Source: Elusimicrobiota bacterium
Lineage (GTDB): Bacteria; CG03; SLGR01
Reading direction: 5' to 3'
DNA: 64,000 nt
Assembly: GCA_003553445.1 (NCBI GenBank)
Contig: PWEK01000012.1
Coordinates: 1,844-65,843, forward strand
Shown: piece after piece, positions 1 to 64,000 of the stretch
Layout of the letters: each line of letters begins with the position of its first letter
How positions within the stretch are numbered: position 1 is the stretch's first letter
The notes under the pieces: model-generated
Database searches by the model: none
The model's input: only the letters and a program-made list of their open reading frames with translations
Told to the model about the DNA's origin: nothing
Position numbers and translations under genes: made by a program

Positions 1-285
1 ACATATCAAATGGTGATGGTGCTCTTCTTCACTGCTTAATTCATACTTAGCCCTGCCTTCACCAAACTGATACCTCTTTATCAATCCCTGATCCTTTAAA
101 AATTCCAGATTTCTGTATACAGTAGCCAACCCCATTGTCAACCCTGCCCTTTTAACATGCATAAATACATCCTCAGCAGTTAAATGTTCTCCCGTTTTTT
201 TAAAAATATCTAAAATAGACTGCCTGGAGGCCGTCCATCTGCCCGATGATTTTGAATTTTTATTTTTATTATTTTCACTTATCAT
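1..285 (-). CDS. fur: Fur-family transcriptional regulator (3' end runs off the window; absent from the ORF track)
   Basis: Manual translation from ATG at 285: ...RWTASRQSILDIFKKTGEHLTAEDVF...GLATVYRNLEFL...RAKYEL...EHHHHLIC, which has the Fur HTH (ATVYRNL) and HHH-LIC metal motifs. The subfamily (Fur/Zur/PerR) is not resolved. Confidence 0.9.
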   Translation of the reverse strand, partial: MISENNKNKNSKSSGRWTASRQSILDIFKKTGEHLTAEDVFMHVKRAGLTMGLATVYRNLEFLKDQGLIKRYQFGEGRAKYELSSEEEHHHHLIC

Positions 286-290
286 AGTAT

Positions 291-323
291 GAAAATAATA
301 CTCATTATCATTGGTTGTGTCAA
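291..323 (-). promoter_or_regulatory. Sigma70-type promoter of fur with an overlapping Fur box
   Basis: Minus strand TTGACA (323-318), 17 nt, TATTAT (300-295). GATAATGAGTATTATTTTC (309-291) matches 15/19 positions of the Fur box GATAATGATAATCATTATC. Confidence 0.75.
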
Positions 324-440
324 ATACTCTAAAATATAATTGAAAATATCGACTATATGCATAACAACTTACTAAAATCATATTTCTATGTAAGAATTAG
401 GATGTCCAATCCTGTTACCACATGCAGAACTTATAAATTT

Positions 441-469
441 TTGCCAAATTAAATATGTTAATTTATAAT
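441..469 (+). promoter_or_regulatory. Sigma70-type promoter of the aldo/keto reductase gene
   Basis: TTGCCA (441-446), 17 nt, TATAAT (464-469). The ATG follows after 7 nt with no SD. Confidence 0.65.
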
Positions 470-476
470 TAATTTT

Positions 477-1448
477 ATGAACAACCAAAAAAGAAAAAAT
501 AGAGATATATGGCAGGGGAATCTGAGCAGACGAGAATTCATAAAGCTGAGTTTTGTTATGCTGGCAGCCAGCAGCATAAAGGGTTACGCTCCCTTTAATG
601 AAAATATTGAAAGTTTCAATTTACCCCGGAGAAGACTGGGGCGAACCGGACTGAAAACCGGTATTGTCGGCCTGGGCGGCGCCTTTGCCCTTGCAGGCGG
701 GAAGGAAAAAGCATCTGCGGTTATAGAGAAAGCCCTAAATTTAGAAGTTAACTTTATAGATTCCGCGCCTACTTACGGAAACAGTGAAAAAAATATTGGC
801 GCGGCGCTTAAAGATAGACGCGGCGAAGTATATATCTCCACCAAGACCCTTGAACGCAGCTATGACGGAACAATGCGTTTATTTGAACAGAGTCTCGAAA
901 GGCTGCAGACAGAATATATCGATTTGTACCAGATCCATGGGCTCCACAACCAGGATGATTTGATAAGAATATTCGATGAAGGGGGGGCGGTAAAAGCACT
1001 AGAGAAATTAAAAGAAGACGGCCGGGTGAAATTTATAGGGGTTACCGGGCACAGAAACACGGAAGTCATGATAAAAGCAATTGAGGAGTATGATTTTGAT
1101 ACAATTCAGGTTCCAATTAATGCTGCCGATGCGCTATGGAATGACTCTTTTATTAGAAACGTACTCCCTATTGCAAGGGAGAAAAACATGGGAATCATAG
1201 GAATAAAGGTGCCGGCATACGGAAATATTTTTAAAAAAGGGGGCATTAATACAATGAAACAGGCATTAGGTTACACACTGAGCATGCCGGTAAGTACCGC
1301 TTTGATAGGTGTATCATCACTGCAGGAGATTCAGGAGAACGTAAATATTGCCCGAAAATTTAAACCCTTTTCAGAAACTGAGCTTGAAAACCTGCAGAAA
1401 AAAACTGAACCAAATCTGAAAGAAATAAACTTCTTTCGGCGGTGGTAA
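477..1448 (+). CDS. Aldo/keto reductase with a twin-arginine (Tat) signal-like N-terminus
   Basis: AKR motifs RRLGRTG, FIDSAPTYG, ISTK, SLERLQTEYIDLYQIH, KFIGVTGH. N-terminal SRREFIK is followed by a hydrophobic stretch. Confidence 0.9.
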   Translation: MNNQKRKNRDIWQGNLSRREFIKLSFVMLAASSIKGYAPFNENIESFNLPRRRLGRTGLKTGIVGLGGAFALAGGKEKASAVIEKALNLEVNFIDSAPTYGNSEKNIGAALKDRRGEVYISTKTLERSYDGTMRLFEQSLERLQTEYIDLYQIHGLHNQDDLIRIFDEGGAVKALEKLKEDGRVKFIGVTGHRNTEVMIKAIEEYDFDTIQVPINAADALWNDSFIRNVLPIAREKNMGIIGIKVPAYGNIFKKGGINTMKQALGYTLSMPVSTALIGVSSLQEIQENVNIARKFKPFSETELENLQKKTEPNLKEINFFRRW

Positions 1449-1466
1449 GTTCCTTCTATTTACTCT

Positions 1467-1485
1467 GCGCCTGCGCGTCAGGCGC
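1467..1485. terminator. GC hairpin between the convergent AKR and cysK genes
   Basis: GCGCCTG-cgcgt-CAGGCGC inverted repeat, with no clear U-tract. Confidence 0.4.
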
Positions 1486-1486
1486 C

Positions 1487-2407
1487 TTATTCAAAAAGAT
1501 TTGTTGATAAATATCTGTCTCCCAAATCCGGGAGTATTACAAGAATATTTTTTCCTTTACTTTCCTCTCTCTGCCCTACTTTCACAGCCGCTGCAAGAGC
1601 AGCCCCTGAAGAAACCCCTGCAAAAACCCCCTCCTCTTTTGCCAGTCTTCTTGTGTATTCTACCGCCTTTTCGGATGTAATCTGAACGACCTCATCTATT
1701 ATTTCCACATTAAGAACCTCCGGAACAAACCCTGCTCCAATACCCTGTATCTTATGTGGGCCGGGCTGCCCGCCGGAAAGAACGGGTGATTCAGCCGGCT
1801 CTACGGCAACTGTATAAAAACCCTCTTTTTTTTCCTTCATAACTTCTGAAATACCGGTAATAGTCCCGCCTGTTCCAACCCCTGAAACAAGAATATCCAC
1901 ATACCCTCCAGTGGCTTTAAGTATTTCAGCCGCTGTCGTACGCCTGTGTACTTCGGCATTTGCGGGGTTTTTAAACTGCTGGGGGACAAACGAGTTTTCT
2001 ATGGACCTGTTCTCCTGCCTGGACCTGATCAGGGCGCCCTTCATGCCCTCTTCTCCGGGAGTCAGAATAAGCTTGGCTCCCAGGGCCTTCAGCAGCCTGC
2101 GCCTTTCTACGCTCATGGTATCCGGCATTGTCAAAATCAGCGGATATCCCCTTGAGGCGCATACAAAGGCCAGCCCTATTCCTGTGTTGCCTGAAGTAGG
2201 CTCAATTATAGTCGTTCCCTTTTTTATCTTACCCTCTTTTTCACCTGCCAGGATCATTGCTTTTGCGATTCTGTCCTTAACACTGCCCATTGGATTGAAA
2301 GACTCAATTTTCCCCAGGATCGTTGCCTTTAATTCGCCAGATATTTTGCCCAGCTCAACAATTGGAGTTCTTCCGACTGTTTCAGTTATATTTTTATAAT
2401 TACCCAA
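1487..2407 (-). CDS. cysK: Cysteine synthase A (O-acetylserine sulfhydrylase)
   Basis: SFNPMGSVKDRIA (PLP lysine), EPTSGNTGIGLA, GVGTGGTITG, PGPHKIQGIGAGF, DRYLST. TTG start with AGGAG SD. Confidence 0.95.
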   Translation of the reverse strand: MGNYKNITETVGRTPIVELGKISGELKATILGKIESFNPMGSVKDRIAKAMILAGEKEGKIKKGTTIIEPTSGNTGIGLAFVCASRGYPLILTMPDTMSVERRRLLKALGAKLILTPGEEGMKGALIRSRQENRSIENSFVPQQFKNPANAEVHRRTTAAEILKATGGYVDILVSGVGTGGTITGISEVMKEKKEGFYTVAVEPAESPVLSGGQPGPHKIQGIGAGFVPEVLNVEIIDEVVQITSEKAVEYTRRLAKEEGVFAGVSSGAALAAAVKVGQREESKGKNILVILPDLGDRYLSTNLFE

Positions 2408-2429
2408 TATTCAATCTCCTAATTACTAT

Positions 2430-2882
2430 TTATTGGCTTCCCTGCAAAACGCCTTCCATTATCTCAAGAAAGTCTTCACTTTCTCTGTACCCGGAAACAT
2501 TTTCAACCACCCCGCCGTCGTAATCCAGAAAAACAGTTGTCGGCAAACCCCTTACATTATATTGCTGAGCAACTCTTTGATCTTCCTGCGTATCAATTTT
2601 AACGTTTACAAAGTTATCTGCAAATCCCACTACTTCAGGATCAGCAAAAGTATCAGAGTCCATCCTTTGGCACCAGCCGCACCAATCGGCGTGAAAATTT
2701 ACCATTAAATATTTTTCTTCTTCAGCGGCCTGATTTAATCCTGCTTCAAAATCATTATGATTCCAGGATATTCCCTCATTTTCTTCAATGATTTCTTCGG
2801 ATAAAACGATATCTGAATTTTCACGGCAACCAAACCCCAAAATTCCGGCAATCAGAATAATACCCGTCAATTTCAAAACCAT
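2430..2882 (-). CDS. Thioredoxin-family lipoprotein
   Basis: FHADWCGWCQRM CxxC motif, cis-Pro loop GLPTT, lipobox-like LGFGC. Confidence 0.85.
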   Translation of the reverse strand: MVLKLTGIILIAGILGFGCRENSDIVLSEEIIEENEGISWNHNDFEAGLNQAAEEEKYLMVNFHADWCGWCQRMDSDTFADPEVVGFADNFVNVKIDTQEDQRVAQQYNVRGLPTTVFLDYDGGVVENVSGYRESEDFLEIMEGVLQGSQ

Positions 2883-3113
2883 AATATTAGTTTCCTTTCC
2901 TTTTTAACCCTTTCAAAACCTCTTTGCAATTGTTTAATCACTACCATATATCCCTGTTTTTTGTCAATTTCCCTTATTCCACCAAACAATTTCTTATATA
3001 TAAGTGACATTATTATGTATTAATGTAGTTATGTTTATTTCACCTGTCAAGTATTACACCCTTGATCCTTATAATATGAGCAAATAACACCTCAGAGGCC
3101 CCATGACTTGAAA

Positions 3114-3138
3114 ATAGTTGACATAAATACTAATATAA
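3114..3138 (+). promoter_or_regulatory. Possible Rrf2/IscR type-1-like operator over a TTGACA -35 element
   Basis: ATAGTTGACATAAATACT lies just upstream of the Rrf2 gene and resembles IscR type-1 sites (ATAGTTGAC...TACT). Confidence 0.4.
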
Positions 3139-3165
3139 AAAGTAGAAAATTATAGAAAGGAATAT

Positions 3166-3615
3166 ATGAAAATATCAACAAGAGGACGTTACGGAGTAAG
3201 GTGCATGCTTAACCTGGCTATACATGCCAAAGATGGCACTGTACCGATATCAAGAATTGCGGCACAGGAAGAAATTTCACCGAACTACATAGAACAGCTT
3301 TTTCTAAAGCTGAAAGAACACGGACTTGTGGAAAGTATCCGCGGAAGAAGCGGTGGCTACAAGCTCTCTAAACCTCCGAAAAAAATTACGGTGGCAGAAA
3401 TAATAACTGCAGTGGAAGGGCCTATAAAGGCAGTATCATGTGCATTTAACGGAAACTGTAAAAGATATGAAATATGCACCACAAAATTTCTCTGGGAACA
3501 GCTTTCAAGGAAAATTAACAGCCTGCTTGAAGATATAACGCTGCAAGACCTTTGCGAAATGGGCAGGGAAAAAATGTCCGGGGATCTCGGACATAAGCTG
3601 ATTTTTAATATATAA
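3166..3615 (+). CDS. Rrf2-family regulator (IscR/CymR-like)
   Basis: MKISTRGRYG start, YIEQLFLKL, SIRGRSGGYKL, and a C-x5-C-x5-C cluster followed by KFLW. Confidence 0.9.
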   Translation: MKISTRGRYGVRCMLNLAIHAKDGTVPISRIAAQEEISPNYIEQLFLKLKEHGLVESIRGRSGGYKLSKPPKKITVAEIITAVEGPIKAVSCAFNGNCKRYEICTTKFLWEQLSRKINSLLEDITLQDLCEMGREKMSGDLGHKLIFNI

Positions 3616-4857
3616 TCAGCCGGCTGGTTTTCTTAAAATATCCATTGCATTTACGGGGCGCTCCATACTAAGCCTGACCTCCTGCCTTGCATGTCGGGCA
3701 GAATCAATGACATTATTTTTATCATCGGTCATTTTTTCAACAACCTGCGAAAACCAGTCCCGGCCGGGCCCTATCACCTCTATTTTATCACCTACGGAGA
3801 ACTTATTTCTCTGCTCAATAACCGCAACTCCCGTCTTTTCATCATAATCTTTTACAATACCTGCCAGCACATATTCAGTATTCCACTCATTTTCATAAAG
3901 CTGACCGTCATATGAGGGCCTATTATCAAAAAAAGCCTCGGTATAACCCCTGTGCCTTACTTTCCCAAGTTCTTCTTCCCACTCCTTTTTGACCTCAAAC
4001 CCCCGGGTATCCTGCGCCCATGTATCAATTGCGTCCCTGTAAACGGATACTGTAGTTGCAAGATACAGCACACTCTTCATCCGGCCCTCGATTTTAAAAC
4101 TCTGCACCCCGCACTGGATAAGTTCCTTTATCCTCCCAATCAGGCACAAGTCCTTTGAGCTCATTATATAGGATCCCCTGTTATCTTCATAAACCGGCAT
4201 ATATTCACCCGGCCTTTCTTCCTCCAGCAGCCTGTACGACCACCTGCAGGACTGAGTACAGCCGCCCCTGTTCGCGCTTCTTCCGGTCATATAACTGCTT
4301 AAAAGACAGCGGCCCGAATATGAAATGCACATTGAACCATGCACAAAAACCTCAAATTCTATTTCAGGCACATTTTCTATTATCCTTTTTACCTCTTCAA
4401 AAGAAAGCTCCCGCGCCAGAATTATTCTGTCAACCCCCGCAGCTTTCCAGAAACGCGCGCTTTCAGAATTTGTTGTATTCGCCTGTGTGCTAAGAATAAT
4501 CTTAGCTTTCGGAATATTATTCTTTATTAATTCCAGTATTCCCGGGTCGGATACAATTACCCCGTCAGGAGATGCCTTCTTTAAATTCTCTATAAAATCA
4601 GGCATATTTTTTAAATCTTTCTCGTGTATTGATGCATTTGCGGCCACGTATACTTTTTTTCCTCTGTTATGAGCCCATCTTATAGACTCCTGCATCTCTC
4701 CGGGAGAAAAGTTATCGGCCGCTGACCTTAACCCGTAATCCTGTCCTGAAAGATAGACAGCGTCCGCGCCGTAATTTATCGCAATTCTTAACTTCTCAGC
4801 ATTGCCAGCAGGCGCAAGGAGTTCCGGTTTAAATAATTCTTTTCTATGAATATTCAA
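3616..4857 (-). CDS. U32-family protein (TrhP/YegQ-like tRNA hydroxylation protein)
   Basis: KPELLAPAGN, YGADAVY, LSTQAN, ILAREL, EVFVHGSMCISYSGRCLLS, NRGGCTQSCRW, FKIEGRMKS, plus the C-terminal U32_C region (EQRNKF). Confidence 0.9.
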   Translation of the reverse strand: MNIHRKELFKPELLAPAGNAEKLRIAINYGADAVYLSGQDYGLRSAADNFSPGEMQESIRWAHNRGKKVYVAANASIHEKDLKNMPDFIENLKKASPDGVIVSDPGILELIKNNIPKAKIILSTQANTTNSESARFWKAAGVDRIILARELSFEEVKRIIENVPEIEFEVFVHGSMCISYSGRCLLSSYMTGRSANRGGCTQSCRWSYRLLEEERPGEYMPVYEDNRGSYIMSSKDLCLIGRIKELIQCGVQSFKIEGRMKSVLYLATTVSVYRDAIDTWAQDTRGFEVKKEWEEELGKVRHRGYTEAFFDNRPSYDGQLYENEWNTEYVLAGIVKDYDEKTGVAVIEQRNKFSVGDKIEVIGPGRDWFSQVVEKMTDDKNNVIDSARHARQEVRLSMERPVNAMDILRKPAG

Positions 4858-4871
4858 ATGAAGAATCCGTT

Positions 4872-6581
4872 CTATTCGTTATGAGGGATAATATACTCAC
4901 TGCCCCCTATAAACTCCCGTAGGGGTGATGAAGCAGGAACAAGATCAAGGCTACCTATCGGAACAACAGCATCCAGCAGCGAATATACCCGGAGTCCTCT
5001 CACATAAGGGTCCAAAAGGCCCTTATCTCTCATGTTTTCTATGTGCTTTTTCTTAGGAAGCAGATTTTCCAGGGCTTTTTTTAATACCGGAAGTTCATAT
5101 GCAATCCCGGAATTTATTACCTTATCGGTTGAAAATATATAGGGGATGATATGCTTCAGCTCTCCTTTTCTCACATAACGCCAGTGTGAAAGAGTCTTTC
5201 TTGTATTATATCCCCTGTGCTGCACATCTCTTATCATTCTTTTAAGCATTCTTATATCAGCCCATCTAGTATAACTCCCGTCAATATTTCTCAAAATGTT
5301 CATTGATTCAATATAAATGCTGAATTTGTTATCTTCATCCACGGAACGAGTCAGTCCGCGATACAGCCCGTGAAGACAGTCAATCAGCAGTATTTCATCC
5401 TCTTTCAAATTGAAATCAGTATAAGAATCTCTTTTGCCTCTCTTAAAGTTATAGCACGGTTTTTTTACAGTTTCCCCCCTTAAAAGAGCTGTCATATGTT
5501 TGTTAATGAGATCCATATCTATGGCATCGGGCATCTCAAAATCATAATCCCCGAACTCATCCTTGGGTTGATCCTTTAAATCTTTAAAATAATCATCCAC
5601 GTTGAGCTGCTTTAGCTTAAGACCGTTATTACTTAATACACTGTTTATGATTACTGTGGTGGTTGTCTTGTTTGAGCAAGAAGGCCCTGCGATAATTATA
5701 ACCCTGGTATCCGAACTCCTTTCAAGAATCTCCTTGGCGGTTTCCTCCACATCACTGTGGTAACGGGCTTCCGACTTTTGAATCAGCTTTTTAATATCTT
5801 TGCCGTTTTCGTTTTTCACCCAGTCATTTAGAGAAAATATGCTTTCGCACTCATTTTCAATGTTCCACTCAAGTGTTCTTCGGCACATATCATAATGTAT
5901 CCCGTTTGAAGTAAACTGAAGCTGTGATATTTCCCCGTTTCTTATTTTTTTCTTTCCCTCCCTGAAAGTCATGAAAGATTCCGCCACCTCAATTTCACCG
6001 ATTTCCTTCATTGTCTTCTCTATCATATCCATTATAAACTCGCGGGAGGGATATACCTGGTAATTTTTCAGTTCGGCGTTATAGTACTCAATCACTTTTC
6101 CATAAAGAAACCGGGCGGCATTATTAATCTCATCATCTGTTAGAAAAGGAAAAAGGCCTTCATCGTTTCTTTCCATAAACCTCGATTTTCTTATAATATT
6201 CCTAATCAGCCCGATTACTTCTTCTTTCTTTTTCTCAACCTCCCCTAAACTGCCCTGCTTCCTGATTTTTTCTCCAAGTAAAATGGAAAGCCTTTCAGTA
6301 ACAAAAGCTTTATCCAGCCGCCCTAATCTCTCATCTTCCTTGAAATTACAATACTTTCTGAAAAAATCCTCAATAATCCACTGCAGATTATAAAAACGGT
6401 TATATGTGTTTTTACGAACAGTTTCGGCATATTTATGGGCGCGGCGCTGAGCTATCCATCTTTTTACATTATCTGTATTTGTTATGGCCGGAATGATTGA
6501 GTTTGTGATTCTTGAAATTTCAAAATCTACAACCTCGCCATATTTGTTTACAATTTTGACAATAGTGTTGGGTATTACCAT
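4872..6581 (-). CDS. ATP-cone plus uridine kinase/phosphoribulokinase-like P-loop protein
   Basis: ATP-cone-like segments VNKYGEVVDFEISRI and SREFIMDMIEK...EVAESFMTFRE. Kinase part IAGPSCSNKTTT, VDDYF, YDFE, YNFKRGKR, LHGL, RMIRD..HRG, VRKGELKHIIPY. Confidence 0.75.
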   Translation of the reverse strand: MVIPNTIVKIVNKYGEVVDFEISRITNSIIPAITNTDNVKRWIAQRRAHKYAETVRKNTYNRFYNLQWIIEDFFRKYCNFKEDERLGRLDKAFVTERLSILLGEKIRKQGSLGEVEKKKEEVIGLIRNIIRKSRFMERNDEGLFPFLTDDEINNAARFLYGKVIEYYNAELKNYQVYPSREFIMDMIEKTMKEIGEIEVAESFMTFREGKKKIRNGEISQLQFTSNGIHYDMCRRTLEWNIENECESIFSLNDWVKNENGKDIKKLIQKSEARYHSDVEETAKEILERSSDTRVIIIAGPSCSNKTTTTVIINSVLSNNGLKLKQLNVDDYFKDLKDQPKDEFGDYDFEMPDAIDMDLINKHMTALLRGETVKKPCYNFKRGKRDSYTDFNLKEDEILLIDCLHGLYRGLTRSVDEDNKFSIYIESMNILRNIDGSYTRWADIRMLKRMIRDVQHRGYNTRKTLSHWRYVRKGELKHIIPYIFSTDKVINSGIAYELPVLKKALENLLPKKKHIENMRDKGLLDPYVRGLRVYSLLDAVVPIGSLDLVPASSPLREFIGGSEYIIPHNE

Positions 6582-6592
6582 CTTCCGTTTTC

Positions 6593-7336
6593 CTAAATTG
6601 GTCGACCGACAGGAAGAATGTATACCGGGACACCCTTTATATTTTCATTACCCAGCACATTTCCCACTCCATCATCATCAAAAGCTCCTACAGCAACCGT
6701 GCCCAGCCCCATCGCCTCTGCCTGCAAATAGACATTTTCAGCAGCATGGCCGATATCCATATAAATATATCTCTCAGCTCCTCTTTCTCCATACCGGCTT
6801 CTTACCGCATCATAGTCCGCGGCATAAACAAGATTAACTGCCGCATCAGCGATAAAACCCTGCCTGAGCGCGGCGCTGCTCAACTGATCAGAAAAATCGC
6901 CCTCTTTCAAAAGCTGAAGCTTGTGCCCTGAAGGAATAAATTCGTACACACCCGAATTCAAACCATCTACATTGCGAACCACAATATAAAGGTTTACCGG
7001 ATATATCCCGCCTGCTGAAGGATATGTTCTTGTCGCCTCTGATACAGCATCCACATCCCGGAATCCCGCGCCTGCCCACACAATCTGGGAGAGTTCTTCG
7101 ATTGAAAGGGAATCATCTGAAAAATTTCTTACCGACTCTCTGTTGAATATTGCCTTTTCTACAGAAACATTGCCATCGGTTTCCACCGAAGGAAGTTCTA
7201 TGCTGTTTTCATTTGCATGCGCCATATTCTGTTCCCCGTTAAAACTGTTATTTCCTCCTACTATAAAAACAACCGCCAAAACCGCTATTATAAGAACACC
7301 GCCCAACAATAAACCTCTGCTTTTTTTCTCTGACAT
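6593..7336 (-). CDS. SagB/ThcOx-family nitroreductase with an N-terminal membrane anchor
   Basis: RESVRNFS, RTYPSAGGIYP, RYGERGAERYIYMDIGHAAENVYL, GLGTVAVGAFDD. Confidence 0.9.
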   Translation of the reverse strand: MSEKKSRGLLLGGVLIIAVLAVVFIVGGNNSFNGEQNMAHANENSIELPSVETDGNVSVEKAIFNRESVRNFSDDSLSIEELSQIVWAGAGFRDVDAVSEATRTYPSAGGIYPVNLYIVVRNVDGLNSGVYEFIPSGHKLQLLKEGDFSDQLSSAALRQGFIADAAVNLVYAADYDAVRSRYGERGAERYIYMDIGHAAENVYLQAEAMGLGTVAVGAFDDDGVGNVLGNENIKGVPVYILPVGRPI

Positions 7337-7412
7337 CAGTACCTCCGCTTTCTTACTTCTGCAGCAATACGCCTTTTTAATTATTCTACATAAAACATAT
7401 TACATGTAAACT

Positions 7413-8153
7413 TTATAAAAATGCTATTATTATGTATTTAATACCAAGGACAAGTCTTAAAAACGCGGAGGATATCAGGCCGCGTTTCACAAATACGTAT
7501 CCAAGAATTAAATTTATTATAAAAGTGACAATAACCCCGGAAATTAATATGTAATTTAGGCCGAATGTTAATCCGATAAAATCCAGATAGGAGAAAGAAA
7601 AAAGCACCGCAATGAAAGATGTTATAATTATGCCGGCAGTTTTATTTTTGAAAAGGCCTATGCATAAAGTTAATATCCCCAGCCTTAGAATAAGCTCCTC
7701 CGCAATAGCATTTTTCAACAGAAAGAATATTATGTAAAAAACACCGTCCGGGTAGGACCGGGGGGATATATATAACATATAACGGTCAAAAATGAAATAA
7801 GAAAAAACTGCAGCGCTGACCCCGACGGGAATAAGAACAGGAAGAAATTTTTTTAAACCCTTAAAGGTTCCCATACCCGGAAGATTATGCTTTTTTGAAA
7901 GTATAAACCCCGTAAAAGAACATATAAAACAGAGAAAAAAGAGAAGAAACAACTGAAGCGCAAGAATTCCCGTCAGGTCTTCCGCCGCCATATGTATAGA
8001 CTCCGGAAATGCCTTTATCAGGTATTGAAAATAGGGTATTGATACAAGTGTTGCTATGAGGGAAAAGAAAAAAGATTTTTTTAAAACTTCTTTTATTTCA
8101 GCGCCTCCGGTTAAGGAGTTAAAAACCTTTTTTCCAAAATTCTCACTGACCAT
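7413..8153 (-). CDS. Polytopic membrane protein, CPBP/CAAX-protease-like (degenerate)
   Basis: Multiple TM helices and AIAEELILRLG (EExxxR). The downstream conserved His residues appear to be absent. Confidence 0.55.
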   Translation of the reverse strand: MVSENFGKKVFNSLTGGAEIKEVLKKSFFFSLIATLVSIPYFQYLIKAFPESIHMAAEDLTGILALQLFLLFFLCFICSFTGFILSKKHNLPGMGTFKGLKKFLPVLIPVGVSAAVFSYFIFDRYMLYISPRSYPDGVFYIIFFLLKNAIAEELILRLGILTLCIGLFKNKTAGIIITSFIAVLFSFSYLDFIGLTFGLNYILISGVIVTFIINLILGYVFVKRGLISSAFLRLVLGIKYIIIAFL

Positions 8154-8179
8154 AAACTATCTTTTTATGTATAAGACTT

Positions 8180-9070
8180 TTAGAAATATATTTCTCCGCT
8201 TAAGTTTAACGCAAGACCGGTATTATCCGCATCTCTTGCCCCTATGCCTGCCATCGGGGTCAAACTGAAGCTGTCCGAAATCTTTATACGGCAACCGGCA
8301 GTGAAAAACATGGCGCTGTCATCAACATCGGGAATACCGGCCCACGCTATTTTTAATACCGGACTAACTCTGCCTGGAAAACCGGCATCCATACTCAATG
8401 AGCCGTGAGAACCGAGCGAAGGATAGTACCTATACGCAGCCAGTAAATGCGCAGCCCTCTTGCGGCCCCCTCTTAATTCTGCTCCGGCTCCCAGTTTTGT
8501 TTCTTCATCCGTAACGCCCACAAGAAGTTTTCCGGCCAATGAGAAATGTTCACTGATGTATTTAGAACCCGCATAACCGTAATAATAGCGTTTGGCAGCA
8601 TCCTCTGCTCCCCCGGCTCCCATTAAAACTGCATAGCTTTCAAACTCATGCCTGTAACCGGCTTCCATAAAAGTAAAATCGTCATCACTGTCAATCGATG
8701 AATGTTCTGCGCTGAAATTAATACCGCTTTTTACTTTTCGGGCTGCTGTTTCTTCTTTTTCAATTTCCAGTTCCATTCCCTCTTGAACCCGGGCATCGGC
8801 AATAAGCAGGACGGATGTTTCCTCTGTAGCCGAAAGAACAGGCACGCTGTGGTCCAGCAGCATCCGGCTTCTGATAGTTCTTCCGTCAATGGGATGCGGA
8901 GTATAATCGATTTTATACACATTTACACTATCTCCCTCTCTCAAACCGTGTGCCATTCCGCAGTCTACATAAACTCTTGCCCCGTCAACCTTTAAAACAT
9001 AATACCCCTCTGCAGAAACAGCTGAACTAAAAGATATAGTTAATAAAACAAAAAGAAAAATGAATTTCAT
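8180..9070 (-). CDS. Secreted or outer-membrane protein (FlgT-C-like small beta domain plus probable beta-barrel)
   Basis: Signal peptide, VYVDCGMAHGLREGDSVNVYK..HPIDG motif, alternating beta pattern, terminal Phe. Confidence 0.55.
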   Translation of the reverse strand: MKFIFLFVLLTISFSSAVSAEGYYVLKVDGARVYVDCGMAHGLREGDSVNVYKIDYTPHPIDGRTIRSRMLLDHSVPVLSATEETSVLLIADARVQEGMELEIEKEETAARKVKSGINFSAEHSSIDSDDDFTFMEAGYRHEFESYAVLMGAGGAEDAAKRYYYGYAGSKYISEHFSLAGKLLVGVTDEETKLGAGAELRGGRKRAAHLLAAYRYYPSLGSHGSLSMDAGFPGRVSPVLKIAWAGIPDVDDSAMFFTAGCRIKISDSFSLTPMAGIGARDADNTGLALNLSGEIYF

Positions 9071-9155
9071 AAAATTCCTCCGTTAATTCCCAAACTACTC
9101 ATTAATTTTAATAAATTGAATTTAACACTACCGGACATGCCTCACACCTGAAAAC

Positions 9156-9545
9156 TCACTTTTTAAGAATCTCACTGCATTTATCTAAAAGGACCTCATT
9201 GTCAAAAGGCTTAATAATATAACCGTCCGCATTTTTCTCAAAACCCTTATCCACGTCTTTCATTCCGGACTTTCCCGTAATTAATATTATTTTTATCTTT
9301 GAAGTCTTCTTTTCGTCTTTAAGAATTTTACAAACCTCATATCCGTTTATATCGGGGAGCATGATGTCCAGAAGCATAATGTCCGGTTTAACCTCTTCAG
9401 CAAGACGCAGCCCTTCTTCTCCATTCAATGAAGTAAAAACTTTATAACCGCTTTTGCTGAAAATAATCCTCAGCGATGAAAGCATCCCTCTATCATCATC
9501 TACAATCAAAACCTTTCTTTTTTTAAATAAACTGCCAAAGACCAT
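9156..9545 (-). CDS. Single-domain response regulator (receiver)
   Basis: VLIVDDD, LLDIMLPDINGYEVC, ITG, GYIIKPF. Confidence 0.92.
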   Translation of the reverse strand: MVFGSLFKKRKVLIVDDDRGMLSSLRIIFSKSGYKVFTSLNGEEGLRLAEEVKPDIMLLDIMLPDINGYEVCKILKDEKKTSKIKIILITGKSGMKDVDKGFEKNADGYIIKPFDNEVLLDKCSEILKK

Positions 9546-9664
9546 ATTGCATTATCTCCTTTTATGCGAATTTTCCAATCCACCTTTTATAGCTTTCATT
9601 ATTTTATTTAATTATTGCTATATTCCAGGTTGCTTGTCAAGCAGGGAATTTAAGAAATACAAAT

Positions 9665-9693
9665 TAGACCTTTTTTCTGAAATTTCATATAAT
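9665..9693 (+). promoter_or_regulatory. Sigma70-type promoter of plsC
   Basis: TAGACC (9665-9670), 17 nt, TATAAT (9688-9693). Confidence 0.55.
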
Positions 9694-9694
9694 T

Positions 9695-10408
9695 ATGCCT
9701 ATGTTAAGAACAATCCTATGGTGGGTAACATTTATACCTGCAACTGTCTTTTTTTCCCTTGCAGCAATTGCAGCCGGTTTTTTTGATAAAACTGGCAATA
9801 CATCACATAATTTAAACAGAATCTGGGCAAAAACAATAATGCTTGCCAGCGGCTGCAGAATAAATATCAAAGGCCTGCAAAATCTGCGCAATAACACCGG
9901 TATGATAATCGTATCCAATCACCAGAGCGGTTTTGATATATATGCCTACACCGCTTATCTCCCCATTCAAATCAGATGGATAGCGAAAAAAGAGCTTTTT
10001 AAAATACCCCTCATGGGCCCTGGAATGAAAGCATCGCGCTACATCAGCATAAACCGGGAAAACCCCAGAGAAGCGCTAAAAAACCTTAAAGAAGCATCCC
10101 TACTTGTAAAAAAGGGGGCTTCAGCTGTAATTTTTCCGGAAGGAACCAGAACACCTGACGGCAGGCTGAAAAATTTCAAAAAAGGGTTTTTCCGGCTTGT
10201 AAAAATGGCAAAAAGCCCCGTTATTCCTATTACAATAAACGGAACCTTTAATATCATGAAGAAAAAAAGCTGGCGGATACACCCGCAAACAATCACCATA
10301 AGAATAGGAAGACCCATTTCTTATGAGGAAATAAAAAACAGAAGCGAAGATGAGATTTTAAATGTTTTGCGCCAAACCATCGAGGATAACCTCGACCGGC
10401 ATAGTTAA
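9695..10408 (+). CDS. plsC: 1-acyl-sn-glycerol-3-phosphate acyltransferase (true start possibly ATG 9701)
   Basis: SNHQSGFD (NHxSxxD), AKKELFKIP, IFPEGTRT, FKKG. Confidence 0.93.
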   Translation: MPMLRTILWWVTFIPATVFFSLAAIAAGFFDKTGNTSHNLNRIWAKTIMLASGCRINIKGLQNLRNNTGMIIVSNHQSGFDIYAYTAYLPIQIRWIAKKELFKIPLMGPGMKASRYISINRENPREALKNLKEASLLVKKGASAVIFPEGTRTPDGRLKNFKKGFFRLVKMAKSPVIPITINGTFNIMKKKSWRIHPQTITIRIGRPISYEEIKNRSEDEILNVLRQTIEDNLDRHS

Positions 10409-10411
10409 AAA

Positions 10412-13225
10412 TTACCTGGAAATATCAATACCTTTAAGGCCTTCGAGCTGATAATCTTCTGAAGCCATAACAAATATTACCGGATTTTGCAGATACTTTT
10501 TTGCGTTTTCTTTTATCTCTTCAGGGGTAATATTCTCCACTGTTCTTCGAAACCTGCTTCCGTCAGGATCTTCTACGCCGTATATCATATCCAGGGCTGC
10601 GTTTTCAGCCCGGGCGGAATTACTCTGGCGATAGAAAAATTCATTAAAAACAGTTTTGGAAACCGCCCTGTCAATGTCCTCCTGATTAACATATTCATTC
10701 CTTATGCGCTCCATCACTTTCATCACACGCTCTAGCGCTTCGGGAATATACTCCCGGGATGTATTAAAAGTTACCTCGAAATACCCCGGAACAAGCCCTG
10801 TAACCAGCCTGGCCCATGAAGCATAAACAAGCCCCGGGCCTTCCCCTCTCAATGATCTCTGCAACCACCCGGAAGGGAAATCACTTATTATATTTGACAT
10901 AACCCTCATTTTAGGGAAATCCTCATGCCCATAATGTACTACGGGACCAAATCCGATTTTCACCGCCGCCACCGGCTTTGCGGTATCTATCTTATGAAAT
11001 CCCGGCTGAGATATCTCCGGATTATATATTTCTTTATCACCTTTTGACTCAGCAGGCATATCGCCAAAATATTTTCGTGCCTTTTTATAAACTTTATCCG
11101 GCTCCACATCCCCCACTACAGAAATCACGGCATTTTCTGCATTTATCCGGTTTTGGTGGTATTTTCTTAATTCCTCAACAGTTAAATTTTCAACCGTTTC
11201 CCTTCTCCCCGCAGAAGTCAAAGACCATTGGTGATCCCTGAAATAGCCTTTCCTGAACTTCCTGCTCAACTCTCCGTACCATGAATCGTCCTGCCTGTCT
11301 ATGGAGGCAATAAGCCTAGGCCGGATAATATCCCACTGCTGACTTGAAAAAGAAGGCCTTAAAACCGCTTCAGCCATAAGCCCCATAACCTCCGGCCAAT
11401 CCTCACTTAGAGAGCTGGCGCGCACATAATCGGTATTATAGCCGCTTGATGAACTGATGCTTGCCCCCATGTCCTCAATTTTATTTATAAAGTCTTCGGC
11501 AGAATAATTTTGAGTTCCCCTTGTTAACATTGAAGTCATAGCCCTGGCCCTTCCCTCTCTGCCCTTCTCTTCAGCCAGAAGTCCGCCCTTAAAGTATAGG
11601 TGCATGGAAACCTTAGGAACTGCGTTAGATTTCTGAACTACCAGATTCAGGCCGTTGTTAAGCTCATAGTATTTGTACTCCCCCATCTCCGGGATTCTTC
11701 TTTCAATCTCCTCCTCCCGGGGGCGTTTTATTTCTTCAAAATGCTTTCTGTTATCCAGCTCATAAACATTCAAGGGAAAATCAGCTCTATCTAATTCCTT
11801 TTCTCTTTTAAGGGGTTCAGCGGTGTGCTTTTCAGTTTCCGGAAGAAGTTTTACCGTTATAACATTTTGAGGATCAAGGTACCTGCGCGCCGCTGATTTT
11901 AAATCCTGCGGCGTTAACTTCTTAATCTCTTTCAAATACCTGTAAATATAATCCGGGTCAGAGGTGTCAATTATATCCTCCGCCAGTCTCGAGGCGACAT
12001 CCTGCACTTTCTGATTTCCCCCCTGAATTGCTGAAATAATATTTTTCCTGGCCCGATCCAGCTCCCTTTCGCTCACGGTTTCCCTTCTTACTTTATTTAT
12101 ATGCTCCAGGACAGCGTCCTGCAGCTTGCCAACCGCCTCCTCATAGTCCTCGACCGCAGCCACCTCGGCATCCACTCCGAAAAAACCTTCTCCCCATGAA
12201 AAACTCAGATTATAGGAATTGATAACAGTCGCAAGCTGTCTGTCATCTCTCAAATCTCGCCTGAGCCGTGAAGATTCCCCCTGTCCCATTATGGCCGATA
12301 GAAGATCCAGAGACAAATCATCCCTGCATCCCTGTTTTGTCGAAGGCCATGCAAACCTTACCCTCGGCCGGTGAATATCCGCTCTGCCTGAAACCCTTTT
12401 TCCCGAAGGGCGCCCGGGTTCATCGGGAAAGCCTATTTCCGGCAGCTCTCCCGCGGGGACATCTTCCCATATATCAGCAAGCTCCCTTACTATCTCTTTT
12501 GGGTTTATATCACCCGCTACGGAAAAGACCATATTATTAGGAAGATACATCCTTTTATAAAAATCCTTTACCTGATCATGGGTAATCTCCAGAAATTCAT
12601 CTATGTATCCTATAGTAGGGTGTCTGGCCGGATGCGCATCATATCTTGCCTTCTGAGTAAGGCGCCACAGTATCCTCCCCGGCTCTCCCTCTCCCATGGA
12701 AAACTCCTGTTTTATTACTTCTCTCTCCCGCTGAAATTCACTCTCGGGCAAACTTGCGTTAATGATCCAATCCGAAAGGAGTTCTATTACCTTTGAGGAG
12801 TGAGCGCTTGGAGCATTGATATAGTAAAAAACACCATCGAGGCCTGTAGCAGCGTTTTTCTGGGCCCCGATGCGACCCAGTATTTCATTCGACTCTTCCT
12901 CGGTTCTGGTAGTTGTTGTACCCCCGGATAGAAGGTGTTCAAGAAAATGCGAAATACCCGATCCCGAATACTCCTGTTCAAATATTGAACCTGTCTGCAC
13001 CCATAGCTGAGCGCTCACAACAGGCGCGGCAGGCATCCTTTTTGCAACGACAACCATTCTGTTGTCAAGACGGGCAACAACCCTGTCAGAATCCTGACGA
13101 AGAATCTCGTAATTCACAGGAGCTTTTCCAGGAAAAATTCTTTTGCCGCATCCGTAAATAAGCATACAGGCTGAAATAAATACAATCGCATTGTAAAAGT
13201 TATAATACCTTTTTAATTTAAACAT
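10412..13225 (-). CDS. M16 (pitrilysin-family) zinc peptidase, fused double unit, probable lipoprotein
   Basis: GISHFLEHLL (HxxEH), EREVIKQE, an inactive second half (LNNGL...MLTRGT), and lipobox-like IYGC. Confidence 0.92.
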   Translation of the reverse strand: MFKLKRYYNFYNAIVFISACMLIYGCGKRIFPGKAPVNYEILRQDSDRVVARLDNRMVVVAKRMPAAPVVSAQLWVQTGSIFEQEYSGSGISHFLEHLLSGGTTTTRTEEESNEILGRIGAQKNAATGLDGVFYYINAPSAHSSKVIELLSDWIINASLPESEFQREREVIKQEFSMGEGEPGRILWRLTQKARYDAHPARHPTIGYIDEFLEITHDQVKDFYKRMYLPNNMVFSVAGDINPKEIVRELADIWEDVPAGELPEIGFPDEPGRPSGKRVSGRADIHRPRVRFAWPSTKQGCRDDLSLDLLSAIMGQGESSRLRRDLRDDRQLATVINSYNLSFSWGEGFFGVDAEVAAVEDYEEAVGKLQDAVLEHINKVRRETVSERELDRARKNIISAIQGGNQKVQDVASRLAEDIIDTSDPDYIYRYLKEIKKLTPQDLKSAARRYLDPQNVITVKLLPETEKHTAEPLKREKELDRADFPLNVYELDNRKHFEEIKRPREEEIERRIPEMGEYKYYELNNGLNLVVQKSNAVPKVSMHLYFKGGLLAEEKGREGRARAMTSMLTRGTQNYSAEDFINKIEDMGASISSSSGYNTDYVRASSLSEDWPEVMGLMAEAVLRPSFSSQQWDIIRPRLIASIDRQDDSWYGELSRKFRKGYFRDHQWSLTSAGRRETVENLTVEELRKYHQNRINAENAVISVVGDVEPDKVYKKARKYFGDMPAESKGDKEIYNPEISQPGFHKIDTAKPVAAVKIGFGPVVHYGHEDFPKMRVMSNIISDFPSGWLQRSLRGEGPGLVYASWARLVTGLVPGYFEVTFNTSREYIPEALERVMKVMERIRNEYVNQEDIDRAVSKTVFNEFFYRQSNSARAENAALDMIYGVEDPDGSRFRRTVENITPEEIKENAKKYLQNPVIFVMASEDYQLEGLKGIDISR

Positions 13226-13240
13226 TCAATAATAGTTAGA

Positions 13241-13924
13241 TTATCCTTCTTTATTCATTTTTCCTGATGATGAAGAAGTAAGCAATTTTTTTATATCAGC
13301 ATGACATTCAACGACAAGCGGACATTCTGTTTTTTTTAACCTGGATAGCGACTGATGTCCGCAGCCAAGAAGAATACACCCGCAGCCAAGCTGACGGGCC
13401 ACCTCCCAGTCATGCGATGTGTCTCCTATAAAACATGTTTTTTCAGGGTCAAGCCCCTGTCTCTCAAAAAGAGCTCTTCCCTTTATAATTTTAGAATCCG
13501 CATAAAGATTATTTATGCCGGCGATATCCCTGAAATATCTTTTAAGGCCTGCTTTATCAACTGATTTTTCAAGCATATTCTGTTCCATGGCAGAGAGAAC
13601 AAACTGCCTTTTCTCTCCGTAAAACTCATCCAGAAGTTCAAGGGCACCGGGATATACGCTTGTCTCGGGATTTAAAGATGCGTAATTCGCCATAAACTCA
13701 AGCCCGACTTTTTCCCAGTCTTCATCACTGAAATCAAAACCTATTTTTTCATAATAATCTTTTATGGGAAAGGAAAAAACCTCACGATATTTCTTCTCCG
13801 ACATCAAAGGCATATTTCTTTTAGAAAGCATCATATTGATACTTTTAACCGAGTATTTTAAATCGTCAAGAAGAGTGCCGTTATAATCCCATATTATTGA
13901 ATTAAAAATCTCCATGCTCTTCAT
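13241..13924 (-). CDS. HAD-family hydrolase (phosphoglycolate-phosphatase-like)
   Basis: IIWDYNGTLLDD, VLSA, FIGDTSHD, GHQS. Confidence 0.9.
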   Translation of the reverse strand: MKSMEIFNSIIWDYNGTLLDDLKYSVKSINMMLSKRNMPLMSEKKYREVFSFPIKDYYEKIGFDFSDEDWEKVGLEFMANYASLNPETSVYPGALELLDEFYGEKRQFVLSAMEQNMLEKSVDKAGLKRYFRDIAGINNLYADSKIIKGRALFERQGLDPEKTCFIGDTSHDWEVARQLGCGCILLGCGHQSLSRLKKTECPLVVECHADIKKLLTSSSSGKMNKEG

Positions 13925-14072
13925 TTTTTTACGCTGCGTGTTTCTTCCTTTGCCTCTGTTCTGCCTTTTTCACTTCATTAAATCAACTGTGAATATAGCA
14001 AATTGAATTACACTGTTCAAGTAATTTCAATACGCAGCTCTCCTTTCAATACACAACTATAACATTGAAATA

Positions 14073-14114
14073 TCAAAAAAAAATCAAATAATTCTCAAAT
14101 TTTCCTCAAATTTT
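14073..14114. repeat. Four direct repeats at 11-bp period (TCAAA-core array, copy 1)
   Basis: TCAAAAAAA at 14073, TCAAATAAT at 14084, TCAAATTTT at 14095, TCAAATTTT at 14106. Confidence 0.8.
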
Positions 14115-14124
14115 TTAATTTCCC

Positions 14125-14153
14125 TTGCGTTTCATACTCAATAATGTTATATT
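14125..14153 (+). promoter_or_regulatory. Sigma70-type promoter of the membrane protein at 14206
   Basis: TTGCGT, 17 nt, TATATT, with an extended -10 TG. Confidence 0.5.
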
Positions 14154-14205
14154 TAGGCAAGTTTTTATGTATTAAAAGAAAAGATTTCTTGAAAGGAGAG
14201 CTTTT

Positions 14206-14979
14206 ATGGAAAAAAACAACTTTTCAATAGGTAAATCACTGAAATTCGGGTTAACAACTTTCAAAGAAAACACCGGCATTATGCTTCTTATAGGGCTGGT
14301 CTCACTGCTTTTGATGATGGTGCCGGAGTTTCTTGCAACATTTGCCTTTGGGGCTGGTATCGCAGCGCTTGGATGGGTATTTACAGTTCTAAATATTATA
14401 ATTACAGCCATCGTGACTTTAGGTTTAATAAAGATCGGCCTGAAATTCTGCGACGGTGAAAAAGTTTCGTTATCCGACATTTTCTCCCAGTATAATTTAT
14501 TTTTAAAATATCTGGTCATAATGATCATATTTATACTTATCTCTATCCCGATTATAGTTCTTCTTGAAATACCCGGAGCACCTTCAGTAATAGGACTCAT
14601 ACTTTTACTACCGCTTATATACTTAATGATTAAGCTTATGTTTTTCGGATATGAACTGGTTGATAATAACGCCGGTCCCTTCGCATCAATTAAAACAAGC
14701 ATTATATTGACAAAAGGATTATTCTGGAAGCTTCTTCTATTTGTCATAATAACAGTTGGTATAAATTTTGTAGGGCTGCTGGTATTAATAGTAGGTTTAA
14801 TAGCCACCTCTCCCTATACCATGGTTGCAATGGCTCATGTTTATCGCCAGATCTCCGGAGAAAGCGAATCCTCACAAGAAGATGAAGAAGATTTTTTTGC
14901 GGAAGAAGAAGAATTTGAAGAGGAAGAACTAGAAGAATTCGAAGAGGAAGAAGGAGAATTCGGAGAAGAAAAAGAATAG
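14206..14979 (+). CDS. Integral membrane protein (DUF975-like) with an acidic C-terminal tail
   Basis: FSIGKSLKFG, several TM helices, VDNNAGPFASIKTSIILTKG.FWKL, AHVYRQ, and tail EDEEDFFAEEEEFEEEELEEF... Confidence 0.7.
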   Translation: MEKNNFSIGKSLKFGLTTFKENTGIMLLIGLVSLLLMMVPEFLATFAFGAGIAALGWVFTVLNIIITAIVTLGLIKIGLKFCDGEKVSLSDIFSQYNLFLKYLVIMIIFILISIPIIVLLEIPGAPSVIGLILLLPLIYLMIKLMFFGYELVDNNAGPFASIKTSIILTKGLFWKLLLFVIITVGINFVGLLVLIVGLIATSPYTMVAMAHVYRQISGESESSQEDEEDFFAEEEEFEEEELEEFEEEEGEFGEEKE

Positions 14980-15000
14980 AAAAAATCCCTTCAGGCATTA

Positions 15001-15034
15001 ACAGTACCCGCATAGAAATATGCGGGTATTGTTT
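15001..15034. terminator. Intrinsic terminator between convergent genes
   Basis: ACAGTACCCGCATA-gaaa-TATGCGGGTATTGT followed by T's. Confidence 0.75.
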
Positions 15035-15078
15035 ATATATCAGAAGCTGAAGTATCCGCAATAGAAAATAAATACATC

Positions 15079-16290
15079 TTATTCAAAGGAGGCGTGATCA
15101 AAATTGTCCAGCCTTTCAGATATTTCCTCCCATGTATTTTCAATCTCTTCTCTCTTTAAAGAACATATTTGAGGACACTCATAATCCCCATATACAACGC
15201 TGTGCAATGGTATTATCTTATGCCCGGATTCACGGTTGACCCAGGTCAAAACATATTGTACATCGTCTACATAGGCCTTCCCTGTCAACCTGTTTTTTTT
15301 CAAAATAATATTCAGAATTTTTCCGTATTCCACCTCATGCGTAGGCACGGAACGGGGCCTGTAATGCTGATTTGACAGAAAATTTCCCATTGAATAAGCT
15401 ACAAAAACATCACGCTTAGCTCCGCTATTCTCTTTCTCGGTGATAAACTCCATGGGCTGAACAACATGAGGATGGCTTCCTAAAATAATATCGGCCCCTG
15501 ACTCAGCAAGAGCAGCGGCCAGATCCTTCTGCGTTTGAACCGGCTCTGTCCTATACTCCTGCCCCCAGTGCATATATACAGCTACAATATCCGCTCCGTA
15601 ACTCCGGCAGATTTCTATATCCCTCTTGAAAACTTCAGCGGCTTTTTTTTCTATCGGCACATCAGATGACGCCCCGATATAATTAATGCTGAACTCCTTT
15701 CCGGCTGGAACAGGTATCATGTTTGTGCTTTCCGTATATGCAAGAAATGCGATTTTTAAGTTGTTTTCTTCTACAATGAGCGGTTTTTTTTGTTCCTCCC
15801 TGCTTCTGTAAGTGCCGAATGTTTTTGCCCCGGCTTTTTCAAAAACATCTATAGTGCGGAAAAGGGCATCTATGCCGGCGTCCAGCGAATGGTTATTTGC
15901 CGTAGATATTAAGTCAAATCCCGATAAAACAAGATCAGAAGCAATCTCATCCGGACTTTTAAAGCGAGGAAACCCCGCATATCCCTCTTCTTCACCCGGA
16001 AGGGTTGACTCAAAATTACATACGGCGTATTCCGCATCCCTTATGTACTCTTTTATGTATTGAAAACTGGAACTGAAGTCATACCCGCCGCCGGCATAAG
16101 CCTGTCTTACCTGCGGCATATGCATCATAATATCTCCCACAGCAGAAATTTTTACCCTGTCATATTTATAATTTAAAAGGCCTTTTTCTAAATCTATTTC
16201 TAATTTATATGCAGGTACAGGTGTGTATGCCTGCCGTATTAAAACTGTCAGAAGTAATGCTAAAAAAACTATCCCTTTTACAGCCTTCAG
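15079..16290 (-). CDS. CapA/PgsA-family metallophosphoesterase-fold protein; start extended to CTG at 16290
   Basis: ISAVGDIMMH, NFES, TANNHSLDAG, MHWGQEY, LGSHPHVVQP, YSMGNFLS. The frame is open upstream of 16140 through a TM segment (KAVKGIVFLALLLTVLIR) to a CTG 7 nt after GGAGG. Confidence 0.85.
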   Translation of the reverse strand: MKAVKGIVFLALLLTVLIRQAYTPVPAYKLEIDLEKGLLNYKYDRVKISAVGDIMMHMPQVRQAYAGGGYDFSSSFQYIKEYIRDAEYAVCNFESTLPGEEEGYAGFPRFKSPDEIASDLVLSGFDLISTANNHSLDAGIDALFRTIDVFEKAGAKTFGTYRSREEQKKPLIVEENNLKIAFLAYTESTNMIPVPAGKEFSINYIGASSDVPIEKKAAEVFKRDIEICRSYGADIVAVYMHWGQEYRTEPVQTQKDLAAALAESGADIILGSHPHVVQPMEFITEKENSGAKRDVFVAYSMGNFLSNQHYRPRSVPTHEVEYGKILNIILKKNRLTGKAYVDDVQYVLTWVNRESGHKIIPLHSVVYGDYECPQICSLKREEIENTWEEISERLDNFDHASFE

Positions 16291-16293
16291 AAG

Positions 16294-16665
16294 TCACCCT
16301 CCCAGTAAGTTTCTTATTTCATCCTCACCGAAACCGAAATAATGGGCTATTTCATGTATAACTGTCCTGTAAATATGCCCCTTCATCTCTTCAGTCAGAA
16401 AATCCCCGTATACTTCTTCGAAACTCTCTTTATAAATCTCTATGCGCGTAGGTTCATGCTGTATTGAAAAAACTCTTTTATCCTTCTTTGAAACACCGAT
16501 AAACATTCCAAAAATAACCATTCCCCGGTGCTCCGCCGCTATTTCCGGAGGCACTTTTTCACGGCAGAGAACCCTGATTTCCTCCTTCTCGAGAATTCTT
16601 TTATACTCCCCGGGTATATTTCTTAAAATATAATTAACCTCTTTTTCAAATTCCTGCAACCTCAT
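16294..16665 (-). CDS. Minimal zincin-like metallopeptidase (Zincin_1/DUF1025-like)
   Basis: GMFIGV, PTRIEIYK, TVIHEIAHYFG (HExxH). Confidence 0.85.
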   Translation of the reverse strand: MRLQEFEKEVNYILRNIPGEYKRILEKEEIRVLCREKVPPEIAAEHRGMVIFGMFIGVSKKDKRVFSIQHEPTRIEIYKESFEEVYGDFLTEEMKGHIYRTVIHEIAHYFGFGEDEIRNLLGG

Positions 16666-17535
16666 CTACAACCCCCTCAGGTATTCCGGCTTTAAAATTC
16701 CATTATCTTTCATCGCCTTTTCCGTAAGTTCAAGCAGCCTGGTTTTATCTTTAGGAAGCCTTCCCCGTAGAGGAAGATAATTGGAAGCATGATTTGACCT
16801 GAAAACTGTTCTTTTCATATCAATCCCTTTCAGTATCTCGAAGCTTTCCCTTAGAAGCCCTTTAGGGCTTAACTCCTTAAAATCCCCTCTTTCAGCTTCC
16901 TTGTACAGCTCTGTTCCCGGTATAAGCATAACCGAAAGAAAAGACAGAAAATCCGGCTGCATTTTATTCAGCGCCCTGATGGTCTCCCGGACATGCTCGG
17001 CGGAATATCTTTTTCCTCCCAGGCCGAGCAGGACTATTATCGAGGTTTTTATCCCTGTATCAGAACAGCGGCGCGCCCCTTCAATCATCTCTTCTGCCGA
17101 AGATTTCTTTTTTCTCATTTTGAGAACCGAACTGCTCCCGCTTTCCAGCCCCATGTAGATTAGGCTAAGTTTATTTTCTTTCAGTTTCTTTAGTTCATTA
17201 TCGGACCTTGAAGAAATATTATACCCGTTCGCATAAGAAGAGACCCTTCTTAACTTAGGGAAACTTTTATCCAGCTTTTCGAGCACCGGAATAAGCCGCT
17301 TATTCGGCACCGCAAGGGCATCTCCATCAAGGAGAAAAACTTTTCTTTTAAAAGGATGCAGCCTGGCTCCCCGCTCAATATCATAAAATATTTCCTTCTC
17401 TTCTTTTATGGAAAATTTCTTTCCCTGATAAGCGCCGCAAAAACTGCAGGTATAAGAAGAGCACCCCAGCGTAACCTGTAAAAGAAAACTCTGCGCCTCA
17501 GCCGGGGGGCGTATTGTGGGCTCAATTATGCTCAT
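16666..17535 (-). CDS. Radical SAM protein of unknown function
   Basis: IRPPAEA.SFLLQVTLGCSSYTCSFC (Cx4Cx2C), FLLDGDAL, YMGLESG, FRSNHASNYL. Confidence 0.9.
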   Translation of the reverse strand: MSIIEPTIRPPAEAQSFLLQVTLGCSSYTCSFCGAYQGKKFSIKEEKEIFYDIERGARLHPFKRKVFLLDGDALAVPNKRLIPVLEKLDKSFPKLRRVSSYANGYNISSRSDNELKKLKENKLSLIYMGLESGSSSVLKMRKKKSSAEEMIEGARRCSDTGIKTSIIVLLGLGGKRYSAEHVRETIRALNKMQPDFLSFLSVMLIPGTELYKEAERGDFKELSPKGLLRESFEILKGIDMKRTVFRSNHASNYLPLRGRLPKDKTRLLELTEKAMKDNGILKPEYLRGL

Positions 17536-17630
17536 ATTTTTTTAAATAGTTCTCCGGTATTATAAGTTCTATTAAAATCCTTTGAGGCTTCCGGAATTGA
17601 ATTATATTCAAATGCACCAATATATTAACC

Positions 17631-20600
17631 TCAGGTTAACTCCACCGGGTCCGGGCACATATCCTCCCGGTCTAAAAACAACAACAGTGTTTCCTTCACC
17701 TTTTCCCCCGTTACCTCCTCAAAAACTCTTCTGTATCTTTTAAGCTGAATTTGATAATGCCCTGTAAGTCTGTTTATGTTCTCGCGATTATGTATCATAT
17801 TCGTTTTATAATCAACTATAACCCACCCGCCGGGCTCCTTAAAAAGAAGGTCGATAGACCCCCTTGTGAGATCGGCCTTAGCCTTATCATAATACGAAAG
17901 ATTAAACTCGGTATATTTTTCCCGAGCTTTTTGGGCGCGCGAAAAAACATCACTTCTTATTGCATTCTCCAGGTGTTTCTTTACGGCATCAGGATTTTCA
18001 TATTTATCGTATTCTATCTTTTTCTCCGGAAATTTAAAAACACTGCGAATCAGCCTGTGTACAGTATCCCCGTGTTTTTTACCGTAACCCTCTTCAGAGC
18101 TGTATGCATCATCATCCAGCCGGGAAGGATTTCTTTTTTCATAAAGCGGGGAATTAGATTTTTTGACATTTTCTTTAAACTCATTTTTATATAACTCAAA
18201 TCCCCTGTCGTACGGCTTACGTTCTTTTTTCAGCTCGGGGATTTTTAAATAATTGCTGTACTCTATTTTTTCAATTTCAGTATTTTCGTCTTTTTTAAGC
18301 TCTCTTATCAAATCGGAAGAAAATGATTTTCCCCTGGATTTAGAATCGGTAACGATAAATCTATCCGAGGCCCTGGTAAATAGCACATACTCAAGCCTTT
18401 TCTCCTCCTGGCGCAGAAAATCAATTTCTTTTTCATGCAGCTCATCCCAGTTCTTTGGTTTACTCTCAAAATCCTTGCTCCATTCATAGCTTTCCGTACG
18501 GTTTGCGACAAATGTCCTGAAATATTTACCCCTACTCCTGTCCGTACATGTGTTTATGTAGCTTTTTCGGAAATTTTTAGCAGACATGTCCCCGAGAACA
18601 ACCACCGGAGCCTCCAGGCCTTTAGCCTGGTGAATTGTCATGAGCCTCACCCCGGCAGGTTTTTCCTGCTCAAAAAAAAGCGGTCTTTCACCATCTTCTC
18701 TCATGTTTGCAAGCTCCTCTACCGCTGCGTACAAATCAAGAGACTTCTCACGCATCATATTCTCCATCATAGACGAAAATTTATAAAGAGAGGCGGCCGA
18801 AGAATGTTTACCGAGAACCCCGGAATACAAATGAATTAAACCGGACTCCTCTATAATAAATCGCGCAGCCACGCTCTGTGGGACACTTAAACCTATTCTT
18901 GAAAGTTTTTCCAATTTTTCAAGAGCCCTGCGAGATTTATCCGGCAGAGATGAAAAGTTTTCTGTTTTTGAATAATTAAGCCCGCCGGTTTCTCTTACAA
19001 TTTCATATATCTCGGTATCGGTAAGGCCAAATACAGAAGATTTAAGCGCGCCGTAGACCGAGGCCGTATCCGAGGGCGAGGCGGCCGCAGTCACAATGGC
19101 TGACGCCTCTTTGATCTCCTCCCTTGAGAAAAAGTCTTTGCCGGATACGTTTTCAACCGGTATTCCTCTCTCCTGGAGAGCTTCTTCCCACCCACCGATA
19201 TGAGTACTCCTTTTAAAAAGAATTATTATCTCCCCTGGATGCGCAGTTCTTTCAATTCCGGTTCTTTTATCCCGCACCTTCAGACTTCCGCTGTCCAGAG
19301 ACTCACTCAGCCAACCCGCGAAGGTCTTCTGCTCCCGGGAAGCAAGATACCTGGCTAAGAGCTTATCGCTGTCTTTCTTTAAAACCTCCTCGGGATCACC
19401 GTCACCGGTAAGCTTCATCTCCAGCAGGGTTACACCCCCTCCGGGACCCCTGAACGATTCAATCGGATCGTATCCGGGCGAAGACATGTTATCTGTTTTT
19501 CTTATCCTTTGACTAAAATATTTATTTACCGCAGATGTAACTCCTTCAAGAGAGCGGAAGTTCTGTTTCAGCTTCAAAACATCCCTGCCTCTTCCCTTAA
19601 ATAATTCCTTAAACTCCTCATACACTGTTATATCCGCCCGCCGGAACCTGTATATTGACTGCTTCGGATCTCCTACGACAAAAAGCTTCCCCGGCACTAT
19701 ATTCAGTTTTCTCCAGTCATCCACCGAAGCATCATCCGAACAAAGGATGGCCACCACTTCAGCCTGTATAGGGTCGGTATCCTGAAATTCATCCACCAGT
19801 ACCATTTTATACTTTTTTCTAAAGTACCCCCTGACATTTTTATTATTTCGAAGAGTATCTTTAATCTTTACCAGCGAATCTACAAACGTTATGACGCTGT
19901 TCTTCTTTTTGTACTCATCATAAAAAGACTCAAAATCCCGGTAAAGATCCACCGCTACCCTGAAAAGAAAGTCAGAAATGACCCCGTTTATCTCAGAAAG
20001 AATTTCATTCGCATTCTCCGACTCCATTATCCCTATATTTCTGCCGTCTTTATCCCAGTTTTTCTTGTCCCCTTTTTTTACCTTTTTCACTTTCTTTAAG
20101 GCCGATATAAACGCCATCTTCTCCCGGTCGGAAGAGTCTTTCATTTTTTCCCATGATTTTTTTATATATCTAACCTGTCTGCAGTATTCGTCCTCAATCG
20201 GATTGTTGCATTTTCTCAAGCTTTCAGTCACCCGCCCTGCAAACCTTTCAAACATCCTGAAACATATTTTTTTTAATTCTCCCACTGAATCTATTTCAGG
20301 AACATACCCCAGCTCCAGCTCAGGATAATCGGCCGATTTAAAACAAAAATTTTTGAAATAATCCATTGATACCGAGAAGACCTCCAGGGAGTACAACAGA
20401 TCCTCATACCTTTTAAAGTCAGTTATTTTCTCTTCCATGTAATAACGCCATATGTTATCCGGCGTCTCTTCGCTCTCATCCATTAACTCCACCCGGGCGT
20501 CAAGGTCCGCTTCAAGCGGCCTCTCGGAAAGCAGCCTGTGGTAGAAAGAATGGATTGTTGATATCTCACACCCGCCTATTTTTTCAACAATATTCGCTAT

Positions 20601-20870
20601 TTTATCTTTCTCTCTGCCTTTAGCCCTGCTCTGGAGTTTGAAAAGCTCTGTCATTACCCTGGATTTAAGTTCGTCGGCCGCCTTGTTTGTAAATGTTATG
20701 GCCGCTATTTCATCCGGTGAAGCTAACTCTTCCACTAAAGCGCCTGTTATCCTCTCTACCATGCATGTGGTCTTTCCCGTGCCTGCAGACGCCTCCACCA
20801 GAAAACTGCTTTTAAAATCTTTTCTGATTCTCGCTCTTACGTTTTCATCTATTGGTTTTCTGTCACTCAT
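17631..20870 (-). CDS. addA: AddA-type UvrD helicase with RecB-family nuclease
   Basis: VEASAGTGKT, ITFTNKAA, STIHSF, VDEFQDT, VGDPKQSIYRFRRAD, NFRS, TIHQAKGLE, C-terminal G..VH...GSIDLL...VDYKT. Confidence 0.9.
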   Translation of the reverse strand: MSDRKPIDENVRARIRKDFKSSFLVEASAGTGKTTCMVERITGALVEELASPDEIAAITFTNKAADELKSRVMTELFKLQSRAKGREKDKIANIVEKIGGCEISTIHSFYHRLLSERPLEADLDARVELMDESEETPDNIWRYYMEEKITDFKRYEDLLYSLEVFSVSMDYFKNFCFKSADYPELELGYVPEIDSVGELKKICFRMFERFAGRVTESLRKCNNPIEDEYCRQVRYIKKSWEKMKDSSDREKMAFISALKKVKKVKKGDKKNWDKDGRNIGIMESENANEILSEINGVISDFLFRVAVDLYRDFESFYDEYKKKNSVITFVDSLVKIKDTLRNNKNVRGYFRKKYKMVLVDEFQDTDPIQAEVVAILCSDDASVDDWRKLNIVPGKLFVVGDPKQSIYRFRRADITVYEEFKELFKGRGRDVLKLKQNFRSLEGVTSAVNKYFSQRIRKTDNMSSPGYDPIESFRGPGGGVTLLEMKLTGDGDPEEVLKKDSDKLLARYLASREQKTFAGWLSESLDSGSLKVRDKRTGIERTAHPGEIIILFKRSTHIGGWEEALQERGIPVENVSGKDFFSREEIKEASAIVTAAASPSDTASVYGALKSSVFGLTDTEIYEIVRETGGLNYSKTENFSSLPDKSRRALEKLEKLSRIGLSVPQSVAARFIIEESGLIHLYSGVLGKHSSAASLYKFSSMMENMMREKSLDLYAAVEELANMREDGERPLFFEQEKPAGVRLMTIHQAKGLEAPVVVLGDMSAKNFRKSYINTCTDRSRGKYFRTFVANRTESYEWSKDFESKPKNWDELHEKEIDFLRQEEKRLEYVLFTRASDRFIVTDSKSRGKSFSSDLIRELKKDENTEIEKIEYSNYLKIPELKKERKPYDRGFELYKNEFKENVKKSNSPLYEKRNPSRLDDDAYSSEEGYGKKHGDTVHRLIRSVFKFPEKKIEYDKYENPDAVKKHLENAIRSDVFSRAQKAREKYTEFNLSYYDKAKADLTRGSIDLLFKEPGGWVIVDYKTNMIHNRENINRLTGHYQIQLKRYRRVFEEVTGEKVKETLLLFLDREDMCPDPVELT

Positions 20871-23718
20871 CTCTTAAAATATTTAGGTACTGTGCCGTTT
20901 TACCCGCCGGTTTCTCAAGGTCTTTTCCGGGGCATACATGCCTGTAATCACAGAATCGGCAGGCCTTTCTGTTTTGAGGAAAACTGCCGCTTCTTACCAT
21001 TCCCAGAAGAATTGTAAGAAGATTATGGTATAGCTCCTGCTGCCGCTTTAACTCCTTTGAAGAATACTCTTCTTTCTGAAAATCCCCCTTGAATGTGCAG
21101 AAGTAGTACGCGGACTCCAGGTTCTTTATCCCAAACATCGAGCCGCATGCCTTTTTAAAAATCACAGGGTATAAAACATGCTGCACATAGGAGCGGGATA
21201 TATGGGGCTCCCTGTCATTGACCTTATTCTTCCCGGTTTTATAATCAATAAGTATGAAGTTCCCCCTGCCGTCAGAGTCTATTCTGTCAATAATACCCCT
21301 TAATGAAATTCTTAAACTGCCGAACCCAATAACAGGCGGCTTTTCAACTCTCAGCTCCGGGTCCGTCTCCCCGTCAACCTTTCCAATTCCCGCCTCGAAA
21401 TATGAGGGGGTAAACCCGTCCCTGAATTTTATGCCGGCGGTATAATAATGGGAAAGAATTTTCTTCAAACGGTTCTCCGTGCTTTTATAAACCTGTTTTC
21501 CGGGGGCGGGCCTGAAACGGTTATGGCAGGCCAGAGACTCCACCCCTGTCTTTATGAGGCTCTCCCGGGTCTCCGGAATACTTCTGTCCCTGACACCCCT
21601 GTAGAACTCACTGAATATTCCATGAATAAGCGTGCCCCACTCAAGATGGTCAAACCAGGCAAATGGGTCATGCCTGGGATATTCTCCCGCCTCAAGCTTC
21701 AGAACGTTCTCAAAAAAATACTGAGCGGGGCAACTGATGATACGAGAGATCTTTGAAGGGGAGAAAACCCTCTCATCAAAATCTTTCTTTATCCCGCACG
21801 AATCAACCCTTCCCGAAAAATCACTTATATCCCTTTCACTTCTGTCGCTGCGGACCATTTCATGCCTGTCAAGGTTATTAAAAACAGCCAGCGCTCTTGA
21901 TGCGCTCCCCGGACCCTTTTTAATATAACCGGAATAAAAACCGTAACCCCCGGGGATATCCCTGTCCAGCCCGGCATAATCCTCAATATCCTTTAGGCCC
22001 CCTGCCCTGCCGGAAACTGCCCTGTAAATTTCAAAAAGAAATGGAGAAGGCATAACCCCCTTGCCCGTCAACGGATCGTTTGCCGTCCAGGAAAATATTA
22101 CTTTTTTCGCAGCCGCTGCAGTTAAACCCATGAATTCTTTCCTTTTTCTCTTCTCAAGAACGCTTCTGCCGGCAACCGAATTTTTTCCCGTCAACCTGTT
22201 ATACCTATCCCTCTCCGACATGAGAAAGACGGGATCTACAGGAACCCGGGCAGAATATGAATTCTGGTCAAACCCCGAAAAACACACGGTTTCAAAAACT
22301 CCCCCCAAGACCCTCTCCGGTGTGCTTAAATAGCAGGATTTTCCGTCCGGCTCCTTACCCGGAGTCATTGCCCCTGAAACCCTCTCCGTAATTTTTTCCG
22401 GTAGAGACAGCGGAGAATTCAAAAAGAAATTGTCTCCCTCCAGGTCTTCCAAAAGCCCCTTCAATACAGAAAGCGCCTCCGCGTCGCCTTCATCGGCAGG
22501 GCTGATATACCTCTCAATAATATACAGCAATGGAGCGCTTATGAATTTGCCCTCTCTGTTCCCTTTTCTCACCCTCTCAAAACTTTCTGACAGCTCGCCG
22601 AAAAACTCCGCCAGGAAACCCAAACCCTCAGGCGCAACTTTTAGCTCATTTCTCTGCTCTTTAAGGAAAACAGAAAAATCATTCAAACCCCTGTTTCTTT
22701 TATACAGGGTTATAACCTCCCGGCACCCCTCCCTGTCAAGCCCCTTCGGTATATTCAGGGAAAGTGAAGACAGGGCCTCCCTGGCCGGGGCTGTCCTCAT
22801 CTCATTTTCCAAAAGTTTCATGAAAGATAAAAAAAGCCTCACCGGCGCAAAGCCTCCCAGCGGCAGCCCCCTGCCGCAGGTTATATTAATACCCCGCCTT
22901 TCCGCTTCGGCCCTGTAGCGGTGGATGCTCCCGCAGTAGTTTGCAATGCCGACTGCTTTTAAAGCCCCGCTGCCGCCCGAGCATATAATGTCGAAAACCC
23001 CCTTTACCTCATCATCCGGATGGGCAAAGGCCTCCAGCCCAACAAAATCATCTTCGGGCTTTTGCCTTTTGCCCAAAAGATAAGATTTAAACCCCTCATT
23101 GCCGCATGAAAGAAATGATGAATCTATCCTGCGGCACTCATTCCTGCATGAAAGCCCGTCGATTAAACGTTTCTGTCCGGAAGTATAAACTCCGTCTTCA
23201 ACAAAATAAAATTCATCCTTTTTTCTTTTTGCCTCTTCAAGCGCCTTCCTATAGACTTCATCCGGAGCTATAAAACCCCTCTTTTTATAAATGCGCTTAA
23301 CCTCTGATGTAAGTCTGATTATTTCTTCCCATTTTTCGGCATTCTGAAGTTTTTCTAAAATATTCAAATCCACATCTTCAGATAGCATCTCCCTTATGAC
23401 CTTTCCCAGGTGAGCAAAAAGCTCCGGTTTATCCCTGTATCCGGCGAAATAGGAACCTTCACCTATTACATTACCGGCAGCCTTATACAGAATATCGCTG
23501 TACTGGTTTTTCTGCGGGACCTCCTCCCGGAGAACTCCGGAAAGATAACGGGGAAAATCCTTAATGCTGACAAACCTCATATTTGCGGTCTTTTCATACA
23601 AAACGGCCGCAGAATCCGGATAAACAGAGGCCCTGTCCCTGCCGGGGGTTATTACAACCTTCCCCCGTGGCAAGGAAAGAATTCTTTCAAACTCTTCTTT
23701 TTTTATTTCCCTTATCAC
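20863..23718 (-). CDS. addB: AddB-like PD-(D/E)xK nuclease subunit with Fe-S staple
   Basis: Degenerate helicase-like N-terminus, FSPSKI...CPAQYF, LRGIIDRID, IDYKTG, terminal CRFCDYRHVC. Overlaps the addA start. Confidence 0.85.
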   Translation of the reverse strand: MIREIKKEEFERILSLPRGKVVITPGRDRASVYPDSAAVLYEKTANMRFVSIKDFPRYLSGVLREEVPQKNQYSDILYKAAGNVIGEGSYFAGYRDKPELFAHLGKVIREMLSEDVDLNILEKLQNAEKWEEIIRLTSEVKRIYKKRGFIAPDEVYRKALEEAKRKKDEFYFVEDGVYTSGQKRLIDGLSCRNECRRIDSSFLSCGNEGFKSYLLGKRQKPEDDFVGLEAFAHPDDEVKGVFDIICSGGSGALKAVGIANYCGSIHRYRAEAERRGINITCGRGLPLGGFAPVRLFLSFMKLLENEMRTAPAREALSSLSLNIPKGLDREGCREVITLYKRNRGLNDFSVFLKEQRNELKVAPEGLGFLAEFFGELSESFERVRKGNREGKFISAPLLYIIERYISPADEGDAEALSVLKGLLEDLEGDNFFLNSPLSLPEKITERVSGAMTPGKEPDGKSCYLSTPERVLGGVFETVCFSGFDQNSYSARVPVDPVFLMSERDRYNRLTGKNSVAGRSVLEKRKRKEFMGLTAAAAKKVIFSWTANDPLTGKGVMPSPFLFEIYRAVSGRAGGLKDIEDYAGLDRDIPGGYGFYSGYIKKGPGSASRALAVFNNLDRHEMVRSDRSERDISDFSGRVDSCGIKKDFDERVFSPSKISRIISCPAQYFFENVLKLEAGEYPRHDPFAWFDHLEWGTLIHGIFSEFYRGVRDRSIPETRESLIKTGVESLACHNRFRPAPGKQVYKSTENRLKKILSHYYTAGIKFRDGFTPSYFEAGIGKVDGETDPELRVEKPPVIGFGSLRISLRGIIDRIDSDGRGNFILIDYKTGKNKVNDREPHISRSYVQHVLYPVIFKKACGSMFGIKNLESAYYFCTFKGDFQKEEYSSKELKRQQELYHNLLTILLGMVRSGSFPQNRKACRFCDYRHVCPGKDLEKPAGKTAQYLNILRDE

Positions 23719-25925
23719 TGCAGATTAAGCATCCCGGATTCAGCCCTTGTATTTTTAAGTCTTTCTTTCAAAAAAGTGTTTCTGCGGGTGGTTTTGTTGT
23801 TTCGAATCCCTATGGCAAGAGCCTTCTTTGTTCCCACCAATACCACCAGCTTCTTTCCCCTTGTTACAGCGGTGTAAATCAAATTGCGCTGCAGAAGAAT
23901 ATAGTGCTGCGTAAGTATCGGGACTATAACCGCAGGGTATTCAGAGCCCTGTGACTTGTGAATTGATATGGCGTAGGCAGGAACAATCTCATCCATCTCG
24001 CTGTACTCATACTTTACAATACGGGAATCGAAACTGACCGAGAGCTCACCCAGCTCATTTTCCACCCCCGTAATCCTGCCCGTATCTCCGTTATAGACCT
24101 CCTTGTCGTAATTATTCCTGACCTGCATGACCTTGTCATTTACCCTGAAGCCCCATCCTCCCCGCTGAAGCCTCCTGCCCCGGGGGTTAAGGGCTTCCTG
24201 GAGTCTTTTGTTCAGATTCGCGGAACCGGCCGTCCCCTTATGCATGGGGGTGAGAACCTGTATGTCTTTCACCGGGTCAAAGCCGAACCTTCGGGGAATT
24301 CTTTCCCTTGCAAGCCTTATAATAATATCAACTGTTTTTTCAGGGTCATCCTGCCTGATAAAATAAAAATCCGAAAGGCCCGCCCTCTCTTGACTGACAA
24401 CCGGCATTCTGCCGCTGTTTATTCTGTGCGCATTAACAACAATCATGCTCTCTTTGGCCTGCCTGAAAATCTTATCCAGCTTAATAACCGGAACAAGAGA
24501 CGACTCAATTACATCCCTCAGAACGCTTCCGGCGCCTACCGATGGAAGCTGGTTTACATCTCCCACCAGCACAAACGCGGCATCCAAAGGAACAGCTTTC
24601 ATAAGGTGATGCATTAATACAGCATCAATCATGGAGGCTTCATCAACAATAAGAAGGTCGCAGTGCAGTTTGTTTTTCTCATTTTTCTGAAATCCGCCCT
24701 TTGCAATGCTGTACTTGAGCATCCTGTGAATCGTCCCGGCTTTACGCCCCGTGGATTCGCTCATTTTTTTTGCAGCCCTTCCCGTGGGGGCCGCCAGCAT
24801 TATATTCATATTCGCTTTTTCAAATATCCTTATAACAGAGCTTATTATAGTGGTCTTTCCGGTTCCCGGCCCTCCGGTAATAACGGTAACCTTGCTGTCT
24901 GCAGCGCGCATAACAGCATCTTTCTGCTTCCGGGCCAGCTTTATGGAGCTCTGTTTCTGCACCCATTCAATCGCTTTTTCCTTATCTATTCCCCAAAGCT
25001 TACCACGGCCCCGGCTCATTTCCTTCACCCTGGAAGCTATGCCTCCCTCGCACACATGATACTTTTTCAGGTATACAGCCTCTTCACCCTTAACCTCTTC
25101 TATGACCACCTTATTTTCCCCGGCAAGATTATCAAGGGCCCCCCTGATCGCCTTTTTTTCAACCTCCAGTATCTCACAGCATTTTTCAACAAGCTCCCCA
25201 GCGGGATAATAAAGGTGTCCGTCTGCGGAAAGCTGATTAAGAACATAAACAACACCCGACTCCGCCCTCAGTGCAGATTCCCTGGAAAAACCCATTTTCT
25301 GAGCTATCTTATCAGCGGTAAGAAACCCCACGCCGAAAATATCATCCGCAAGCCGGTAAGGGTTTTCCTTCACCACCTCAACAGACCTTTCTCCGTACTT
25401 TTTAAAAATCTTAGTTGCGTATGCGGAGCTGATATCATGGGAATGCAGAAAAACCATCACTTCCCTTATCCTCTTTTGCTCTTCCCAGGCCCCCCGTATC
25501 ATACCTATGCGCCTTTTCCCTATGCCCCCGACTTCTGAAAGCCTCTCAGAATCATTTTCTATTATATCCAGGCTCTTATCCCCGAATAAAGAAACTATCC
25601 TTTTAGCCATTACGGGACCTATCCCTTTTATCAGCCCCGACCCCAGGTACTTCTCTATTCCGTGAACAGTTGCCGGTGAAACCCTTTTATAATCACGAAT
25701 TTTAAACTGCCTTCCGTACCTTGGGTGATTTACCCACTCCCCCTTCATCTCCAGGACCTCACCAGGGTTCGGCGCCGCCAGCCTTCCGGCAGCGGTAACA
25801 AGGTCACTACGGTCCTCTGCTTGAACCCTTGCAACGGTATATCCGTTTTCCTCGTTGGTATAAGTGATTCTTTCTATCCGTCCTTTAAGGTATGATATAC
25901 GACGGCTGGATGTTTCTTCAACCAT
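23715..25925 (-). CDS. recD2: RecD2 (RecD/TraA-family) ATP-dependent DNA helicase
   Basis: N-terminal HPRYGRQF and YLGSGLIKGIG HhH region, TGGPGTGKT, APTGRAA, VDEASMID, VGDVNQLPSVGAG, AYAISIHKSQGSE, LIYTAVTR. Confidence 0.95.
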   Translation of the reverse strand: MVEETSSRRISYLKGRIERITYTNEENGYTVARVQAEDRSDLVTAAGRLAAPNPGEVLEMKGEWVNHPRYGRQFKIRDYKRVSPATVHGIEKYLGSGLIKGIGPVMAKRIVSLFGDKSLDIIENDSERLSEVGGIGKRRIGMIRGAWEEQKRIREVMVFLHSHDISSAYATKIFKKYGERSVEVVKENPYRLADDIFGVGFLTADKIAQKMGFSRESALRAESGVVYVLNQLSADGHLYYPAGELVEKCCEILEVEKKAIRGALDNLAGENKVVIEEVKGEEAVYLKKYHVCEGGIASRVKEMSRGRGKLWGIDKEKAIEWVQKQSSIKLARKQKDAVMRAADSKVTVITGGPGTGKTTIISSVIRIFEKANMNIMLAAPTGRAAKKMSESTGRKAGTIHRMLKYSIAKGGFQKNEKNKLHCDLLIVDEASMIDAVLMHHLMKAVPLDAAFVLVGDVNQLPSVGAGSVLRDVIESSLVPVIKLDKIFRQAKESMIVVNAHRINSGRMPVVSQERAGLSDFYFIRQDDPEKTVDIIIRLARERIPRRFGFDPVKDIQVLTPMHKGTAGSANLNKRLQEALNPRGRRLQRGGWGFRVNDKVMQVRNNYDKEVYNGDTGRITGVENELGELSVSFDSRIVKYEYSEMDEIVPAYAISIHKSQGSEYPAVIVPILTQHYILLQRNLIYTAVTRGKKLVVLVGTKKALAIGIRNNKTTRRNTFLKERLKNTRAESGMLNLQ

Positions 25926-25972
25926 TAAAAGAAACCCCTCCCGAATTCTTTATTATGTAAAACATTAGTTAA

Positions 25973-26000
25973 ATTTTATCAATAAAGAGTTTTAAGTCAA
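25973..26000 (-). promoter_or_regulatory. Sigma70-type promoter of recD2-addB-addA
   Basis: Minus strand TTGACT, 16 nt, TAAAAT, with an extended -10 TG. Confidence 0.6.
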
Positions 26001-26027
26001 TAAAACTATGCTGTTATGGCGAGATAA

Positions 26028-26510
26028 TTATAACTGCACCCTGTGCTGCGCTGTGGTTGAAGACAGATGAACCTCTCCGTTTCTCTCCAGTTCAAGTATT
26101 ATTCCCACCTCTCTGTGAAAAGGCGGATCTTTTTTATTTATTTCAAATTTTTTTACATCAGAATATGTCAGGTTCCTTTCGCTACCCCCCCTCACTTCAG
26201 CTTTAACAGTCCCGTCTTCTTTCCAGAAGCTCCCCAGGGTGATAGTGCCGGTGTAAACTTTAAATTTATCAGGCTCTTCATCTTCGTCCCATCCAGAACT
26301 ACCCCCCATTCTTGTTACCCATTCCATCTGATAAACTGCATGGTCAGCTTCCCTGACCAGTCCAACTTTCTCTTCCCCTTCATACCACGTCCTGTAGGCA
26401 TGGACTATAAGTATAATCGCCGTCAGCAGAAGCAGTATGCTGATGATAAAAGATATCAGCAGTTCAACTAATGTCATTCCTGAGTCTTTATTTTTCATTT
26501 TTTTCACCAT
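26028..26510 (-). CDS. Type IV minor pilin (PilW/pseudopilin-like)
   Basis: Class III signal KDSG|MTLVELLIS with E5 and a hydrophobic helix. Confidence 0.85.
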   Translation of the reverse strand: MVKKMKNKDSGMTLVELLISFIISILLLLTAIILIVHAYRTWYEGEEKVGLVREADHAVYQMEWVTRMGGSSGWDEDEEPDKFKVYTGTITLGSFWKEDGTVKAEVRGGSERNLTYSDVKKFEINKKDPPFHREVGIILELERNGEVHLSSTTAQHRVQL

Positions 26511-26875
26511 CTGTGTATTATTGTATTCAACCTCAAGTCCTGCTTGTTCCCATCACTTAACTCCCAATCAACCTCAACCTCAATTTCTTTGTGCCCATCG
26601 TCAACTTCAGTTACAGAAATCTTATAGTTATAATCAATTCCGGTCCCCACATTTACTGTTTTTGTCTCACCGGTCCCGGTAATTAAAGCATAGTCCGTTG
26701 CGCCTTTAATAAGCTCCATACGAGAAGAAGCAACCTCAAGGGCGGTGTTTTTTCTCCTGGCTCTTTCTATAAAAGAGCTTCCGGAGACAAATAGATAAAA
26801 CCCCGCTACCGTAACCACACCGAATACGATAACCCCGACCATGACCTCCGTGAGCGTAAATCCGCCGTTTTTCAT
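26504..26875 (-). CDS. Type IV minor pilin (PilV-like); start ATG 26875
   Basis: MKNGG|FTLTEVMVG, A..VASSRMELI, and a GGAGGTGA SD upstream. Confidence 0.88.
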   Translation of the reverse strand: MKNGGFTLTEVMVGVIVFGVVTVAGFYLFVSGSSFIERARRKNTALEVASSRMELIKGATDYALITGTGETKTVNVGTGIDYNYKISVTEVDDGHKEIEVEVDWELSDGNKQDLRLNTIIHRW

Positions 26876-28371
26876 TCTATCACCTCCCAGCTTCGGGTAA
26901 GTATCCTCCAATTGTTAGGAATATTCATGAAAGGTAATCTTCTAGTTAATCCCGGAACTTGATATATTGTTCCTGGATTCTGAAACTGCTCAATATTCTT
27001 CTCAGCTCCAAATGAACCAACAAATATACTATTAGCAACTCCAGAGTCGAAATAAAGTTCTTCTCCATAAAAAAACCCCATATAGCTCATATTCGATCTA
27101 GTAAATTCCATATTCTTTTCTGATAATACCGCCAACATATTGCCACCATTCTCATCAGCAAAATCAACGGTTAAAAGCGAATTTCTAATAAAAACATCCC
27201 CGGTTGCTATAAGGACCCCATTCCCTTCATAATGAATTTCATCTCCCCCCGGTTGACTTCCAAACTCTAAGTTTCCTTGTACTACAATGGCGCCTTCAAC
27301 CGTTAAAGTGCTTCCATCATGATGAAATGAATTATTAATAGTATCACCCGTAAGTGTATTTGTATCGAATTCTACACCGGTATTCGCATTAATTATAGCA
27401 TCATCCTCAATAATTAATGATACCTCCTCTGGAGTTAAAGCGTAATTATTTTCCCCAAAAATATCATCATGATTCGTAAGGTCAGGTAAATCTAATTCAT
27501 CATAGAAAGTACTATATCCTATCCCCCTGTCTGAAAAATATTCTAAACCCCCTCTTATACTCTCCTTTCCTTTCGGTAGATAAATCCCATCAACTGGACG
27601 TTTGTAAGAGTTGCCCTTATGCTCATCTCCTATCTGGTTATCAACACTTATTTCACCTCTCATAACCCAGACATTTGTTCTCAGAGATTCATAATAACCT
27701 CCTTGATATCTTACTCTCGGCAAATCTGGAATCCTATCTTTTAAATCTGAACCAATGCCTGCATAATAGTTTTGTATACTAGCATATCCTATAAGTTCCA
27801 ATACAAGCTCATTTTCGCTGAGACCAGTTCCACCAATATAAACAGAACCACAGATAGTTGCACTTCCCCTAATTTGATCTGCTGACATACCACCGGAAAA
27901 CAATGCAGACTCACCGGGATTGATATTCATACCCCTTACATCCGCTTGAATTGTTCTTGTAAAATCACCAACCGTTCCGCTTGCCCTCACCGTGGTCTCA
28001 TCAGGCAAGGGATCACCAGCGGCATCTACAATAGCCTCAACCTCTGCCTCGTATGTGCCGTTTCCAAAATCTGCTTCATCTACAATTTGATTTATATTGT
28101 TTCCTCCACTGGGAAATAAATTCTCCCAGGTTCCCTCAGCCTGCATTTTTATTTTGAGCTCCTCTTTTGCCCTCTCCAGGCCCGCTTCCGCCAGCCAAAG
28201 CGCCTGGCTTCTTTTTATGTCGTTTTGAACTTCAACTCTTCTTGCCTGGCTCAAATATATGAAAGCAAAGCCTGATATAGTCAGAACTAGCACTGTTGCA
28301 ATGATTGCGGGGAAGGCGAATCCCCGGTTTTGGGGGATATCAGAATTAAACAATGATGTTTTTTTTATCAT
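26872..28371 (-). CDS. PilX/GspK-like large minor pilin
   Basis: NRG|FAFPAII (no E5, typical of PilX), QALWLAEAGLERA, RASGTVG..TRTI, terminal SWEV. Confidence 0.85.
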   Translation of the reverse strand: MIKKTSLFNSDIPQNRGFAFPAIIATVLVLTISGFAFIYLSQARRVEVQNDIKRSQALWLAEAGLERAKEELKIKMQAEGTWENLFPSGGNNINQIVDEADFGNGTYEAEVEAIVDAAGDPLPDETTVRASGTVGDFTRTIQADVRGMNINPGESALFSGGMSADQIRGSATICGSVYIGGTGLSENELVLELIGYASIQNYYAGIGSDLKDRIPDLPRVRYQGGYYESLRTNVWVMRGEISVDNQIGDEHKGNSYKRPVDGIYLPKGKESIRGGLEYFSDRGIGYSTFYDELDLPDLTNHDDIFGENNYALTPEEVSLIIEDDAIINANTGVEFDTNTLTGDTINNSFHHDGSTLTVEGAIVVQGNLEFGSQPGGDEIHYEGNGVLIATGDVFIRNSLLTVDFADENGGNMLAVLSEKNMEFTRSNMSYMGFFYGEELYFDSGVANSIFVGSFGAEKNIEQFQNPGTIYQVPGLTRRLPFMNIPNNWRILTRSWEVIE

Positions 28372-28391
28372 TTTTTTTACCTCCGGTTTTG

Positions 28392-29609
28392 TTACATTCC
28401 CCCCATCATCTGTCCCGCCATCTGAAATATTGGCAGGTACATTACTATTACAAAGGCGCCTACCATAACGCCGAGTATTACTATTAAAACCGGTTCTATA
28501 ATAGAGCTTAACCCTTCGACTATAGCGACTACTTCTTTTGTATAGTACTCATAAATTTTCTCAAGCATATCAGGCACATTTCCGGCCTGTTCTCCTATGG
28601 TAATCATTGTGGTTGCCATACTTGTAAACAGAGGAGCCTCTTTCAATGCTTCCGAAAGGGATGCCCCCTGGGTAACCTCTTCTTTCATAAGTTCAATACT
28701 TCTTCTGTAGGGCGCATTATTTACCACTTTTTTTGCAATATCCAGCGATTCCAGTATTGGAACCCCGTTGTCCAGAAGCGAACCGAAAGTATGAAAAAAC
28801 TGCGCAAGTATTACCTTTGCAACGAAATCTCCGAAAATCGGAACTGATATAATCATCTTATCAATATTGTAACGCCCCCGCTCCGTTCTGTATATAAGAT
28901 ATATCCCGAACACAAGAAGAGCAATAAAAAGCAGTATTAATATTATGTTTCCCACAAAAAAATCGCTGATTCCAATAGCTATCTGTGTAGGCCTTGGAAG
29001 CTCCGCTCCGAAAGACGCAAAAAGATTGCTTAAAGCCGGAATAAGAAACAGCATCACGCCCGCGAAGACAAAAATCATAAACCCCAAGACAAATATGGGA
29101 TACATGCTAGCGGTTTTTATATCCCTGCGTAAATTATTCACCTTTTCCATATAATCGGCCATATCTTCAAATACCTTTTCCAGATGCCCTCCCTTTTCAC
29201 CAACCCTGACCATTGATGTAAATACATTACTGAAAACCTTTGGATATTGCGCCATTGTTTTTGAAAGAGATTCACCATTGGATATTTTTTGTGACATGCT
29301 GGTGAGAACCTTTTTCAATGCCGGTTTAGTGGTCATCCCCCTGATGCTTTCTATCGAAGTTAATATGGTCACTCCGGCTTTTAGCATAGTAGCCATCTGG
29401 CGGCAGAATATGGCAATGTCTTTCCTGCTGATGCTTCTTTTCAAAAATACGGGATTTTTCTGCTCGTTAGACTCCAGTTCTTCTATTGAAACAAGTATCA
29501 GGCCGTTTCGGTCAAGAAAACTTGCGAGATGTTCCGCAGTGTTCGTCTCTTTAATTCCTTCTACCAGCTTGCCTTCGCTGCTCCGCGCTTTGTATTTAAA
29601 TACAGTCAT
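28392..29609 (-). CDS. pilC: Type IV pilus platform protein PilC (GspF family)
   Basis: FKYKAR, FCRQMATMLKAGV, GEKGGHL, ASMYP, LPRPT, IGEQAG, IEPVLI, MYLPIF. Confidence 0.95.
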   Translation of the reverse strand: MTVFKYKARSSEGKLVEGIKETNTAEHLASFLDRNGLILVSIEELESNEQKNPVFLKRSISRKDIAIFCRQMATMLKAGVTILTSIESIRGMTTKPALKKVLTSMSQKISNGESLSKTMAQYPKVFSNVFTSMVRVGEKGGHLEKVFEDMADYMEKVNNLRRDIKTASMYPIFVLGFMIFVFAGVMLFLIPALSNLFASFGAELPRPTQIAIGISDFFVGNIILILLFIALLVFGIYLIYRTERGRYNIDKMIISVPIFGDFVAKVILAQFFHTFGSLLDNGVPILESLDIAKKVVNNAPYRRSIELMKEEVTQGASLSEALKEAPLFTSMATTMITIGEQAGNVPDMLEKIYEYYTKEVVAIVEGLSSIIEPVLIVILGVMVGAFVIVMYLPIFQMAGQMMGGM

Positions 29610-29626
29610 AAAAAATTCCTTTTCAT

Positions 29627-30706
29627 TTACTGAACCTTAACCCCTTTTATAACCCTCTGCATATCCTTTTTATCCATTGAGTGCTTTAACGCCTGCTCAT
29701 ATGTTATATCGCCTTTTTTATAAAGTTTTGCCAGTGACTGGTTCATTGTCTGCATAAAAAATTCGGAACCTGACTGCATTGCGGAAGGCATCTGCTCCGT
29801 TTTATCCTCTCTTATCATGTTTCTTATGGCGGATGTAACTGTAAGGACCTCTACGGCAAGGGTCATTCCTCCCCCCTGCTCTTTTCTGCGCTGAATCAGC
29901 TTCTGACAGAAAACATACTGTAGAGTAAGCGAAAGCTGACTTCTGATCTGCGCCTGCTGATGAGGAGGAAAAACATCGATTATCCTGTTTATGGACTGAG
30001 GGGCGTCGGAAGTATGCAGCGTGGCAAAAACAAGATGGCCGGTCTCGGCTATGGTAAGCGCTGAAGCTATGGTTTCGTGATCCCTCATCTCTCCTATCAG
30101 TATTATGTCCGGGTCCTGGCGCATGGCGTATTTAAGCGCATTGGGAAAAGAGTGGGTGTCTGAATCCACTTCTCTCTGTGAAATAAGGCATGATTTATGC
30201 TGATGAACGTATTCAATAGGGTCTTCAATCGTAACCACATGCGAGTTTCTGGTTTCATTTAAGTAATTTATAACCGAAGCCAGGGTTGTAGATTTACCGC
30301 TTCCTGTGGGACCGCATACAAGAACAAGCCCGGTAGGCAGTTTTACCACATCATTAATTGCCTGAGGAAGGCCGAGTTCGTTGAAGCTGTAAAACTCATT
30401 GGGTATAGCTCTCATTGCAGAGCATACGGAACCGCGCTGGTAATAAACATTCATCCTTATTCTGCCCATTCCCTTTATTCCGAAAGAAACATCAAGCTCA
30501 TGGTCTTTTTCCAAAATCTCCTTCTGGTGCTCATTCAACATACCGTAAATCATATTCTGACACTTCTTCTTGGAAAGAACCTCACTGTTAAGTTTCCTTA
30601 GCTCTCCATCTATTCTGAATATCGGCGGGGCTCCTGCGTGAACATGTAAATCCGAGGCGCCCTTTTCAAACATCATTTTTAATAATCCGTCAATAAGTAC
30701 AACCAT
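29627..30706 (-). CDS. pilT: Type IV pilus retraction ATPase PilT
   Basis: ASDLHV, GPTGSGKSTTLA, TIEDPIEY, RQDPDIILIGEMRD, AETGHLVFATLHT, AIRNMIRE. Confidence 0.95.
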   Translation of the reverse strand: MVVLIDGLLKMMFEKGASDLHVHAGAPPIFRIDGELRKLNSEVLSKKKCQNMIYGMLNEHQKEILEKDHELDVSFGIKGMGRIRMNVYYQRGSVCSAMRAIPNEFYSFNELGLPQAINDVVKLPTGLVLVCGPTGSGKSTTLASVINYLNETRNSHVVTIEDPIEYVHQHKSCLISQREVDSDTHSFPNALKYAMRQDPDIILIGEMRDHETIASALTIAETGHLVFATLHTSDAPQSINRIIDVFPPHQQAQIRSQLSLTLQYVFCQKLIQRRKEQGGGMTLAVEVLTVTSAIRNMIREDKTEQMPSAMQSGSEFFMQTMNQSLAKLYKKGDITYEQALKHSMDKKDMQRVIKGVKVQ

Positions 30707-30884
30707 GTTTACCTCTTTCTTTCAATATTTCACATATCTTCTGCCTGAAGAGAAATTTACATATTTTTATATTTTCACTTTTTATTTCTCTTCTCAAAAT
30801 AAATACTAATTCAAATCCTTTATTAATTCAACATAAAACACAATTACACTTCCTTTCCCCAATACTAATGAAAACACCCTAAAA

Positions 30885-30926
30885 TCAAATTTTAATCAAA
30901 TTTTTCGCAAATATTCTGCAAAAATT
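30885..30926. repeat. Four direct repeats at 11-bp period (array copy 2, upstream of pilT)
   Basis: TCAAATTTT at 30885, TCAAATTTT at 30896, GCAAATATT at 30907, GCAAAAATT at 30918. Confidence 0.8.
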
Positions 30927-31034
30927 AATTTAACATAAACCTTGAAACTTTTTCGGCTGCTTAAATGTCTAATAAATGAAAGAAAATAAATATTAGATCT
31001 TTCGTATAAAAGATCAAGAAAAGGCCTCCTACAC

Positions 31035-31069
31035 AAAAACGCGCGGTGTATTCACGCCGCGCGTTTTTT
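31035..31069. terminator. Bidirectional intrinsic terminator downstream of hydA
   Basis: AAAAACGCGCGGTGT-attc-ACGCCGCGCGTTTTTT. Confidence 0.85.
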
Positions 31070-31101
31070 GTTCAGATATGCTTCAACTCTGTCAATCTAT
31101 T

Positions 31102-32853
31102 TTATTTTTTATATATAGGCCGGGGCTTAAATGTGGTATGCAAAAGTTTCCTGCTTTTCTCGCTCATGGGGGCTTGCAAAAACTCGCTGTAGAGTTTTTT
31201 TACCGCAGGGTTTGAATGTGAAGTTCGCAGTTTTTTCTTTTCATCATCTTTGTATAGGCCCGAAGCGCGCTTTGAACGAATTTCGTCAGTTACCCCATAG
31301 GGCTGACCGCCTCCTCCTATACACCCCCCGGGACATGCCATAACCTCAATGAAATGATAAGGCATTTCATCTCCCTTGTCCCTGGCTTGCCTGACTTTAT
31401 TTAGTACTGTCTCTATATTGCCCATCCCGTGGGCAACCGCGATTCGAATCTCTTTTCCGGCTATTTCAAGAGAAGCTTCCCTCACCCCTTCAAGCCCTCT
31501 TACCGGCTTATAATTCATCTCTTTAAATTCCTCTCCGGTAATATTGTAGCTGGCTGTTCTGAGGGCCGCCTCCATTACACCGCCGGTTGTTCCGAAAATA
31601 GTGCCGGCTCCGCTGTACTCTCCCAATATGTTGTCTGATTCCGATTCGGCCAGATTTGTAAACTCAAGACCGGCCTGTGAAATCATCCTGGAGAGCTCTC
31701 TGGTTGTCAATACCAGATCAACATCATTATAACCGGAAGCTGCCATCTGATAACTTCGCGTAATTTCATGTTTCTTTGCGGTGCAGGGCATTATGGAAAC
31801 CATAAAGATATCCGCTGGATCAATCCCTTTAGAGCGGGCATAGTAGGTCTTTGAAAGAACCCCGAGTATCTGGTGCGGAGATTTACAAGAAGAAAAATGT
31901 TTTATTATATCGGGGTAAAATTTTTCCATAAAGTCCACCCAAGAAGGACAGCAGGTAGTTATAAGCGGTAGTTCCTCGGGAGACGATTTAAATTTCTCCG
32001 CAAACTCAAAAGCCTCCTCCATTATCGTAACATCCGCCCCGAAATTTGTATCAAAAACAGCATTAAACCCCATCCTTCTAAGAAGCGTATAAAGCTTGCC
32101 GGTAAGATTTTCCCCGGGTTCATAACCGAAGGCTTCCCCCACCGTTACTCTCACTGCCGGCGCAATCTGAACGACACAGTGTTTTTTTTCATCAAGCAGC
32201 GCATCCCAGGCCTGCCTCGTCTGGTCATATTCAAATATAGCCCCTGTAGGACAGTGCGCAGAACACTGGCCGCAGCGTATGCATGGGGACTCAGAAAGCA
32301 CAATATCCCCGGCGGGAGATATTCTGGTATTGAAACCCCTTTCCAAAAACGAAAGAGCCCAGACATCCTGCACCTGCTGACATACCTCTATGCATCTGCC
32401 GCATAGTATGCATTTCTGCGGAATCAGCTCAATATTCTTAGTTGATTTATCCTCAGGAAGATTTCTTAGGTGCTCCTCAAAATGATCTTCGCGGATTCCA
32501 AAATCCGCTGCAAGTTTCTGAAGTTCGCAAATATTGTTTCTTCCGCATTTAAGACAGTCGTTGGGATGATTTGACAGAATGAGCTCCAGCACCGTTCTCC
32601 GCGTTTCAATTATTTCCGGATCATGTGTTGTTACTGACATCCCCTCTTCAACAGGAGTACAGCAGGCACGTATCATACGTGAAAAACCCTCCACCTTGAC
32701 TATGCATATGCCGCATGCAGCCGAAGGATCTATGTCCTGATGCTTGCATAATGTAGGTATCGCCACCTGCGCATCCCTGGCGGCCTCCAGAATGGTGGTT
32801 CCTTTCTCTACTTCAACTTCAATATTATTAATGTTGGCTTTTATTTTAGTCAT
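31102..32853 (-). CDS. hydA: [FeFe]-hydrogenase catalytic subunit (group A)
   Basis: H-cluster motifs TTCCPSW, MPCTAKKHE, EVMACPGGCIGGGGQP. N-terminal 2Fe-2S, His-ligated 4Fe-4S (HPNDCLKC) and 2x4Fe-4S domains. Confidence 0.96.
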   Translation of the reverse strand: MTKIKANINNIEVEVEKGTTILEAARDAQVAIPTLCKHQDIDPSAACGICIVKVEGFSRMIRACCTPVEEGMSVTTHDPEIIETRRTVLELILSNHPNDCLKCGRNNICELQKLAADFGIREDHFEEHLRNLPEDKSTKNIELIPQKCILCGRCIEVCQQVQDVWALSFLERGFNTRISPAGDIVLSESPCIRCGQCSAHCPTGAIFEYDQTRQAWDALLDEKKHCVVQIAPAVRVTVGEAFGYEPGENLTGKLYTLLRRMGFNAVFDTNFGADVTIMEEAFEFAEKFKSSPEELPLITTCCPSWVDFMEKFYPDIIKHFSSCKSPHQILGVLSKTYYARSKGIDPADIFMVSIMPCTAKKHEITRSYQMAASGYNDVDLVLTTRELSRMISQAGLEFTNLAESESDNILGEYSGAGTIFGTTGGVMEAALRTASYNITGEEFKEMNYKPVRGLEGVREASLEIAGKEIRIAVAHGMGNIETVLNKVRQARDKGDEMPYHFIEVMACPGGCIGGGGQPYGVTDEIRSKRASGLYKDDEKKKLRTSHSNPAVKKLYSEFLQAPMSEKSRKLLHTTFKPRPIYKK

Positions 32854-34613
32854 TCTCTCTCTACGGCATTAAAACGGCAAACTTCGTAGCATTCACCGCA
32901 CTTAATACACTTTTCCTGTTCTATTGTGTAACCCTCTTTCCTGTCACCCGAAACGGCGTTAACCGGGCATTTTTTAAAACATAGGCTGCACCTTGTGCAT
33001 CTTTCCTGATTTATGGAATATCTCATAAGCTCCGCGCAGCTTCCTGTCCGGCATCTTCTGTCTTTTACATGCTCTTCATACTCCTGTCTGAAATACTTCA
33101 GGGTTGAAAACACAGGGTTGGGAGCTGTCTGCCCCAATCCGCAAAGAGACGCCCTTACCATAGCTTCGGATATTTTCTCCATTTTTTCAAGGTCTTCCTC
33201 TCTGCCTAAACCTTTAGCTATCCGATTGAGTATATCAAGAAGCTGATACCCGCCTATCCGGCAGGGAGGGCACTTCCCGCATGATTCATCTACGCAGAAT
33301 CTGAGATAAAACCTCGCCACATCTACCATACAGTCGGTTTCATCCATTACGATCATTCCCCCGGAGCCCATTATAGAACCCAGCTTCTGCAGGTTTTCAT
33401 AATCCACGGGGGTATCAAGATACTCATAAGGAATCACCCCGCCTGACGGGCCTCCTGTCTGTACAGCCTTAAGCTCTGCCCCGGTTTCAATCCCCCCTCC
33501 CACATCATTTACTATCTCTCTGAGCGTGACACCCATCGGCACCTCAATCAACCCGGAGTTTTTAACCTTTCCCGTCAATGCGAAAACCTTTGTTCCGGAA
33601 GATTTTTCTGTACCGATGCCGCTGAACCATTTGCCGCCTTTTTCAATTATGACCGGTATGTTGGCAAGCGTTTCAACATTATTAATTATAGTGGGCTTAC
33701 CCCACAGCCCCTGTACCGAAGGGTATGGCGGACGAGGCCTCGGTGTTCCCCTTTTACCTTCTATTGAAGCTATCAGGGAAGTCTCTTCTCCGCATACAAA
33801 AGCTCCGGCTCCCAGCCTTACTTCCATATCAAAGTTGAAATCCGTGCCCAGTATTCTCTCGCCCAAAAAACCGTGTTCACGAGCCTGATCCAGGGCTTTC
33901 TGCACCCTCTCAATCGCCAGAGGGTATTCTGCTCTTATATAAAAATAACCTGTTGAAGCCCCCGATGTAAAACCGCCTATTATCATCCCCTCTATTACGG
34001 AATGGGGGTCGCCCTCAATAATGCTTCTGTCCATGTATGCGCCGGGATCCCCCTCATCGGCATTGCATATTATAAATTTCTCGTCGGCTTCAGCCTGACG
34101 GGCAAAATTCCATTTCATCCATGTGGGAAATCCTCCCCCCCCCCTTCCTCTGAGGCCGCTTTCTTTAAGCTCTTCTATTACCTCATCAGGGTTCATCCCT
34201 TTTAGAATCTTTTTTAGAGAACTGTATCCGCCTGCGGAAATATAGTCTTCTATTCTTTCAGGGTCAATCTTTCCGCAGTTTCTCAAAACCACTCTTTTAG
34301 TCCGTGATACATCCTTATGGAGCAGCTCTTCTATGGTGGTATTCTCTACTATTGTTTTCTCAACTATTTTCTCAAAATCCGAAGTGTTTACGTTGCTGTA
34401 GATAACATTGTTAGGCCATATTTTCATGACTACGCCCTTGTTATATATGCCGGCAAACTCCGCCCGGGCCACCTGAACTCTTTCATGCAGGTCTTTCTTC
34501 TTAAGGTAATTAAGAAATTCGGAATAAAAATCCTCTGTCCTGTCTGGATTTGACACCCCGGTATCTTTAAGAAGTACTACAACCTTATCTTCCATATTCC
34601 TCTCGCATTTCAA
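32850..34613 (-). CDS. hydB: NuoF-like NADH/FMN subunit of a bifurcating hydrogenase
   Basis: SGLRGRGGGGFPT, CNADEGDPGAYMDR, GAGAFVCGEETSL, ESCGKCPPCR, C-terminal 2x4Fe-4S. Confidence 0.95.
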   Translation of the reverse strand: MKCERNMEDKVVVLLKDTGVSNPDRTEDFYSEFLNYLKKKDLHERVQVARAEFAGIYNKGVVMKIWPNNVIYSNVNTSDFEKIVEKTIVENTTIEELLHKDVSRTKRVVLRNCGKIDPERIEDYISAGGYSSLKKILKGMNPDEVIEELKESGLRGRGGGGFPTWMKWNFARQAEADEKFIICNADEGDPGAYMDRSIIEGDPHSVIEGMIIGGFTSGASTGYFYIRAEYPLAIERVQKALDQAREHGFLGERILGTDFNFDMEVRLGAGAFVCGEETSLIASIEGKRGTPRPRPPYPSVQGLWGKPTIINNVETLANIPVIIEKGGKWFSGIGTEKSSGTKVFALTGKVKNSGLIEVPMGVTLREIVNDVGGGIETGAELKAVQTGGPSGGVIPYEYLDTPVDYENLQKLGSIMGSGGMIVMDETDCMVDVARFYLRFCVDESCGKCPPCRIGGYQLLDILNRIAKGLGREEDLEKMEKISEAMVRASLCGLGQTAPNPVFSTLKYFRQEYEEHVKDRRCRTGSCAELMRYSINQERCTRCSLCFKKCPVNAVSGDRKEGYTIEQEKCIKCGECYEVCRFNAVERE

Positions 34614-34957
34614 AACCTGTTAGTATTAAATTCATAAATACCCGAATCAAGCACCCTGCCCTTTATAATGTGCTCCTCTATAATCTTCTCGGATATGCCT
34701 TCATCCACTTTGCCGTATATAACACGCGGCAAACCTTTATACTTAATCTCAACCAGCGGCTCGGCATAACAAGCTCCCAGGCAGCCGCAGCGCTTTAACT
34801 CAAGATCAAGGTTGTTTCTTTTAATTTCTTTTTTAAGGTGTTCATAGACCTTATCGGCCCCCGCCGCGACACCACAGGTGCTCATTCCAACCCTTATCCA
34901 GTTTTCTCCCTGATCCATGCCTGAGTTTCTTACTTCCGAATTTTCGGGGTTATTCAC
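34610..34957 (-). CDS. Thioredoxin-like [2Fe-2S] ferredoxin subunit (HydD/HndB-like); start probably GTG 34957
   Basis: IRVGMSTCGVAAGA, GCLGACYAEPLVE, and AAGGAG 7 nt before the GTG. Confidence 0.88.
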   Translation of the reverse strand: MNNPENSEVRNSGMDQGENWIRVGMSTCGVAAGADKVYEHLKKEIKRNNLDLELKRCGCLGACYAEPLVEIKYKGLPRVIYGKVDEGISEKIIEEHIIKGRVLDSGIYEFNTNRF

Positions 34958-35420
34958 CTGATGACTCCTTATCCATATATTCGGATATGATATCGGCAAC
35001 CTGAGATTTGGTTACTTTTCCATATACCTTACCGTCAACCGTAATGGCGGGAGCGAGACCGCAACAACCAAGACACCTTACTGTGTTAAGCTGGAAAATT
35101 CCATCCTCTGTGGTCTCATCCTCCTGTATATTGAGTATATTCTTGAACTCTTTCAGCACCCTGCCGGCCCCCTTAAGGTAACAGGCAGTACCCATGCATA
35201 TCGATATGGTGTACTTCCCGGGGGGATCCAACTTGAAATAATTATAAAAAGTGAGAACCTCATATATAGTAGCAAGAGGAACATCAAGCATCCGGGAAAG
35301 CTTCATGGAAACCTCGCGGGGAACATACCCGTAGGAGTTTTGAATCTCATGAAATATCATTACAAGATTACCCCTGCGACCTTCCCACTTTTTTATAAGT
35401 TTATTAAGTTTTTTTTCCAT
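34950..35420 (-). CDS. hydC: NuoE-like [2Fe-2S] subunit of a bifurcating hydrogenase
   Basis: IQNSYGYVP, TFYNYF, CMGTACYLKG, RCLGCCGLAP. Confidence 0.94.
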   Translation of the reverse strand: MEKKLNKLIKKWEGRRGNLVMIFHEIQNSYGYVPREVSMKLSRMLDVPLATIYEVLTFYNYFKLDPPGKYTISICMGTACYLKGAGRVLKEFKNILNIQEDETTEDGIFQLNTVRCLGCCGLAPAITVDGKVYGKVTKSQVADIISEYMDKESSGE

Positions 35421-35516
35421 AATGTGCTATATTCAGCCAATTTTATTTCAATTTGTCAAATTCCCGACAAAGATAATCAAGGATTAGTTATTCAGGGGAG
35501 GCTTTTTACTTACCAT

Positions 35517-36179
35517 TTAATCCATGTGCTCACGCAAAAATTCCTGTCTTTCAATAAATCGCTCTTCTATTCCGGAGTCCTCACCATACTCATTAAACCT
35601 ATCTTCATCAATATGAAAAAGGCCCGTCCCGGGTGTCTTGCCCTGATAAACACCGCCTATAAGCCGCAGAGCCAAATAAAGAACACCCATGGAAATTGCA
35701 AAAAAGAAAAAGAGCTTAAACACTTTCTTAACGAAGTTATCTGATAACATGAAAACAAGAAATTCCCTCCTGGATTCAAATTTTTCAGAGATATTTATAA
35801 GAACCAGTCCCGCCATTGAAAAAAACACAATCAGATATCTATGCGGAGAAACCGGGAACTTTCTGTGATCGGCATCCCCTCCCGGAGCAGTTTTCCATCC
35901 CTCTTGCTGCGGCTCTCTTCCTATGGAAAACTCAAGAGGCTCTTCGGTTTCAAACCAGAAAGACATTATGAAATCGTGGGTTTTTCTTCTTTCACCGCTT
36001 TCGGTGTTTTCATACACCCGTGTAAACCTGAAATATTCAACAGGAAAGAGAAGAACCCCTATACCAATCAGGCTTAATGCTATAAATAAAAAATTTCTTA
36101 TAAAAAAAGACTCAATCTGCCTTACCCTATCTTTTTGCTGAATGCATCTGAATAGATGCAGATAAAAATTCAAAAACAT
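35517..36179 (-). CDS. Hypothetical membrane protein
   Basis: 220-aa ORF with about 3 hydrophobic segments, directly after the carbonic anhydrase-like gene. Confidence 0.55.
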   Translation of the reverse strand: MFLNFYLHLFRCIQQKDRVRQIESFFIRNFLFIALSLIGIGVLLFPVEYFRFTRVYENTESGERRKTHDFIMSFWFETEEPLEFSIGREPQQEGWKTAPGGDADHRKFPVSPHRYLIVFFSMAGLVLINISEKFESRREFLVFMLSDNFVKKVFKLFFFFAISMGVLYLALRLIGGVYQGKTPGTGLFHIDEDRFNEYGEDSGIEERFIERQEFLREHMD

Positions 36180-36182
36180 CTT

Positions 36183-36563
36183 TTATTCCATGCTGATCAA
36201 CTCCTCAACCTCCCATTTATCCGAAACCCATAAACCGGCAACTTTCACCGCAGGCTTCCATTTTTTCACCCTTTTAACTGAGCTGCGAATCTGTTTTTTA
36301 TGTTTTTTGTCGTCTACAGGGTTACCCCCGCAATCACTATGCCCTACGATAAAGACACTGCAGGAACCGTGCTTCTCTAATGATATGTCTATTTTATCTA
36401 TAAGGCTTTCCTTTTTCGGACATCTCTGTTTTGTAAGCAACCCGTCCATCCCCGCCTCGGTAATCATGTCGACACAATCAACCCTGTAATTTTCTTTTAT
36501 CCAGTTTATAACCGGCAGCTGGATTCTTCCGTCCATGCAGCTCAAACAAGTAGCAAACTTCAT
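36183..36563 (-). CDS. Putative small beta-class carbonic anhydrase
   Basis: CMDGRIQ (CxDxR) and VGHSDCGGN (HxxC) zinc ligands. Confidence 0.8.
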   Translation of the reverse strand: MKFATCLSCMDGRIQLPVINWIKENYRVDCVDMITEAGMDGLLTKQRCPKKESLIDKIDISLEKHGSCSVFIVGHSDCGGNPVDDKKHKKQIRSSVKRVKKWKPAVKVAGLWVSDKWEVEELISME

Positions 36564-36725
36564 TTTTACCCTTCCTTTCATTAAATTTTTTTTACTTCTT
36601 TTCGATTATACATTTATCATAATTTATTTCTTACCTATATTACAAACGCCAAATAATTTGAAATTAAAAAGGGAAAAAGTAGAATGTAATAAAGAAAATT
36701 TAAGTAATAGGAGAAAAATTAAATA

Positions 36726-37496
36726 ATGAAAAAATATATATTTTTATTAATCACAATCACAGCACTCACACCAAAAGCAGAGGCCGGCTGGGAAATATCC
36801 GGAAGTTTAAGCGCTAATTATTCGGGAACAGCTGTATCCGACAACTGGGAGGGAAGCGAATCCAATGCCAAAAACTGGATGGTACAGAGTGACATTTATG
36901 CAGATCTGGAAGAGAAAAAGTCAGATCTTTCCAATTCCCTAAAAGTGGAATACGGTGAGTCCACATCCGAAGATGAATCCTTCAAGGTTACCGCAGACCG
37001 GATTTACCTTGAAAGCGTTTATTCATACAAGGTAAGCAGATACGGCAACCCTTACGCCTCTTTTTCCGCAGAAACATATTTCAGGAACTTTTTCGATCCC
37101 GGGGAACTTACGGAAGCCGCCGGCATAAGCTGGGATGTTCTGAAAAAAGAAGAACAAACACTAAAAACAAGAATGGGAGGGGCCCTTAAACAGACCCTGT
37201 CAAAAGATGAAAAACCCAAACATGACACAGGTATGCAATGGGTAACAAACTATTCCCTTAAAATAGCTAAAAACATAAGATACATATCCGAGCTCAATAT
37301 GTTTACCGCTTTCGACGGAGGCGCGGATATGAGGTGGGATAATTCACTTCACGTGGAACTGAACCGTTATCTGACCGCCCGAATAGGATACCTGGCTCTT
37401 CACGACTATGACCCGGACGGCCCAAGCCCAAAATTCCCTGATGATATACAGCACAGGCTTACATTTGGAATAGGGGCTTCATTTAACCTCTTTTAA
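36726..37496 (+). CDS. Outer-membrane beta-barrel protein (DUF3078/DUF481-like)
   Basis: Signal peptide, SDNWEG, NSLKVEYG, DRIYLESVY, RWDNSL, terminal aromatic strand SFNLF. Confidence 0.7.
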   Translation: MKKYIFLLITITALTPKAEAGWEISGSLSANYSGTAVSDNWEGSESNAKNWMVQSDIYADLEEKKSDLSNSLKVEYGESTSEDESFKVTADRIYLESVYSYKVSRYGNPYASFSAETYFRNFFDPGELTEAAGISWDVLKKEEQTLKTRMGGALKQTLSKDEKPKHDTGMQWVTNYSLKIAKNIRYISELNMFTAFDGGADMRWDNSLHVELNRYLTARIGYLALHDYDPDGPSPKFPDDIQHRLTFGIGASFNLF

Positions 37497-37514
37497 ATAA
37501 TGCTGATATAAATT

Positions 37515-37856
37515 TTATTTTTTCTCCCGCTCCTCCTTCTCCGGTTTTTCAATACCCCATTCTTCATAGAGTTCATTTATTCTTTCTTTAATATCTTCTC
37601 TTTCCGCCCCCTCTTTCTTTAAACCCTTAATCTCATCCCGCTTTTGAGACAACTGTTCTTCTGTAAGATTCTTTTTCGACCAATATCCGGCATGCCTTCT
37701 TTTTCCGGCGCGCCCCTTCTCCTTAAACCTCTCTCTTCTTTCACTTCTCATCCCTCTTTCGTAAGGTTTTTCGGGTTCCCTGGAACCGCAGCCCGATACC
37801 AGCGCTGCTGAAAGAACCGTCCCGACTACCATTAACATAACTGTCTTTAATTTCAT
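37515..37856 (-). CDS. Hypothetical highly charged lipoprotein
   Basis: MKLKTVMLMVVGTVLSAALVSGC lipobox, GAGGAGG SD, C-terminal LTEEQ...ELYEEWGIEKP. Confidence 0.7.
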   Translation of the reverse strand: MKLKTVMLMVVGTVLSAALVSGCGSREPEKPYERGMRSERRERFKEKGRAGKRRHAGYWSKKNLTEEQLSQKRDEIKGLKKEGAEREDIKERINELYEEWGIEKPEKEEREKK

Positions 37857-38006
37857 TTTCCCTCCTCTCATATATTTAGACAATTAACTCCGGAGTTTTG
37901 TTTCACTATATGCTCAAAACCCCGATTCGACAATTATTGACACATATAAGATAATATATAATAATAATTCCGGAACAGCAGCATAGAGAAAACGGAGGTT
38001 TTTCAA

Positions 38007-38597
38007 ATGAACATAGGATTAATCATTTTAATTGCGGTATTACTTATCGTTATAATCATGACTGTAAAAATCTATAACGGTCTTGTTACACTCAGAAACA
38101 GGTTTAAAAACGCTTTTGCCCAGATCGACGTTCAGCTAAAGCGTCGATATGACCTTATTCCTAATCTGGTTGAAACGGCAAAGGGCTATTTAAAACACGA
38201 GAGAGGAACGCTGGAAGCTGTAATAAAGGCGCGCAACCAGGCGGCATCGGCCGAAAACGAAGCCTCAAAACATCCTGAAGACCCCCAGGCGATGAAAAAG
38301 CTGGTTGATACTGAAGGCCAGCTCGGAGGAGCCCTGGGAAGACTCCTTGTAACTGTAGAAAGATATCCCGACCTGAAAGCCAACCAGACGATGGAGAAGT
38401 TAATGGAAGAACTTAAATCAACAGAAAACAAAGTTTCCTTTGCGAGACAGGCCTATAACGATGCAGTAATGCTTTACAACACGAAACGCGAAGTTTTTCC
38501 GAATGTAGTCCTTGCGGGACCCCTGGGCTTTAAAGAAGCTGTGCTTTTTAAAATTGAAAAGGAAGAAGAAAAAGAAGCTCCCGAAGTATCGTTTTAA
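38007..38597 (+). CDS. lemA: LemA family protein
   Basis: YNGLVTLRN, QIDVQLKRRYDLIPNLVET, ERYPDLKANQ, TENKVSFARQAYND. Confidence 0.96.
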   Translation: MNIGLIILIAVLLIVIIMTVKIYNGLVTLRNRFKNAFAQIDVQLKRRYDLIPNLVETAKGYLKHERGTLEAVIKARNQAASAENEASKHPEDPQAMKKLVDTEGQLGGALGRLLVTVERYPDLKANQTMEKLMEELKSTENKVSFARQAYNDAVMLYNTKREVFPNVVLAGPLGFKEAVLFKIEKEEEKEAPEVSF

Positions 38598-38620
38598 CAT
38601 AATAAAGAGACAGACGAAGA

Positions 38621-40534
38621 ATGGATTTTTTTGAGAATCAGGAAAAAGCCAGGCGTAAAACCGGCCTTCTCGTTTTCTACTACTGCCTGGCAGTGCTTTT
38701 TATAGTAGCAGGCGTATATTCCGTACTGATACTATTGCTGAGTATGTTAAACTCCCAGGAGGGCTACGAAGTCTATGGCTTCTGGCATCCGGAACTCCTG
38801 GCCGGCGCTGCGACGGTAACACTGCTCATAATTGCAGCCGGAACCCTCTACAAGGTTCACCAGCTCTCCAGGGGAGGAAAATCTGTGGCCGAGCTGCTGG
38901 GAGGCAGGCCTGCAAATCCACAGAGTGAGGATAAAAAAGAACATATCCTTTTAAACGTTGTTGAAGAGATGGCCATAGCCTCGGGCATGCAGATTCCCCG
39001 GGTGTATATACTGGACAATGAAAAATCAATCAACGCTTTCGCAGCCGGTTTTAATACCGATGACGCCGTAATCGGAGTAACAAGGGGGGCTTTAGAAAAG
39101 TTTTCCAGGGATGAACTTCAGGGAGTCATCGCGCATGAATTCAGCCACATAATTAACGGCGACATGCGCCTTAACATTAAACTTATGGGAGTACTCCACG
39201 GGATACTGATTATCTCTTTTATTGGTTTTGCGGTATTACGCTCCACTCTCTTTAGATCAACCAGAAGAAGAAGATCAAGGTCCTCCCGGGAAGGCACAAT
39301 AGCCATTGTTATATTGGGCATAGCGCTTATTATAATCGGGTATGTCGGGGTCTTTTTCGGAAATATTATAAAAAGCGCAATCTCAAGGCAGAGAGAATAT
39401 CTTGCTGACTCCGCAGCCGTTCAGTACACAAGAAATCCTTCAGGCATTAAAGGCGCGCTGAAAAAAATAGCCCGGATTGCAAAAGGCTCCGAAATTGAGA
39501 ATTCTCATGCCCAGGAGGCAAGCCACCTTTTCTTCTCTAACGGCATATCAAGCGCCATCATGAATCTGATGTCCACCCACCCCCCCATCAATGAAAGAAT
39601 AAAGAGAATAGACCCCGGTTTTTCCGGGGAAACTAAAGCTGACCTTTCCCACCTTCAGGCGGACTCGCCCGTTAAGGGCTTTGCAGGGGGCGGCTCTTTC
39701 GCTGTAGATACAGAGAAGGTTAAATCTTCTGTTGGAAAGACCAACCCGGAAAATCTGGCGTATGCAGGGAAAATAATGAGGGGAATCAAGGATCCGGTAG
39801 TTAATGCCGCCCATAAGCTTCCGCATGCAAAGGCGGTCGTATATTCACTTTTACTCAGCAATAACCTCCCGGTAAGGGAAAAACAGCTGACATTGATAAA
39901 CTCACAATCTGAAAAGCAGGTCATCGAAACAATAAAAGAAATTAAACACCAAATAACAGAACTTCCTCCTGAGTACCGCATTCCCCTGCTGGACATTTCC
40001 ATCGCAACCCTTAAAGAAATGGAGCCGGAAGATTTTCCTGATTTTAAGAATACCATTTTGAGGCTCGTTGATGCCGACGGAAAAATATCCCTTTTTGAAT
40101 ACACCGTTAAAACAATGCTACTAAGGCATCTCGAATACTCCTTTTCAAAACCATCGTCCCCTCAGGTTAAATACCGCAGCATCAAATCTCTTAATGAAGA
40201 AGTCCGAATAATATTATCAGCTCTTGCCCATCACGGTGTTGATGATAAAAAAATGAGAGCGGAAGCTTTCTCAAAAGCCTCCTCCAGGCTGGGCTTGCCT
40301 GCATCTTTGACTATGATTCCCCTTGAGAAATGCACTCTTGAGGAGTTTGATAAGTCCCTGAAAAAAGTAGAGAAGTCCTCGCCGAACCTTAAAAGAGTTA
40401 TTATATACGCCTGCGCCGAGTGCGTTACCGCTGACGGCGTTGTGACCTTAAAACAGTATGAAATGTTAAGGGCTGCAGCCGATGCAGCCGGATGCCCCTT
40501 TCCACCCCTGGCCCCCGGCAAAATAGACAAATAA
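38621..40534 (+). CDS. M48 (HtpX-like) membrane zinc metalloprotease, long form
   Basis: MDFFENQEKARRKT, NVVEEMAIASG, INAFAAG, ELQGVIAHEFSH, SRQREYLAD, STHPP. Confidence 0.93.
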   Translation: MDFFENQEKARRKTGLLVFYYCLAVLFIVAGVYSVLILLLSMLNSQEGYEVYGFWHPELLAGAATVTLLIIAAGTLYKVHQLSRGGKSVAELLGGRPANPQSEDKKEHILLNVVEEMAIASGMQIPRVYILDNEKSINAFAAGFNTDDAVIGVTRGALEKFSRDELQGVIAHEFSHIINGDMRLNIKLMGVLHGILIISFIGFAVLRSTLFRSTRRRRSRSSREGTIAIVILGIALIIIGYVGVFFGNIIKSAISRQREYLADSAAVQYTRNPSGIKGALKKIARIAKGSEIENSHAQEASHLFFSNGISSAIMNLMSTHPPINERIKRIDPGFSGETKADLSHLQADSPVKGFAGGGSFAVDTEKVKSSVGKTNPENLAYAGKIMRGIKDPVVNAAHKLPHAKAVVYSLLLSNNLPVREKQLTLINSQSEKQVIETIKEIKHQITELPPEYRIPLLDISIATLKEMEPEDFPDFKNTILRLVDADGKISLFEYTVKTMLLRHLEYSFSKPSSPQVKYRSIKSLNEEVRIILSALAHHGVDDKKMRAEAFSKASSRLGLPASLTMIPLEKCTLEEFDKSLKKVEKSSPNLKRVIIYACAECVTADGVVTLKQYEMLRAAADAAGCPFPPLAPGKIDK

Positions 40535-40547
40535 TTCTGCAGATTTT

Positions 40548-40589
40548 TCTTTTTGCGCAAAATTTGAAGAAAATTTGATGTAACTTTGA
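40548..40589. repeat. Four direct repeats at 11-bp period (array copy 3, reverse orientation, upstream of the S8 protease)
   Basis: TCTTTTTGC at 40548, AAAATTTGA at 40559, AAAATTTGA at 40570, TAACTTTGA at 40581. A -10-like TATCAT lies at 40604-40609. Confidence 0.8.
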
Positions 40590-40632
40590 TTTTCTCCTGT
40601 TTATATCATTAATGAAGGCCGGAGAAATAAAG

Positions 40633-43290
40633 ATGAAAACCCTTAAAACACTTATTGGGATTCTTATTCTATTATGCATAAAATCAGCCACTAATGCCGC
40701 TGAATTCACCTTATACGAAACTTCTGAAGGAATAAAGACAGAGGCCGTAAAAAATGAACTTCTTGTAAGGTTCAACCCTGGAGTCACCAATATGGAAAAA
40801 AAGATTTGTTTTCATTCATATGGAATTGATAAAATCAAATCAATCCCCCGTATAAACATTAAAAAGATAAGGGTTCCTGACGGTCAGTTAAAAAAAGTAA
40901 AGCGGGGATTGAAAAACAGCCGCATTGTAGATTACGCAGGATTAAACACAGTATACCATGCTCAGCAAGACTACCGTCTTCCCGGGGAATATAATAATCT
41001 CGAAGAGATGGAGGAAGCCCAATGGGGATTAGTTAAAACCCGCCTGCCTTCCGCGTGGGATATAGAGACAGGCACTGACGTTGTAATAGCTATTATTGAC
41101 AGCGGTGTTGATATGAACCATGAAACCCTGAAAGAAAACATCTGGATTAACCCGAATGAAAAGAAAAACGGGAAAGACACCAGCGGCAGCGGATACATTG
41201 ACGATCTCTATGGATGGGATTTTGTAAATGATAACAATGATCCCGATGATGACAACAATCATGGAACTCATGTAGCAGGTATAGCCGCCGCGGCAGAAAA
41301 CGGAGTCGGTATTGTGGGGGCTTCCTGGAGAAGCAGAATAATGTCACTAAAGGTATTGGATTCAAGAGGTTCCGGCACAGAATCCGCCCTTGCTGAAGCC
41401 ATCATATACGCTGCGGACAACAACGCCCACATTATAAACATGAGTCTCGGAACTTCCGAAGAACTTGAAGCGGTAAATGAAGCCGCAGAATATGCGCGAA
41501 AAAAAGAAACTCTACTAATAGCCGCAAGGGGCAACAATAACAGCAGCGGTCCTTTTTATCCTGCTTCTTATGATAACATCATCTCAGTGGCAGCAACGGA
41601 TCCCGATGACGATAAAGCATCTTTTTCAAGCTATGGCAGTGAGGAAACAGACCTTGCCGCACCCGGAACTGATATCTTCTCCGCTGATTTAAATGACAGC
41701 TACAGGCATGCCAACGGAACATCCATGTCATCCCCTTTTGTAGCCGGCATAGCCGCCCTGGCAATCTCATACATGGAAAGATGGAATATTGAATGGGATG
41801 TAGATAAAATAAAGAAATTACTGTATGAGGCCTGTGACGATATAAACAACGAAGCACTGGGACACGGCCGGATCAATGCTTCAAAACTTATGAATGAACT
41901 GGATGTTTTTAAAATAGAGGCCGAACGCACGTTTGTCTATTCAGATGAAAATACCGTTTCTTTGATACTGAGTGAAAAGATGCATGACCCCTCCGGTAAA
42001 GAAGGACTTTTCCAATACCGAGTAAACAATGGAGACCCACAGGATTTCAGCTCCATTAAACTCCATAAAGAAAATTCTTATAAATTCATTTTGGAAAAAG
42101 CCGGTGAAGAAATACAATACGGAGACCAGGTGAAGCTGAGCTACGAAGGCGGAGACATTCAATCGTTTTCCGGATACAGAATCATTCCATTTTCCGAAAA
42201 AAAAGTTGAGGTCATAGAGAGAGCGTATAAGGCAGACATTTCGGCCGAAGCAGGAGACAAGGCCGCCGGAGAAGATACTAAAATAACAATTGAAGTAAAA
42301 GACTCCGAAGGCAGGACCGATAAAACATTCAGCGGTAAGAACGCCCTGGAAGTCAGTCTTTTTAATGAATCAAAATCTGTGCCGAAAGCAAATATTGGCG
42401 AAACCCCAATAAATACGAAAACCTTAAAAATCAATTTCCTTTTTGAAGAAGGAGTTGCGATTGAAAATCTTACTGTCTATTCCGGGGGTAAACATCAGAT
42501 AACTCTGCATCTGGACGCTTTAAAAACACCCGCTGAAAAGATAATATCCCTCACGACAACTCATGAAGAAGAACAAACTGAAAAAGTAAAAAAGAACGGC
42601 GAAACTGTATGCAGCTTTACAATTCCGCCGGCCCAAATTCCTATATACTTAAAAATAAGAGACTTAAACACCCGGCAAAAAGAAAAAGTCAACACCGCAA
42701 ACAAAAAGCTAAATGAAAACATTTTAACAGGCATTACACCCGTATACAGTTACGCTGTGATGAGCCGGGAAGGAGAAGAAATCGAAGATATCTCATCGGT
42801 TTTAACAGAAGAGATAAAACTTCGACTTCACTATCAAGATGATGTTTTCAAATCCAAAGGCGATAATCTAATCCGTATGGTTAAGCTGGATAAAAACCAC
42901 AAAAAATGGAATCAAATAAATAAGGATAAAATCATTATAAATAAAAAGGAACAATGGGTGGAAGTCAAACTTTCAGATAATCACATATGCAAACTCGTTT
43001 GTGAAACTCCCCCGCCGCTGGAGGAGCTTTACGTCTATCCAAATCCTCTTAAACCTTCCGACCCCGCACACAGAGAGGCGCCGGGAGGCGGCATAGTCAT
43101 AGAAAACCTTCCTAAAAACTCACATGTAAGAATTTTCAATATAGCCGGTGACCTTATTGACGACTTTTCAAACTATGATAGCCACCGCATAAACTGGGAA
43201 AAAGCCTCCGAAATCTCCTCCGGAGTCTATATTCTCGTTGCTACATACAGGGGAAATACTAAAACACAGAAATTCTCCGTGGTAAAATGA
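40633..43290 (+). CDS. Secreted S8 subtilisin-family protease with SwmB-like/Ig-like domains and a Por/T9SS-like C-terminal domain (ORF open from 40612)
   Basis: Catalytic motifs IAIIDSGVD, HGTHVAGIAA, GTSMSSPFVAG. C-terminal LYVYPNP...VRIFNIAGDLI...W...SSGVYIL...KFSVVK. Confidence 0.92.
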   Translation: MKTLKTLIGILILLCIKSATNAAEFTLYETSEGIKTEAVKNELLVRFNPGVTNMEKKICFHSYGIDKIKSIPRINIKKIRVPDGQLKKVKRGLKNSRIVDYAGLNTVYHAQQDYRLPGEYNNLEEMEEAQWGLVKTRLPSAWDIETGTDVVIAIIDSGVDMNHETLKENIWINPNEKKNGKDTSGSGYIDDLYGWDFVNDNNDPDDDNNHGTHVAGIAAAAENGVGIVGASWRSRIMSLKVLDSRGSGTESALAEAIIYAADNNAHIINMSLGTSEELEAVNEAAEYARKKETLLIAARGNNNSSGPFYPASYDNIISVAATDPDDDKASFSSYGSEETDLAAPGTDIFSADLNDSYRHANGTSMSSPFVAGIAALAISYMERWNIEWDVDKIKKLLYEACDDINNEALGHGRINASKLMNELDVFKIEAERTFVYSDENTVSLILSEKMHDPSGKEGLFQYRVNNGDPQDFSSIKLHKENSYKFILEKAGEEIQYGDQVKLSYEGGDIQSFSGYRIIPFSEKKVEVIERAYKADISAEAGDKAAGEDTKITIEVKDSEGRTDKTFSGKNALEVSLFNESKSVPKANIGETPINTKTLKINFLFEEGVAIENLTVYSGGKHQITLHLDALKTPAEKIISLTTTHEEEQTEKVKKNGETVCSFTIPPAQIPIYLKIRDLNTRQKEKVNTANKKLNENILTGITPVYSYAVMSREGEEIEDISSVLTEEIKLRLHYQDDVFKSKGDNLIRMVKLDKNHKKWNQINKDKIIINKKEQWVEVKLSDNHICKLVCETPPPLEELYVYPNPLKPSDPAHREAPGGGIVIENLPKNSHVRIFNIAGDLIDDFSNYDSHRINWEKASEISSGVYILVATYRGNTKTQKFSVVK

Positions 43291-43317
43291 CACCCGCACA
43301 CATTTAAGCGATCATTA

Positions 43318-43345
43318 TTGACACAATTATAAATACTAGTAAAAT
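43318..43345 (+). promoter_or_regulatory. Sigma70-type promoter of the GNAT gene
   Basis: TTGACA, 16 nt, TAAAAT. The ATG follows after 8 nt with no SD. Confidence 0.65.
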
Positions 43346-43353
43346 TTTCTTTT

Positions 43354-44022
43354 ATGAAACAGAATAAAAGATTAAAACCAGCTGCGATTTCTATTCCTTC
43401 AGAAAAAATAAATGAAGCTGCTGAGGCTATAGCGCTGGCCTTTCATACAGAAAATTTCACAAGAACGCTTTTGAACCTGGAAAATAAGCGAGTTCTCCCA
43501 TACATGATAAAAGCTTTCGAGCTTCAGATAAAAACAAATATCCTTTCCGGCTTTCCTGTATGGACGGTTATAAAAGATAATAAAGTAGCAGGAGTTGCGG
43601 TTATCAAACCTCCCGGCCGAAGGAAAATTTCACTCCACAAAACAGCGCATCTTTTATATCGTTTCATTAAAATCCTCCCGATATTTCGATTTATGAGGAT
43701 TAAGAACATCCCCCTTCTGAAATCTCTTTCAAGGAAGCCCTCATTTGTCCCTGAAAAACACAGCACACTGGATATTCTTGCCGTGAATCCCTCTTTTCAG
43801 GGACAGGGAGTCGGAAGAATACTCTTTGAAAAATTAAAAAATGATTCTTTCAAAAAGAACAACTGCTCAGGCATATACCTTCTGACAGGAAATGAATCGA
43901 ACTGGAAAATATATAATCATATGGGATTTAAAACTATTCTAAAAAGAAAGAAAAAGAATTTTACGGCATATCATATGTTTTTGGAAAATGAAAATAATAA
44001 AGGAGATACTAATGGACATTAA
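43354..44022 (+). CDS. GNAT-family N-acetyltransferase
   Basis: LDILAVNPSFQGQGVGRIL (motif A), IYLLT...N..IYNHMGF. Confidence 0.88.
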   Translation: MKQNKRLKPAAISIPSEKINEAAEAIALAFHTENFTRTLLNLENKRVLPYMIKAFELQIKTNILSGFPVWTVIKDNKVAGVAVIKPPGRRKISLHKTAHLLYRFIKILPIFRFMRIKNIPLLKSLSRKPSFVPEKHSTLDILAVNPSFQGQGVGRILFEKLKNDSFKKNNCSGIYLLTGNESNWKIYNHMGFKTILKRKKKNFTAYHMFLENENNKGDTNGH

Positions 44023-44284
44023 AGTATTTTTAGCCGCTTTCTGGGCCATACTTTTAGCAGAACTGGCTGACAAAACACAGCTGGCGGGAATTACAATGTC
44101 GGCCACAACCGGAAAACCATTCACAGTCTGGCTGGGTTCGGTGGCCGCTTTCAGCATAGCTTCGGCTGTATCCGTAACTCTGGGAATGCTGTTGAACAGG
44201 TATATCAAACCTGAATTCATCAGATACTTTGGAGGAATTGTTTTTATTGTCATGGGAACCCTTATACTCTTTAAAAAAATTTGA
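44012..44284 (+). CDS. Half-size TMEM165/GDT1 (UPF0016) family protein
   Basis: LAELADKTQLA (E-x-G-D-K-T variant), 3 TM helices, AAGGAG SD before ATG 44012. Confidence 0.85.
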   Translation: MDIKVFLAAFWAILLAELADKTQLAGITMSATTGKPFTVWLGSVAAFSIASAVSVTLGMLLNRYIKPEFIRYFGGIVFIVMGTLILFKKI

Positions 44285-44309
44285 CAACCCTTTTAATATG
44301 CAGTAAAGT
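44281..44309 (+). promoter_or_regulatory. Sigma70-type promoter of the permease pair
   Basis: TTGACA, 17 nt, TAAAGT. Confidence 0.55.
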
Positions 44310-44369
44310 GAAAATAGATTCACATTTGTTGTTTACATTCTTCACGGATAGCCCGATGGAAATAATTAA

Positions 44370-45611
44370 ATGTTTTTTATAAAAATTGCTTTAAGAAACA
44401 TAATGCGAAACCGGAAAAGGACACTGCTTACATCCGGTGTTATAGCAGCCGCAGTCTTTGTATTTCTCTCACTTGACTCTCACCTGGCCAGCATGGATGA
44501 AATGGCATATGACAACATAATTGATTTTGAAACCGCCCACATACAGATCACAACTTCTCAATACTGGGAGGAAAAAGACGACCTCCCGTTAAAAAAGCTT
44601 TTATCTCATAACCGCGAACTTCAATCAGCAATTGAACAAACAAGCGATTTCCTTGCCTCATCAATACGGCTGGATTTCCAGGCCCGTCTTAACGACGGAA
44701 GGGAAGAACTTCCGGTTACTGCCCGGGCGATTGAGGAAGAAAGTTTCCGCGGCATTATGAAAATAAATGATTATATTATCCAGGGATCCTTTTTCAAACC
44801 GGGAGAAAAAAAGGCTCTCCTTGGAAAAGAGCTGGCTGAAGATATTAACCTTACAGAAGGAGATTACTTCACTCTGGTTTTCAGAACGAAAGACAATTTT
44901 TTTAACACACTTGAACTTCAGGTAAAGGGCCTCTTTCATTCTCCAAACCCGGATATAAATAAGAATATTGTTTTTCTTCCACTGGAGACAGCGCAAGAGG
45001 CCCTTAATGCGCATGGAGAGATAAGCCATCTGATGATAAGACTGAAGGAAAAGAAAAACACCGAAAAAGCAGCAGGGTTTCTTAAAAATAAACTTGCCGA
45101 ATTCCAGAATTCCTTTGCAGTCGTTCCCTGGTATGAACTTGAAGCTGTGGGGGTCAGCGAAGCAAAAAACATGGGTAATCAGCTTATTCTAACAATAATA
45201 CTTCTTATAGCGGCAATAGGGATAATAAACTCGGTTATTCTTTCCGCCCTTGAACGGATGCACGAAACCGGCATGATGAAAGCAATGGGGGTTACAGAAA
45301 AAAGCATTGTCTTTATATACATTATCGAATCAGCCGGAATAGCTATTTTAGGGATATTCTTCGGCTCTCTGGCTGCCTCCGGCGCAATAACCTACCTTTC
45401 TAAATACGGCATTGATTATTCGTTTCTCTGGGGTGAACTCGGCCGGTTCGGCATCCCTATAATAGGCCCGATATACGGGGTCTGGGTTCCTGAGTCTTTT
45501 TTATTTATCTCCATTTTCTGCATTATTGTCGCTGTTTCAGCCAGCCTTCCGCCCTCTATATGGGCTGCGCGCAAAGACGCCGTTGAAACAATACACAGAA
45601 AGAAGGCATAA
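44370..45611 (+). CDS. ABC transporter permease (LolC/E, MacB/FtsX-like)
   Basis: IALRNIMRNRKRTLLT, large periplasmic domain, ERMHETGMMKAMG, 4-TM topology. Confidence 0.9.
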   Translation: MFFIKIALRNIMRNRKRTLLTSGVIAAAVFVFLSLDSHLASMDEMAYDNIIDFETAHIQITTSQYWEEKDDLPLKKLLSHNRELQSAIEQTSDFLASSIRLDFQARLNDGREELPVTARAIEEESFRGIMKINDYIIQGSFFKPGEKKALLGKELAEDINLTEGDYFTLVFRTKDNFFNTLELQVKGLFHSPNPDINKNIVFLPLETAQEALNAHGEISHLMIRLKEKKNTEKAAGFLKNKLAEFQNSFAVVPWYELEAVGVSEAKNMGNQLILTIILLIAAIGIINSVILSALERMHETGMMKAMGVTEKSIVFIYIIESAGIAILGIFFGSLAASGAITYLSKYGIDYSFLWGELGRFGIPIIGPIYGVWVPESFLFISIFCIIVAVSASLPPSIWAARKDAVETIHRKKA

Positions 45612-46868
45612 ATGAAAGGTAATCTTAAACTGGCTCTGAAAAACATTTCCCGACACAGGCTCAGAACCGCAGTTTCCATCTCCGCAGTAATTTTATCTGT
45701 AGCAGTTGTCGTATTTGCCAGGGGGTGGGTCAACGGGGTTATCCATAATGTCAGCGAATCCTACTTTCACTACCAGACAGGTCATATAAGAATAATAGAT
45801 GAAGACTACCAGAGGCGGGAGAGGGTTCTTTCCCTGCGCTACCCGGTTACGGGTATAAACAGGGAAGACGTTTCAGAAACGGCAACAGCCTTAAAAGGGA
45901 TTGAAGGCATAGATTTAGCCCTGCCGCGCATTAAATTCGGAGCCATGGCAAGCACGGATGATGAATTAATCACACTAATGGGCTGGGGAGTGGACCCTGA
46001 AAAGGAAAAGAAATTCACCTCAATAGAAAACAAAATTGACAGAGGAAGGATGATAAGGGACGGAAAACAGGAAATTCTTATAGGATACAGGCTTTTAGAT
46101 GATCTCGGTATCACTGTGGGAGACCGTATTACGCTGATATTCAACACCGCCTACGGCTCAATCCAGGGAAGAACTTTAGTTGTAGCAGGCCGAATCAAAA
46201 GCACCCTTAAGCCTCTTAATGAAAAAATATTTTACCTGCCGCTGGACATCGCTCAGAATATGCTTCATATGGAAGGGCGGGCCACAGAAATTGTCATTGC
46301 CACCTCTTCAATAAACAAGACCGGGCAGTTAACAGCTGAAATCTCTTCTTTTCTAGCGCAAAATTATCCCGAAAACAACTATAAAGCAATACCCTGGTAT
46401 GAATCCGGAACAATGGTGGAATCGATATTTCTCATCCGATACATTTACAATTTTATTTACATTTTCATAATCGGCCTGGCATCTTTTATTGTAGTCAACA
46501 CTATGATAATGGTAGTTTCCGAAAGAACCGGTGAAATCGGAATGATGAAAGCCATGGGAATGAAGAAAAGCCAGATAATGAACCTTTTTCTTTCAGAGGC
46601 AGCCCTGAAAGGCGGCATTGGAAGTTTCGCAGGCGCTCTCCTGGGGGGAGCTATCACCTCATACTTATCGGTAAAAGGAATAGTTCTCGGAGATGAAGGC
46701 CTTCTTGGCGAAGAAATACTTATGGGGTCTGTTATTTACCCGGTTTTCTCTTATTCCAATATGATTTTCGGTTTTATCCTGGGCTCAATCATAGTAACTG
46801 CCGCAGGATATTTTCCCGCAAAAAAAGCCGCAAAACTCACCCCTACAGAAGCGCTCAGGGAATTTTAA
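45612..46868 (+). CDS. ABC transporter permease (LolC/E, MacB/FtsX-like)
   Basis: LALKNISRHRLRT, ERTGEIGMMKAMG, PAKKAAKLTPTEALR. Confidence 0.9.
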   Translation: MKGNLKLALKNISRHRLRTAVSISAVILSVAVVVFARGWVNGVIHNVSESYFHYQTGHIRIIDEDYQRRERVLSLRYPVTGINREDVSETATALKGIEGIDLALPRIKFGAMASTDDELITLMGWGVDPEKEKKFTSIENKIDRGRMIRDGKQEILIGYRLLDDLGITVGDRITLIFNTAYGSIQGRTLVVAGRIKSTLKPLNEKIFYLPLDIAQNMLHMEGRATEIVIATSSINKTGQLTAEISSFLAQNYPENNYKAIPWYESGTMVESIFLIRYIYNFIYIFIIGLASFIVVNTMIMVVSERTGEIGMMKAMGMKKSQIMNLFLSEAALKGGIGSFAGALLGGAITSYLSVKGIVLGDEGLLGEEILMGSVIYPVFSYSNMIFGFILGSIIVTAAGYFPAKKAAKLTPTEALREF

Positions 46869-47722
46869 CTTCCCAGAAGTCTTGCAAGATCAACCCTCAG
46901 TCCCATTGTAAGCGAACCGTAGTTGCCCCAGTTATCTATATTTTTATTCTTCACATCCGCTCCGCCGCCAAGAAGCCGGCCCCCGAAAACCAGTTCGGTA
47001 GAGGAAGAAACAGGCAGCCCCACAGACACCCTCAGGTCATAAATGGCGCCTTCGACCGTATCGCTTAGCAATCCGAAGGTGGAAAACCCGTCGCCCTCCA
47101 GCTGCAGCCACATCCCGCTGTTGCAGGGTTCGTAACGCAATCTGCCCTTTAAAGCAAAAACAACACCTATATCATTTTCACTTTCGTATTTATCTCCCCC
47201 CACTTCCTTGAAAGAGACCTCTGCATTTCTTATCTGAACAGAACCCCCTAAATCAGCGTTTGTTTTATCACCGGGCATTACTCTGTAGATATAACTTACG
47301 CGGTAGCCGTCAAATAGATAACGGTGGTTTACCAGTGTCCCCCGGCTGAACTGAGTTCCCCTGAAAGTAATATCCTTATCCAGATTTACAACCGTTGAAA
47401 CATCAAAAGGGGCATACAGAAATATCAGCCGGTGACGCTGTAGAAAGCCTATCTCCATGGATGCCCTCCTGGAAAGAACCAGATTTCTCTGCTGTCCGAC
47501 ATCATCGGCGCTGTATTCTGTTCCGTCTTCCCCGTACCTGCCGTCATTTTGAAAAATATAAAGAGGCCCCGTCTCGTACTCAAAAGTGGAATCATCAAAG
47601 ACAGTAAACAGGCTCTCATACTCTTGCTGCTGAAATAAACCCTGGGAGAAAACCGGCTTCGCCCCTGAAAGAAAAAACACCCCTATTACCGTTATAGCCA
47701 GAAAGTATTTAGATATTTTCAT
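46865..47722 (-). CDS. Putative outer-membrane beta-barrel protein
   Basis: Signal peptide and amphipathic beta strands (YRVSYIYR, LGGSVQIR, GRLLGGGA). Confidence 0.6.
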   Translation of the reverse strand: MKISKYFLAITVIGVFFLSGAKPVFSQGLFQQQEYESLFTVFDDSTFEYETGPLYIFQNDGRYGEDGTEYSADDVGQQRNLVLSRRASMEIGFLQRHRLIFLYAPFDVSTVVNLDKDITFRGTQFSRGTLVNHRYLFDGYRVSYIYRVMPGDKTNADLGGSVQIRNAEVSFKEVGGDKYESENDIGVVFALKGRLRYEPCNSGMWLQLEGDGFSTFGLLSDTVEGAIYDLRVSVGLPVSSSTELVFGGRLLGGGADVKNKNIDNWGNYGSLTMGLRVDLARLLGS

Positions 47723-47850
47723 ATATTTCTCTTGATTACATAAACAACAAATAAGATTATATTTCTTTTTTCACAACATTGTCAAATAAAAAATATCCTT
47801 TTAACCAAAGCTTCACATACGCTTATTTATTAATATAATATAATAAATAA

Positions 47851-48540
47851 ATGAATGAACAAAGAAAAGAAATACCTTTTATAATAACCATATCCTATCT
47901 GGCCGCTTTTCTAATAATACGCCTGGGTGTATACATAGCCGGTTCGGCAGAAAGTGAATTCGCCCAGGCCGCAAAGGCGGGGATCATGCCGGATGCGTCA
48001 TTCTACATCGGAAGCAACATTATACTCTTCGGATACCACATACATCATTTTTATTTCGGCGTTCTACTAATGGGGGTAGCCGGCTGGCTATCCCTTACAG
48101 CCAGCAGGCGATTCTCCGTAAAGCAGCTTGCGGTTATTTACGGCGCGGGCCTCGGTCTCTTTTTTGACGAGATAGGGCTTCTACTTACCTGGGGGGATTA
48201 CTACAGCAGCCTTTCCTATCTTTTAAGCCTTCTTCTGGCAGGAATATTTCTAAACATTATCTTTTTCAGCGGTTTCTGGGAAAGCGTAAAGGAGAATCTC
48301 TCATCATCCCGCCCGCGCACCATCGTAAGCAATATGCTGGTAAAACATACTACATTTATTAAATTTGCCGATTTCATAAGCGAAAAGACCGGCAAAACCG
48401 AAAAAACAAGCCTCATATTCACAGGATTGCTATACTTAGTTATAGCGGCTATAATAGTTGCAGTGCCCCAGACGCTAAGATACTGGGTTTCGCTTATATT
48501 CATCATACAGGGAATAGATTATTTCATAAAGTTTTTTTAG
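47851..48540 (+). CDS. Conserved hypothetical membrane protein (HIHH...GxxxDE) with a C-terminal DUF3096-like hairpin
   Basis: GYHIHHFYFG, YGAGLGLFFDEIG, multiple TM helices. Confidence 0.7.
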   Translation: MNEQRKEIPFIITISYLAAFLIIRLGVYIAGSAESEFAQAAKAGIMPDASFYIGSNIILFGYHIHHFYFGVLLMGVAGWLSLTASRRFSVKQLAVIYGAGLGLFFDEIGLLLTWGDYYSSLSYLLSLLLAGIFLNIIFFSGFWESVKENLSSSRPRTIVSNMLVKHTTFIKFADFISEKTGKTEKTSLIFTGLLYLVIAAIIVAVPQTLRYWVSLIFIIQGIDYFIKFF

Positions 48541-48559
48541 TAACCAAGGGGAGAGGACA

Positions 48560-48754
48560 ATGAAAAAGCATGAAAGGTTCAGTTTTTTATTTACGGGCGC
48601 CGCTTATGCAGCAGCGGGAATACTTATTCTGCTCAGGCCAAAGTTCCTTTACTACTGGATAGCCGGCATTTTTTTCATACAGGGCATTGTATCCATAGTA
48701 AGGGCTTTCACGGATTCAGAAGATAAAAAAGCAAAGGCAGGAGAAAAAGCATGA
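48560..48754 (+). CDS. Small DUF3096-like membrane protein
   Basis: AAGILILLRPKFLYYWIAGIFFIQGI, with GAGAGGA SD. Confidence 0.7.
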   Translation: MKKHERFSFLFTGAAYAAAGILILLRPKFLYYWIAGIFFIQGIVSIVRAFTDSEDKKAKAGEKA

Positions 48755-49167
48755 ATAAAAATATTCTCATATCCATAATAACGGTTATCATAATAGCCGC
48801 CGCTGTAATTGCCGCGTTAAAGTTAATTGATGCGCCACCGACCCCTGAAGAGTTAAAGGAAGAAGCCGCCGAAGAAGCCCAAAGCTGGATTGAAAACAAT
48901 TCCCCCACTTACAAATTTGATGGCATGAACCTTGAACTGACTGAAATAACCGAAGTCGACAACGGCAAATTTATAGCAGTCTTTGAGTTTGACTCCCGCC
49001 AGGCGGGATACGGGGACAGAACCGGGCAGATGCTTGCGCAGGTCATCACGCCTCACGAGATTGTTATCTCTATAGAAACTGCCCGGGAGACCGGAGAATG
49101 GAAAATAACAAGCGCTGTAACAGACGGCGTATATGACGAAAAAGCCGCTGAACGACTTGACGAATAA
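48751..49167 (+). CDS. Hypothetical membrane-anchored secreted protein
   Basis: N-terminal TM helix and motif-like SPTYKFDG...FDSRQAGYGDRTGQMLAQVITPH...AVTDGVYDE. ATGA overlap with the previous gene. Confidence 0.7.
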   Translation: MNKNILISIITVIIIAAAVIAALKLIDAPPTPEELKEEAAEEAQSWIENNSPTYKFDGMNLELTEITEVDNGKFIAVFEFDSRQAGYGDRTGQMLAQVITPHEIVISIETARETGEWKITSAVTDGVYDEKAAERLDE

Positions 49168-49307
49168 AAAAGTATGTGAATAAAACTTTGCAAACAGAAA
49201 ATCTAATTGTAAAATAAGGATATAGAAAAAAAGCATTTAAAAACAACGCGGTTTTCAGCCGCTTAAAAGAATATATAGGAAAACAAAGTCTTTAAAGGAG
49301 GCTCTTT

Positions 49308-50882
49308 ATGAAGAAAAGTTTGATTATTGCAGCAGTTTTTATGCTGTCTTTTACTGCAATCTTAAAAGCACAGCAGGTATCGGGAGTATCAAGGAGAATG
49401 CAGGGGATAAACCCTCAACTTGTAGGAGTGGTATCGGATGAGTATTCCGACTTCATGCTGATAAACACAGCCAACATCCTTGACATTGACGGCTACAGGG
49501 TTTATACGCAGCTTTCCAATCTTGGAATAGAAGGCAGCGACACAGCCCTTTCGGGAGATGCCGCAGACAACGACTTTCTGCTGGGAGGAGTAATGCCGAT
49601 GGAGTTCGGCAAGCTGGGAGGCTTTTTAATTAACCATATAGGAAGAGCAGATGCACCCATATATTACTATGACCCATCTGAAGGAAATATTCTTGACAGC
49701 GGACATTCTGGGGAATTTGAAACCATAGTAAAAAATGGTATAGATACGGAAGAATCTGGAGAAGCATATTTAAATGAAAACGAAATAATTGTAGATGCTC
49801 TTCTTGGCATGAAAAGACTTGATTTTGGACATCTTGGATTTCGACTCAGCTACAAACAATTACTAGAAGATGGTCTCAGCTCAAAATATTCTTTCACGTC
49901 TAGAGATGAAGAAGGATCTCTTCTGTCAGACATAGATGACGAAAATGAGGCAAAAAGAAAAAACACAAATATAACTGTAACTCCTTCCTTTCGCACATTG
50001 ATTGATGAAACAGTGATAGGCGCTATCTTGGGTGTTTCGCTTGTAACAGAATTGGACACAGATGAAAGGATCTCTTCATTTAGAGCATCCGCAGACAACG
50101 AAAATTACGAAGATTACTATGAACATAACACTATCATAGATAGCGAAACAGAACTGAGCGGATTGGGTATAAATATTGGAGGCGGCTTGCTACATCCCCT
50201 AACAGAGAACATCAATCTACGAGGATTTGCGACCCTTGGAATAACGAACCTATCTGGAGATGAAGCAGAATATTTTGAAGAAGAAATGATTCAAGGAACC
50301 ACAGATCCGGAAATTGTAAAATACTCAGAATTGTCAAAACAAGAAATAGATGAAAACATAATGGATATTTCTATCATATCGGGAATAGAAAAACAAATAT
50401 CTGAGAAACTCATGTTGGGAGCTGGAATTCATTTCCACCGTAATACAAAAACAACAGAAATGGAAGAAAAACGAACGAAAACCGATGATGACGGAGTTAT
50501 AACATATGATACAATGACCACAGATATGGAAAGAAAGATATCTATAACTAACTTTTCCTTACCTATCGGACTCGAATGGCAGGCAACTGAATGGATGAAA
50601 GCAAGAATGGGCGCTTCATACGTGATAAATTCATATAGCCGAACGGATAAATATGAAACCACATTTTATGAAGATAATACTGAAGAAGCGGAAAAAGAAG
50701 ATGACACAATTAAAGCAGAAGAAACCAGACCGGTGATTGTTACAGACAACGTAGCATTCTTTTCCGGTCTCGGCTTTAGCGTAACAGAAAACCTGGATAT
50801 TGATGTAACCGGCATGTTTGATAACGGAGCAAGCATCCTGGAGCTGGGGAACTGGGAGCTTTCGGCCACTTTGAAGTTCTAA
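49308..50882 (+). CDS. Acidic outer-membrane beta-barrel (porin/FadL-like) protein
   Basis: Signal peptide, AAGGAGG SD, strands LPIGLEWQATEWMKARMGA and FSGLGFSVTENLDID, terminal LSATLKF. Confidence 0.75.
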   Translation: MKKSLIIAAVFMLSFTAILKAQQVSGVSRRMQGINPQLVGVVSDEYSDFMLINTANILDIDGYRVYTQLSNLGIEGSDTALSGDAADNDFLLGGVMPMEFGKLGGFLINHIGRADAPIYYYDPSEGNILDSGHSGEFETIVKNGIDTEESGEAYLNENEIIVDALLGMKRLDFGHLGFRLSYKQLLEDGLSSKYSFTSRDEEGSLLSDIDDENEAKRKNTNITVTPSFRTLIDETVIGAILGVSLVTELDTDERISSFRASADNENYEDYYEHNTIIDSETELSGLGINIGGGLLHPLTENINLRGFATLGITNLSGDEAEYFEEEMIQGTTDPEIVKYSELSKQEIDENIMDISIISGIEKQISEKLMLGAGIHFHRNTKTTEMEEKRTKTDDDGVITYDTMTTDMERKISITNFSLPIGLEWQATEWMKARMGASYVINSYSRTDKYETTFYEDNTEEAEKEDDTIKAEETRPVIVTDNVAFFSGLGFSVTENLDIDVTGMFDNGASILELGNWELSATLKF

Positions 50883-50899
50883 AAGATTAACTCACCATT

Positions 50900-50938
50900 A
50901 AACTCCCTCTTCGGCATAAGCCGGAGGGGGAGTTTTTC
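50900..50938 (+). terminator. Intrinsic terminator
   Basis: AAACTCCCTCTTCGGC-ataa-GCCGGAGGGGGAGTTTTT. Confidence 0.85.
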
Positions 50939-50960
50939 TTTAAGTTCAGGTAGATAAAAA

Positions 50961-50988
50961 TTGACCGGCGTTTGAAATAACATATAAT
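50961..50988 (+). promoter_or_regulatory. Sigma70-type promoter of the kamA operon
   Basis: TTGACC, 16 nt, TATAAT. Confidence 0.7.
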
Positions 50989-51016
50989 AAAACAATGAAA
51001 AGAAAAGGAAAAAAAC

Positions 51017-52312
51017 ATGTGCGCTTATGAATTGACCGAAGATTCAATGTACAATGACGGGAATAAGCCCCCGGAGTGGAAAGATTATAAGTGGCACCTG
51101 AAGCACAGTATAACTACTGTTGAGACCTTTGAGAAGGCAACGGGAATTAAGCTTAAGAATAAACAGGAGATAAAAAAAACCCTGGAAAAATTTCCCCTTT
51201 CAATAACCCCCTATTATCTTTCCCTGGTAGATAAGGAAAATTATGAAGTGGACCCTATATATAAACAGGCCTTCCCCGATCCCAGGGAGCTCAGGGTTGC
51301 CCGAAACGACATGTCCGATCCGCTTCATGAAGATTCTGACAGCGTGGTTGAGGGAATAACACACCGCTATCCCGACAGGGTTTTATTTACGGTCAGCAAC
51401 AAATGCTCCATGTACTGCAGGCACTGCACAAGAAAAAGGAAGGTCGGAGACAGGGACTATATTCCTTCAAAGAAAACCATTGAAAAGGGAATAAGATATA
51501 TTGAAAAAACCCCCGAAGTCAGGGACGTGCTTCTATCCGGGGGAGATCCCCTTCTCCTATCCGATGAATACCTGGACTGGATACTTTCACGGATAAAAAA
51601 GATACCTCACGTTGAGGTTATAAGAATCGGAACAAGAATCCCGGCAGTCCTTCCTTTCCGTATAACCGATGAACTTGTAACAGTATTGAAAAAACATCAA
51701 CCACTGTGGATAAACACTCATTTTAATCACCCGAGAGAACTGACGGATTCTGCAAAGGAGGTTCTCAACAGGCTTGCAGATGCCGGCTTTCCGCTCGGAA
51801 ACCAGGCGGTGCTCCTGGCAGGGGTAAATGACTGTCCGAGGATAATAAAAAGCCTTATGCAGAAACTTGTTCAAAACAGGGTGCGGCCCTACTACCTCTA
51901 TCAGTGCGACCTCAGCAAGGGGCTTTCTCATTTCAGAACCACAATCAGTAAGGGAATAGAAATAATAGAACATATGAGAGGCCACACCAGCGGATTTGCA
52001 GTCCCCACCTATGTGATAGACGCACCCGGAGGTGGCGGTAAAATCCCGGTTGGTCCTAACTACCTGATATCGTGGGCAACAAATAAGGTTGTACTAAGAA
52101 ATTATGAAGGGGTGATTACAACTTATAAAGAACCCGATTCCTACGAGCCTGTATTCTGCGATAGAAAATGCAGAGACTGCAAACTTCAACTAAACCTTGA
52201 AAAGGCTAAGGAAGAAGAAACTCTTGGCCTGGTTAAGCTCCTTTCTCACTATGATGAAACTTACTCGCTCACCCCGCAAGACAACACCAGAAGTAAAAGA
52301 AACAAGGGGTAA
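51017..52312 (+). CDS. kamA: Lysine 2,3-aminomutase (AblA-type)
   Basis: [21 protein letters not shown] (radical SAM), [34 protein letters not shown] (PLP lysine), RNYEG, Zn tail CDRKCRDC. Confidence 0.95.
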
Positions 52313-52314
52313 AA

Positions 52315-53676
52315 ATCAATATCTACAGCACAAAATCTGAATACCCGTCACGGATACTTGTAGTGGGAAGCTGGGCAAAAGAACAGGTTACTGCAGAGAA
52401 CATTAAGAAAAACCCCGGAATAAAGGTTTACTCTTATATGGATACTGAAAACCCGGGTATCATATCGCTCGTTGACGGATATAAAAAAGGAAGCCTTACT
52501 GATATCGAATCAATTACCGAATACGCAAAGCGCATTTCATGTGAACTGGCAGTAATAACAACCGCATCCCCGCTTTCAAAAGGCCTGGTGGATAAACTTG
52601 AGCATGAGGGTATCGCGGCATTCGGACCCTGCAAAGAAGCTTCCAAACTTGAATCAAATAAAGCCTATGCAAGAAACTTAATGAAAAAGCATAACATTGA
52701 CGGACTTCCTGAATTCGTCTCTTTCCAGAGCAAAGACAAGGCAGTTAAATACGCAGAAGAAATGAACTGGCAGGTAGCCGTAAAACCCGCAGGGCTCACA
52801 GAGGGTCTCGGAGTAAAGGTTGCAGGAGAGCAGCTTAGCGGCAGGAAGGAAATAATCAATTACATAGAAGAAATCCTAAGTGATAAAAAAGGCTGCAGCT
52901 CGACTGCGGTTATAGAGGAAAAAATTCAAGGCGAAGAGTTTGTCATACAGTCTTTTGTAAACGACCTGACAGTAATCCCTGTCAGAGCCGTGCAGGATTT
53001 TAAAAAGCTTCTCCCCGGAGACAGGGGTCCAAATACCGCCAGCATGGGCTCCTATTCCACAAAAAACAGGCTTCTGCCTTTTTTAAGCAAAGAGGATTAT
53101 GAAAAAGGCGTAGATATCATAAAAAATACTGTCAGAGCCTTCAGGAAAGAAACGGGAAAACTCTGCAGAGGCATTTTATACGGGCAATTTATGCTCACTG
53201 ACAGGGGGGTAAAGCTGATTGAGTATAACTTCCGCCCGGGAGACCCCGAATGGATGAATACCGTTTCAGTACTGAATCAAAATATTGCCGAAATCATCAC
53301 CGATATTATGAAAAATAAAACCCCGGTTATCACAATGCAGCCCCATGCAACCGTATGCAAATATATAGTCCCCGAAGGATACCCTCAAAAGCTCTATCAG
53401 AAACTTGATATAGAGATTCCGGAAGAAGAGATAAGAAATTCAGGAGTAGACATATACTACAGCTGCGGTAGAAGCGACTCCGGGAGACTTATACCCGGCA
53501 GCGAAAGGGGGGTGGCATTCATCGCAAAAGATGAAACTGTTCCCCTGGCCTGCAAAAAAGTAGATTCTGCCATATCAAAAGTAAAAGGAAACTTTTTTTA
53601 CAGAAAAGATATAGGAACCGAAAAGATGATTAGAAAAAAATCAACACTGAAAAAGCATTACGGAGGAAAAAATTAA
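52315..53676 (+). CDS. PurD (GAR synthetase)-like ATP-grasp amide ligase, divergent; start upstream of 52363, probably ATC 52315
   Basis: PurD fold motifs RILVVGS, NPGI, FGP..ASKLESNK, VKPAGLTEGLGV, IEEKIQGEE, QDFKK...GPNT..MGSYS, EYNFRPGDPE, VCKYIVPEGYP, FYRKDIG. The first strand RILVV lies before the GTG used by the ORF track. Confidence 0.85.
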   Translation: MNIYSTKSEYPSRILVVGSWAKEQVTAENIKKNPGIKVYSYMDTENPGIISLVDGYKKGSLTDIESITEYAKRISCELAVITTASPLSKGLVDKLEHEGIAAFGPCKEASKLESNKAYARNLMKKHNIDGLPEFVSFQSKDKAVKYAEEMNWQVAVKPAGLTEGLGVKVAGEQLSGRKEIINYIEEILSDKKGCSSTAVIEEKIQGEEFVIQSFVNDLTVIPVRAVQDFKKLLPGDRGPNTASMGSYSTKNRLLPFLSKEDYEKGVDIIKNTVRAFRKETGKLCRGILYGQFMLTDRGVKLIEYNFRPGDPEWMNTVSVLNQNIAEIITDIMKNKTPVITMQPHATVCKYIVPEGYPQKLYQKLDIEIPEEEIRNSGVDIYYSCGRSDSGRLIPGSERGVAFIAKDETVPLACKKVDSAISKVKGNFFYRKDIGTEKMIRKKSTLKKHYGGKN

Positions 53677-54154
53677 GCTAAGAGTAAGCAGAGAAGATGA
53701 CTTCACACGCATTCACAGTTTCGTAGAAAACTGTGAAACCCTGGAAAACTACCCACTGCATGTTTATAAAATCATACTCAGATATTTTTCTCAAACCTGC
53801 ATTATTGCCGAAGATGACGGTCGGTTAATAGGTTTTGTAACCGGTTTTTTCTCTCAAAATCAGAAGAATAAATTTTTTATCTGGCAGATCGGGGTTCACC
53901 CTGAAACAAGGGGAAAAGGAATAGCCTCATTAATGCTGGATAAACTTCAAAAAATTCTACAGAAAAAACAATGCTCCCTTATAGAGCTAACAGTATCTCC
54001 CAAGAACACTCCTTCCCGAAAGCTTTTTGAAAAAAACGGGTTTAAAAACAAAAGCGGCGTAACCGGCAGCATTACAAAAATAGATGAATTAATATGCGCA
54101 AAAGATTATTACGGACCCGGGCGAGACTTCATTATATTCCACAAAAAAATATAA
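53672..54154 (+). CDS. EctA-like GNAT acetyltransferase (160 aa; ATT start; the ORF track shows only the last 73 aa)
   Basis: Manual translation: IKLRVSREDDFTRIHSFVENCETLENYPLHVYKIILRYFSQTCIIAEDDGRLIGFVTGF...FFIWQIGVHPETRGKGIASLML...IELTVSPKNTPSRKLFEKNGF. GGAGG lies 5 nt before the ATT, and an in-frame TGA is at 53648. Confidence 0.85.
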   Translation: MKLRVSREDDFTRIHSFVENCETLENYPLHVYKIILRYFSQTCIIAEDDGRLIGFVTGFFSQNQKNKFFIWQIGVHPETRGKGIASLMLDKLQKILQKKQCSLIELTVSPKNTPSRKLFEKNGFKNKSGVTGSITKIDELICAKDYYGPGRDFIIFHKKI

Positions 54155-54168
54155 ACTGCCTGACTTAA

Positions 54169-55086
54169 TTAAAGAAATACAAAGACTAAATACAGATAAA
54201 CACAGAACACGACAATCAGCCCTCCCCCTTCCCACCTGCTTATCATCTTTGAGGTCACTATCACCGGCAGAAGTATAAGACTTAACAAAACTAACGTCGG
54301 ACCGTAAAATAGCACCTCACCGCGGGTAAAAAACGTTGCCCGGATAAATGCTGCTCCCCCTGCCACAAAAAGTATATTAAATATATTTGAACCTATAACA
54401 GTACCCAGGCTTATACGGGGTTTTCCGCATAAGCCCCCTGCAATAACAACTGAAAGTTCAGGAAGAGAAGTCCCCGCAGCAACAACGCTTAATCCTACAA
54501 CAGCCTCAGATAAACCAAACGTTTCGGCAAAACCCACAGCACTATTTATAATAAATTCAGCACCAACTAAAAGCAATGCAACACCGACGATGCTTGCAAG
54601 GAGGTTCAAGCCGACAGGTCCCCGGTTCCCCCCATTTTCCTTCCCTTTCCTCTTAATAAGCGAATAAAGATAGCCCACGCCCAATGCTACCATGATTCCT
54701 CCTTCCGGACGGCTTATAAAGCCGTTTATTGAAAAGACAAAGAAAACAAGAGATGAAAATAAAAGAACCCTGTAGTCTTTTTTTATAATTGCCTCATCTA
54801 CATAAATCACACTCAAAAGTGCTCCAATGCCGAGAACCACTGCCGTATTTGCGGCATTTGATCCCACCGCATTTCCTATGGATATAGCATGGTTTCCTTT
54901 AAATGATGCCGTCCAGGATACCGCTATTTCCGGAAGAGAGGTCCCTATACCTCCCCCTATTAACCCAACTATGAGAGACGATACCCGCAGGTTTTCTGCA
55001 AGCTCGGAGCTTTTTCTGACAAAAAGTTCTGCTCCGTAAACAAGCATTAGTATACCTAAGGTAAATTTCAAATATTCTACAAACAA
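54169..55086 (-). CDS. Ca2+/Na+ antiporter (YrbG/CaCA family); start probably TTG 55086
   Basis: Two alpha repeats GTSLPEI...GNAVGSN and GTSLPEL...GTVIGSNIFN. Confidence 0.92.
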   Translation of the reverse strand: MFVEYLKFTLGILMLVYGAELFVRKSSELAENLRVSSLIVGLIGGGIGTSLPEIAVSWTASFKGNHAISIGNAVGSNAANTAVVLGIGALLSVIYVDEAIIKKDYRVLLFSSLVFFVFSINGFISRPEGGIMVALGVGYLYSLIKRKGKENGGNRGPVGLNLLASIVGVALLLVGAEFIINSAVGFAETFGLSEAVVGLSVVAAGTSLPELSVVIAGGLCGKPRISLGTVIGSNIFNILFVAGGAAFIRATFFTRGEVLFYGPTLVLLSLILLPVIVTSKMISRWEGGGLIVVFCVYLYLVFVFL

Positions 55087-55233
55087 ACCACTGCGCCCCT
55101 TTTTGTTTCTACTTTTCCAGTAATCGCAAGAATTAACATTATAATAAATAAGAAGATTCTTTCCACTCAATCATAATCTCCGGAATTGCTCATTTTAATG
55201 CTTCAGCTTTGTTTTCGTTTTTCCATCAGCTAT

Positions 55234-55262
55234 TTGACAGTCCATATTTTATATTCTAAAAT
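55234..55262 (+). promoter_or_regulatory. Sigma70-type promoter of nfeD-floA
   Basis: TTGACA, 17 nt, TAAAAT. The ATG follows after 6 nt with no SD. Confidence 0.7.
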
Positions 55263-55268
55263 TTTGCT

Positions 55269-56738
55269 ATGAAATCTATAAAGACCATACTGGGCCTTTC
55301 TTTAATATTACTGGCAGTCATCTCTTCCAGGCAAGTCACACACTCCGGCTCAGAAAATTCACGCCCTGTATACCACATCCCGATAACCTCGGAGATAAAC
55401 TATGGGGAATACGGATTTGTTCGCAGAGGAATTGAAGACGCCCTCCAGGACAGCGCGGCGCTTATAATACTTCAAATCGACACTTACGGCGGTCGGGTAG
55501 ACGCCTGCATCGATATTGTAGGAGCCATTGACTCCGCCGGGGAGGTTCCCGTTTACGCATTTGTGGAAGATAAAGCCTGGTCCGCCGGCGCCCTTATTGC
55601 GCTGGCGTGCGAAAAAATTTACATGAAAGACGGCAGCACCATTGGTTCAGCAACGCCCGTGACGGGAGAGGGAGAAGAACTGAGCGAAAAATATGTTTCA
55701 GCCATAAGGGCTAAATTCCTGGCTACAGCCCAAAAAAACGGCCACCCACAGAACATTGCGGCTGCAATGGTAGATCAGAACATAAAGGTCTCAGAGGTTT
55801 TAATTGACGGTGAAAAAAGATACCTCACACCCGAACAGATTGAAAAGGCGGCTGAAAATAAAGATGTTACAATTAGCGAAACGGTAAGCGACAAGGGTCA
55901 GCTCCTTAATCTGACTGCCAGAGATGCCGCCAGATTCACCCTTTCGGAAGGAACTAAAAACAATATTGAATCAATACTGGAAAAAGAAGGCATGAGGGAA
56001 TCACCTGTGGTAAAGATCACAAAAAACTGGGCAGAACACCTTGCCTCATTCTTAACCGGAGGCATGGTAAGCTCCCTGCTGATGACCCTGGGTTTCTTGT
56101 TTCTCTTTCTGGAATTTGAAGAGCCCGGACTGGGAGTCCCGGGCATTTTGGGAATATGCTGTTTCGGCCTTTTCTTTTTCGGCAGGCATATTGTGTACCT
56201 GGCTGATTGGATACATGTTCTGCTGTTTGCAATAGGGGTTTTACTGATTCTTCTGGAAATATTTGTCATCCCCGATTTCGGCCTCTCGGGAATCGCCGGA
56301 GGAGCGCTGGTGCTCCTGTCGGTTTACTTTGCATTAAGCCCCTTTAGTGTTCCCAGGCAACCCTGGGATTTTCAGACATTCCAGATAAATCTTCTTATGA
56401 TTATGAGCAGCCTGATTGTAAGCATAATAGGCAGCCTTGTAATCATTCATAATATGGACAAGATACCCGGGTTAAACAAAGTAATGCATGCGGGCAATCT
56501 TGTAACCCCGAAAAGCTCCTGCAGCGGCGTTCAAAACCAGAAACAGCCTGAAAAAGCCAATATCAAAATAGGAACCGAAGGCACCGCAGTAACTGACCTG
56601 AGGCCGGTAGGAAGAATCAGATTCGGGGAAAGAATATTTGACGGCGTTTCTCAGCAGGGATTTGTTGAGAAAGGCACAAAGGTTAAAGTGATAGAAACAG
56701 GAGACAACAGAATCTTAGTAGAAAAAAAGGAGACATGA
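55269..56738 (+). CDS. nfeD: NfeD-family membrane serine protease (YqeZ-like)
   Basis: [29 protein letters not shown] region, and C-terminal OB fold (TDLRPVG). Confidence 0.92.
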
Positions 56739-57751
56739 TGGAAAACACAGGAATTCAGGCATTACTTATTGTTTTAGGTTTTATTTTACTGGTCATAGCA
56801 ATAATCGTACTTTCATTTTTCGGACTCTGGTTTCAGGCCCGACTGTCAGGCGTAAAGATAAGCATAGTTAATTTAGTCGGCATGAAGCTGAGAAAGGTTG
56901 CCCCCACTGTTATAGTGCAGGCAATGATAATGTCAACAAAGGCAGGGCTGCAGCTTTCACCCTCGCAGCTTGAAGCCCATTACCTCGCTGGAGGAAACGT
57001 AACGGCAGTTGTTAAGGCGTTGATAGCAGCAAACAAGGCGGGAATACTTCTTAATTTTTCAAAAGCAACCGCCATCGATCTTGCCGGGAGAAACGTCCTG
57101 GAAGCCGTCCGCACAAGCGTAAACCCGAAAGTCATTGACTGTCCCAGCCCGGATTCAGGTAAAACGAAAGTAGAAGCCGTCGCAGGAGACGGAATTCAGC
57201 TCAAGGCAAAAGCCAGGGTAACGGTAAGAGCCAACATTGACCAGCTTATAGGAGGGGCGACTGAAGAAACAATAATCGCCCGTGTCGGAGAGGGAGTAGT
57301 CACCACCATAGGCTCTTCAAAATCCCATAAAAACGTTCTTGAAAATCCCGACATCATCACCAAGCGGGTTCTTGAAAAAGGCCTTGATTCGGGAACCGCC
57401 TTTGAAATACTTTCAATTGATATCGCTGATATAGACGTTGGAAGAAATATCGGCTCCGAACTTCAGGCAGCCCAGGCAGAAGCCGACAAGAAAGTTGCCC
57501 AGGCAAACGCCGAGAAAAGAAGAGCCATGGCCGTCGCCCAGGAACAGGAAATGAAAGCCAGGATAGAAGAAAACCGGGCGAAGGTCGTCCTTGCAGAAAG
57601 TAAAATACCCGAGGCTATAGCCGAAGCCTTCAAACAGGGAAATCTGGGAATAATGGATTATTACAAAATGAATAACATAAAATCAGATACAGACCTCAGG
57701 GATTCCATTTCCAAATGGACTGAAAAAAAAGATGATGACGGGGAAAAATAG
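56735..57751 (+). CDS. floA: Flotillin-like protein FloA (YqfA)
   Basis: [77 protein letters not shown]. Confidence 0.95.
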
Positions 57752-57754
57752 TAT

Positions 57755-58120
57755 ATGGAATATCTAGTACTTATAGCCTTTGTAATAGTTGTAATAGGCC
57801 GGCTATCCAAATCTGATTTTTTTAAAGAGCTAATGGATCATCTTAAAGAGGACTTTTTCCCCGAAGATGAGAGTAGTCGAAGCCAGCGTGACAGAATCCG
57901 CACGAAAAGAATAAACCAGTTAAAAACGGCTGGCGGAAAAAGAAAGATAAAAAGGGTAAAAAAAACCCCACCGAAACCTGAAAAAAAAGTTAATCACGAA
58001 GACATAAAGGCTGTCCCAGAAAAGAAAAAAGAAACACCTAAATCCACGTCCAGGGAAAAAGACATTCTCACTGCCATAGTCTGTTATGAGCTTCTCAGAA
58101 AACCAAAATCAAAAAATTAA
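57755..58120 (+). CDS. Hypothetical protein (YqfB-position gene)
   Basis: N-terminal TM helix, basic linker, C-terminal AIVCYELLRKPKS, third gene of the nfeD-floA operon. Confidence 0.7.
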   Translation: MEYLVLIAFVIVVIGRLSKSDFFKELMDHLKEDFFPEDESSRSQRDRIRTKRINQLKTAGGKRKIKRVKKTPPKPEKKVNHEDIKAVPEKKKETPKSTSREKDILTAIVCYELLRKPKSKN

Positions 58121-58134
58121 CTTTACATACCTCT

Positions 58135-58178
58135 AAAAAAATACTGCCCGGAACTTAAAACAAGTAACCGGGCAGTAT
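58135..58178 (-). terminator. Intrinsic terminator between the convergent floA and opuA operons
   Basis: ATACTGCCCGG...CCGGGCAGTAT, with an A-run at 58135-58140 (U-tract on the minus strand). Confidence 0.8.
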
Positions 58179-58199
58179 GAACGTGACTGGTTTGTCAGC

Positions 58200-59393
58200 T
58201 TAGAAGTTTATGGCATACTCCAGAGCTGCAAAATCCGAGCCTTCATCGGCAAACTCTGAATCCGGCATGAACCTGCTGTATGTCACAAAGACGCTGCTTG
58301 CGTCATTTATTGTATAAGCAAGTTTCAAACCGACTTCATCACCGATATCATCACCACTGACCTCTTCAGCGAGCATATAGTAATGAGCCATCAGGTTCAG
58401 GTCTTCACGGGGGTTAATGCTGAATCCCGCACCTATAGATTCCAGATTGCTTATATCAGCAAAAGTTACAGCTGAACCAAACGCATCCAGGTAATAATCA
58501 TACCAGAAAGTATCTACGAAATACCCGTAGGTGACTGAAGAGCCGAATCCTTCATTATCATCGGTCTCCGGATCATCTCCGGTAGCCAGAAAATAATCCG
58601 CTTTCAGCGACAGCCCGTGAAAATCCGGCACATCATAGTTCAGCGCTGCGTATAGCAATGAAGCGTCATAATCATTCTCATTATGGTCATTTCCCATCTG
58701 CATGCTGTATTCAAGATAGTGGCGGAAGTTTTGAAAACCCCCGTCAGCAATCAGTCCCGCAAAATTCCTCTCATCGCTATCTTCTTGTCCGAAATCATCC
58801 GTGTAATCAACAATATAGTATCCTGTCAGGTCAGTTTCAGGAAGAGAATAAAAAGCAGTCAAACCGGACATATGCCCTTTGCTGTGTTCATCTTTTCTTA
58901 CCCAGTCTGCATCAGCTAACCTGTAATTGAATGCTTCCAGACTCAGGTCATCATATGCGTAAGATGCCTTTACTCCGTCAAGGCCTGCCCAGTCAGAAGT
59001 CAGGACAAATCCGCGACCCAGAAAAATATTCTGGCGCCCCACTGTAAGAGCCATGTCATCTACAAGAAAATCAGATATTTTCGCATATCCTGTCTGCAGT
59101 TTAAAAGACCTTCCATTTGTAGCCGGTCTCCATCCGGTATCGCCCATAGTGTTCTCAAACTCAGCGACGATATTAACATAGATGTCATCGGTGACATTCC
59201 CGTCCATACCCAGATGAATACGATTTCTCATGAACTCATAAAAATCCCCGGCATCATCTTCTCCCTCAAGATTATTCATCATCTGCCAGCGCAATCGATA
59301 CTGCCCTGAAAAATTGAGGTCTTCCATATCGAATGCATAACCTGACGCAGCCAGCATTAAAACCATCATTAATGAAATGATTTTACTCTTCAT
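58200..59393 (-). CDS. Outer-membrane porin (alginate-export-family-like), acidic
   Basis: Signal peptide, FSGQYRLRW, RIHLG, LTVGRQ....GRGFVL, GLDGVK, ATGDD, IGDEV, terminal INF. Confidence 0.75.
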   Translation of the reverse strand: MKSKIISLMMVLMLAASGYAFDMEDLNFSGQYRLRWQMMNNLEGEDDAGDFYEFMRNRIHLGMDGNVTDDIYVNIVAEFENTMGDTGWRPATNGRSFKLQTGYAKISDFLVDDMALTVGRQNIFLGRGFVLTSDWAGLDGVKASYAYDDLSLEAFNYRLADADWVRKDEHSKGHMSGLTAFYSLPETDLTGYYIVDYTDDFGQEDSDERNFAGLIADGGFQNFRHYLEYSMQMGNDHNENDYDASLLYAALNYDVPDFHGLSLKADYFLATGDDPETDDNEGFGSSVTYGYFVDTFWYDYYLDAFGSAVTFADISNLESIGAGFSINPREDLNLMAHYYMLAEEVSGDDIGDEVGLKLAYTINDASSVFVTYSRFMPDSEFADEGSDFAALEYAINF

Positions 59394-59442
59394 TCATTTC
59401 CTCCTTTTCCTTTACAATCTTCTTTCAACCCAAAAGCAGTAT

Positions 59443-60297
59443 TTACTGCAGCCACTGATCTACCCTGTTCGGGTTTTCTTCTATCCATCTTACGGCATTT
59501 TCATAAGGGTCTGCGCCCTCTTCTTCATTCCATGCCATAATTTCATTTAATTCGGCACTGCTCATATAGAAATTATCAAGAAAGCTGTATGCTTCCGGGG
59601 AATCTACACTCAAGTTCTGTCGAGTGATGGTGTGAATATCTTCATCTTCGCCGTATACCATCTTCGGATCTTCAAGTTCCTTAAGATCCCATTCACCATA
59701 CTTCCAATGAGGTGTCCATCCTGTTACAACGATCCATTCATTGTTATCAACTGCATCAGCAAGCGCAGCAGCCATTGTTGCGCCACTTCCTTCAACAAGA
59801 GTGAAATCACCAAGGCCATATTCTTCTATAGCCTCTTCCGTAGCGCCCATTATCCCTGCTCCGGGATCAATACCGATGATTTCATAGTCGAACCTGTCCG
59901 CGTTTTCCGGCAGCTCTTCAATTGAGTCAATATCAACATATGTCGGAACTGTTAATCCTATAGACGCTCCTTCAAGATTAGCTCCCAGGTCGTCTATATC
60001 AGCTTCCGTTTCCTCATAATACTCAGCATGTGTTACCGGAAGCCATGCACAGGTAATCGCATCCACGTCCCCTGCTCCCAGGGCTGTCCACATTGCTGCA
60101 GCAGATACAGCTACGGTATCTACATCATAATTCATTCTCTCCTGTAGTACAGCTTTTGCCAGATTGGTGCTTGCTGTAGCGCAAGCCCATTCTACATATG
60201 CCAGTTCAATCGTTTCATCTGGTGTTCTGGCGCAGCTCAATACTGCAAGTGCCAAAACTCCAACAAGAAAACCATTAATTTTTTTTCTTAGGTTCAT
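59443..60297 (-). CDS. opuAC: Glycine betaine ABC transporter substrate-binding lipoprotein
   Basis: Lipobox VLSC, AYVEW, AWLPVTH, IIGIDPGAG, VTGWTPHW, LEDPK. Confidence 0.93.
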   Translation of the reverse strand: MNLRKKINGFLVGVLALAVLSCARTPDETIELAYVEWACATASTNLAKAVLQERMNYDVDTVAVSAAAMWTALGAGDVDAITCAWLPVTHAEYYEETEADIDDLGANLEGASIGLTVPTYVDIDSIEELPENADRFDYEIIGIDPGAGIMGATEEAIEEYGLGDFTLVEGSGATMAAALADAVDNNEWIVVTGWTPHWKYGEWDLKELEDPKMVYGEDEDIHTITRQNLSVDSPEAYSFLDNFYMSSAELNEIMAWNEEEGADPYENAVRWIEENPNRVDQWLQ

Positions 60298-60389
60298 CTA
60301 AACCTCCTTTTTTCCTTCAACCTTCAATACCCTGCTCTTTATCTTTTATTTATATGTTTAAATTGAAATTTTAGTGTGTGAGCACAGGA

Positions 60390-61220
60390 TTAACCCTTAT
60401 TCTTTTTTATTATGTTCTGAGTGATCCTGTCAAATATCATAGCTATTATAACAATTGCTATGCCTGCTTCAAACCCCATCCCCATCCTTAATCTCTGGAT
60501 AGCTCTCCATACAACACCTCCGAGACCGCCTGCCCCTATCATAGCGGCAATAACCACCATTGACAATGCAAGCATTATTGTCTGATTTATTCCTCCCATT
60601 ATAGTCGGCGCTGCAAGGGGAAGCTGAACATTTATCAGCTTCTGCATTTTTGTAGCCCCGAAAGAATCGGATGCCTCCATTAATTCTTCGGGAAGCTGCC
60701 TTATCCCCAGAGCAGTGAATCTTATAGATGGAGGAATGGAGAATATAACCGTCGCAAATACCGCGGCAACCTTGCCCAGGCCGAAAAACGGTATTGCCGG
60801 GATAAGGTATACAAAAGCCGGCATTGTCTGCATAAAATCAAGCACAGGCGTTATCAGCTTATAAAATTTATTGTTTAATGCGGCAATTATGCCCAGGGGC
60901 AGTCCTACAATAACCGCTATTACTGTTGAGGTAATAACAAGCGCAAATGTCGAAACAGTAGGATCCCAAAGACCGAAATTCCATATTAATCCTAAGCCAA
61001 GCATTGATAGAATACTTCCCTTTATCGAAATAATCCTCCAGGCAATTACACCGATTATTAAGATCAAGAGCCATGGGGGGAAGAACTCCAGGACATTAAT
61101 CAAAAGAGAAATCATTGTATCGATAATTTCTGAAAAGCCCCTGGTGACCGCTGAGAACCTCAGCGTTAAGAAATCAATTCCCGAATCTATCCATTCTCCA
61201 AGCGGTAATCTATACATCAA
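60390..61220 (-). CDS. opuAB: Glycine betaine ABC transporter permease
   Basis: PVLDFMQTMPAFVYLIP, EASDSFGAT, INQTIMLALSMVVIAAMIGAGGLG. Confidence 0.95.
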   Translation of the reverse strand: MMYRLPLGEWIDSGIDFLTLRFSAVTRGFSEIIDTMISLLINVLEFFPPWLLILIIGVIAWRIISIKGSILSMLGLGLIWNFGLWDPTVSTFALVITSTVIAVIVGLPLGIIAALNNKFYKLITPVLDFMQTMPAFVYLIPAIPFFGLGKVAAVFATVIFSIPPSIRFTALGIRQLPEELMEASDSFGATKMQKLINVQLPLAAPTIMGGINQTIMLALSMVVIAAMIGAGGLGGVVWRAIQRLRMGMGFEAGIAIVIIAMIFDRITQNIIKKNKG

Positions 61221-62412
61221 ACTCTCCGCTTTCCGCTAAACCTGCAATTATTGAACCTTTTACAATAACCCCCTTTAATACATTATTATCATCAATTACA
61301 GCAATCGGATAGCGGTTATCTACAATAACTTTAAATAAATTTCTGACCTGCACATCAAGAGTTACCTTCTGTTTATCATATTTTTCTATTATAAGTGATA
61401 TGTCTTTTTCATGCTTTTTTGCCAGCTCCCCCGCTTTTTCTGCTGTTACATACCCCTTTAACTTATGCTCTTCATCAACAATAAATATACCGGATTTACC
61501 TTCCATCCTCATTTTATGAAGAAGCGTAACCGGTCCATCCTTAATAAAGCCCACTTCCTTAGGTTTTACCATAACATCTGAAGCACTCAGAACCTTGGTA
61601 AAATCAACATTTTCAATAAATCTTCTTACATAGGTGTTTTCCGGACTTGTCAATATTTCTTCAGGGGTGCCAATCTGAACAATCCTTCCGTCTTTCATAA
61701 GGATTACTCTATCACCCATTTTTAAAGCTTCGTCAAGATCATGAGTTATAAAGAGGATTGTCTTTTTCATCTTGGCCTGAAGCTCAAGAAGCTCATCCTG
61801 CATCTCTGTCCTGATAAGCGGATCCAGAGCGCCGAATGCCTCATCCATTAACAATATTTCAGGGTTGATTGCAAGTGCGCGGGCAAGCCCCACACGCTGC
61901 TGCATGCCTCCGCTTAACTGGCTCTGATATGAGTTTTCCCACCCTTTCAGGCCTACAAGTTCAAGGGCGTCCTGGGCGCTTTTTCTCTGTTTTTCCTTTG
62001 TTTCCCTTTTTACTGAAAGCCCGTATCCGGCATTTTCTAGTACTGTTTTATGAGGGAAAAGTGCAAACCTCTGAAAAACCATACCGAAAATATTTCTTCT
62101 CATCGAAAGCAGTTTTTCCCGTGAAACCTCAGTTATATCTTCATTTTTCACAAATACTTTCCCCGCTGTTGGCCTAATCAATCTGTTTATGCAGCGTAAA
62201 AGCGTGGACTTACCGCTTCCCGAAAGTCCCATTACAACCAGTACCTCCCCCTCGTATACCTTGAAGCTCGCATCAGCTACTCCTACCCCGCAGCCGGTTT
62301 TATCTAAAATTTCTTCGTTAGGTATCCCCTGCTTCAACAGACGCAACGCCTCTTCGGAGCGATGACCGAATATTTTATATAAATTTTTTACTTCTATTTT
62401 AATATTACTCAT
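61210..62412 (-). CDS. opuAA: Glycine betaine ABC transporter ATPase with CBS domains
   Basis: VMGLSGSGKS, LSGGMQQRVGLARAL, LMDEAFGALDPLIR, FITHDLDEAL, C-terminal CBS pair. Confidence 0.96.
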   Translation of the reverse strand: MSNIKIEVKNLYKIFGHRSEEALRLLKQGIPNEEILDKTGCGVGVADASFKVYEGEVLVVMGLSGSGKSTLLRCINRLIRPTAGKVFVKNEDITEVSREKLLSMRRNIFGMVFQRFALFPHKTVLENAGYGLSVKRETKEKQRKSAQDALELVGLKGWENSYQSQLSGGMQQRVGLARALAINPEILLMDEAFGALDPLIRTEMQDELLELQAKMKKTILFITHDLDEALKMGDRVILMKDGRIVQIGTPEEILTSPENTYVRRFIENVDFTKVLSASDVMVKPKEVGFIKDGPVTLLHKMRMEGKSGIFIVDEEHKLKGYVTAEKAGELAKKHEKDISLIIEKYDKQKVTLDVQVRNLFKVIVDNRYPIAVIDDNNVLKGVIVKGSIIAGLAESGEFDV

Positions 62413-62657
62413 AAATACTTTTAACCATATTACACTTCATCCCGTTTTTTTGCCCGTCCGGATTATACAATTTTTCCTGATATTACTATCGATTGGTTTA
62501 TATAACCATACAACTTAGACAGCATTTGTCAAATCAACATCCATTTTGCTCTTTTTAATATTATTATTACAATTTTTGACATATACGGCCATATTTGATA
62601 AGTATTTAACAGTTACTAGGCTGGATTATTCAGAAGAATGAAAAGGAGGTGATTTTC

Positions 62658-62900
62658 TTGAAGCTGAAAAATTATTTGTTTTTAGTTATTTCAGTATTTG
62701 TTCTTGGATTGGCAGTAGGATGCGGGCCGACAGACCCGGTGGAAGACCCGGGTGTATGGGAAGAAGAACCTGTAGAATACGAAGAACCGGAAGAATATGA
62801 AGACCCGTTTCTTGAAGAATATGAAGAACCGGAAGAATACGAGGCTCCACAGGAGTATGAAGAAATAGAAGAATTCGAAGAAGAAGACTTCGAGTGGTAA
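62658..62900 (+). CDS. Small ultra-acidic lipoprotein 1 (TTG start)
   Basis: AAAGGAGGTGA SD, lipobox LAVGC, and an E/P/Y-rich mature part with EPEEYE repeats. Confidence 0.8.
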   Translation: MKLKNYLFLVISVFVLGLAVGCGPTDPVEDPGVWEEEPVEYEEPEEYEDPFLEEYEEPEEYEAPQEYEEIEEFEEEDFEW

Positions 62901-62912
62901 TATAAAACATAT

Positions 62913-62946
62913 TGCAAAAGGCCCTCGCTAAAAAGGGCCTTTTGCA
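62913..62946 (+). terminator. Intrinsic terminator
   Basis: TGCAAAAGGCCCT-loop-AGGGCCTTTTGCA. Confidence 0.8.
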
Positions 62947-62983
62947 TACATTACTACACATAAACGAAAGGAGGTGATTAACT

Positions 62984-63289
62984 ATCAAAATTAAAAAATT
63001 AGCAGCATGTATAGCGATTGCTGCTTCTTTTATGTTTATAATCGGCTGCGAACCTCAGCCCGAACCCATAGGTGAACCGGAGCCCGCGGAAGAAGCTCCG
63101 GCATTTGAAGAACCTGAAACACCCGACCCCTGGGATGAAGAGGCCTTACCGGAAGAGCCCGAAGAAGAATGGCCTGAACCGGAAGAGTATGAATGGGAAG
63201 AGCCCGAACCGGAAGAATATGAACAAATAGACCCGGAAGACATAGAAGAAGTAGATCCTGAAGAATACGAAGAAGAAATACCCTGGTAA
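62984..63289 (+). CDS. Small ultra-acidic lipoprotein 2 (probable ATC start)
   Basis: AAAGGAGGTGA SD, then ATC AAA ATT AAA AAA TTA..., giving (M)KIKKLAACIAIAASFMFIIGC. In-frame TGA at 62975. EPEEYE repeats. Confidence 0.78.
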   Translation: MKIKKLAACIAIAASFMFIIGCEPQPEPIGEPEPAEEAPAFEEPETPDPWDEEALPEEPEEEWPEPEEYEWEEPEPEEYEQIDPEDIEEVDPEEYEEEIPW

Positions 63290-63322
63290 TAAGAAACACC
63301 GGGTTATCTAAAGAAAAAATAG

Positions 63323-63354
63323 AAAAGAGCCCTTTTCTGCAAAAGGGCTCTTTT
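63323..63354 (+). terminator. Intrinsic terminator
   Basis: AAAAGAGCCCTTTT-ctgc-AAAAGGGCTCTTTT, a perfect 14-bp stem. Confidence 0.85.
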
Positions 63355-63456
63355 GAAATTTTAAACAAATTCACCACAAAACATAATTTGGATTTGACAT
63401 TTTACAATTAAATAAACTACTCTATCAAATATAGATTTTTTAAGATAAAACCACAC

Positions 63457-63987
63457 ATGAAATTAACGGCAATATTCCTAACATTATTACTTTTTAGTGC
63501 AAATCAATATCTTGTAAAATACGCAGCCGCCTCGGGCAGTTTTACATTTAAGATAGAAACGGAAGAGAACAACCGCTCTTTCGCATTCCAGGTGTATGAA
63601 TGCGAGAACTTTGAAGTTGACTGGGGAGAAGGAAGTGGGTACGAAGAACCTGCAGACGGAACTAAACTCTTTTCCTACGAATATAAATCTCCCGGAGAAT
63701 ACAAAATAAAAGTAAGGGGCAAAACAGAAAGAATATCCTTTTACGGTGAGGGGAAAGGAACCCCCGGGCTCCTAACCGATATACTTACTCCCGTAACTGA
63801 CGGAGTTGAGGGAATAACCAGCGCTAAAGAAATGTTTCGGAGCATATCATCTTTTGACGGATATATAGGTAACTGGGATGTGTCAAACTTAAAAAATTTT
63901 GCCACCTTTTTAAAACCCTCCAAATTACCTACTGAAACTTATAATAAACTTCGGGAGGTTCACCTCTATAAGGCGGGAAGAAACTGA
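63457..63987 (+). CDS. Secreted protein with a PKD-like domain and one DUF285/BspA-type repeat, possibly truncated
   Basis: Signal peptide, VDWGEG...YEYKSPGEYKIKV, ITSAKEMF...FDGYIGNWDVSNL. Confidence 0.65.
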   Translation: MKLTAIFLTLLLFSANQYLVKYAAASGSFTFKIETEENNRSFAFQVYECENFEVDWGEGSGYEEPADGTKLFSYEYKSPGEYKIKVRGKTERISFYGEGKGTPGLLTDILTPVTDGVEGITSAKEMFRSISSFDGYIGNWDVSNLKNFATFLKPSKLPTETYNKLREVHLYKAGRN

Positions 63988-64000
63988 ACGTATAGACTCA

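Follow-up and report, generated by a model that had tools for sequence, protein, structure and literature searches.

The window analysed here, a continuous stretch of 64,000 nucleotides from an Elusimicrobiota bacterium, contains three genes on one strand that encode a lysine 2,3-aminomutase, a paralogue of the ATP-grasp ligase PurD and an EctA-like acetyltransferase of the GNAT type (Table 1). The sequence-only reading of this DNA had placed these genes in one transcription unit, behind a terminator and a promoter and ahead of a convergent gene, and all three elements were recovered. The intrinsic terminator, the fold of which has an energy of −30.1 kcal/mol (z = −6.5) that was equalled by none of 200 shuffles, marks the 5′ boundary of the three-gene unit, and the promoter match is the best among nine sites in the region. 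The surroundings are also as described: besides the antiporter, an OpuA-type uptake system is present, the ATPase of which scores 416 bits on TIGR01186 with a cut-off of 327 (its binding protein and permease are below their equivalog cut-offs), and the exported neighbours are acidic, with pI values of 4.0–4.3. Neither pur genes nor ectB/ectC were found in the flanks. An Rfam scan of positions 44000–61000 (E up to 1) returned no riboswitch or other RNA family, and so none of the Na+ riboswitches that have been reported for certain ablA genes (PMC9337991).

Table 1. Features of the kamA–PurD-like–GNAT locus, in positions of the window.
Feature	Position	Strand	Remarks
Intrinsic terminator of upstream gene	50900..50945	+	16-bp stem (50900-50935), 4-nt loop, T run
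Sigma-70-like promoter match TTGACC-16-TATAAT	50961..50988	+	Consensus match only, 11/12
kamA/ablA, lysine 2,3-aminomutase, 431 aa	51017..52312	+	ATG start; TIGR03820
PurD-paralogue ATP-grasp ligase, 453 aa if the start is ATC 52315	52315..53676	+	
EctA-like GNAT acetyltransferase, 160 aa if the start is ATT 53672	53672..54154	+	
Calcium/sodium antiporter gene	54169..55170	-	Convergent, outside the operon; TIGR00367, 194 bits vs cut-off 179.65
ProX/ProW/ProV (OpuA-type) betaine/choline ABC uptake system	59443..62412	-	Context; TIGR01186

The aminomutase scores 738.3 bits on the AblA model TIGR03820 (cut-off 525.4) and 490 bits to the structure of the Clostridium subterminale lysine 2,3-aminomutase (2A5H). 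In the alignment with 2A5H it keeps the CxxxCxxC motif, the lysine of GGGGK and the counterparts of Asp293 and Asp330, which bind the ε-amine of lysine in the C. subterminale enzyme. On the EpmB model it reaches 238 bits, below the cut-off of 369, and a role in EF-P modification was rejected on this score.

The second gene product contains the GARS_N, GARS_A and GARS_C Pfam domains, as expected of the PurD-fold ligase that had been proposed, and scores 325.3 bits on TIGR00877 (purD), merely 37 bits over the cut-off of 288. Its AlphaFold2 model (pLDDT 89.3) has a TM-score of 0.85 to the PurD structure 2YW2, the top 14 matches listed by Foldseek are all PurD (TM-scores of up to 0.85), and the identity to solved PurDs is 25–30%. 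A separate canonical purD, for which the genome was to be checked, is present on contig C8 (16120–17361) with 497 bits, compared with 325 for the paralogue, and both copies are found in four of five other genomes tested (415–483 bits for the canonical enzymes and 291–325 for the paralogues). Canonical PurD is therefore present in five of the six genomes checked, including that of the window, and one Elusimicrobiota genome has the paralogue only. In a quick LG+G4 tree, 43 paralogues and five canonical PurDs of the same genomes are split with an SH-aLRT support of 100. Those longer relatives that carry a fused PurF, PurN, PurH or PurM domain share no more than 32–40% identity with the ligase, and in the protein atlas its relatives appear only as clusters automatically named PurD. 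By sequence, the PurD-like gene is a paralogue in a clade of its own and not the purine-pathway copy of the genome.

In an alignment of 24 family members, the residues corresponding to E100, K103, K143, E185, E192, D212, K214, R287 and E292 of Aquifex PurD and to R385 of human PurD are invariant, so that all charged residues assigned to the ATP, Mg and glycine sites of PurD (PMC8880213, PMC2978367) are retained in the paralogues. Four motifs are altered: the GGREH loop reads WAKEQ, VGPEAPL with its GPE helix cap reads ITTAxPL, the B-loop GLAAGK has lost its lysine (GLTEGL), and DHK has lost its histidine (DFK). The first of these loops reads W20-A21-K22-E23-Q24 in the ligase of the window, and all 24 members have both Trp20, which replaces a glycine, and Lys22. 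As judged from these alignments, the N-domain loops beside the phosphoribosylamine (PRA) site are rebuilt in the paralogues. Since the glycine-binding residues are invariant in the family, it is possible that the ligase still uses glycine as its donor; their conservation may also reflect general catalysis rather than glycine specificity.

The best family for the acetyltransferase is EctA (TIGR02406), with 102 bits and a cut-off of 120.6; all 27 members of its family match EctA, none reaches the cut-off and the score of the window's protein is the highest. No match to AblB (TIGR03827) was obtained for any of the 27, and the closest solved proteins are EctA structures, so that its description as EctA-like rather than AblB-like holds. 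The motifs L(E/D)xY/NxxxxY, F(I/V)WQ(I/V)(G/A)V and IExTVSPxNxxSRxLF are common to both, and about 35 residues at the C-terminus, a tail particular to the family (AVKDYYxPGRHF...), lie outside the EctA-like matches. On the Ngg model TIGR03103 the protein reaches 26 bits, with a cut-off of 569. When the GNAT profile was searched against 1.84 billion representatives, 32 proteins were found at E ≤ 1e-30, and no alternative partner of the GNAT is evident from the listing of these matches; the long ones (551–625 aa) align at their C-terminus, as expected of PurD-like fusions, and three proteins of 809–819 aa match only profile positions 1–124, like EctA-type matches. A weak search for longer homologues of the window's GNAT, in which few words were shared, gave no match. 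The predicted complex of the ligase and the GNAT has a score of 0.00, which is below the mark and speaks neither for nor against an interaction.

Neither downstream gene has a canonical start codon, a feature unique to the window among the loci compared: the window is the sole locus of 46 without a canonical start ahead of the first strand of the ligase, and the sole one of the 18 separate-gene loci detected by a motif scan without one at the N-terminus of the GNAT. The open frame of the ligase begins at 52297, and its first canonical start, GTG 52363, lies downstream of the start of the first β-strand and would remove strand 13–17 of the model. In the GNAT frame, ATG, GTG and TTG are all absent before residue 88, the first canonical start being ATG 53933. 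The codons ATC 52315 and ATT 53672 each lie 5 nt past a Shine–Dalgarno-like run, on or directly beside the stop codon of the gene before, and ATT 53672, which overlaps the stop codon of the ligase by 1 nt, has exactly the position of the ATG in the homologues. Given these two starts, kamA and the ligase gene are separated by 2 nt and the ligase and GNAT genes overlap by 1 nt; the proposal of three tightly coupled genes ending in a GNAT of 160 residues is thus correct for the reading frames, and for the proteins only if the ATC and ATT codons, or recoding, are used. Recoding by −1/+1 shifts at both stop codons would restore fused enzymes like those found elsewhere, and the ligase and GNAT of the window may be expressed in this way or by ATC/ATT initiation. 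An independent soda-lake run from another study gives the same reading of ATT 53672, and ATC 52315 is confirmed in possible source runs only, the independent runs X3 and X4 having a coverage gap at 51899–52375.

Alternatively, the two codons may be mutated starts (ATG to ATC and ATG to ATT) of an operon that is decaying or nearly silent in this genome and makes no contribution any longer. The uniqueness of the starts is consistent with this, as are the deviations at six of 33 near-invariant positions of the GNAT and 13 of 153 positions of the ligase, which are among the highest in the alignments. However, the frames are intact across 453 and 160 codons, the substitutions in the ligase are for the most part conservative and all family-invariant residues are retained, and the placement of ATC and ATT and the recovery of the same sequence, including the ATT, from another study's metagenome argue in the same direction, as do about ten further candidate starts in the same genome that combine a Shine–Dalgarno-like run with a non-canonical codon. 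Complete loss of the operon's contribution is consequently considered quite unlikely, and the copy in the window may be weakly expressed or decaying.

Fifty loci were compared, of which 45 have downstream sequence and five are cut by contig ends. In all 45, which span more than 12 bacterial and archaeal phyla, the GNAT directly follows the PurD-like gene or is fused to it, with fusions in at least 21. Upstream of the pair, 33 of 48 evaluable loci have an AblA-type gene (51–77% identity) and one more has a divergent KamA; of the ten genomes tested among the 14 in which kamA is not adjacent, seven carry AblA above the cut-off elsewhere, two a near or cut copy and one none. KamA is itself fused to the PurD-like ligase in a 906-codon open frame at locus L007 and in the 890-residue protein P0124, which belongs to a cluster of 36 member sequences. 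The expected synteny of kamA, PurD-like gene and GNAT is therefore conserved, and the paralogue is linked or fused to KamA and GNAT but never to pur genes. Carriers include archaea (Methanoperedens, Methanocellaceae, Thermoplasmatales and Asgard) and more than ten bacterial phyla, and only three of 40 relatives of the host have the cassette, a patchy distribution that suggests an accessory module moving horizontally between bacteria and archaea.

The genome to which the window belongs is 97% complete and has no match to AblB (TIGR03827); OtsA and Ngg were not found in it either (best match to Ngg 26.3 bits, cut-off 569). EctC (PF06339) and KamD also gave no match, in searches for which the control genomes were silent as well and so gave no validation. 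None of ablB, ectC and kamD, noted as absent near the operon, was thus found elsewhere in the genome, and ectoine synthesis and lysine fermentation were rejected on these results. AblB is also absent from G012 and G013, the other two genomes with the directly linked arrangement. The cassette and AblB occur together in three of five genomes tested and in three Methanoperedens loci, and at L013, L022 and L029 the genes form a single row, MscS–AblA–AblB–PurD-like–GNAT. Two classes of genome are observed, AblB-free with linked genes and AblB-containing with unlinked genes. MscS lies beside the cassette in seven Methanoperedens-type loci, and weakly in one more, and the other neighbours include DUF1646, MarR, Na/Ca exchangers and ABC transporters of the amino-acid type. 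The family of the window's antiporter also adjoins the cassette in Methanoperedens locus L047. In other genomes, AblA and AblB enclose a transporter of the amino-acid ABC type or a sodium:solute symporter. Some unlinked copies have OmpA-like, MFS and patatin-like genes on their flanks. The DNA of the window was found again in salt-lake and soda-lake metagenomes, and the proteome of the host, an organism of salt and soda lakes, is not acidic (median pI 8.3 over 1349 ORFs). The cassette also occurs in metagenome-assembled genomes (MAGs) titled groundwater, mine, hot-spring and freshwater-archaeon; given these and the AblB-containing genomes, it is neither a simple replacement of AblB nor confined to saline sites.

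Several known systems resemble parts of this module. The AblA/AblB pathway to Nε-acetyl-β-lysine in methanogens, Ca. Methanoperedens and some bacteria has the same first enzyme, MscS and transporter neighbours and, as would apply here, acetylation of a β-lysine-derived amine by a GNAT. The kamA–ablB genes are reported to be salt-induced (PMC11337218), and the main text of that paper makes no mention of purD, glycinamide or phosphoribosylamine. In contrast to AblB, which has about 270–320 residues, the present GNAT is EctA-like with 160 residues, the cassette has an obligatorily coupled ATP-grasp ligase and the window's genome is without AblB. The ligase shares with PurD (GAR synthetase, EC 6.3.4.13) the three-domain GARS fold, the charged active-site residues and the TIGR00877 score, and differs in its separate clade, its presence as a second copy beside canonical purD and its four replaced motifs. 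EctA, the L-2,4-diaminobutyrate Nγ-acetyltransferase of ectoine synthesis, is the best match of the GNAT among both models and solved structures, whereas the EctA cut-off is reached by none of the 27 GNATs, the family has a C-terminal tail of its own, and EctC was not found in the window's genome. In the Ngg/AsnO system, N-acetylglutaminylglutamine amide (NAGGN), an osmolyte of the N-acetylated dipeptide type, is built by a GNAT domain together with an ATP-grasp ligase; the logic is the same, although homology is limited to superfamilies, and the present route has a PurD-type ATP-grasp enzyme and would start from β-lysine.

Taken together, the sequence comparisons suggest that the three genes probably form one module that makes an N-acetylated β-lysine amide as a compatible solute. 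The AblA-type radical-SAM aminomutase would convert L-lysine to β-lysine, a step that is well supported. The neofunctionalized PurD paralogue would then use ATP to form an acyl-phosphate on the carboxylate of an amino acid held in the conserved 'glycine' site and transfer the acyl group to an amine that replaces phosphoribosylamine, most simply an amino group of β-lysine or N-acetyl-β-lysine. Before or after this ligation, the EctA-related GNAT would acetylate an amino group that is still free. The expected product is a net-neutral N-acetylated β-lysine amide, possibly glycyl, such as N-acetylglycyl-β-lysine or N-glycyl-Nε-acetyl-β-lysine, and its accumulation as a compatible solute would represent the sole de novo organic-solute route found in the host. 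The narrower version, in which the paralogue exchanged PRA for a β-lysine acceptor, still activates glycine and, with the EctA-derived acetyltransferase, gives N-acetyl-glycyl-β-lysine as a new class of solute and the host's main de novo osmolyte route, is tentative and rather less likely to be correct than wrong. For this exchange of acceptors, the bond counts agree, the ε-amine of β-lysine being six bonds from its carboxylate, as is the amine of PRA from its phosphorus. Full-text literature searches found no publication on a PurD-like partner of the β-lysine pathway or on a glycyl-β-lysine-type compound. The original suggestion of a new β-lysine osmolyte is thus partly supported, by the separate purD, the conserved synteny, the kept glycine site, the ion and solute neighbours and the salt-lake DNA.

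Two other functions have to be weighed. The PurD-like enzyme might be merely accessory, providing for example extra GAR synthesis or precursor supply, with the solute unchanged. The reaction of EctA, acetylation of a diamino acid at its distal amine, is chemically close to that of AblB, so that AblA and the GNAT might suffice where AblB is absent, as in the three directly linked genomes, and the paralogue is still above the purD cut-off. This is, however, improbable in view of the ligase and GNAT, which are never apart and are retained as a pair in AblB-containing genomes, of the fusions to GNAT and KamA, of the rebuilt PRA-site loops with the invariant Trp20, and of canonical PurD in nearly all genomes checked. 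A non-solute β-lysine conjugate, such as a polyamine, a cell-envelope or protein modification or a small secreted bioactive amide, would agree with the known uses of β-lysine, to modify EF-P and as a part of antibiotics such as streptothricin, with the patchy, horizontally transferred cassette, with the many carriers not obviously from saline sites and with the OmpA-like, MFS and patatin-like genes around some unlinked copies. We consider it unlikely, as MscS, DUF1646, Na/Ca exchangers and solute transporters are what recurs beside the cassette, with no recurrent NRPS, export, self-resistance, EF-P or EpmA-like genes among them, and the aminomutase is of the AblA and not the EpmB type.

In conclusion, the module is small, comprising three genes or two fused ones, and the proposed route to an N-acetylated β-lysine amide is thus directly testable by heterologous expression. 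If it is correct, the PurD family, which literature searches found described only in purine synthesis, would gain a new activity, and a new β-lysine-derived solute would join the short list of microbial osmolytes. It would also reveal a systematic annotation error, in which these ligases are labelled PurD by pipelines, and calls of 'purine prototrophy' in MAGs would be inflated because the ligases pass the purD model. The finding would bear on salt adaptation in Omnitrophota, Elusimicrobiota, Atribacterota, Calditrichota and Asgard archaea, which are poorly known anaerobes, as well as on the methane-oxidizing Methanoperedens, in which only Nε-acetyl-β-lysine has been sought so far.

The module formed by an AblA-type kamA gene, a PurD-like ATP-grasp ligase and an EctA-like GNAT represents a real, conserved and uncharacterised pathway. 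The terminator, the promoter, the three plus-strand frames and the convergent gene at the 3' end of the operon that had been described by the sequence-only reading are all present, the promoter as a consensus match. The hairpin terminates the upstream gene, whose product is an acidic exported protein. At the other end, a convergent calcium/sodium antiporter gene lies 14 nt past the GNAT stop, with no hairpin found between the two, and is followed by an NfeD-like gene, a FloA gene, an acidic exported protein and a ProXWV/OpuA-type uptake system. The NfeD-like and FloA genes, just past the antiporter, are coupled and form an ordinary NfeD–flotillin pair. No Rfam family matched between 44 and 61 kb of the window.

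[quoted passage not shown] Homology thus establishes its predicted role in the AblA-type step from lysine to beta-lysine. The GNAT had been read as EctA-like rather than as AblB, and the searches agree: EctA is its best family, at a score below the cut-off, the AblB model gives no match, and its nearest solved proteins are the EctA structures 6SJY, 6SK1 and 3D3S.

Features of the cassette and its surroundings (window positions) and of related loci (locus before the colon)
Feature	Position	Strand	Description
Terminator hairpin with T run	50900-50935		16-bp stem, -30.1 kcal/mol, z -6.5
Promoter-like site	50961-50988		TTGACC-16-TATAAT, 11/12 consensus match, top site of region
kamA/ablA	51017-52312	+	431 aa; TIGR03820 738 bits, cut-off 525
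Ligase frame	52297-53676	+	GARS_N, GARS_A, GARS_C; TIGR00877 (purD) 325 bits, cut-off 288
Ligase junction	52304-52317		ATC 52315, 5 nt past AAGGGG, 2 nt past kamA stop
GNAT frame	53651-54154	+	Top family EctA, 102 bits, cut-off 120.6
GNAT junction	53662-53676		ATT 53672 exactly 68 codons ahead of WQIGV, 5 nt past GGAGG, 1-base overlap with ligase stop
NfeD-like and FloA pair	55269-57751		NfeD-like membrane protein, ClpP/SppA-like N-domain (weak matches); FloA flotillin-like, 521 bits
AblA–transporter–AblB	L078:3161-6757, L080:2553-6134, L079:2821-7283		
Second KamA-family radical-SAM protein, 3' of GNAT	L014:7839-9656, L016:7817-9631, L022:7810-9624, L029:7810-9624, L046:7823-9670		

The synteny of the three genes is conserved. 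A pattern scan using one genome per species gave 50 loci, assigned by their records to bacteria (Omnitrophota, Elusimicrobiota, Atribacterota, Calditrichaceae, KSB1, Cytophagia, several Acidobacteriota, Planctomycetia, Anaerolineales, Gemmatimonadota and Bacillota) and to archaea (Methanoperedens, Methanocellaceae, Thermoplasmatales, a Euryarchaeota single-cell genome and Promethearchaeia). The GNAT lies immediately 3' of the ligase in 45 of the 50, that is, wherever downstream sequence exists, the remaining five stopping at a contig edge, and at least 21 of these 45 have both in a single open frame of about 610–630 aa; fused proteins of this kind also occur among the database homologues. Of 48 evaluable loci, 33 have an AblA-type gene (51–77% identical to that of the window) 5' of the ligase, and one further locus has a divergent KamA there. 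Ten of the 14 genomes without an adjacent kamA were searched: AblA scores above the cut-off elsewhere in seven, and the other three gave a fragment truncated at the edge of its contig (391 bits), a match of 509 bits against the cut-off of 525, and none. KamA–ligase fusions also occur, at locus L007 (906 open codons) and as the homologous protein P0124 (890 aa; its cluster counts 36 member sequences). In long relatives with a fused PurF, PurN, PurH or PurM domain, by contrast, identity to the ligase is just 32–40%. Only three of 40 relatives of the host, all belonging to one order, carry the paralogue, and their N-termini identify them as Elusimicrobiota MAGs already among the loci. The host is thus probably a member of the Elusimicrobiota as well, and the cassette is accessory. 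In one Gemmatimonadota MAG (L056:6001-7067), only ligase residues 12–173 match and the GNAT begins about 100 nt later, which may reflect an internal deletion or an assembly problem.

The ligase is a PurD paralogue and not the purine enzyme. The genome of the window (2.22 Mb, 97% complete) carries a separate canonical purD on contig 8 (497 bits), and four of five other carrier genomes contain both copies, the canonical one at 415–483 bits versus 291–325 bits for the paralogue. In the fifth, the 1.8-Mb Elusimicrobiota genome G013 (with locus L021), canonical purD was not found and the paralogue scores 297 bits, just above the purD cut-off, so that automated annotation would count PurD as present. 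In a tree of 43 paralogues and five canonical PurDs the two groups are split with an SH-aLRT support of 100, and within the paralogue clade archaea and bacteria are intermixed, an Elusimicrobia MAG and a Methanocellaceae MAG, for example, pairing with a support of 95. A Foldseek search with the predicted ligase model gave only PurDs at the top (TM up to 0.85, 25–30% identity), and no solved structure nearer by sequence was found. 'Extra PurD-like' non-functional genes without GARS_N, to which no function was assigned, have been described in two haloarchaea (PMC3261824).

Residues were placed by aligning the ligase with HMMER to the PurDs of Aquifex (2YW2) and human (2QK4), with invariance judged in a 24-member family alignment and residue roles taken from PMC8880213 and PMC2978367. 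All of the charged residues reported to contact ATP, Mg or glycine in PurD are invariant in this alignment; the ligase keeps E100, K103, K143, E185, E192, D212, K214, R287 and E292 (Aquifex numbering), as well as D290, E283, N285 and the C-domain arginine (human R385). The changes comprise G-G-R-E-H to W20-A21-K22-E23-Q24 in the N-domain, with the Trp and Lys invariant, VGPEAPL to ITTAxPL at the helix cap where PurD crystals hold a sulfate, GLAAGK to GLTEGL in the B-loop, DHK to DFK and GPNTGGMGAY to GPNTASMGSY. By this pattern, catalysis of the ATP-grasp type and the site for a small amino acid look intact and the side of the pocket facing phosphoribosylamine (PRA) looks rebuilt. The pathway uses a repurposed PurD, the function of which is predicted. 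The ligase would activate, as its acyl-phosphate, a small amino acid in the kept glycine site or else beta-lysine itself, and would then acylate an amine taking the place of PRA. Beta-lysine would fit the PRA role geometrically, with six bonds from N6 to C1, as from the PRA amine to phosphorus by our own count, and its carboxylate could be held by the retained C-domain arginine together with Lys22. The EctA-like GNAT would neutralise one remaining amine, giving a zwitterionic N-acetylated amide. Searches of full texts brought up neither a paper in which an ATP-grasp or PurD enzyme partners an aminomutase or beta-lysine nor any mention of glycyl-beta-lysine or a beta-lysine amide.

A rival to this amide is N-epsilon-acetyl-beta-lysine alone as the product. 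AblB, reported as lacking beside the cassette, was not found in the genome of the window either, and it is also absent from the Asgard and Elusimicrobiota genomes with the directly linked arrangement. It is present in three genomes in which a ligase–GNAT fusion is unlinked from AblA, where it lies 1.5–2.3 kb from AblA. The gap holds either a sodium:solute symporter, fused in L078 to AblB as one 758-aa protein, or an ABC transporter made up of an SBP_bac_3–permease fusion and an ATPase; both types are candidates for moving lysine or a solute in the beta-lysine system. An ABC transporter of the same type adjoins the cassette at L026 and L045, and L008, L035 and L042 likewise show its ATPase. In Methanoperedens (L013, L022 and L029) the order is MscS–AblA–AblB–ligase–GNAT, with AblB at 348 bits on TIGR03827, and AblB is absent from this row in L014, L016, L030 and L047. 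For the salt-induced kamA–ablB genes, the main text of PMC11337218, a study that matched a feature at m/z 189.125 to N-epsilon-acetyl-beta-lysine, describes only 'genes of unknown function' downstream, with no mention of purD. At five Methanoperedens-type loci a second KamA-family protein of 604–615 aa, with an N-terminal extension of about 190 aa, follows the GNAT; it scores 316 bits on TIGR00238, with glutamate 2,3-aminomutase as its best equivalog (262 bits versus a cut-off of 650), and is a predicted second aminomutase within the same cluster.

A second rival is a beta-lysine conjugate that is not an osmolyte. The surroundings of the cassette, including the transporters named above, would instead suit an osmotic role. 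MscS adjoins the cassette in seven Methanoperedens-type loci and weakly in one more, DUF1646 recurs in three loci and MarR in two, and Na/Ca exchangers lie beside it in the window and L047; transporters, a MarR-type regulator and MscS are likewise placed around ectoine genes in a review-type passage of PMC13342039. The window DNA is complete in two salt-lake metagenome runs, possibly its source, and partly present, in pieces without differences, in soda-lake runs of another study. The predicted proteome lacks the acidity of a 'salt-in' type (median pI 8.3 among 1349 ORFs of 200 aa or longer, 17% under pI 5), and the exported neighbours at 49308-50882 and 58200-59393, with signal peptides, pI 4.0–4.3 and no NCBIfam match, together with this non-acidic cytoplasm suit a salt-out halophile. 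OtsA and Ngg were not found in the genome, nor was EctC in a search run without a positive control. With a non-acidic proteome and these other solute routes not found, the genome fits a cell that needs organic solutes and would draw on the cassette and on betaine/choline uptake. The record titles of other carriers name groundwater, mines, hot springs and freshwater archaea, so that no link to saline habitats emerges from them.

The three genes had been described as tightly coupled, with a 160-aa GNAT; the frames do abut, and what was overlooked is that canonical starts are missing where needed in both downstream genes. The GNAT frame has no ATG, GTG or TTG until codon 88 of 160, and the ligase frame has none 5' of its first beta strand (residues 13–17, RILVV; pLDDT 89 in the predicted model), which is lost in the database call of the gene (P0004, from GTG 52363). 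All 45 other loci with the ligase motif have such a codon 3 to 105 codons upstream of the strand, the KamA fusion L007 having its canonical start 457 codons upstream. Of the 17 other separate-GNAT loci that a motif scan picked up, 15 have their first in-frame start 68–77 codons ahead of WQIGV; in L008 and L051 it is farther upstream (95 and 126 codons). The start-less state of both junctions is thus unique to the window among the loci compared. A soda-lake metagenome contig from another study is identical across ATT 53672; ATC 52315 is covered only by the runs that are possibly the source of the window DNA.

Three readings may account for this. Initiation may be coupled and near-cognate, at the ATC and the ATT; a rough genome-wide scan gave about ten further candidates for a non-canonical start behind an SD among about 1400 coding-looking frames. 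The genes may instead be recoded into fusion proteins: the ligase lies in the −1 frame of kamA, across four consecutive G at the stop, the GNAT lies in the +1 frame of the ligase, at AAT-TAA and 4 nt past a GGAGG, and either frameshift would recreate an architecture that exists naturally, KamA–ligase or ligase–GNAT. Early decay of this copy of the cassette, a third rival reading for this genome, may also be considered: six of the 33 near-invariant GNAT positions are off consensus, as are 13 of 153 in the ligase, those of the ligase being mostly conservative.

In conclusion, this analysis adds a map of the ligase at residue level, a division of carrier genomes into AblB-linked and AblB-free classes, the anomalous start codons and a salt-out setting in salt and soda lakes. 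The module is probably a new variant of beta-lysine solute biosynthesis with a repurposed PurD and a predicted product.
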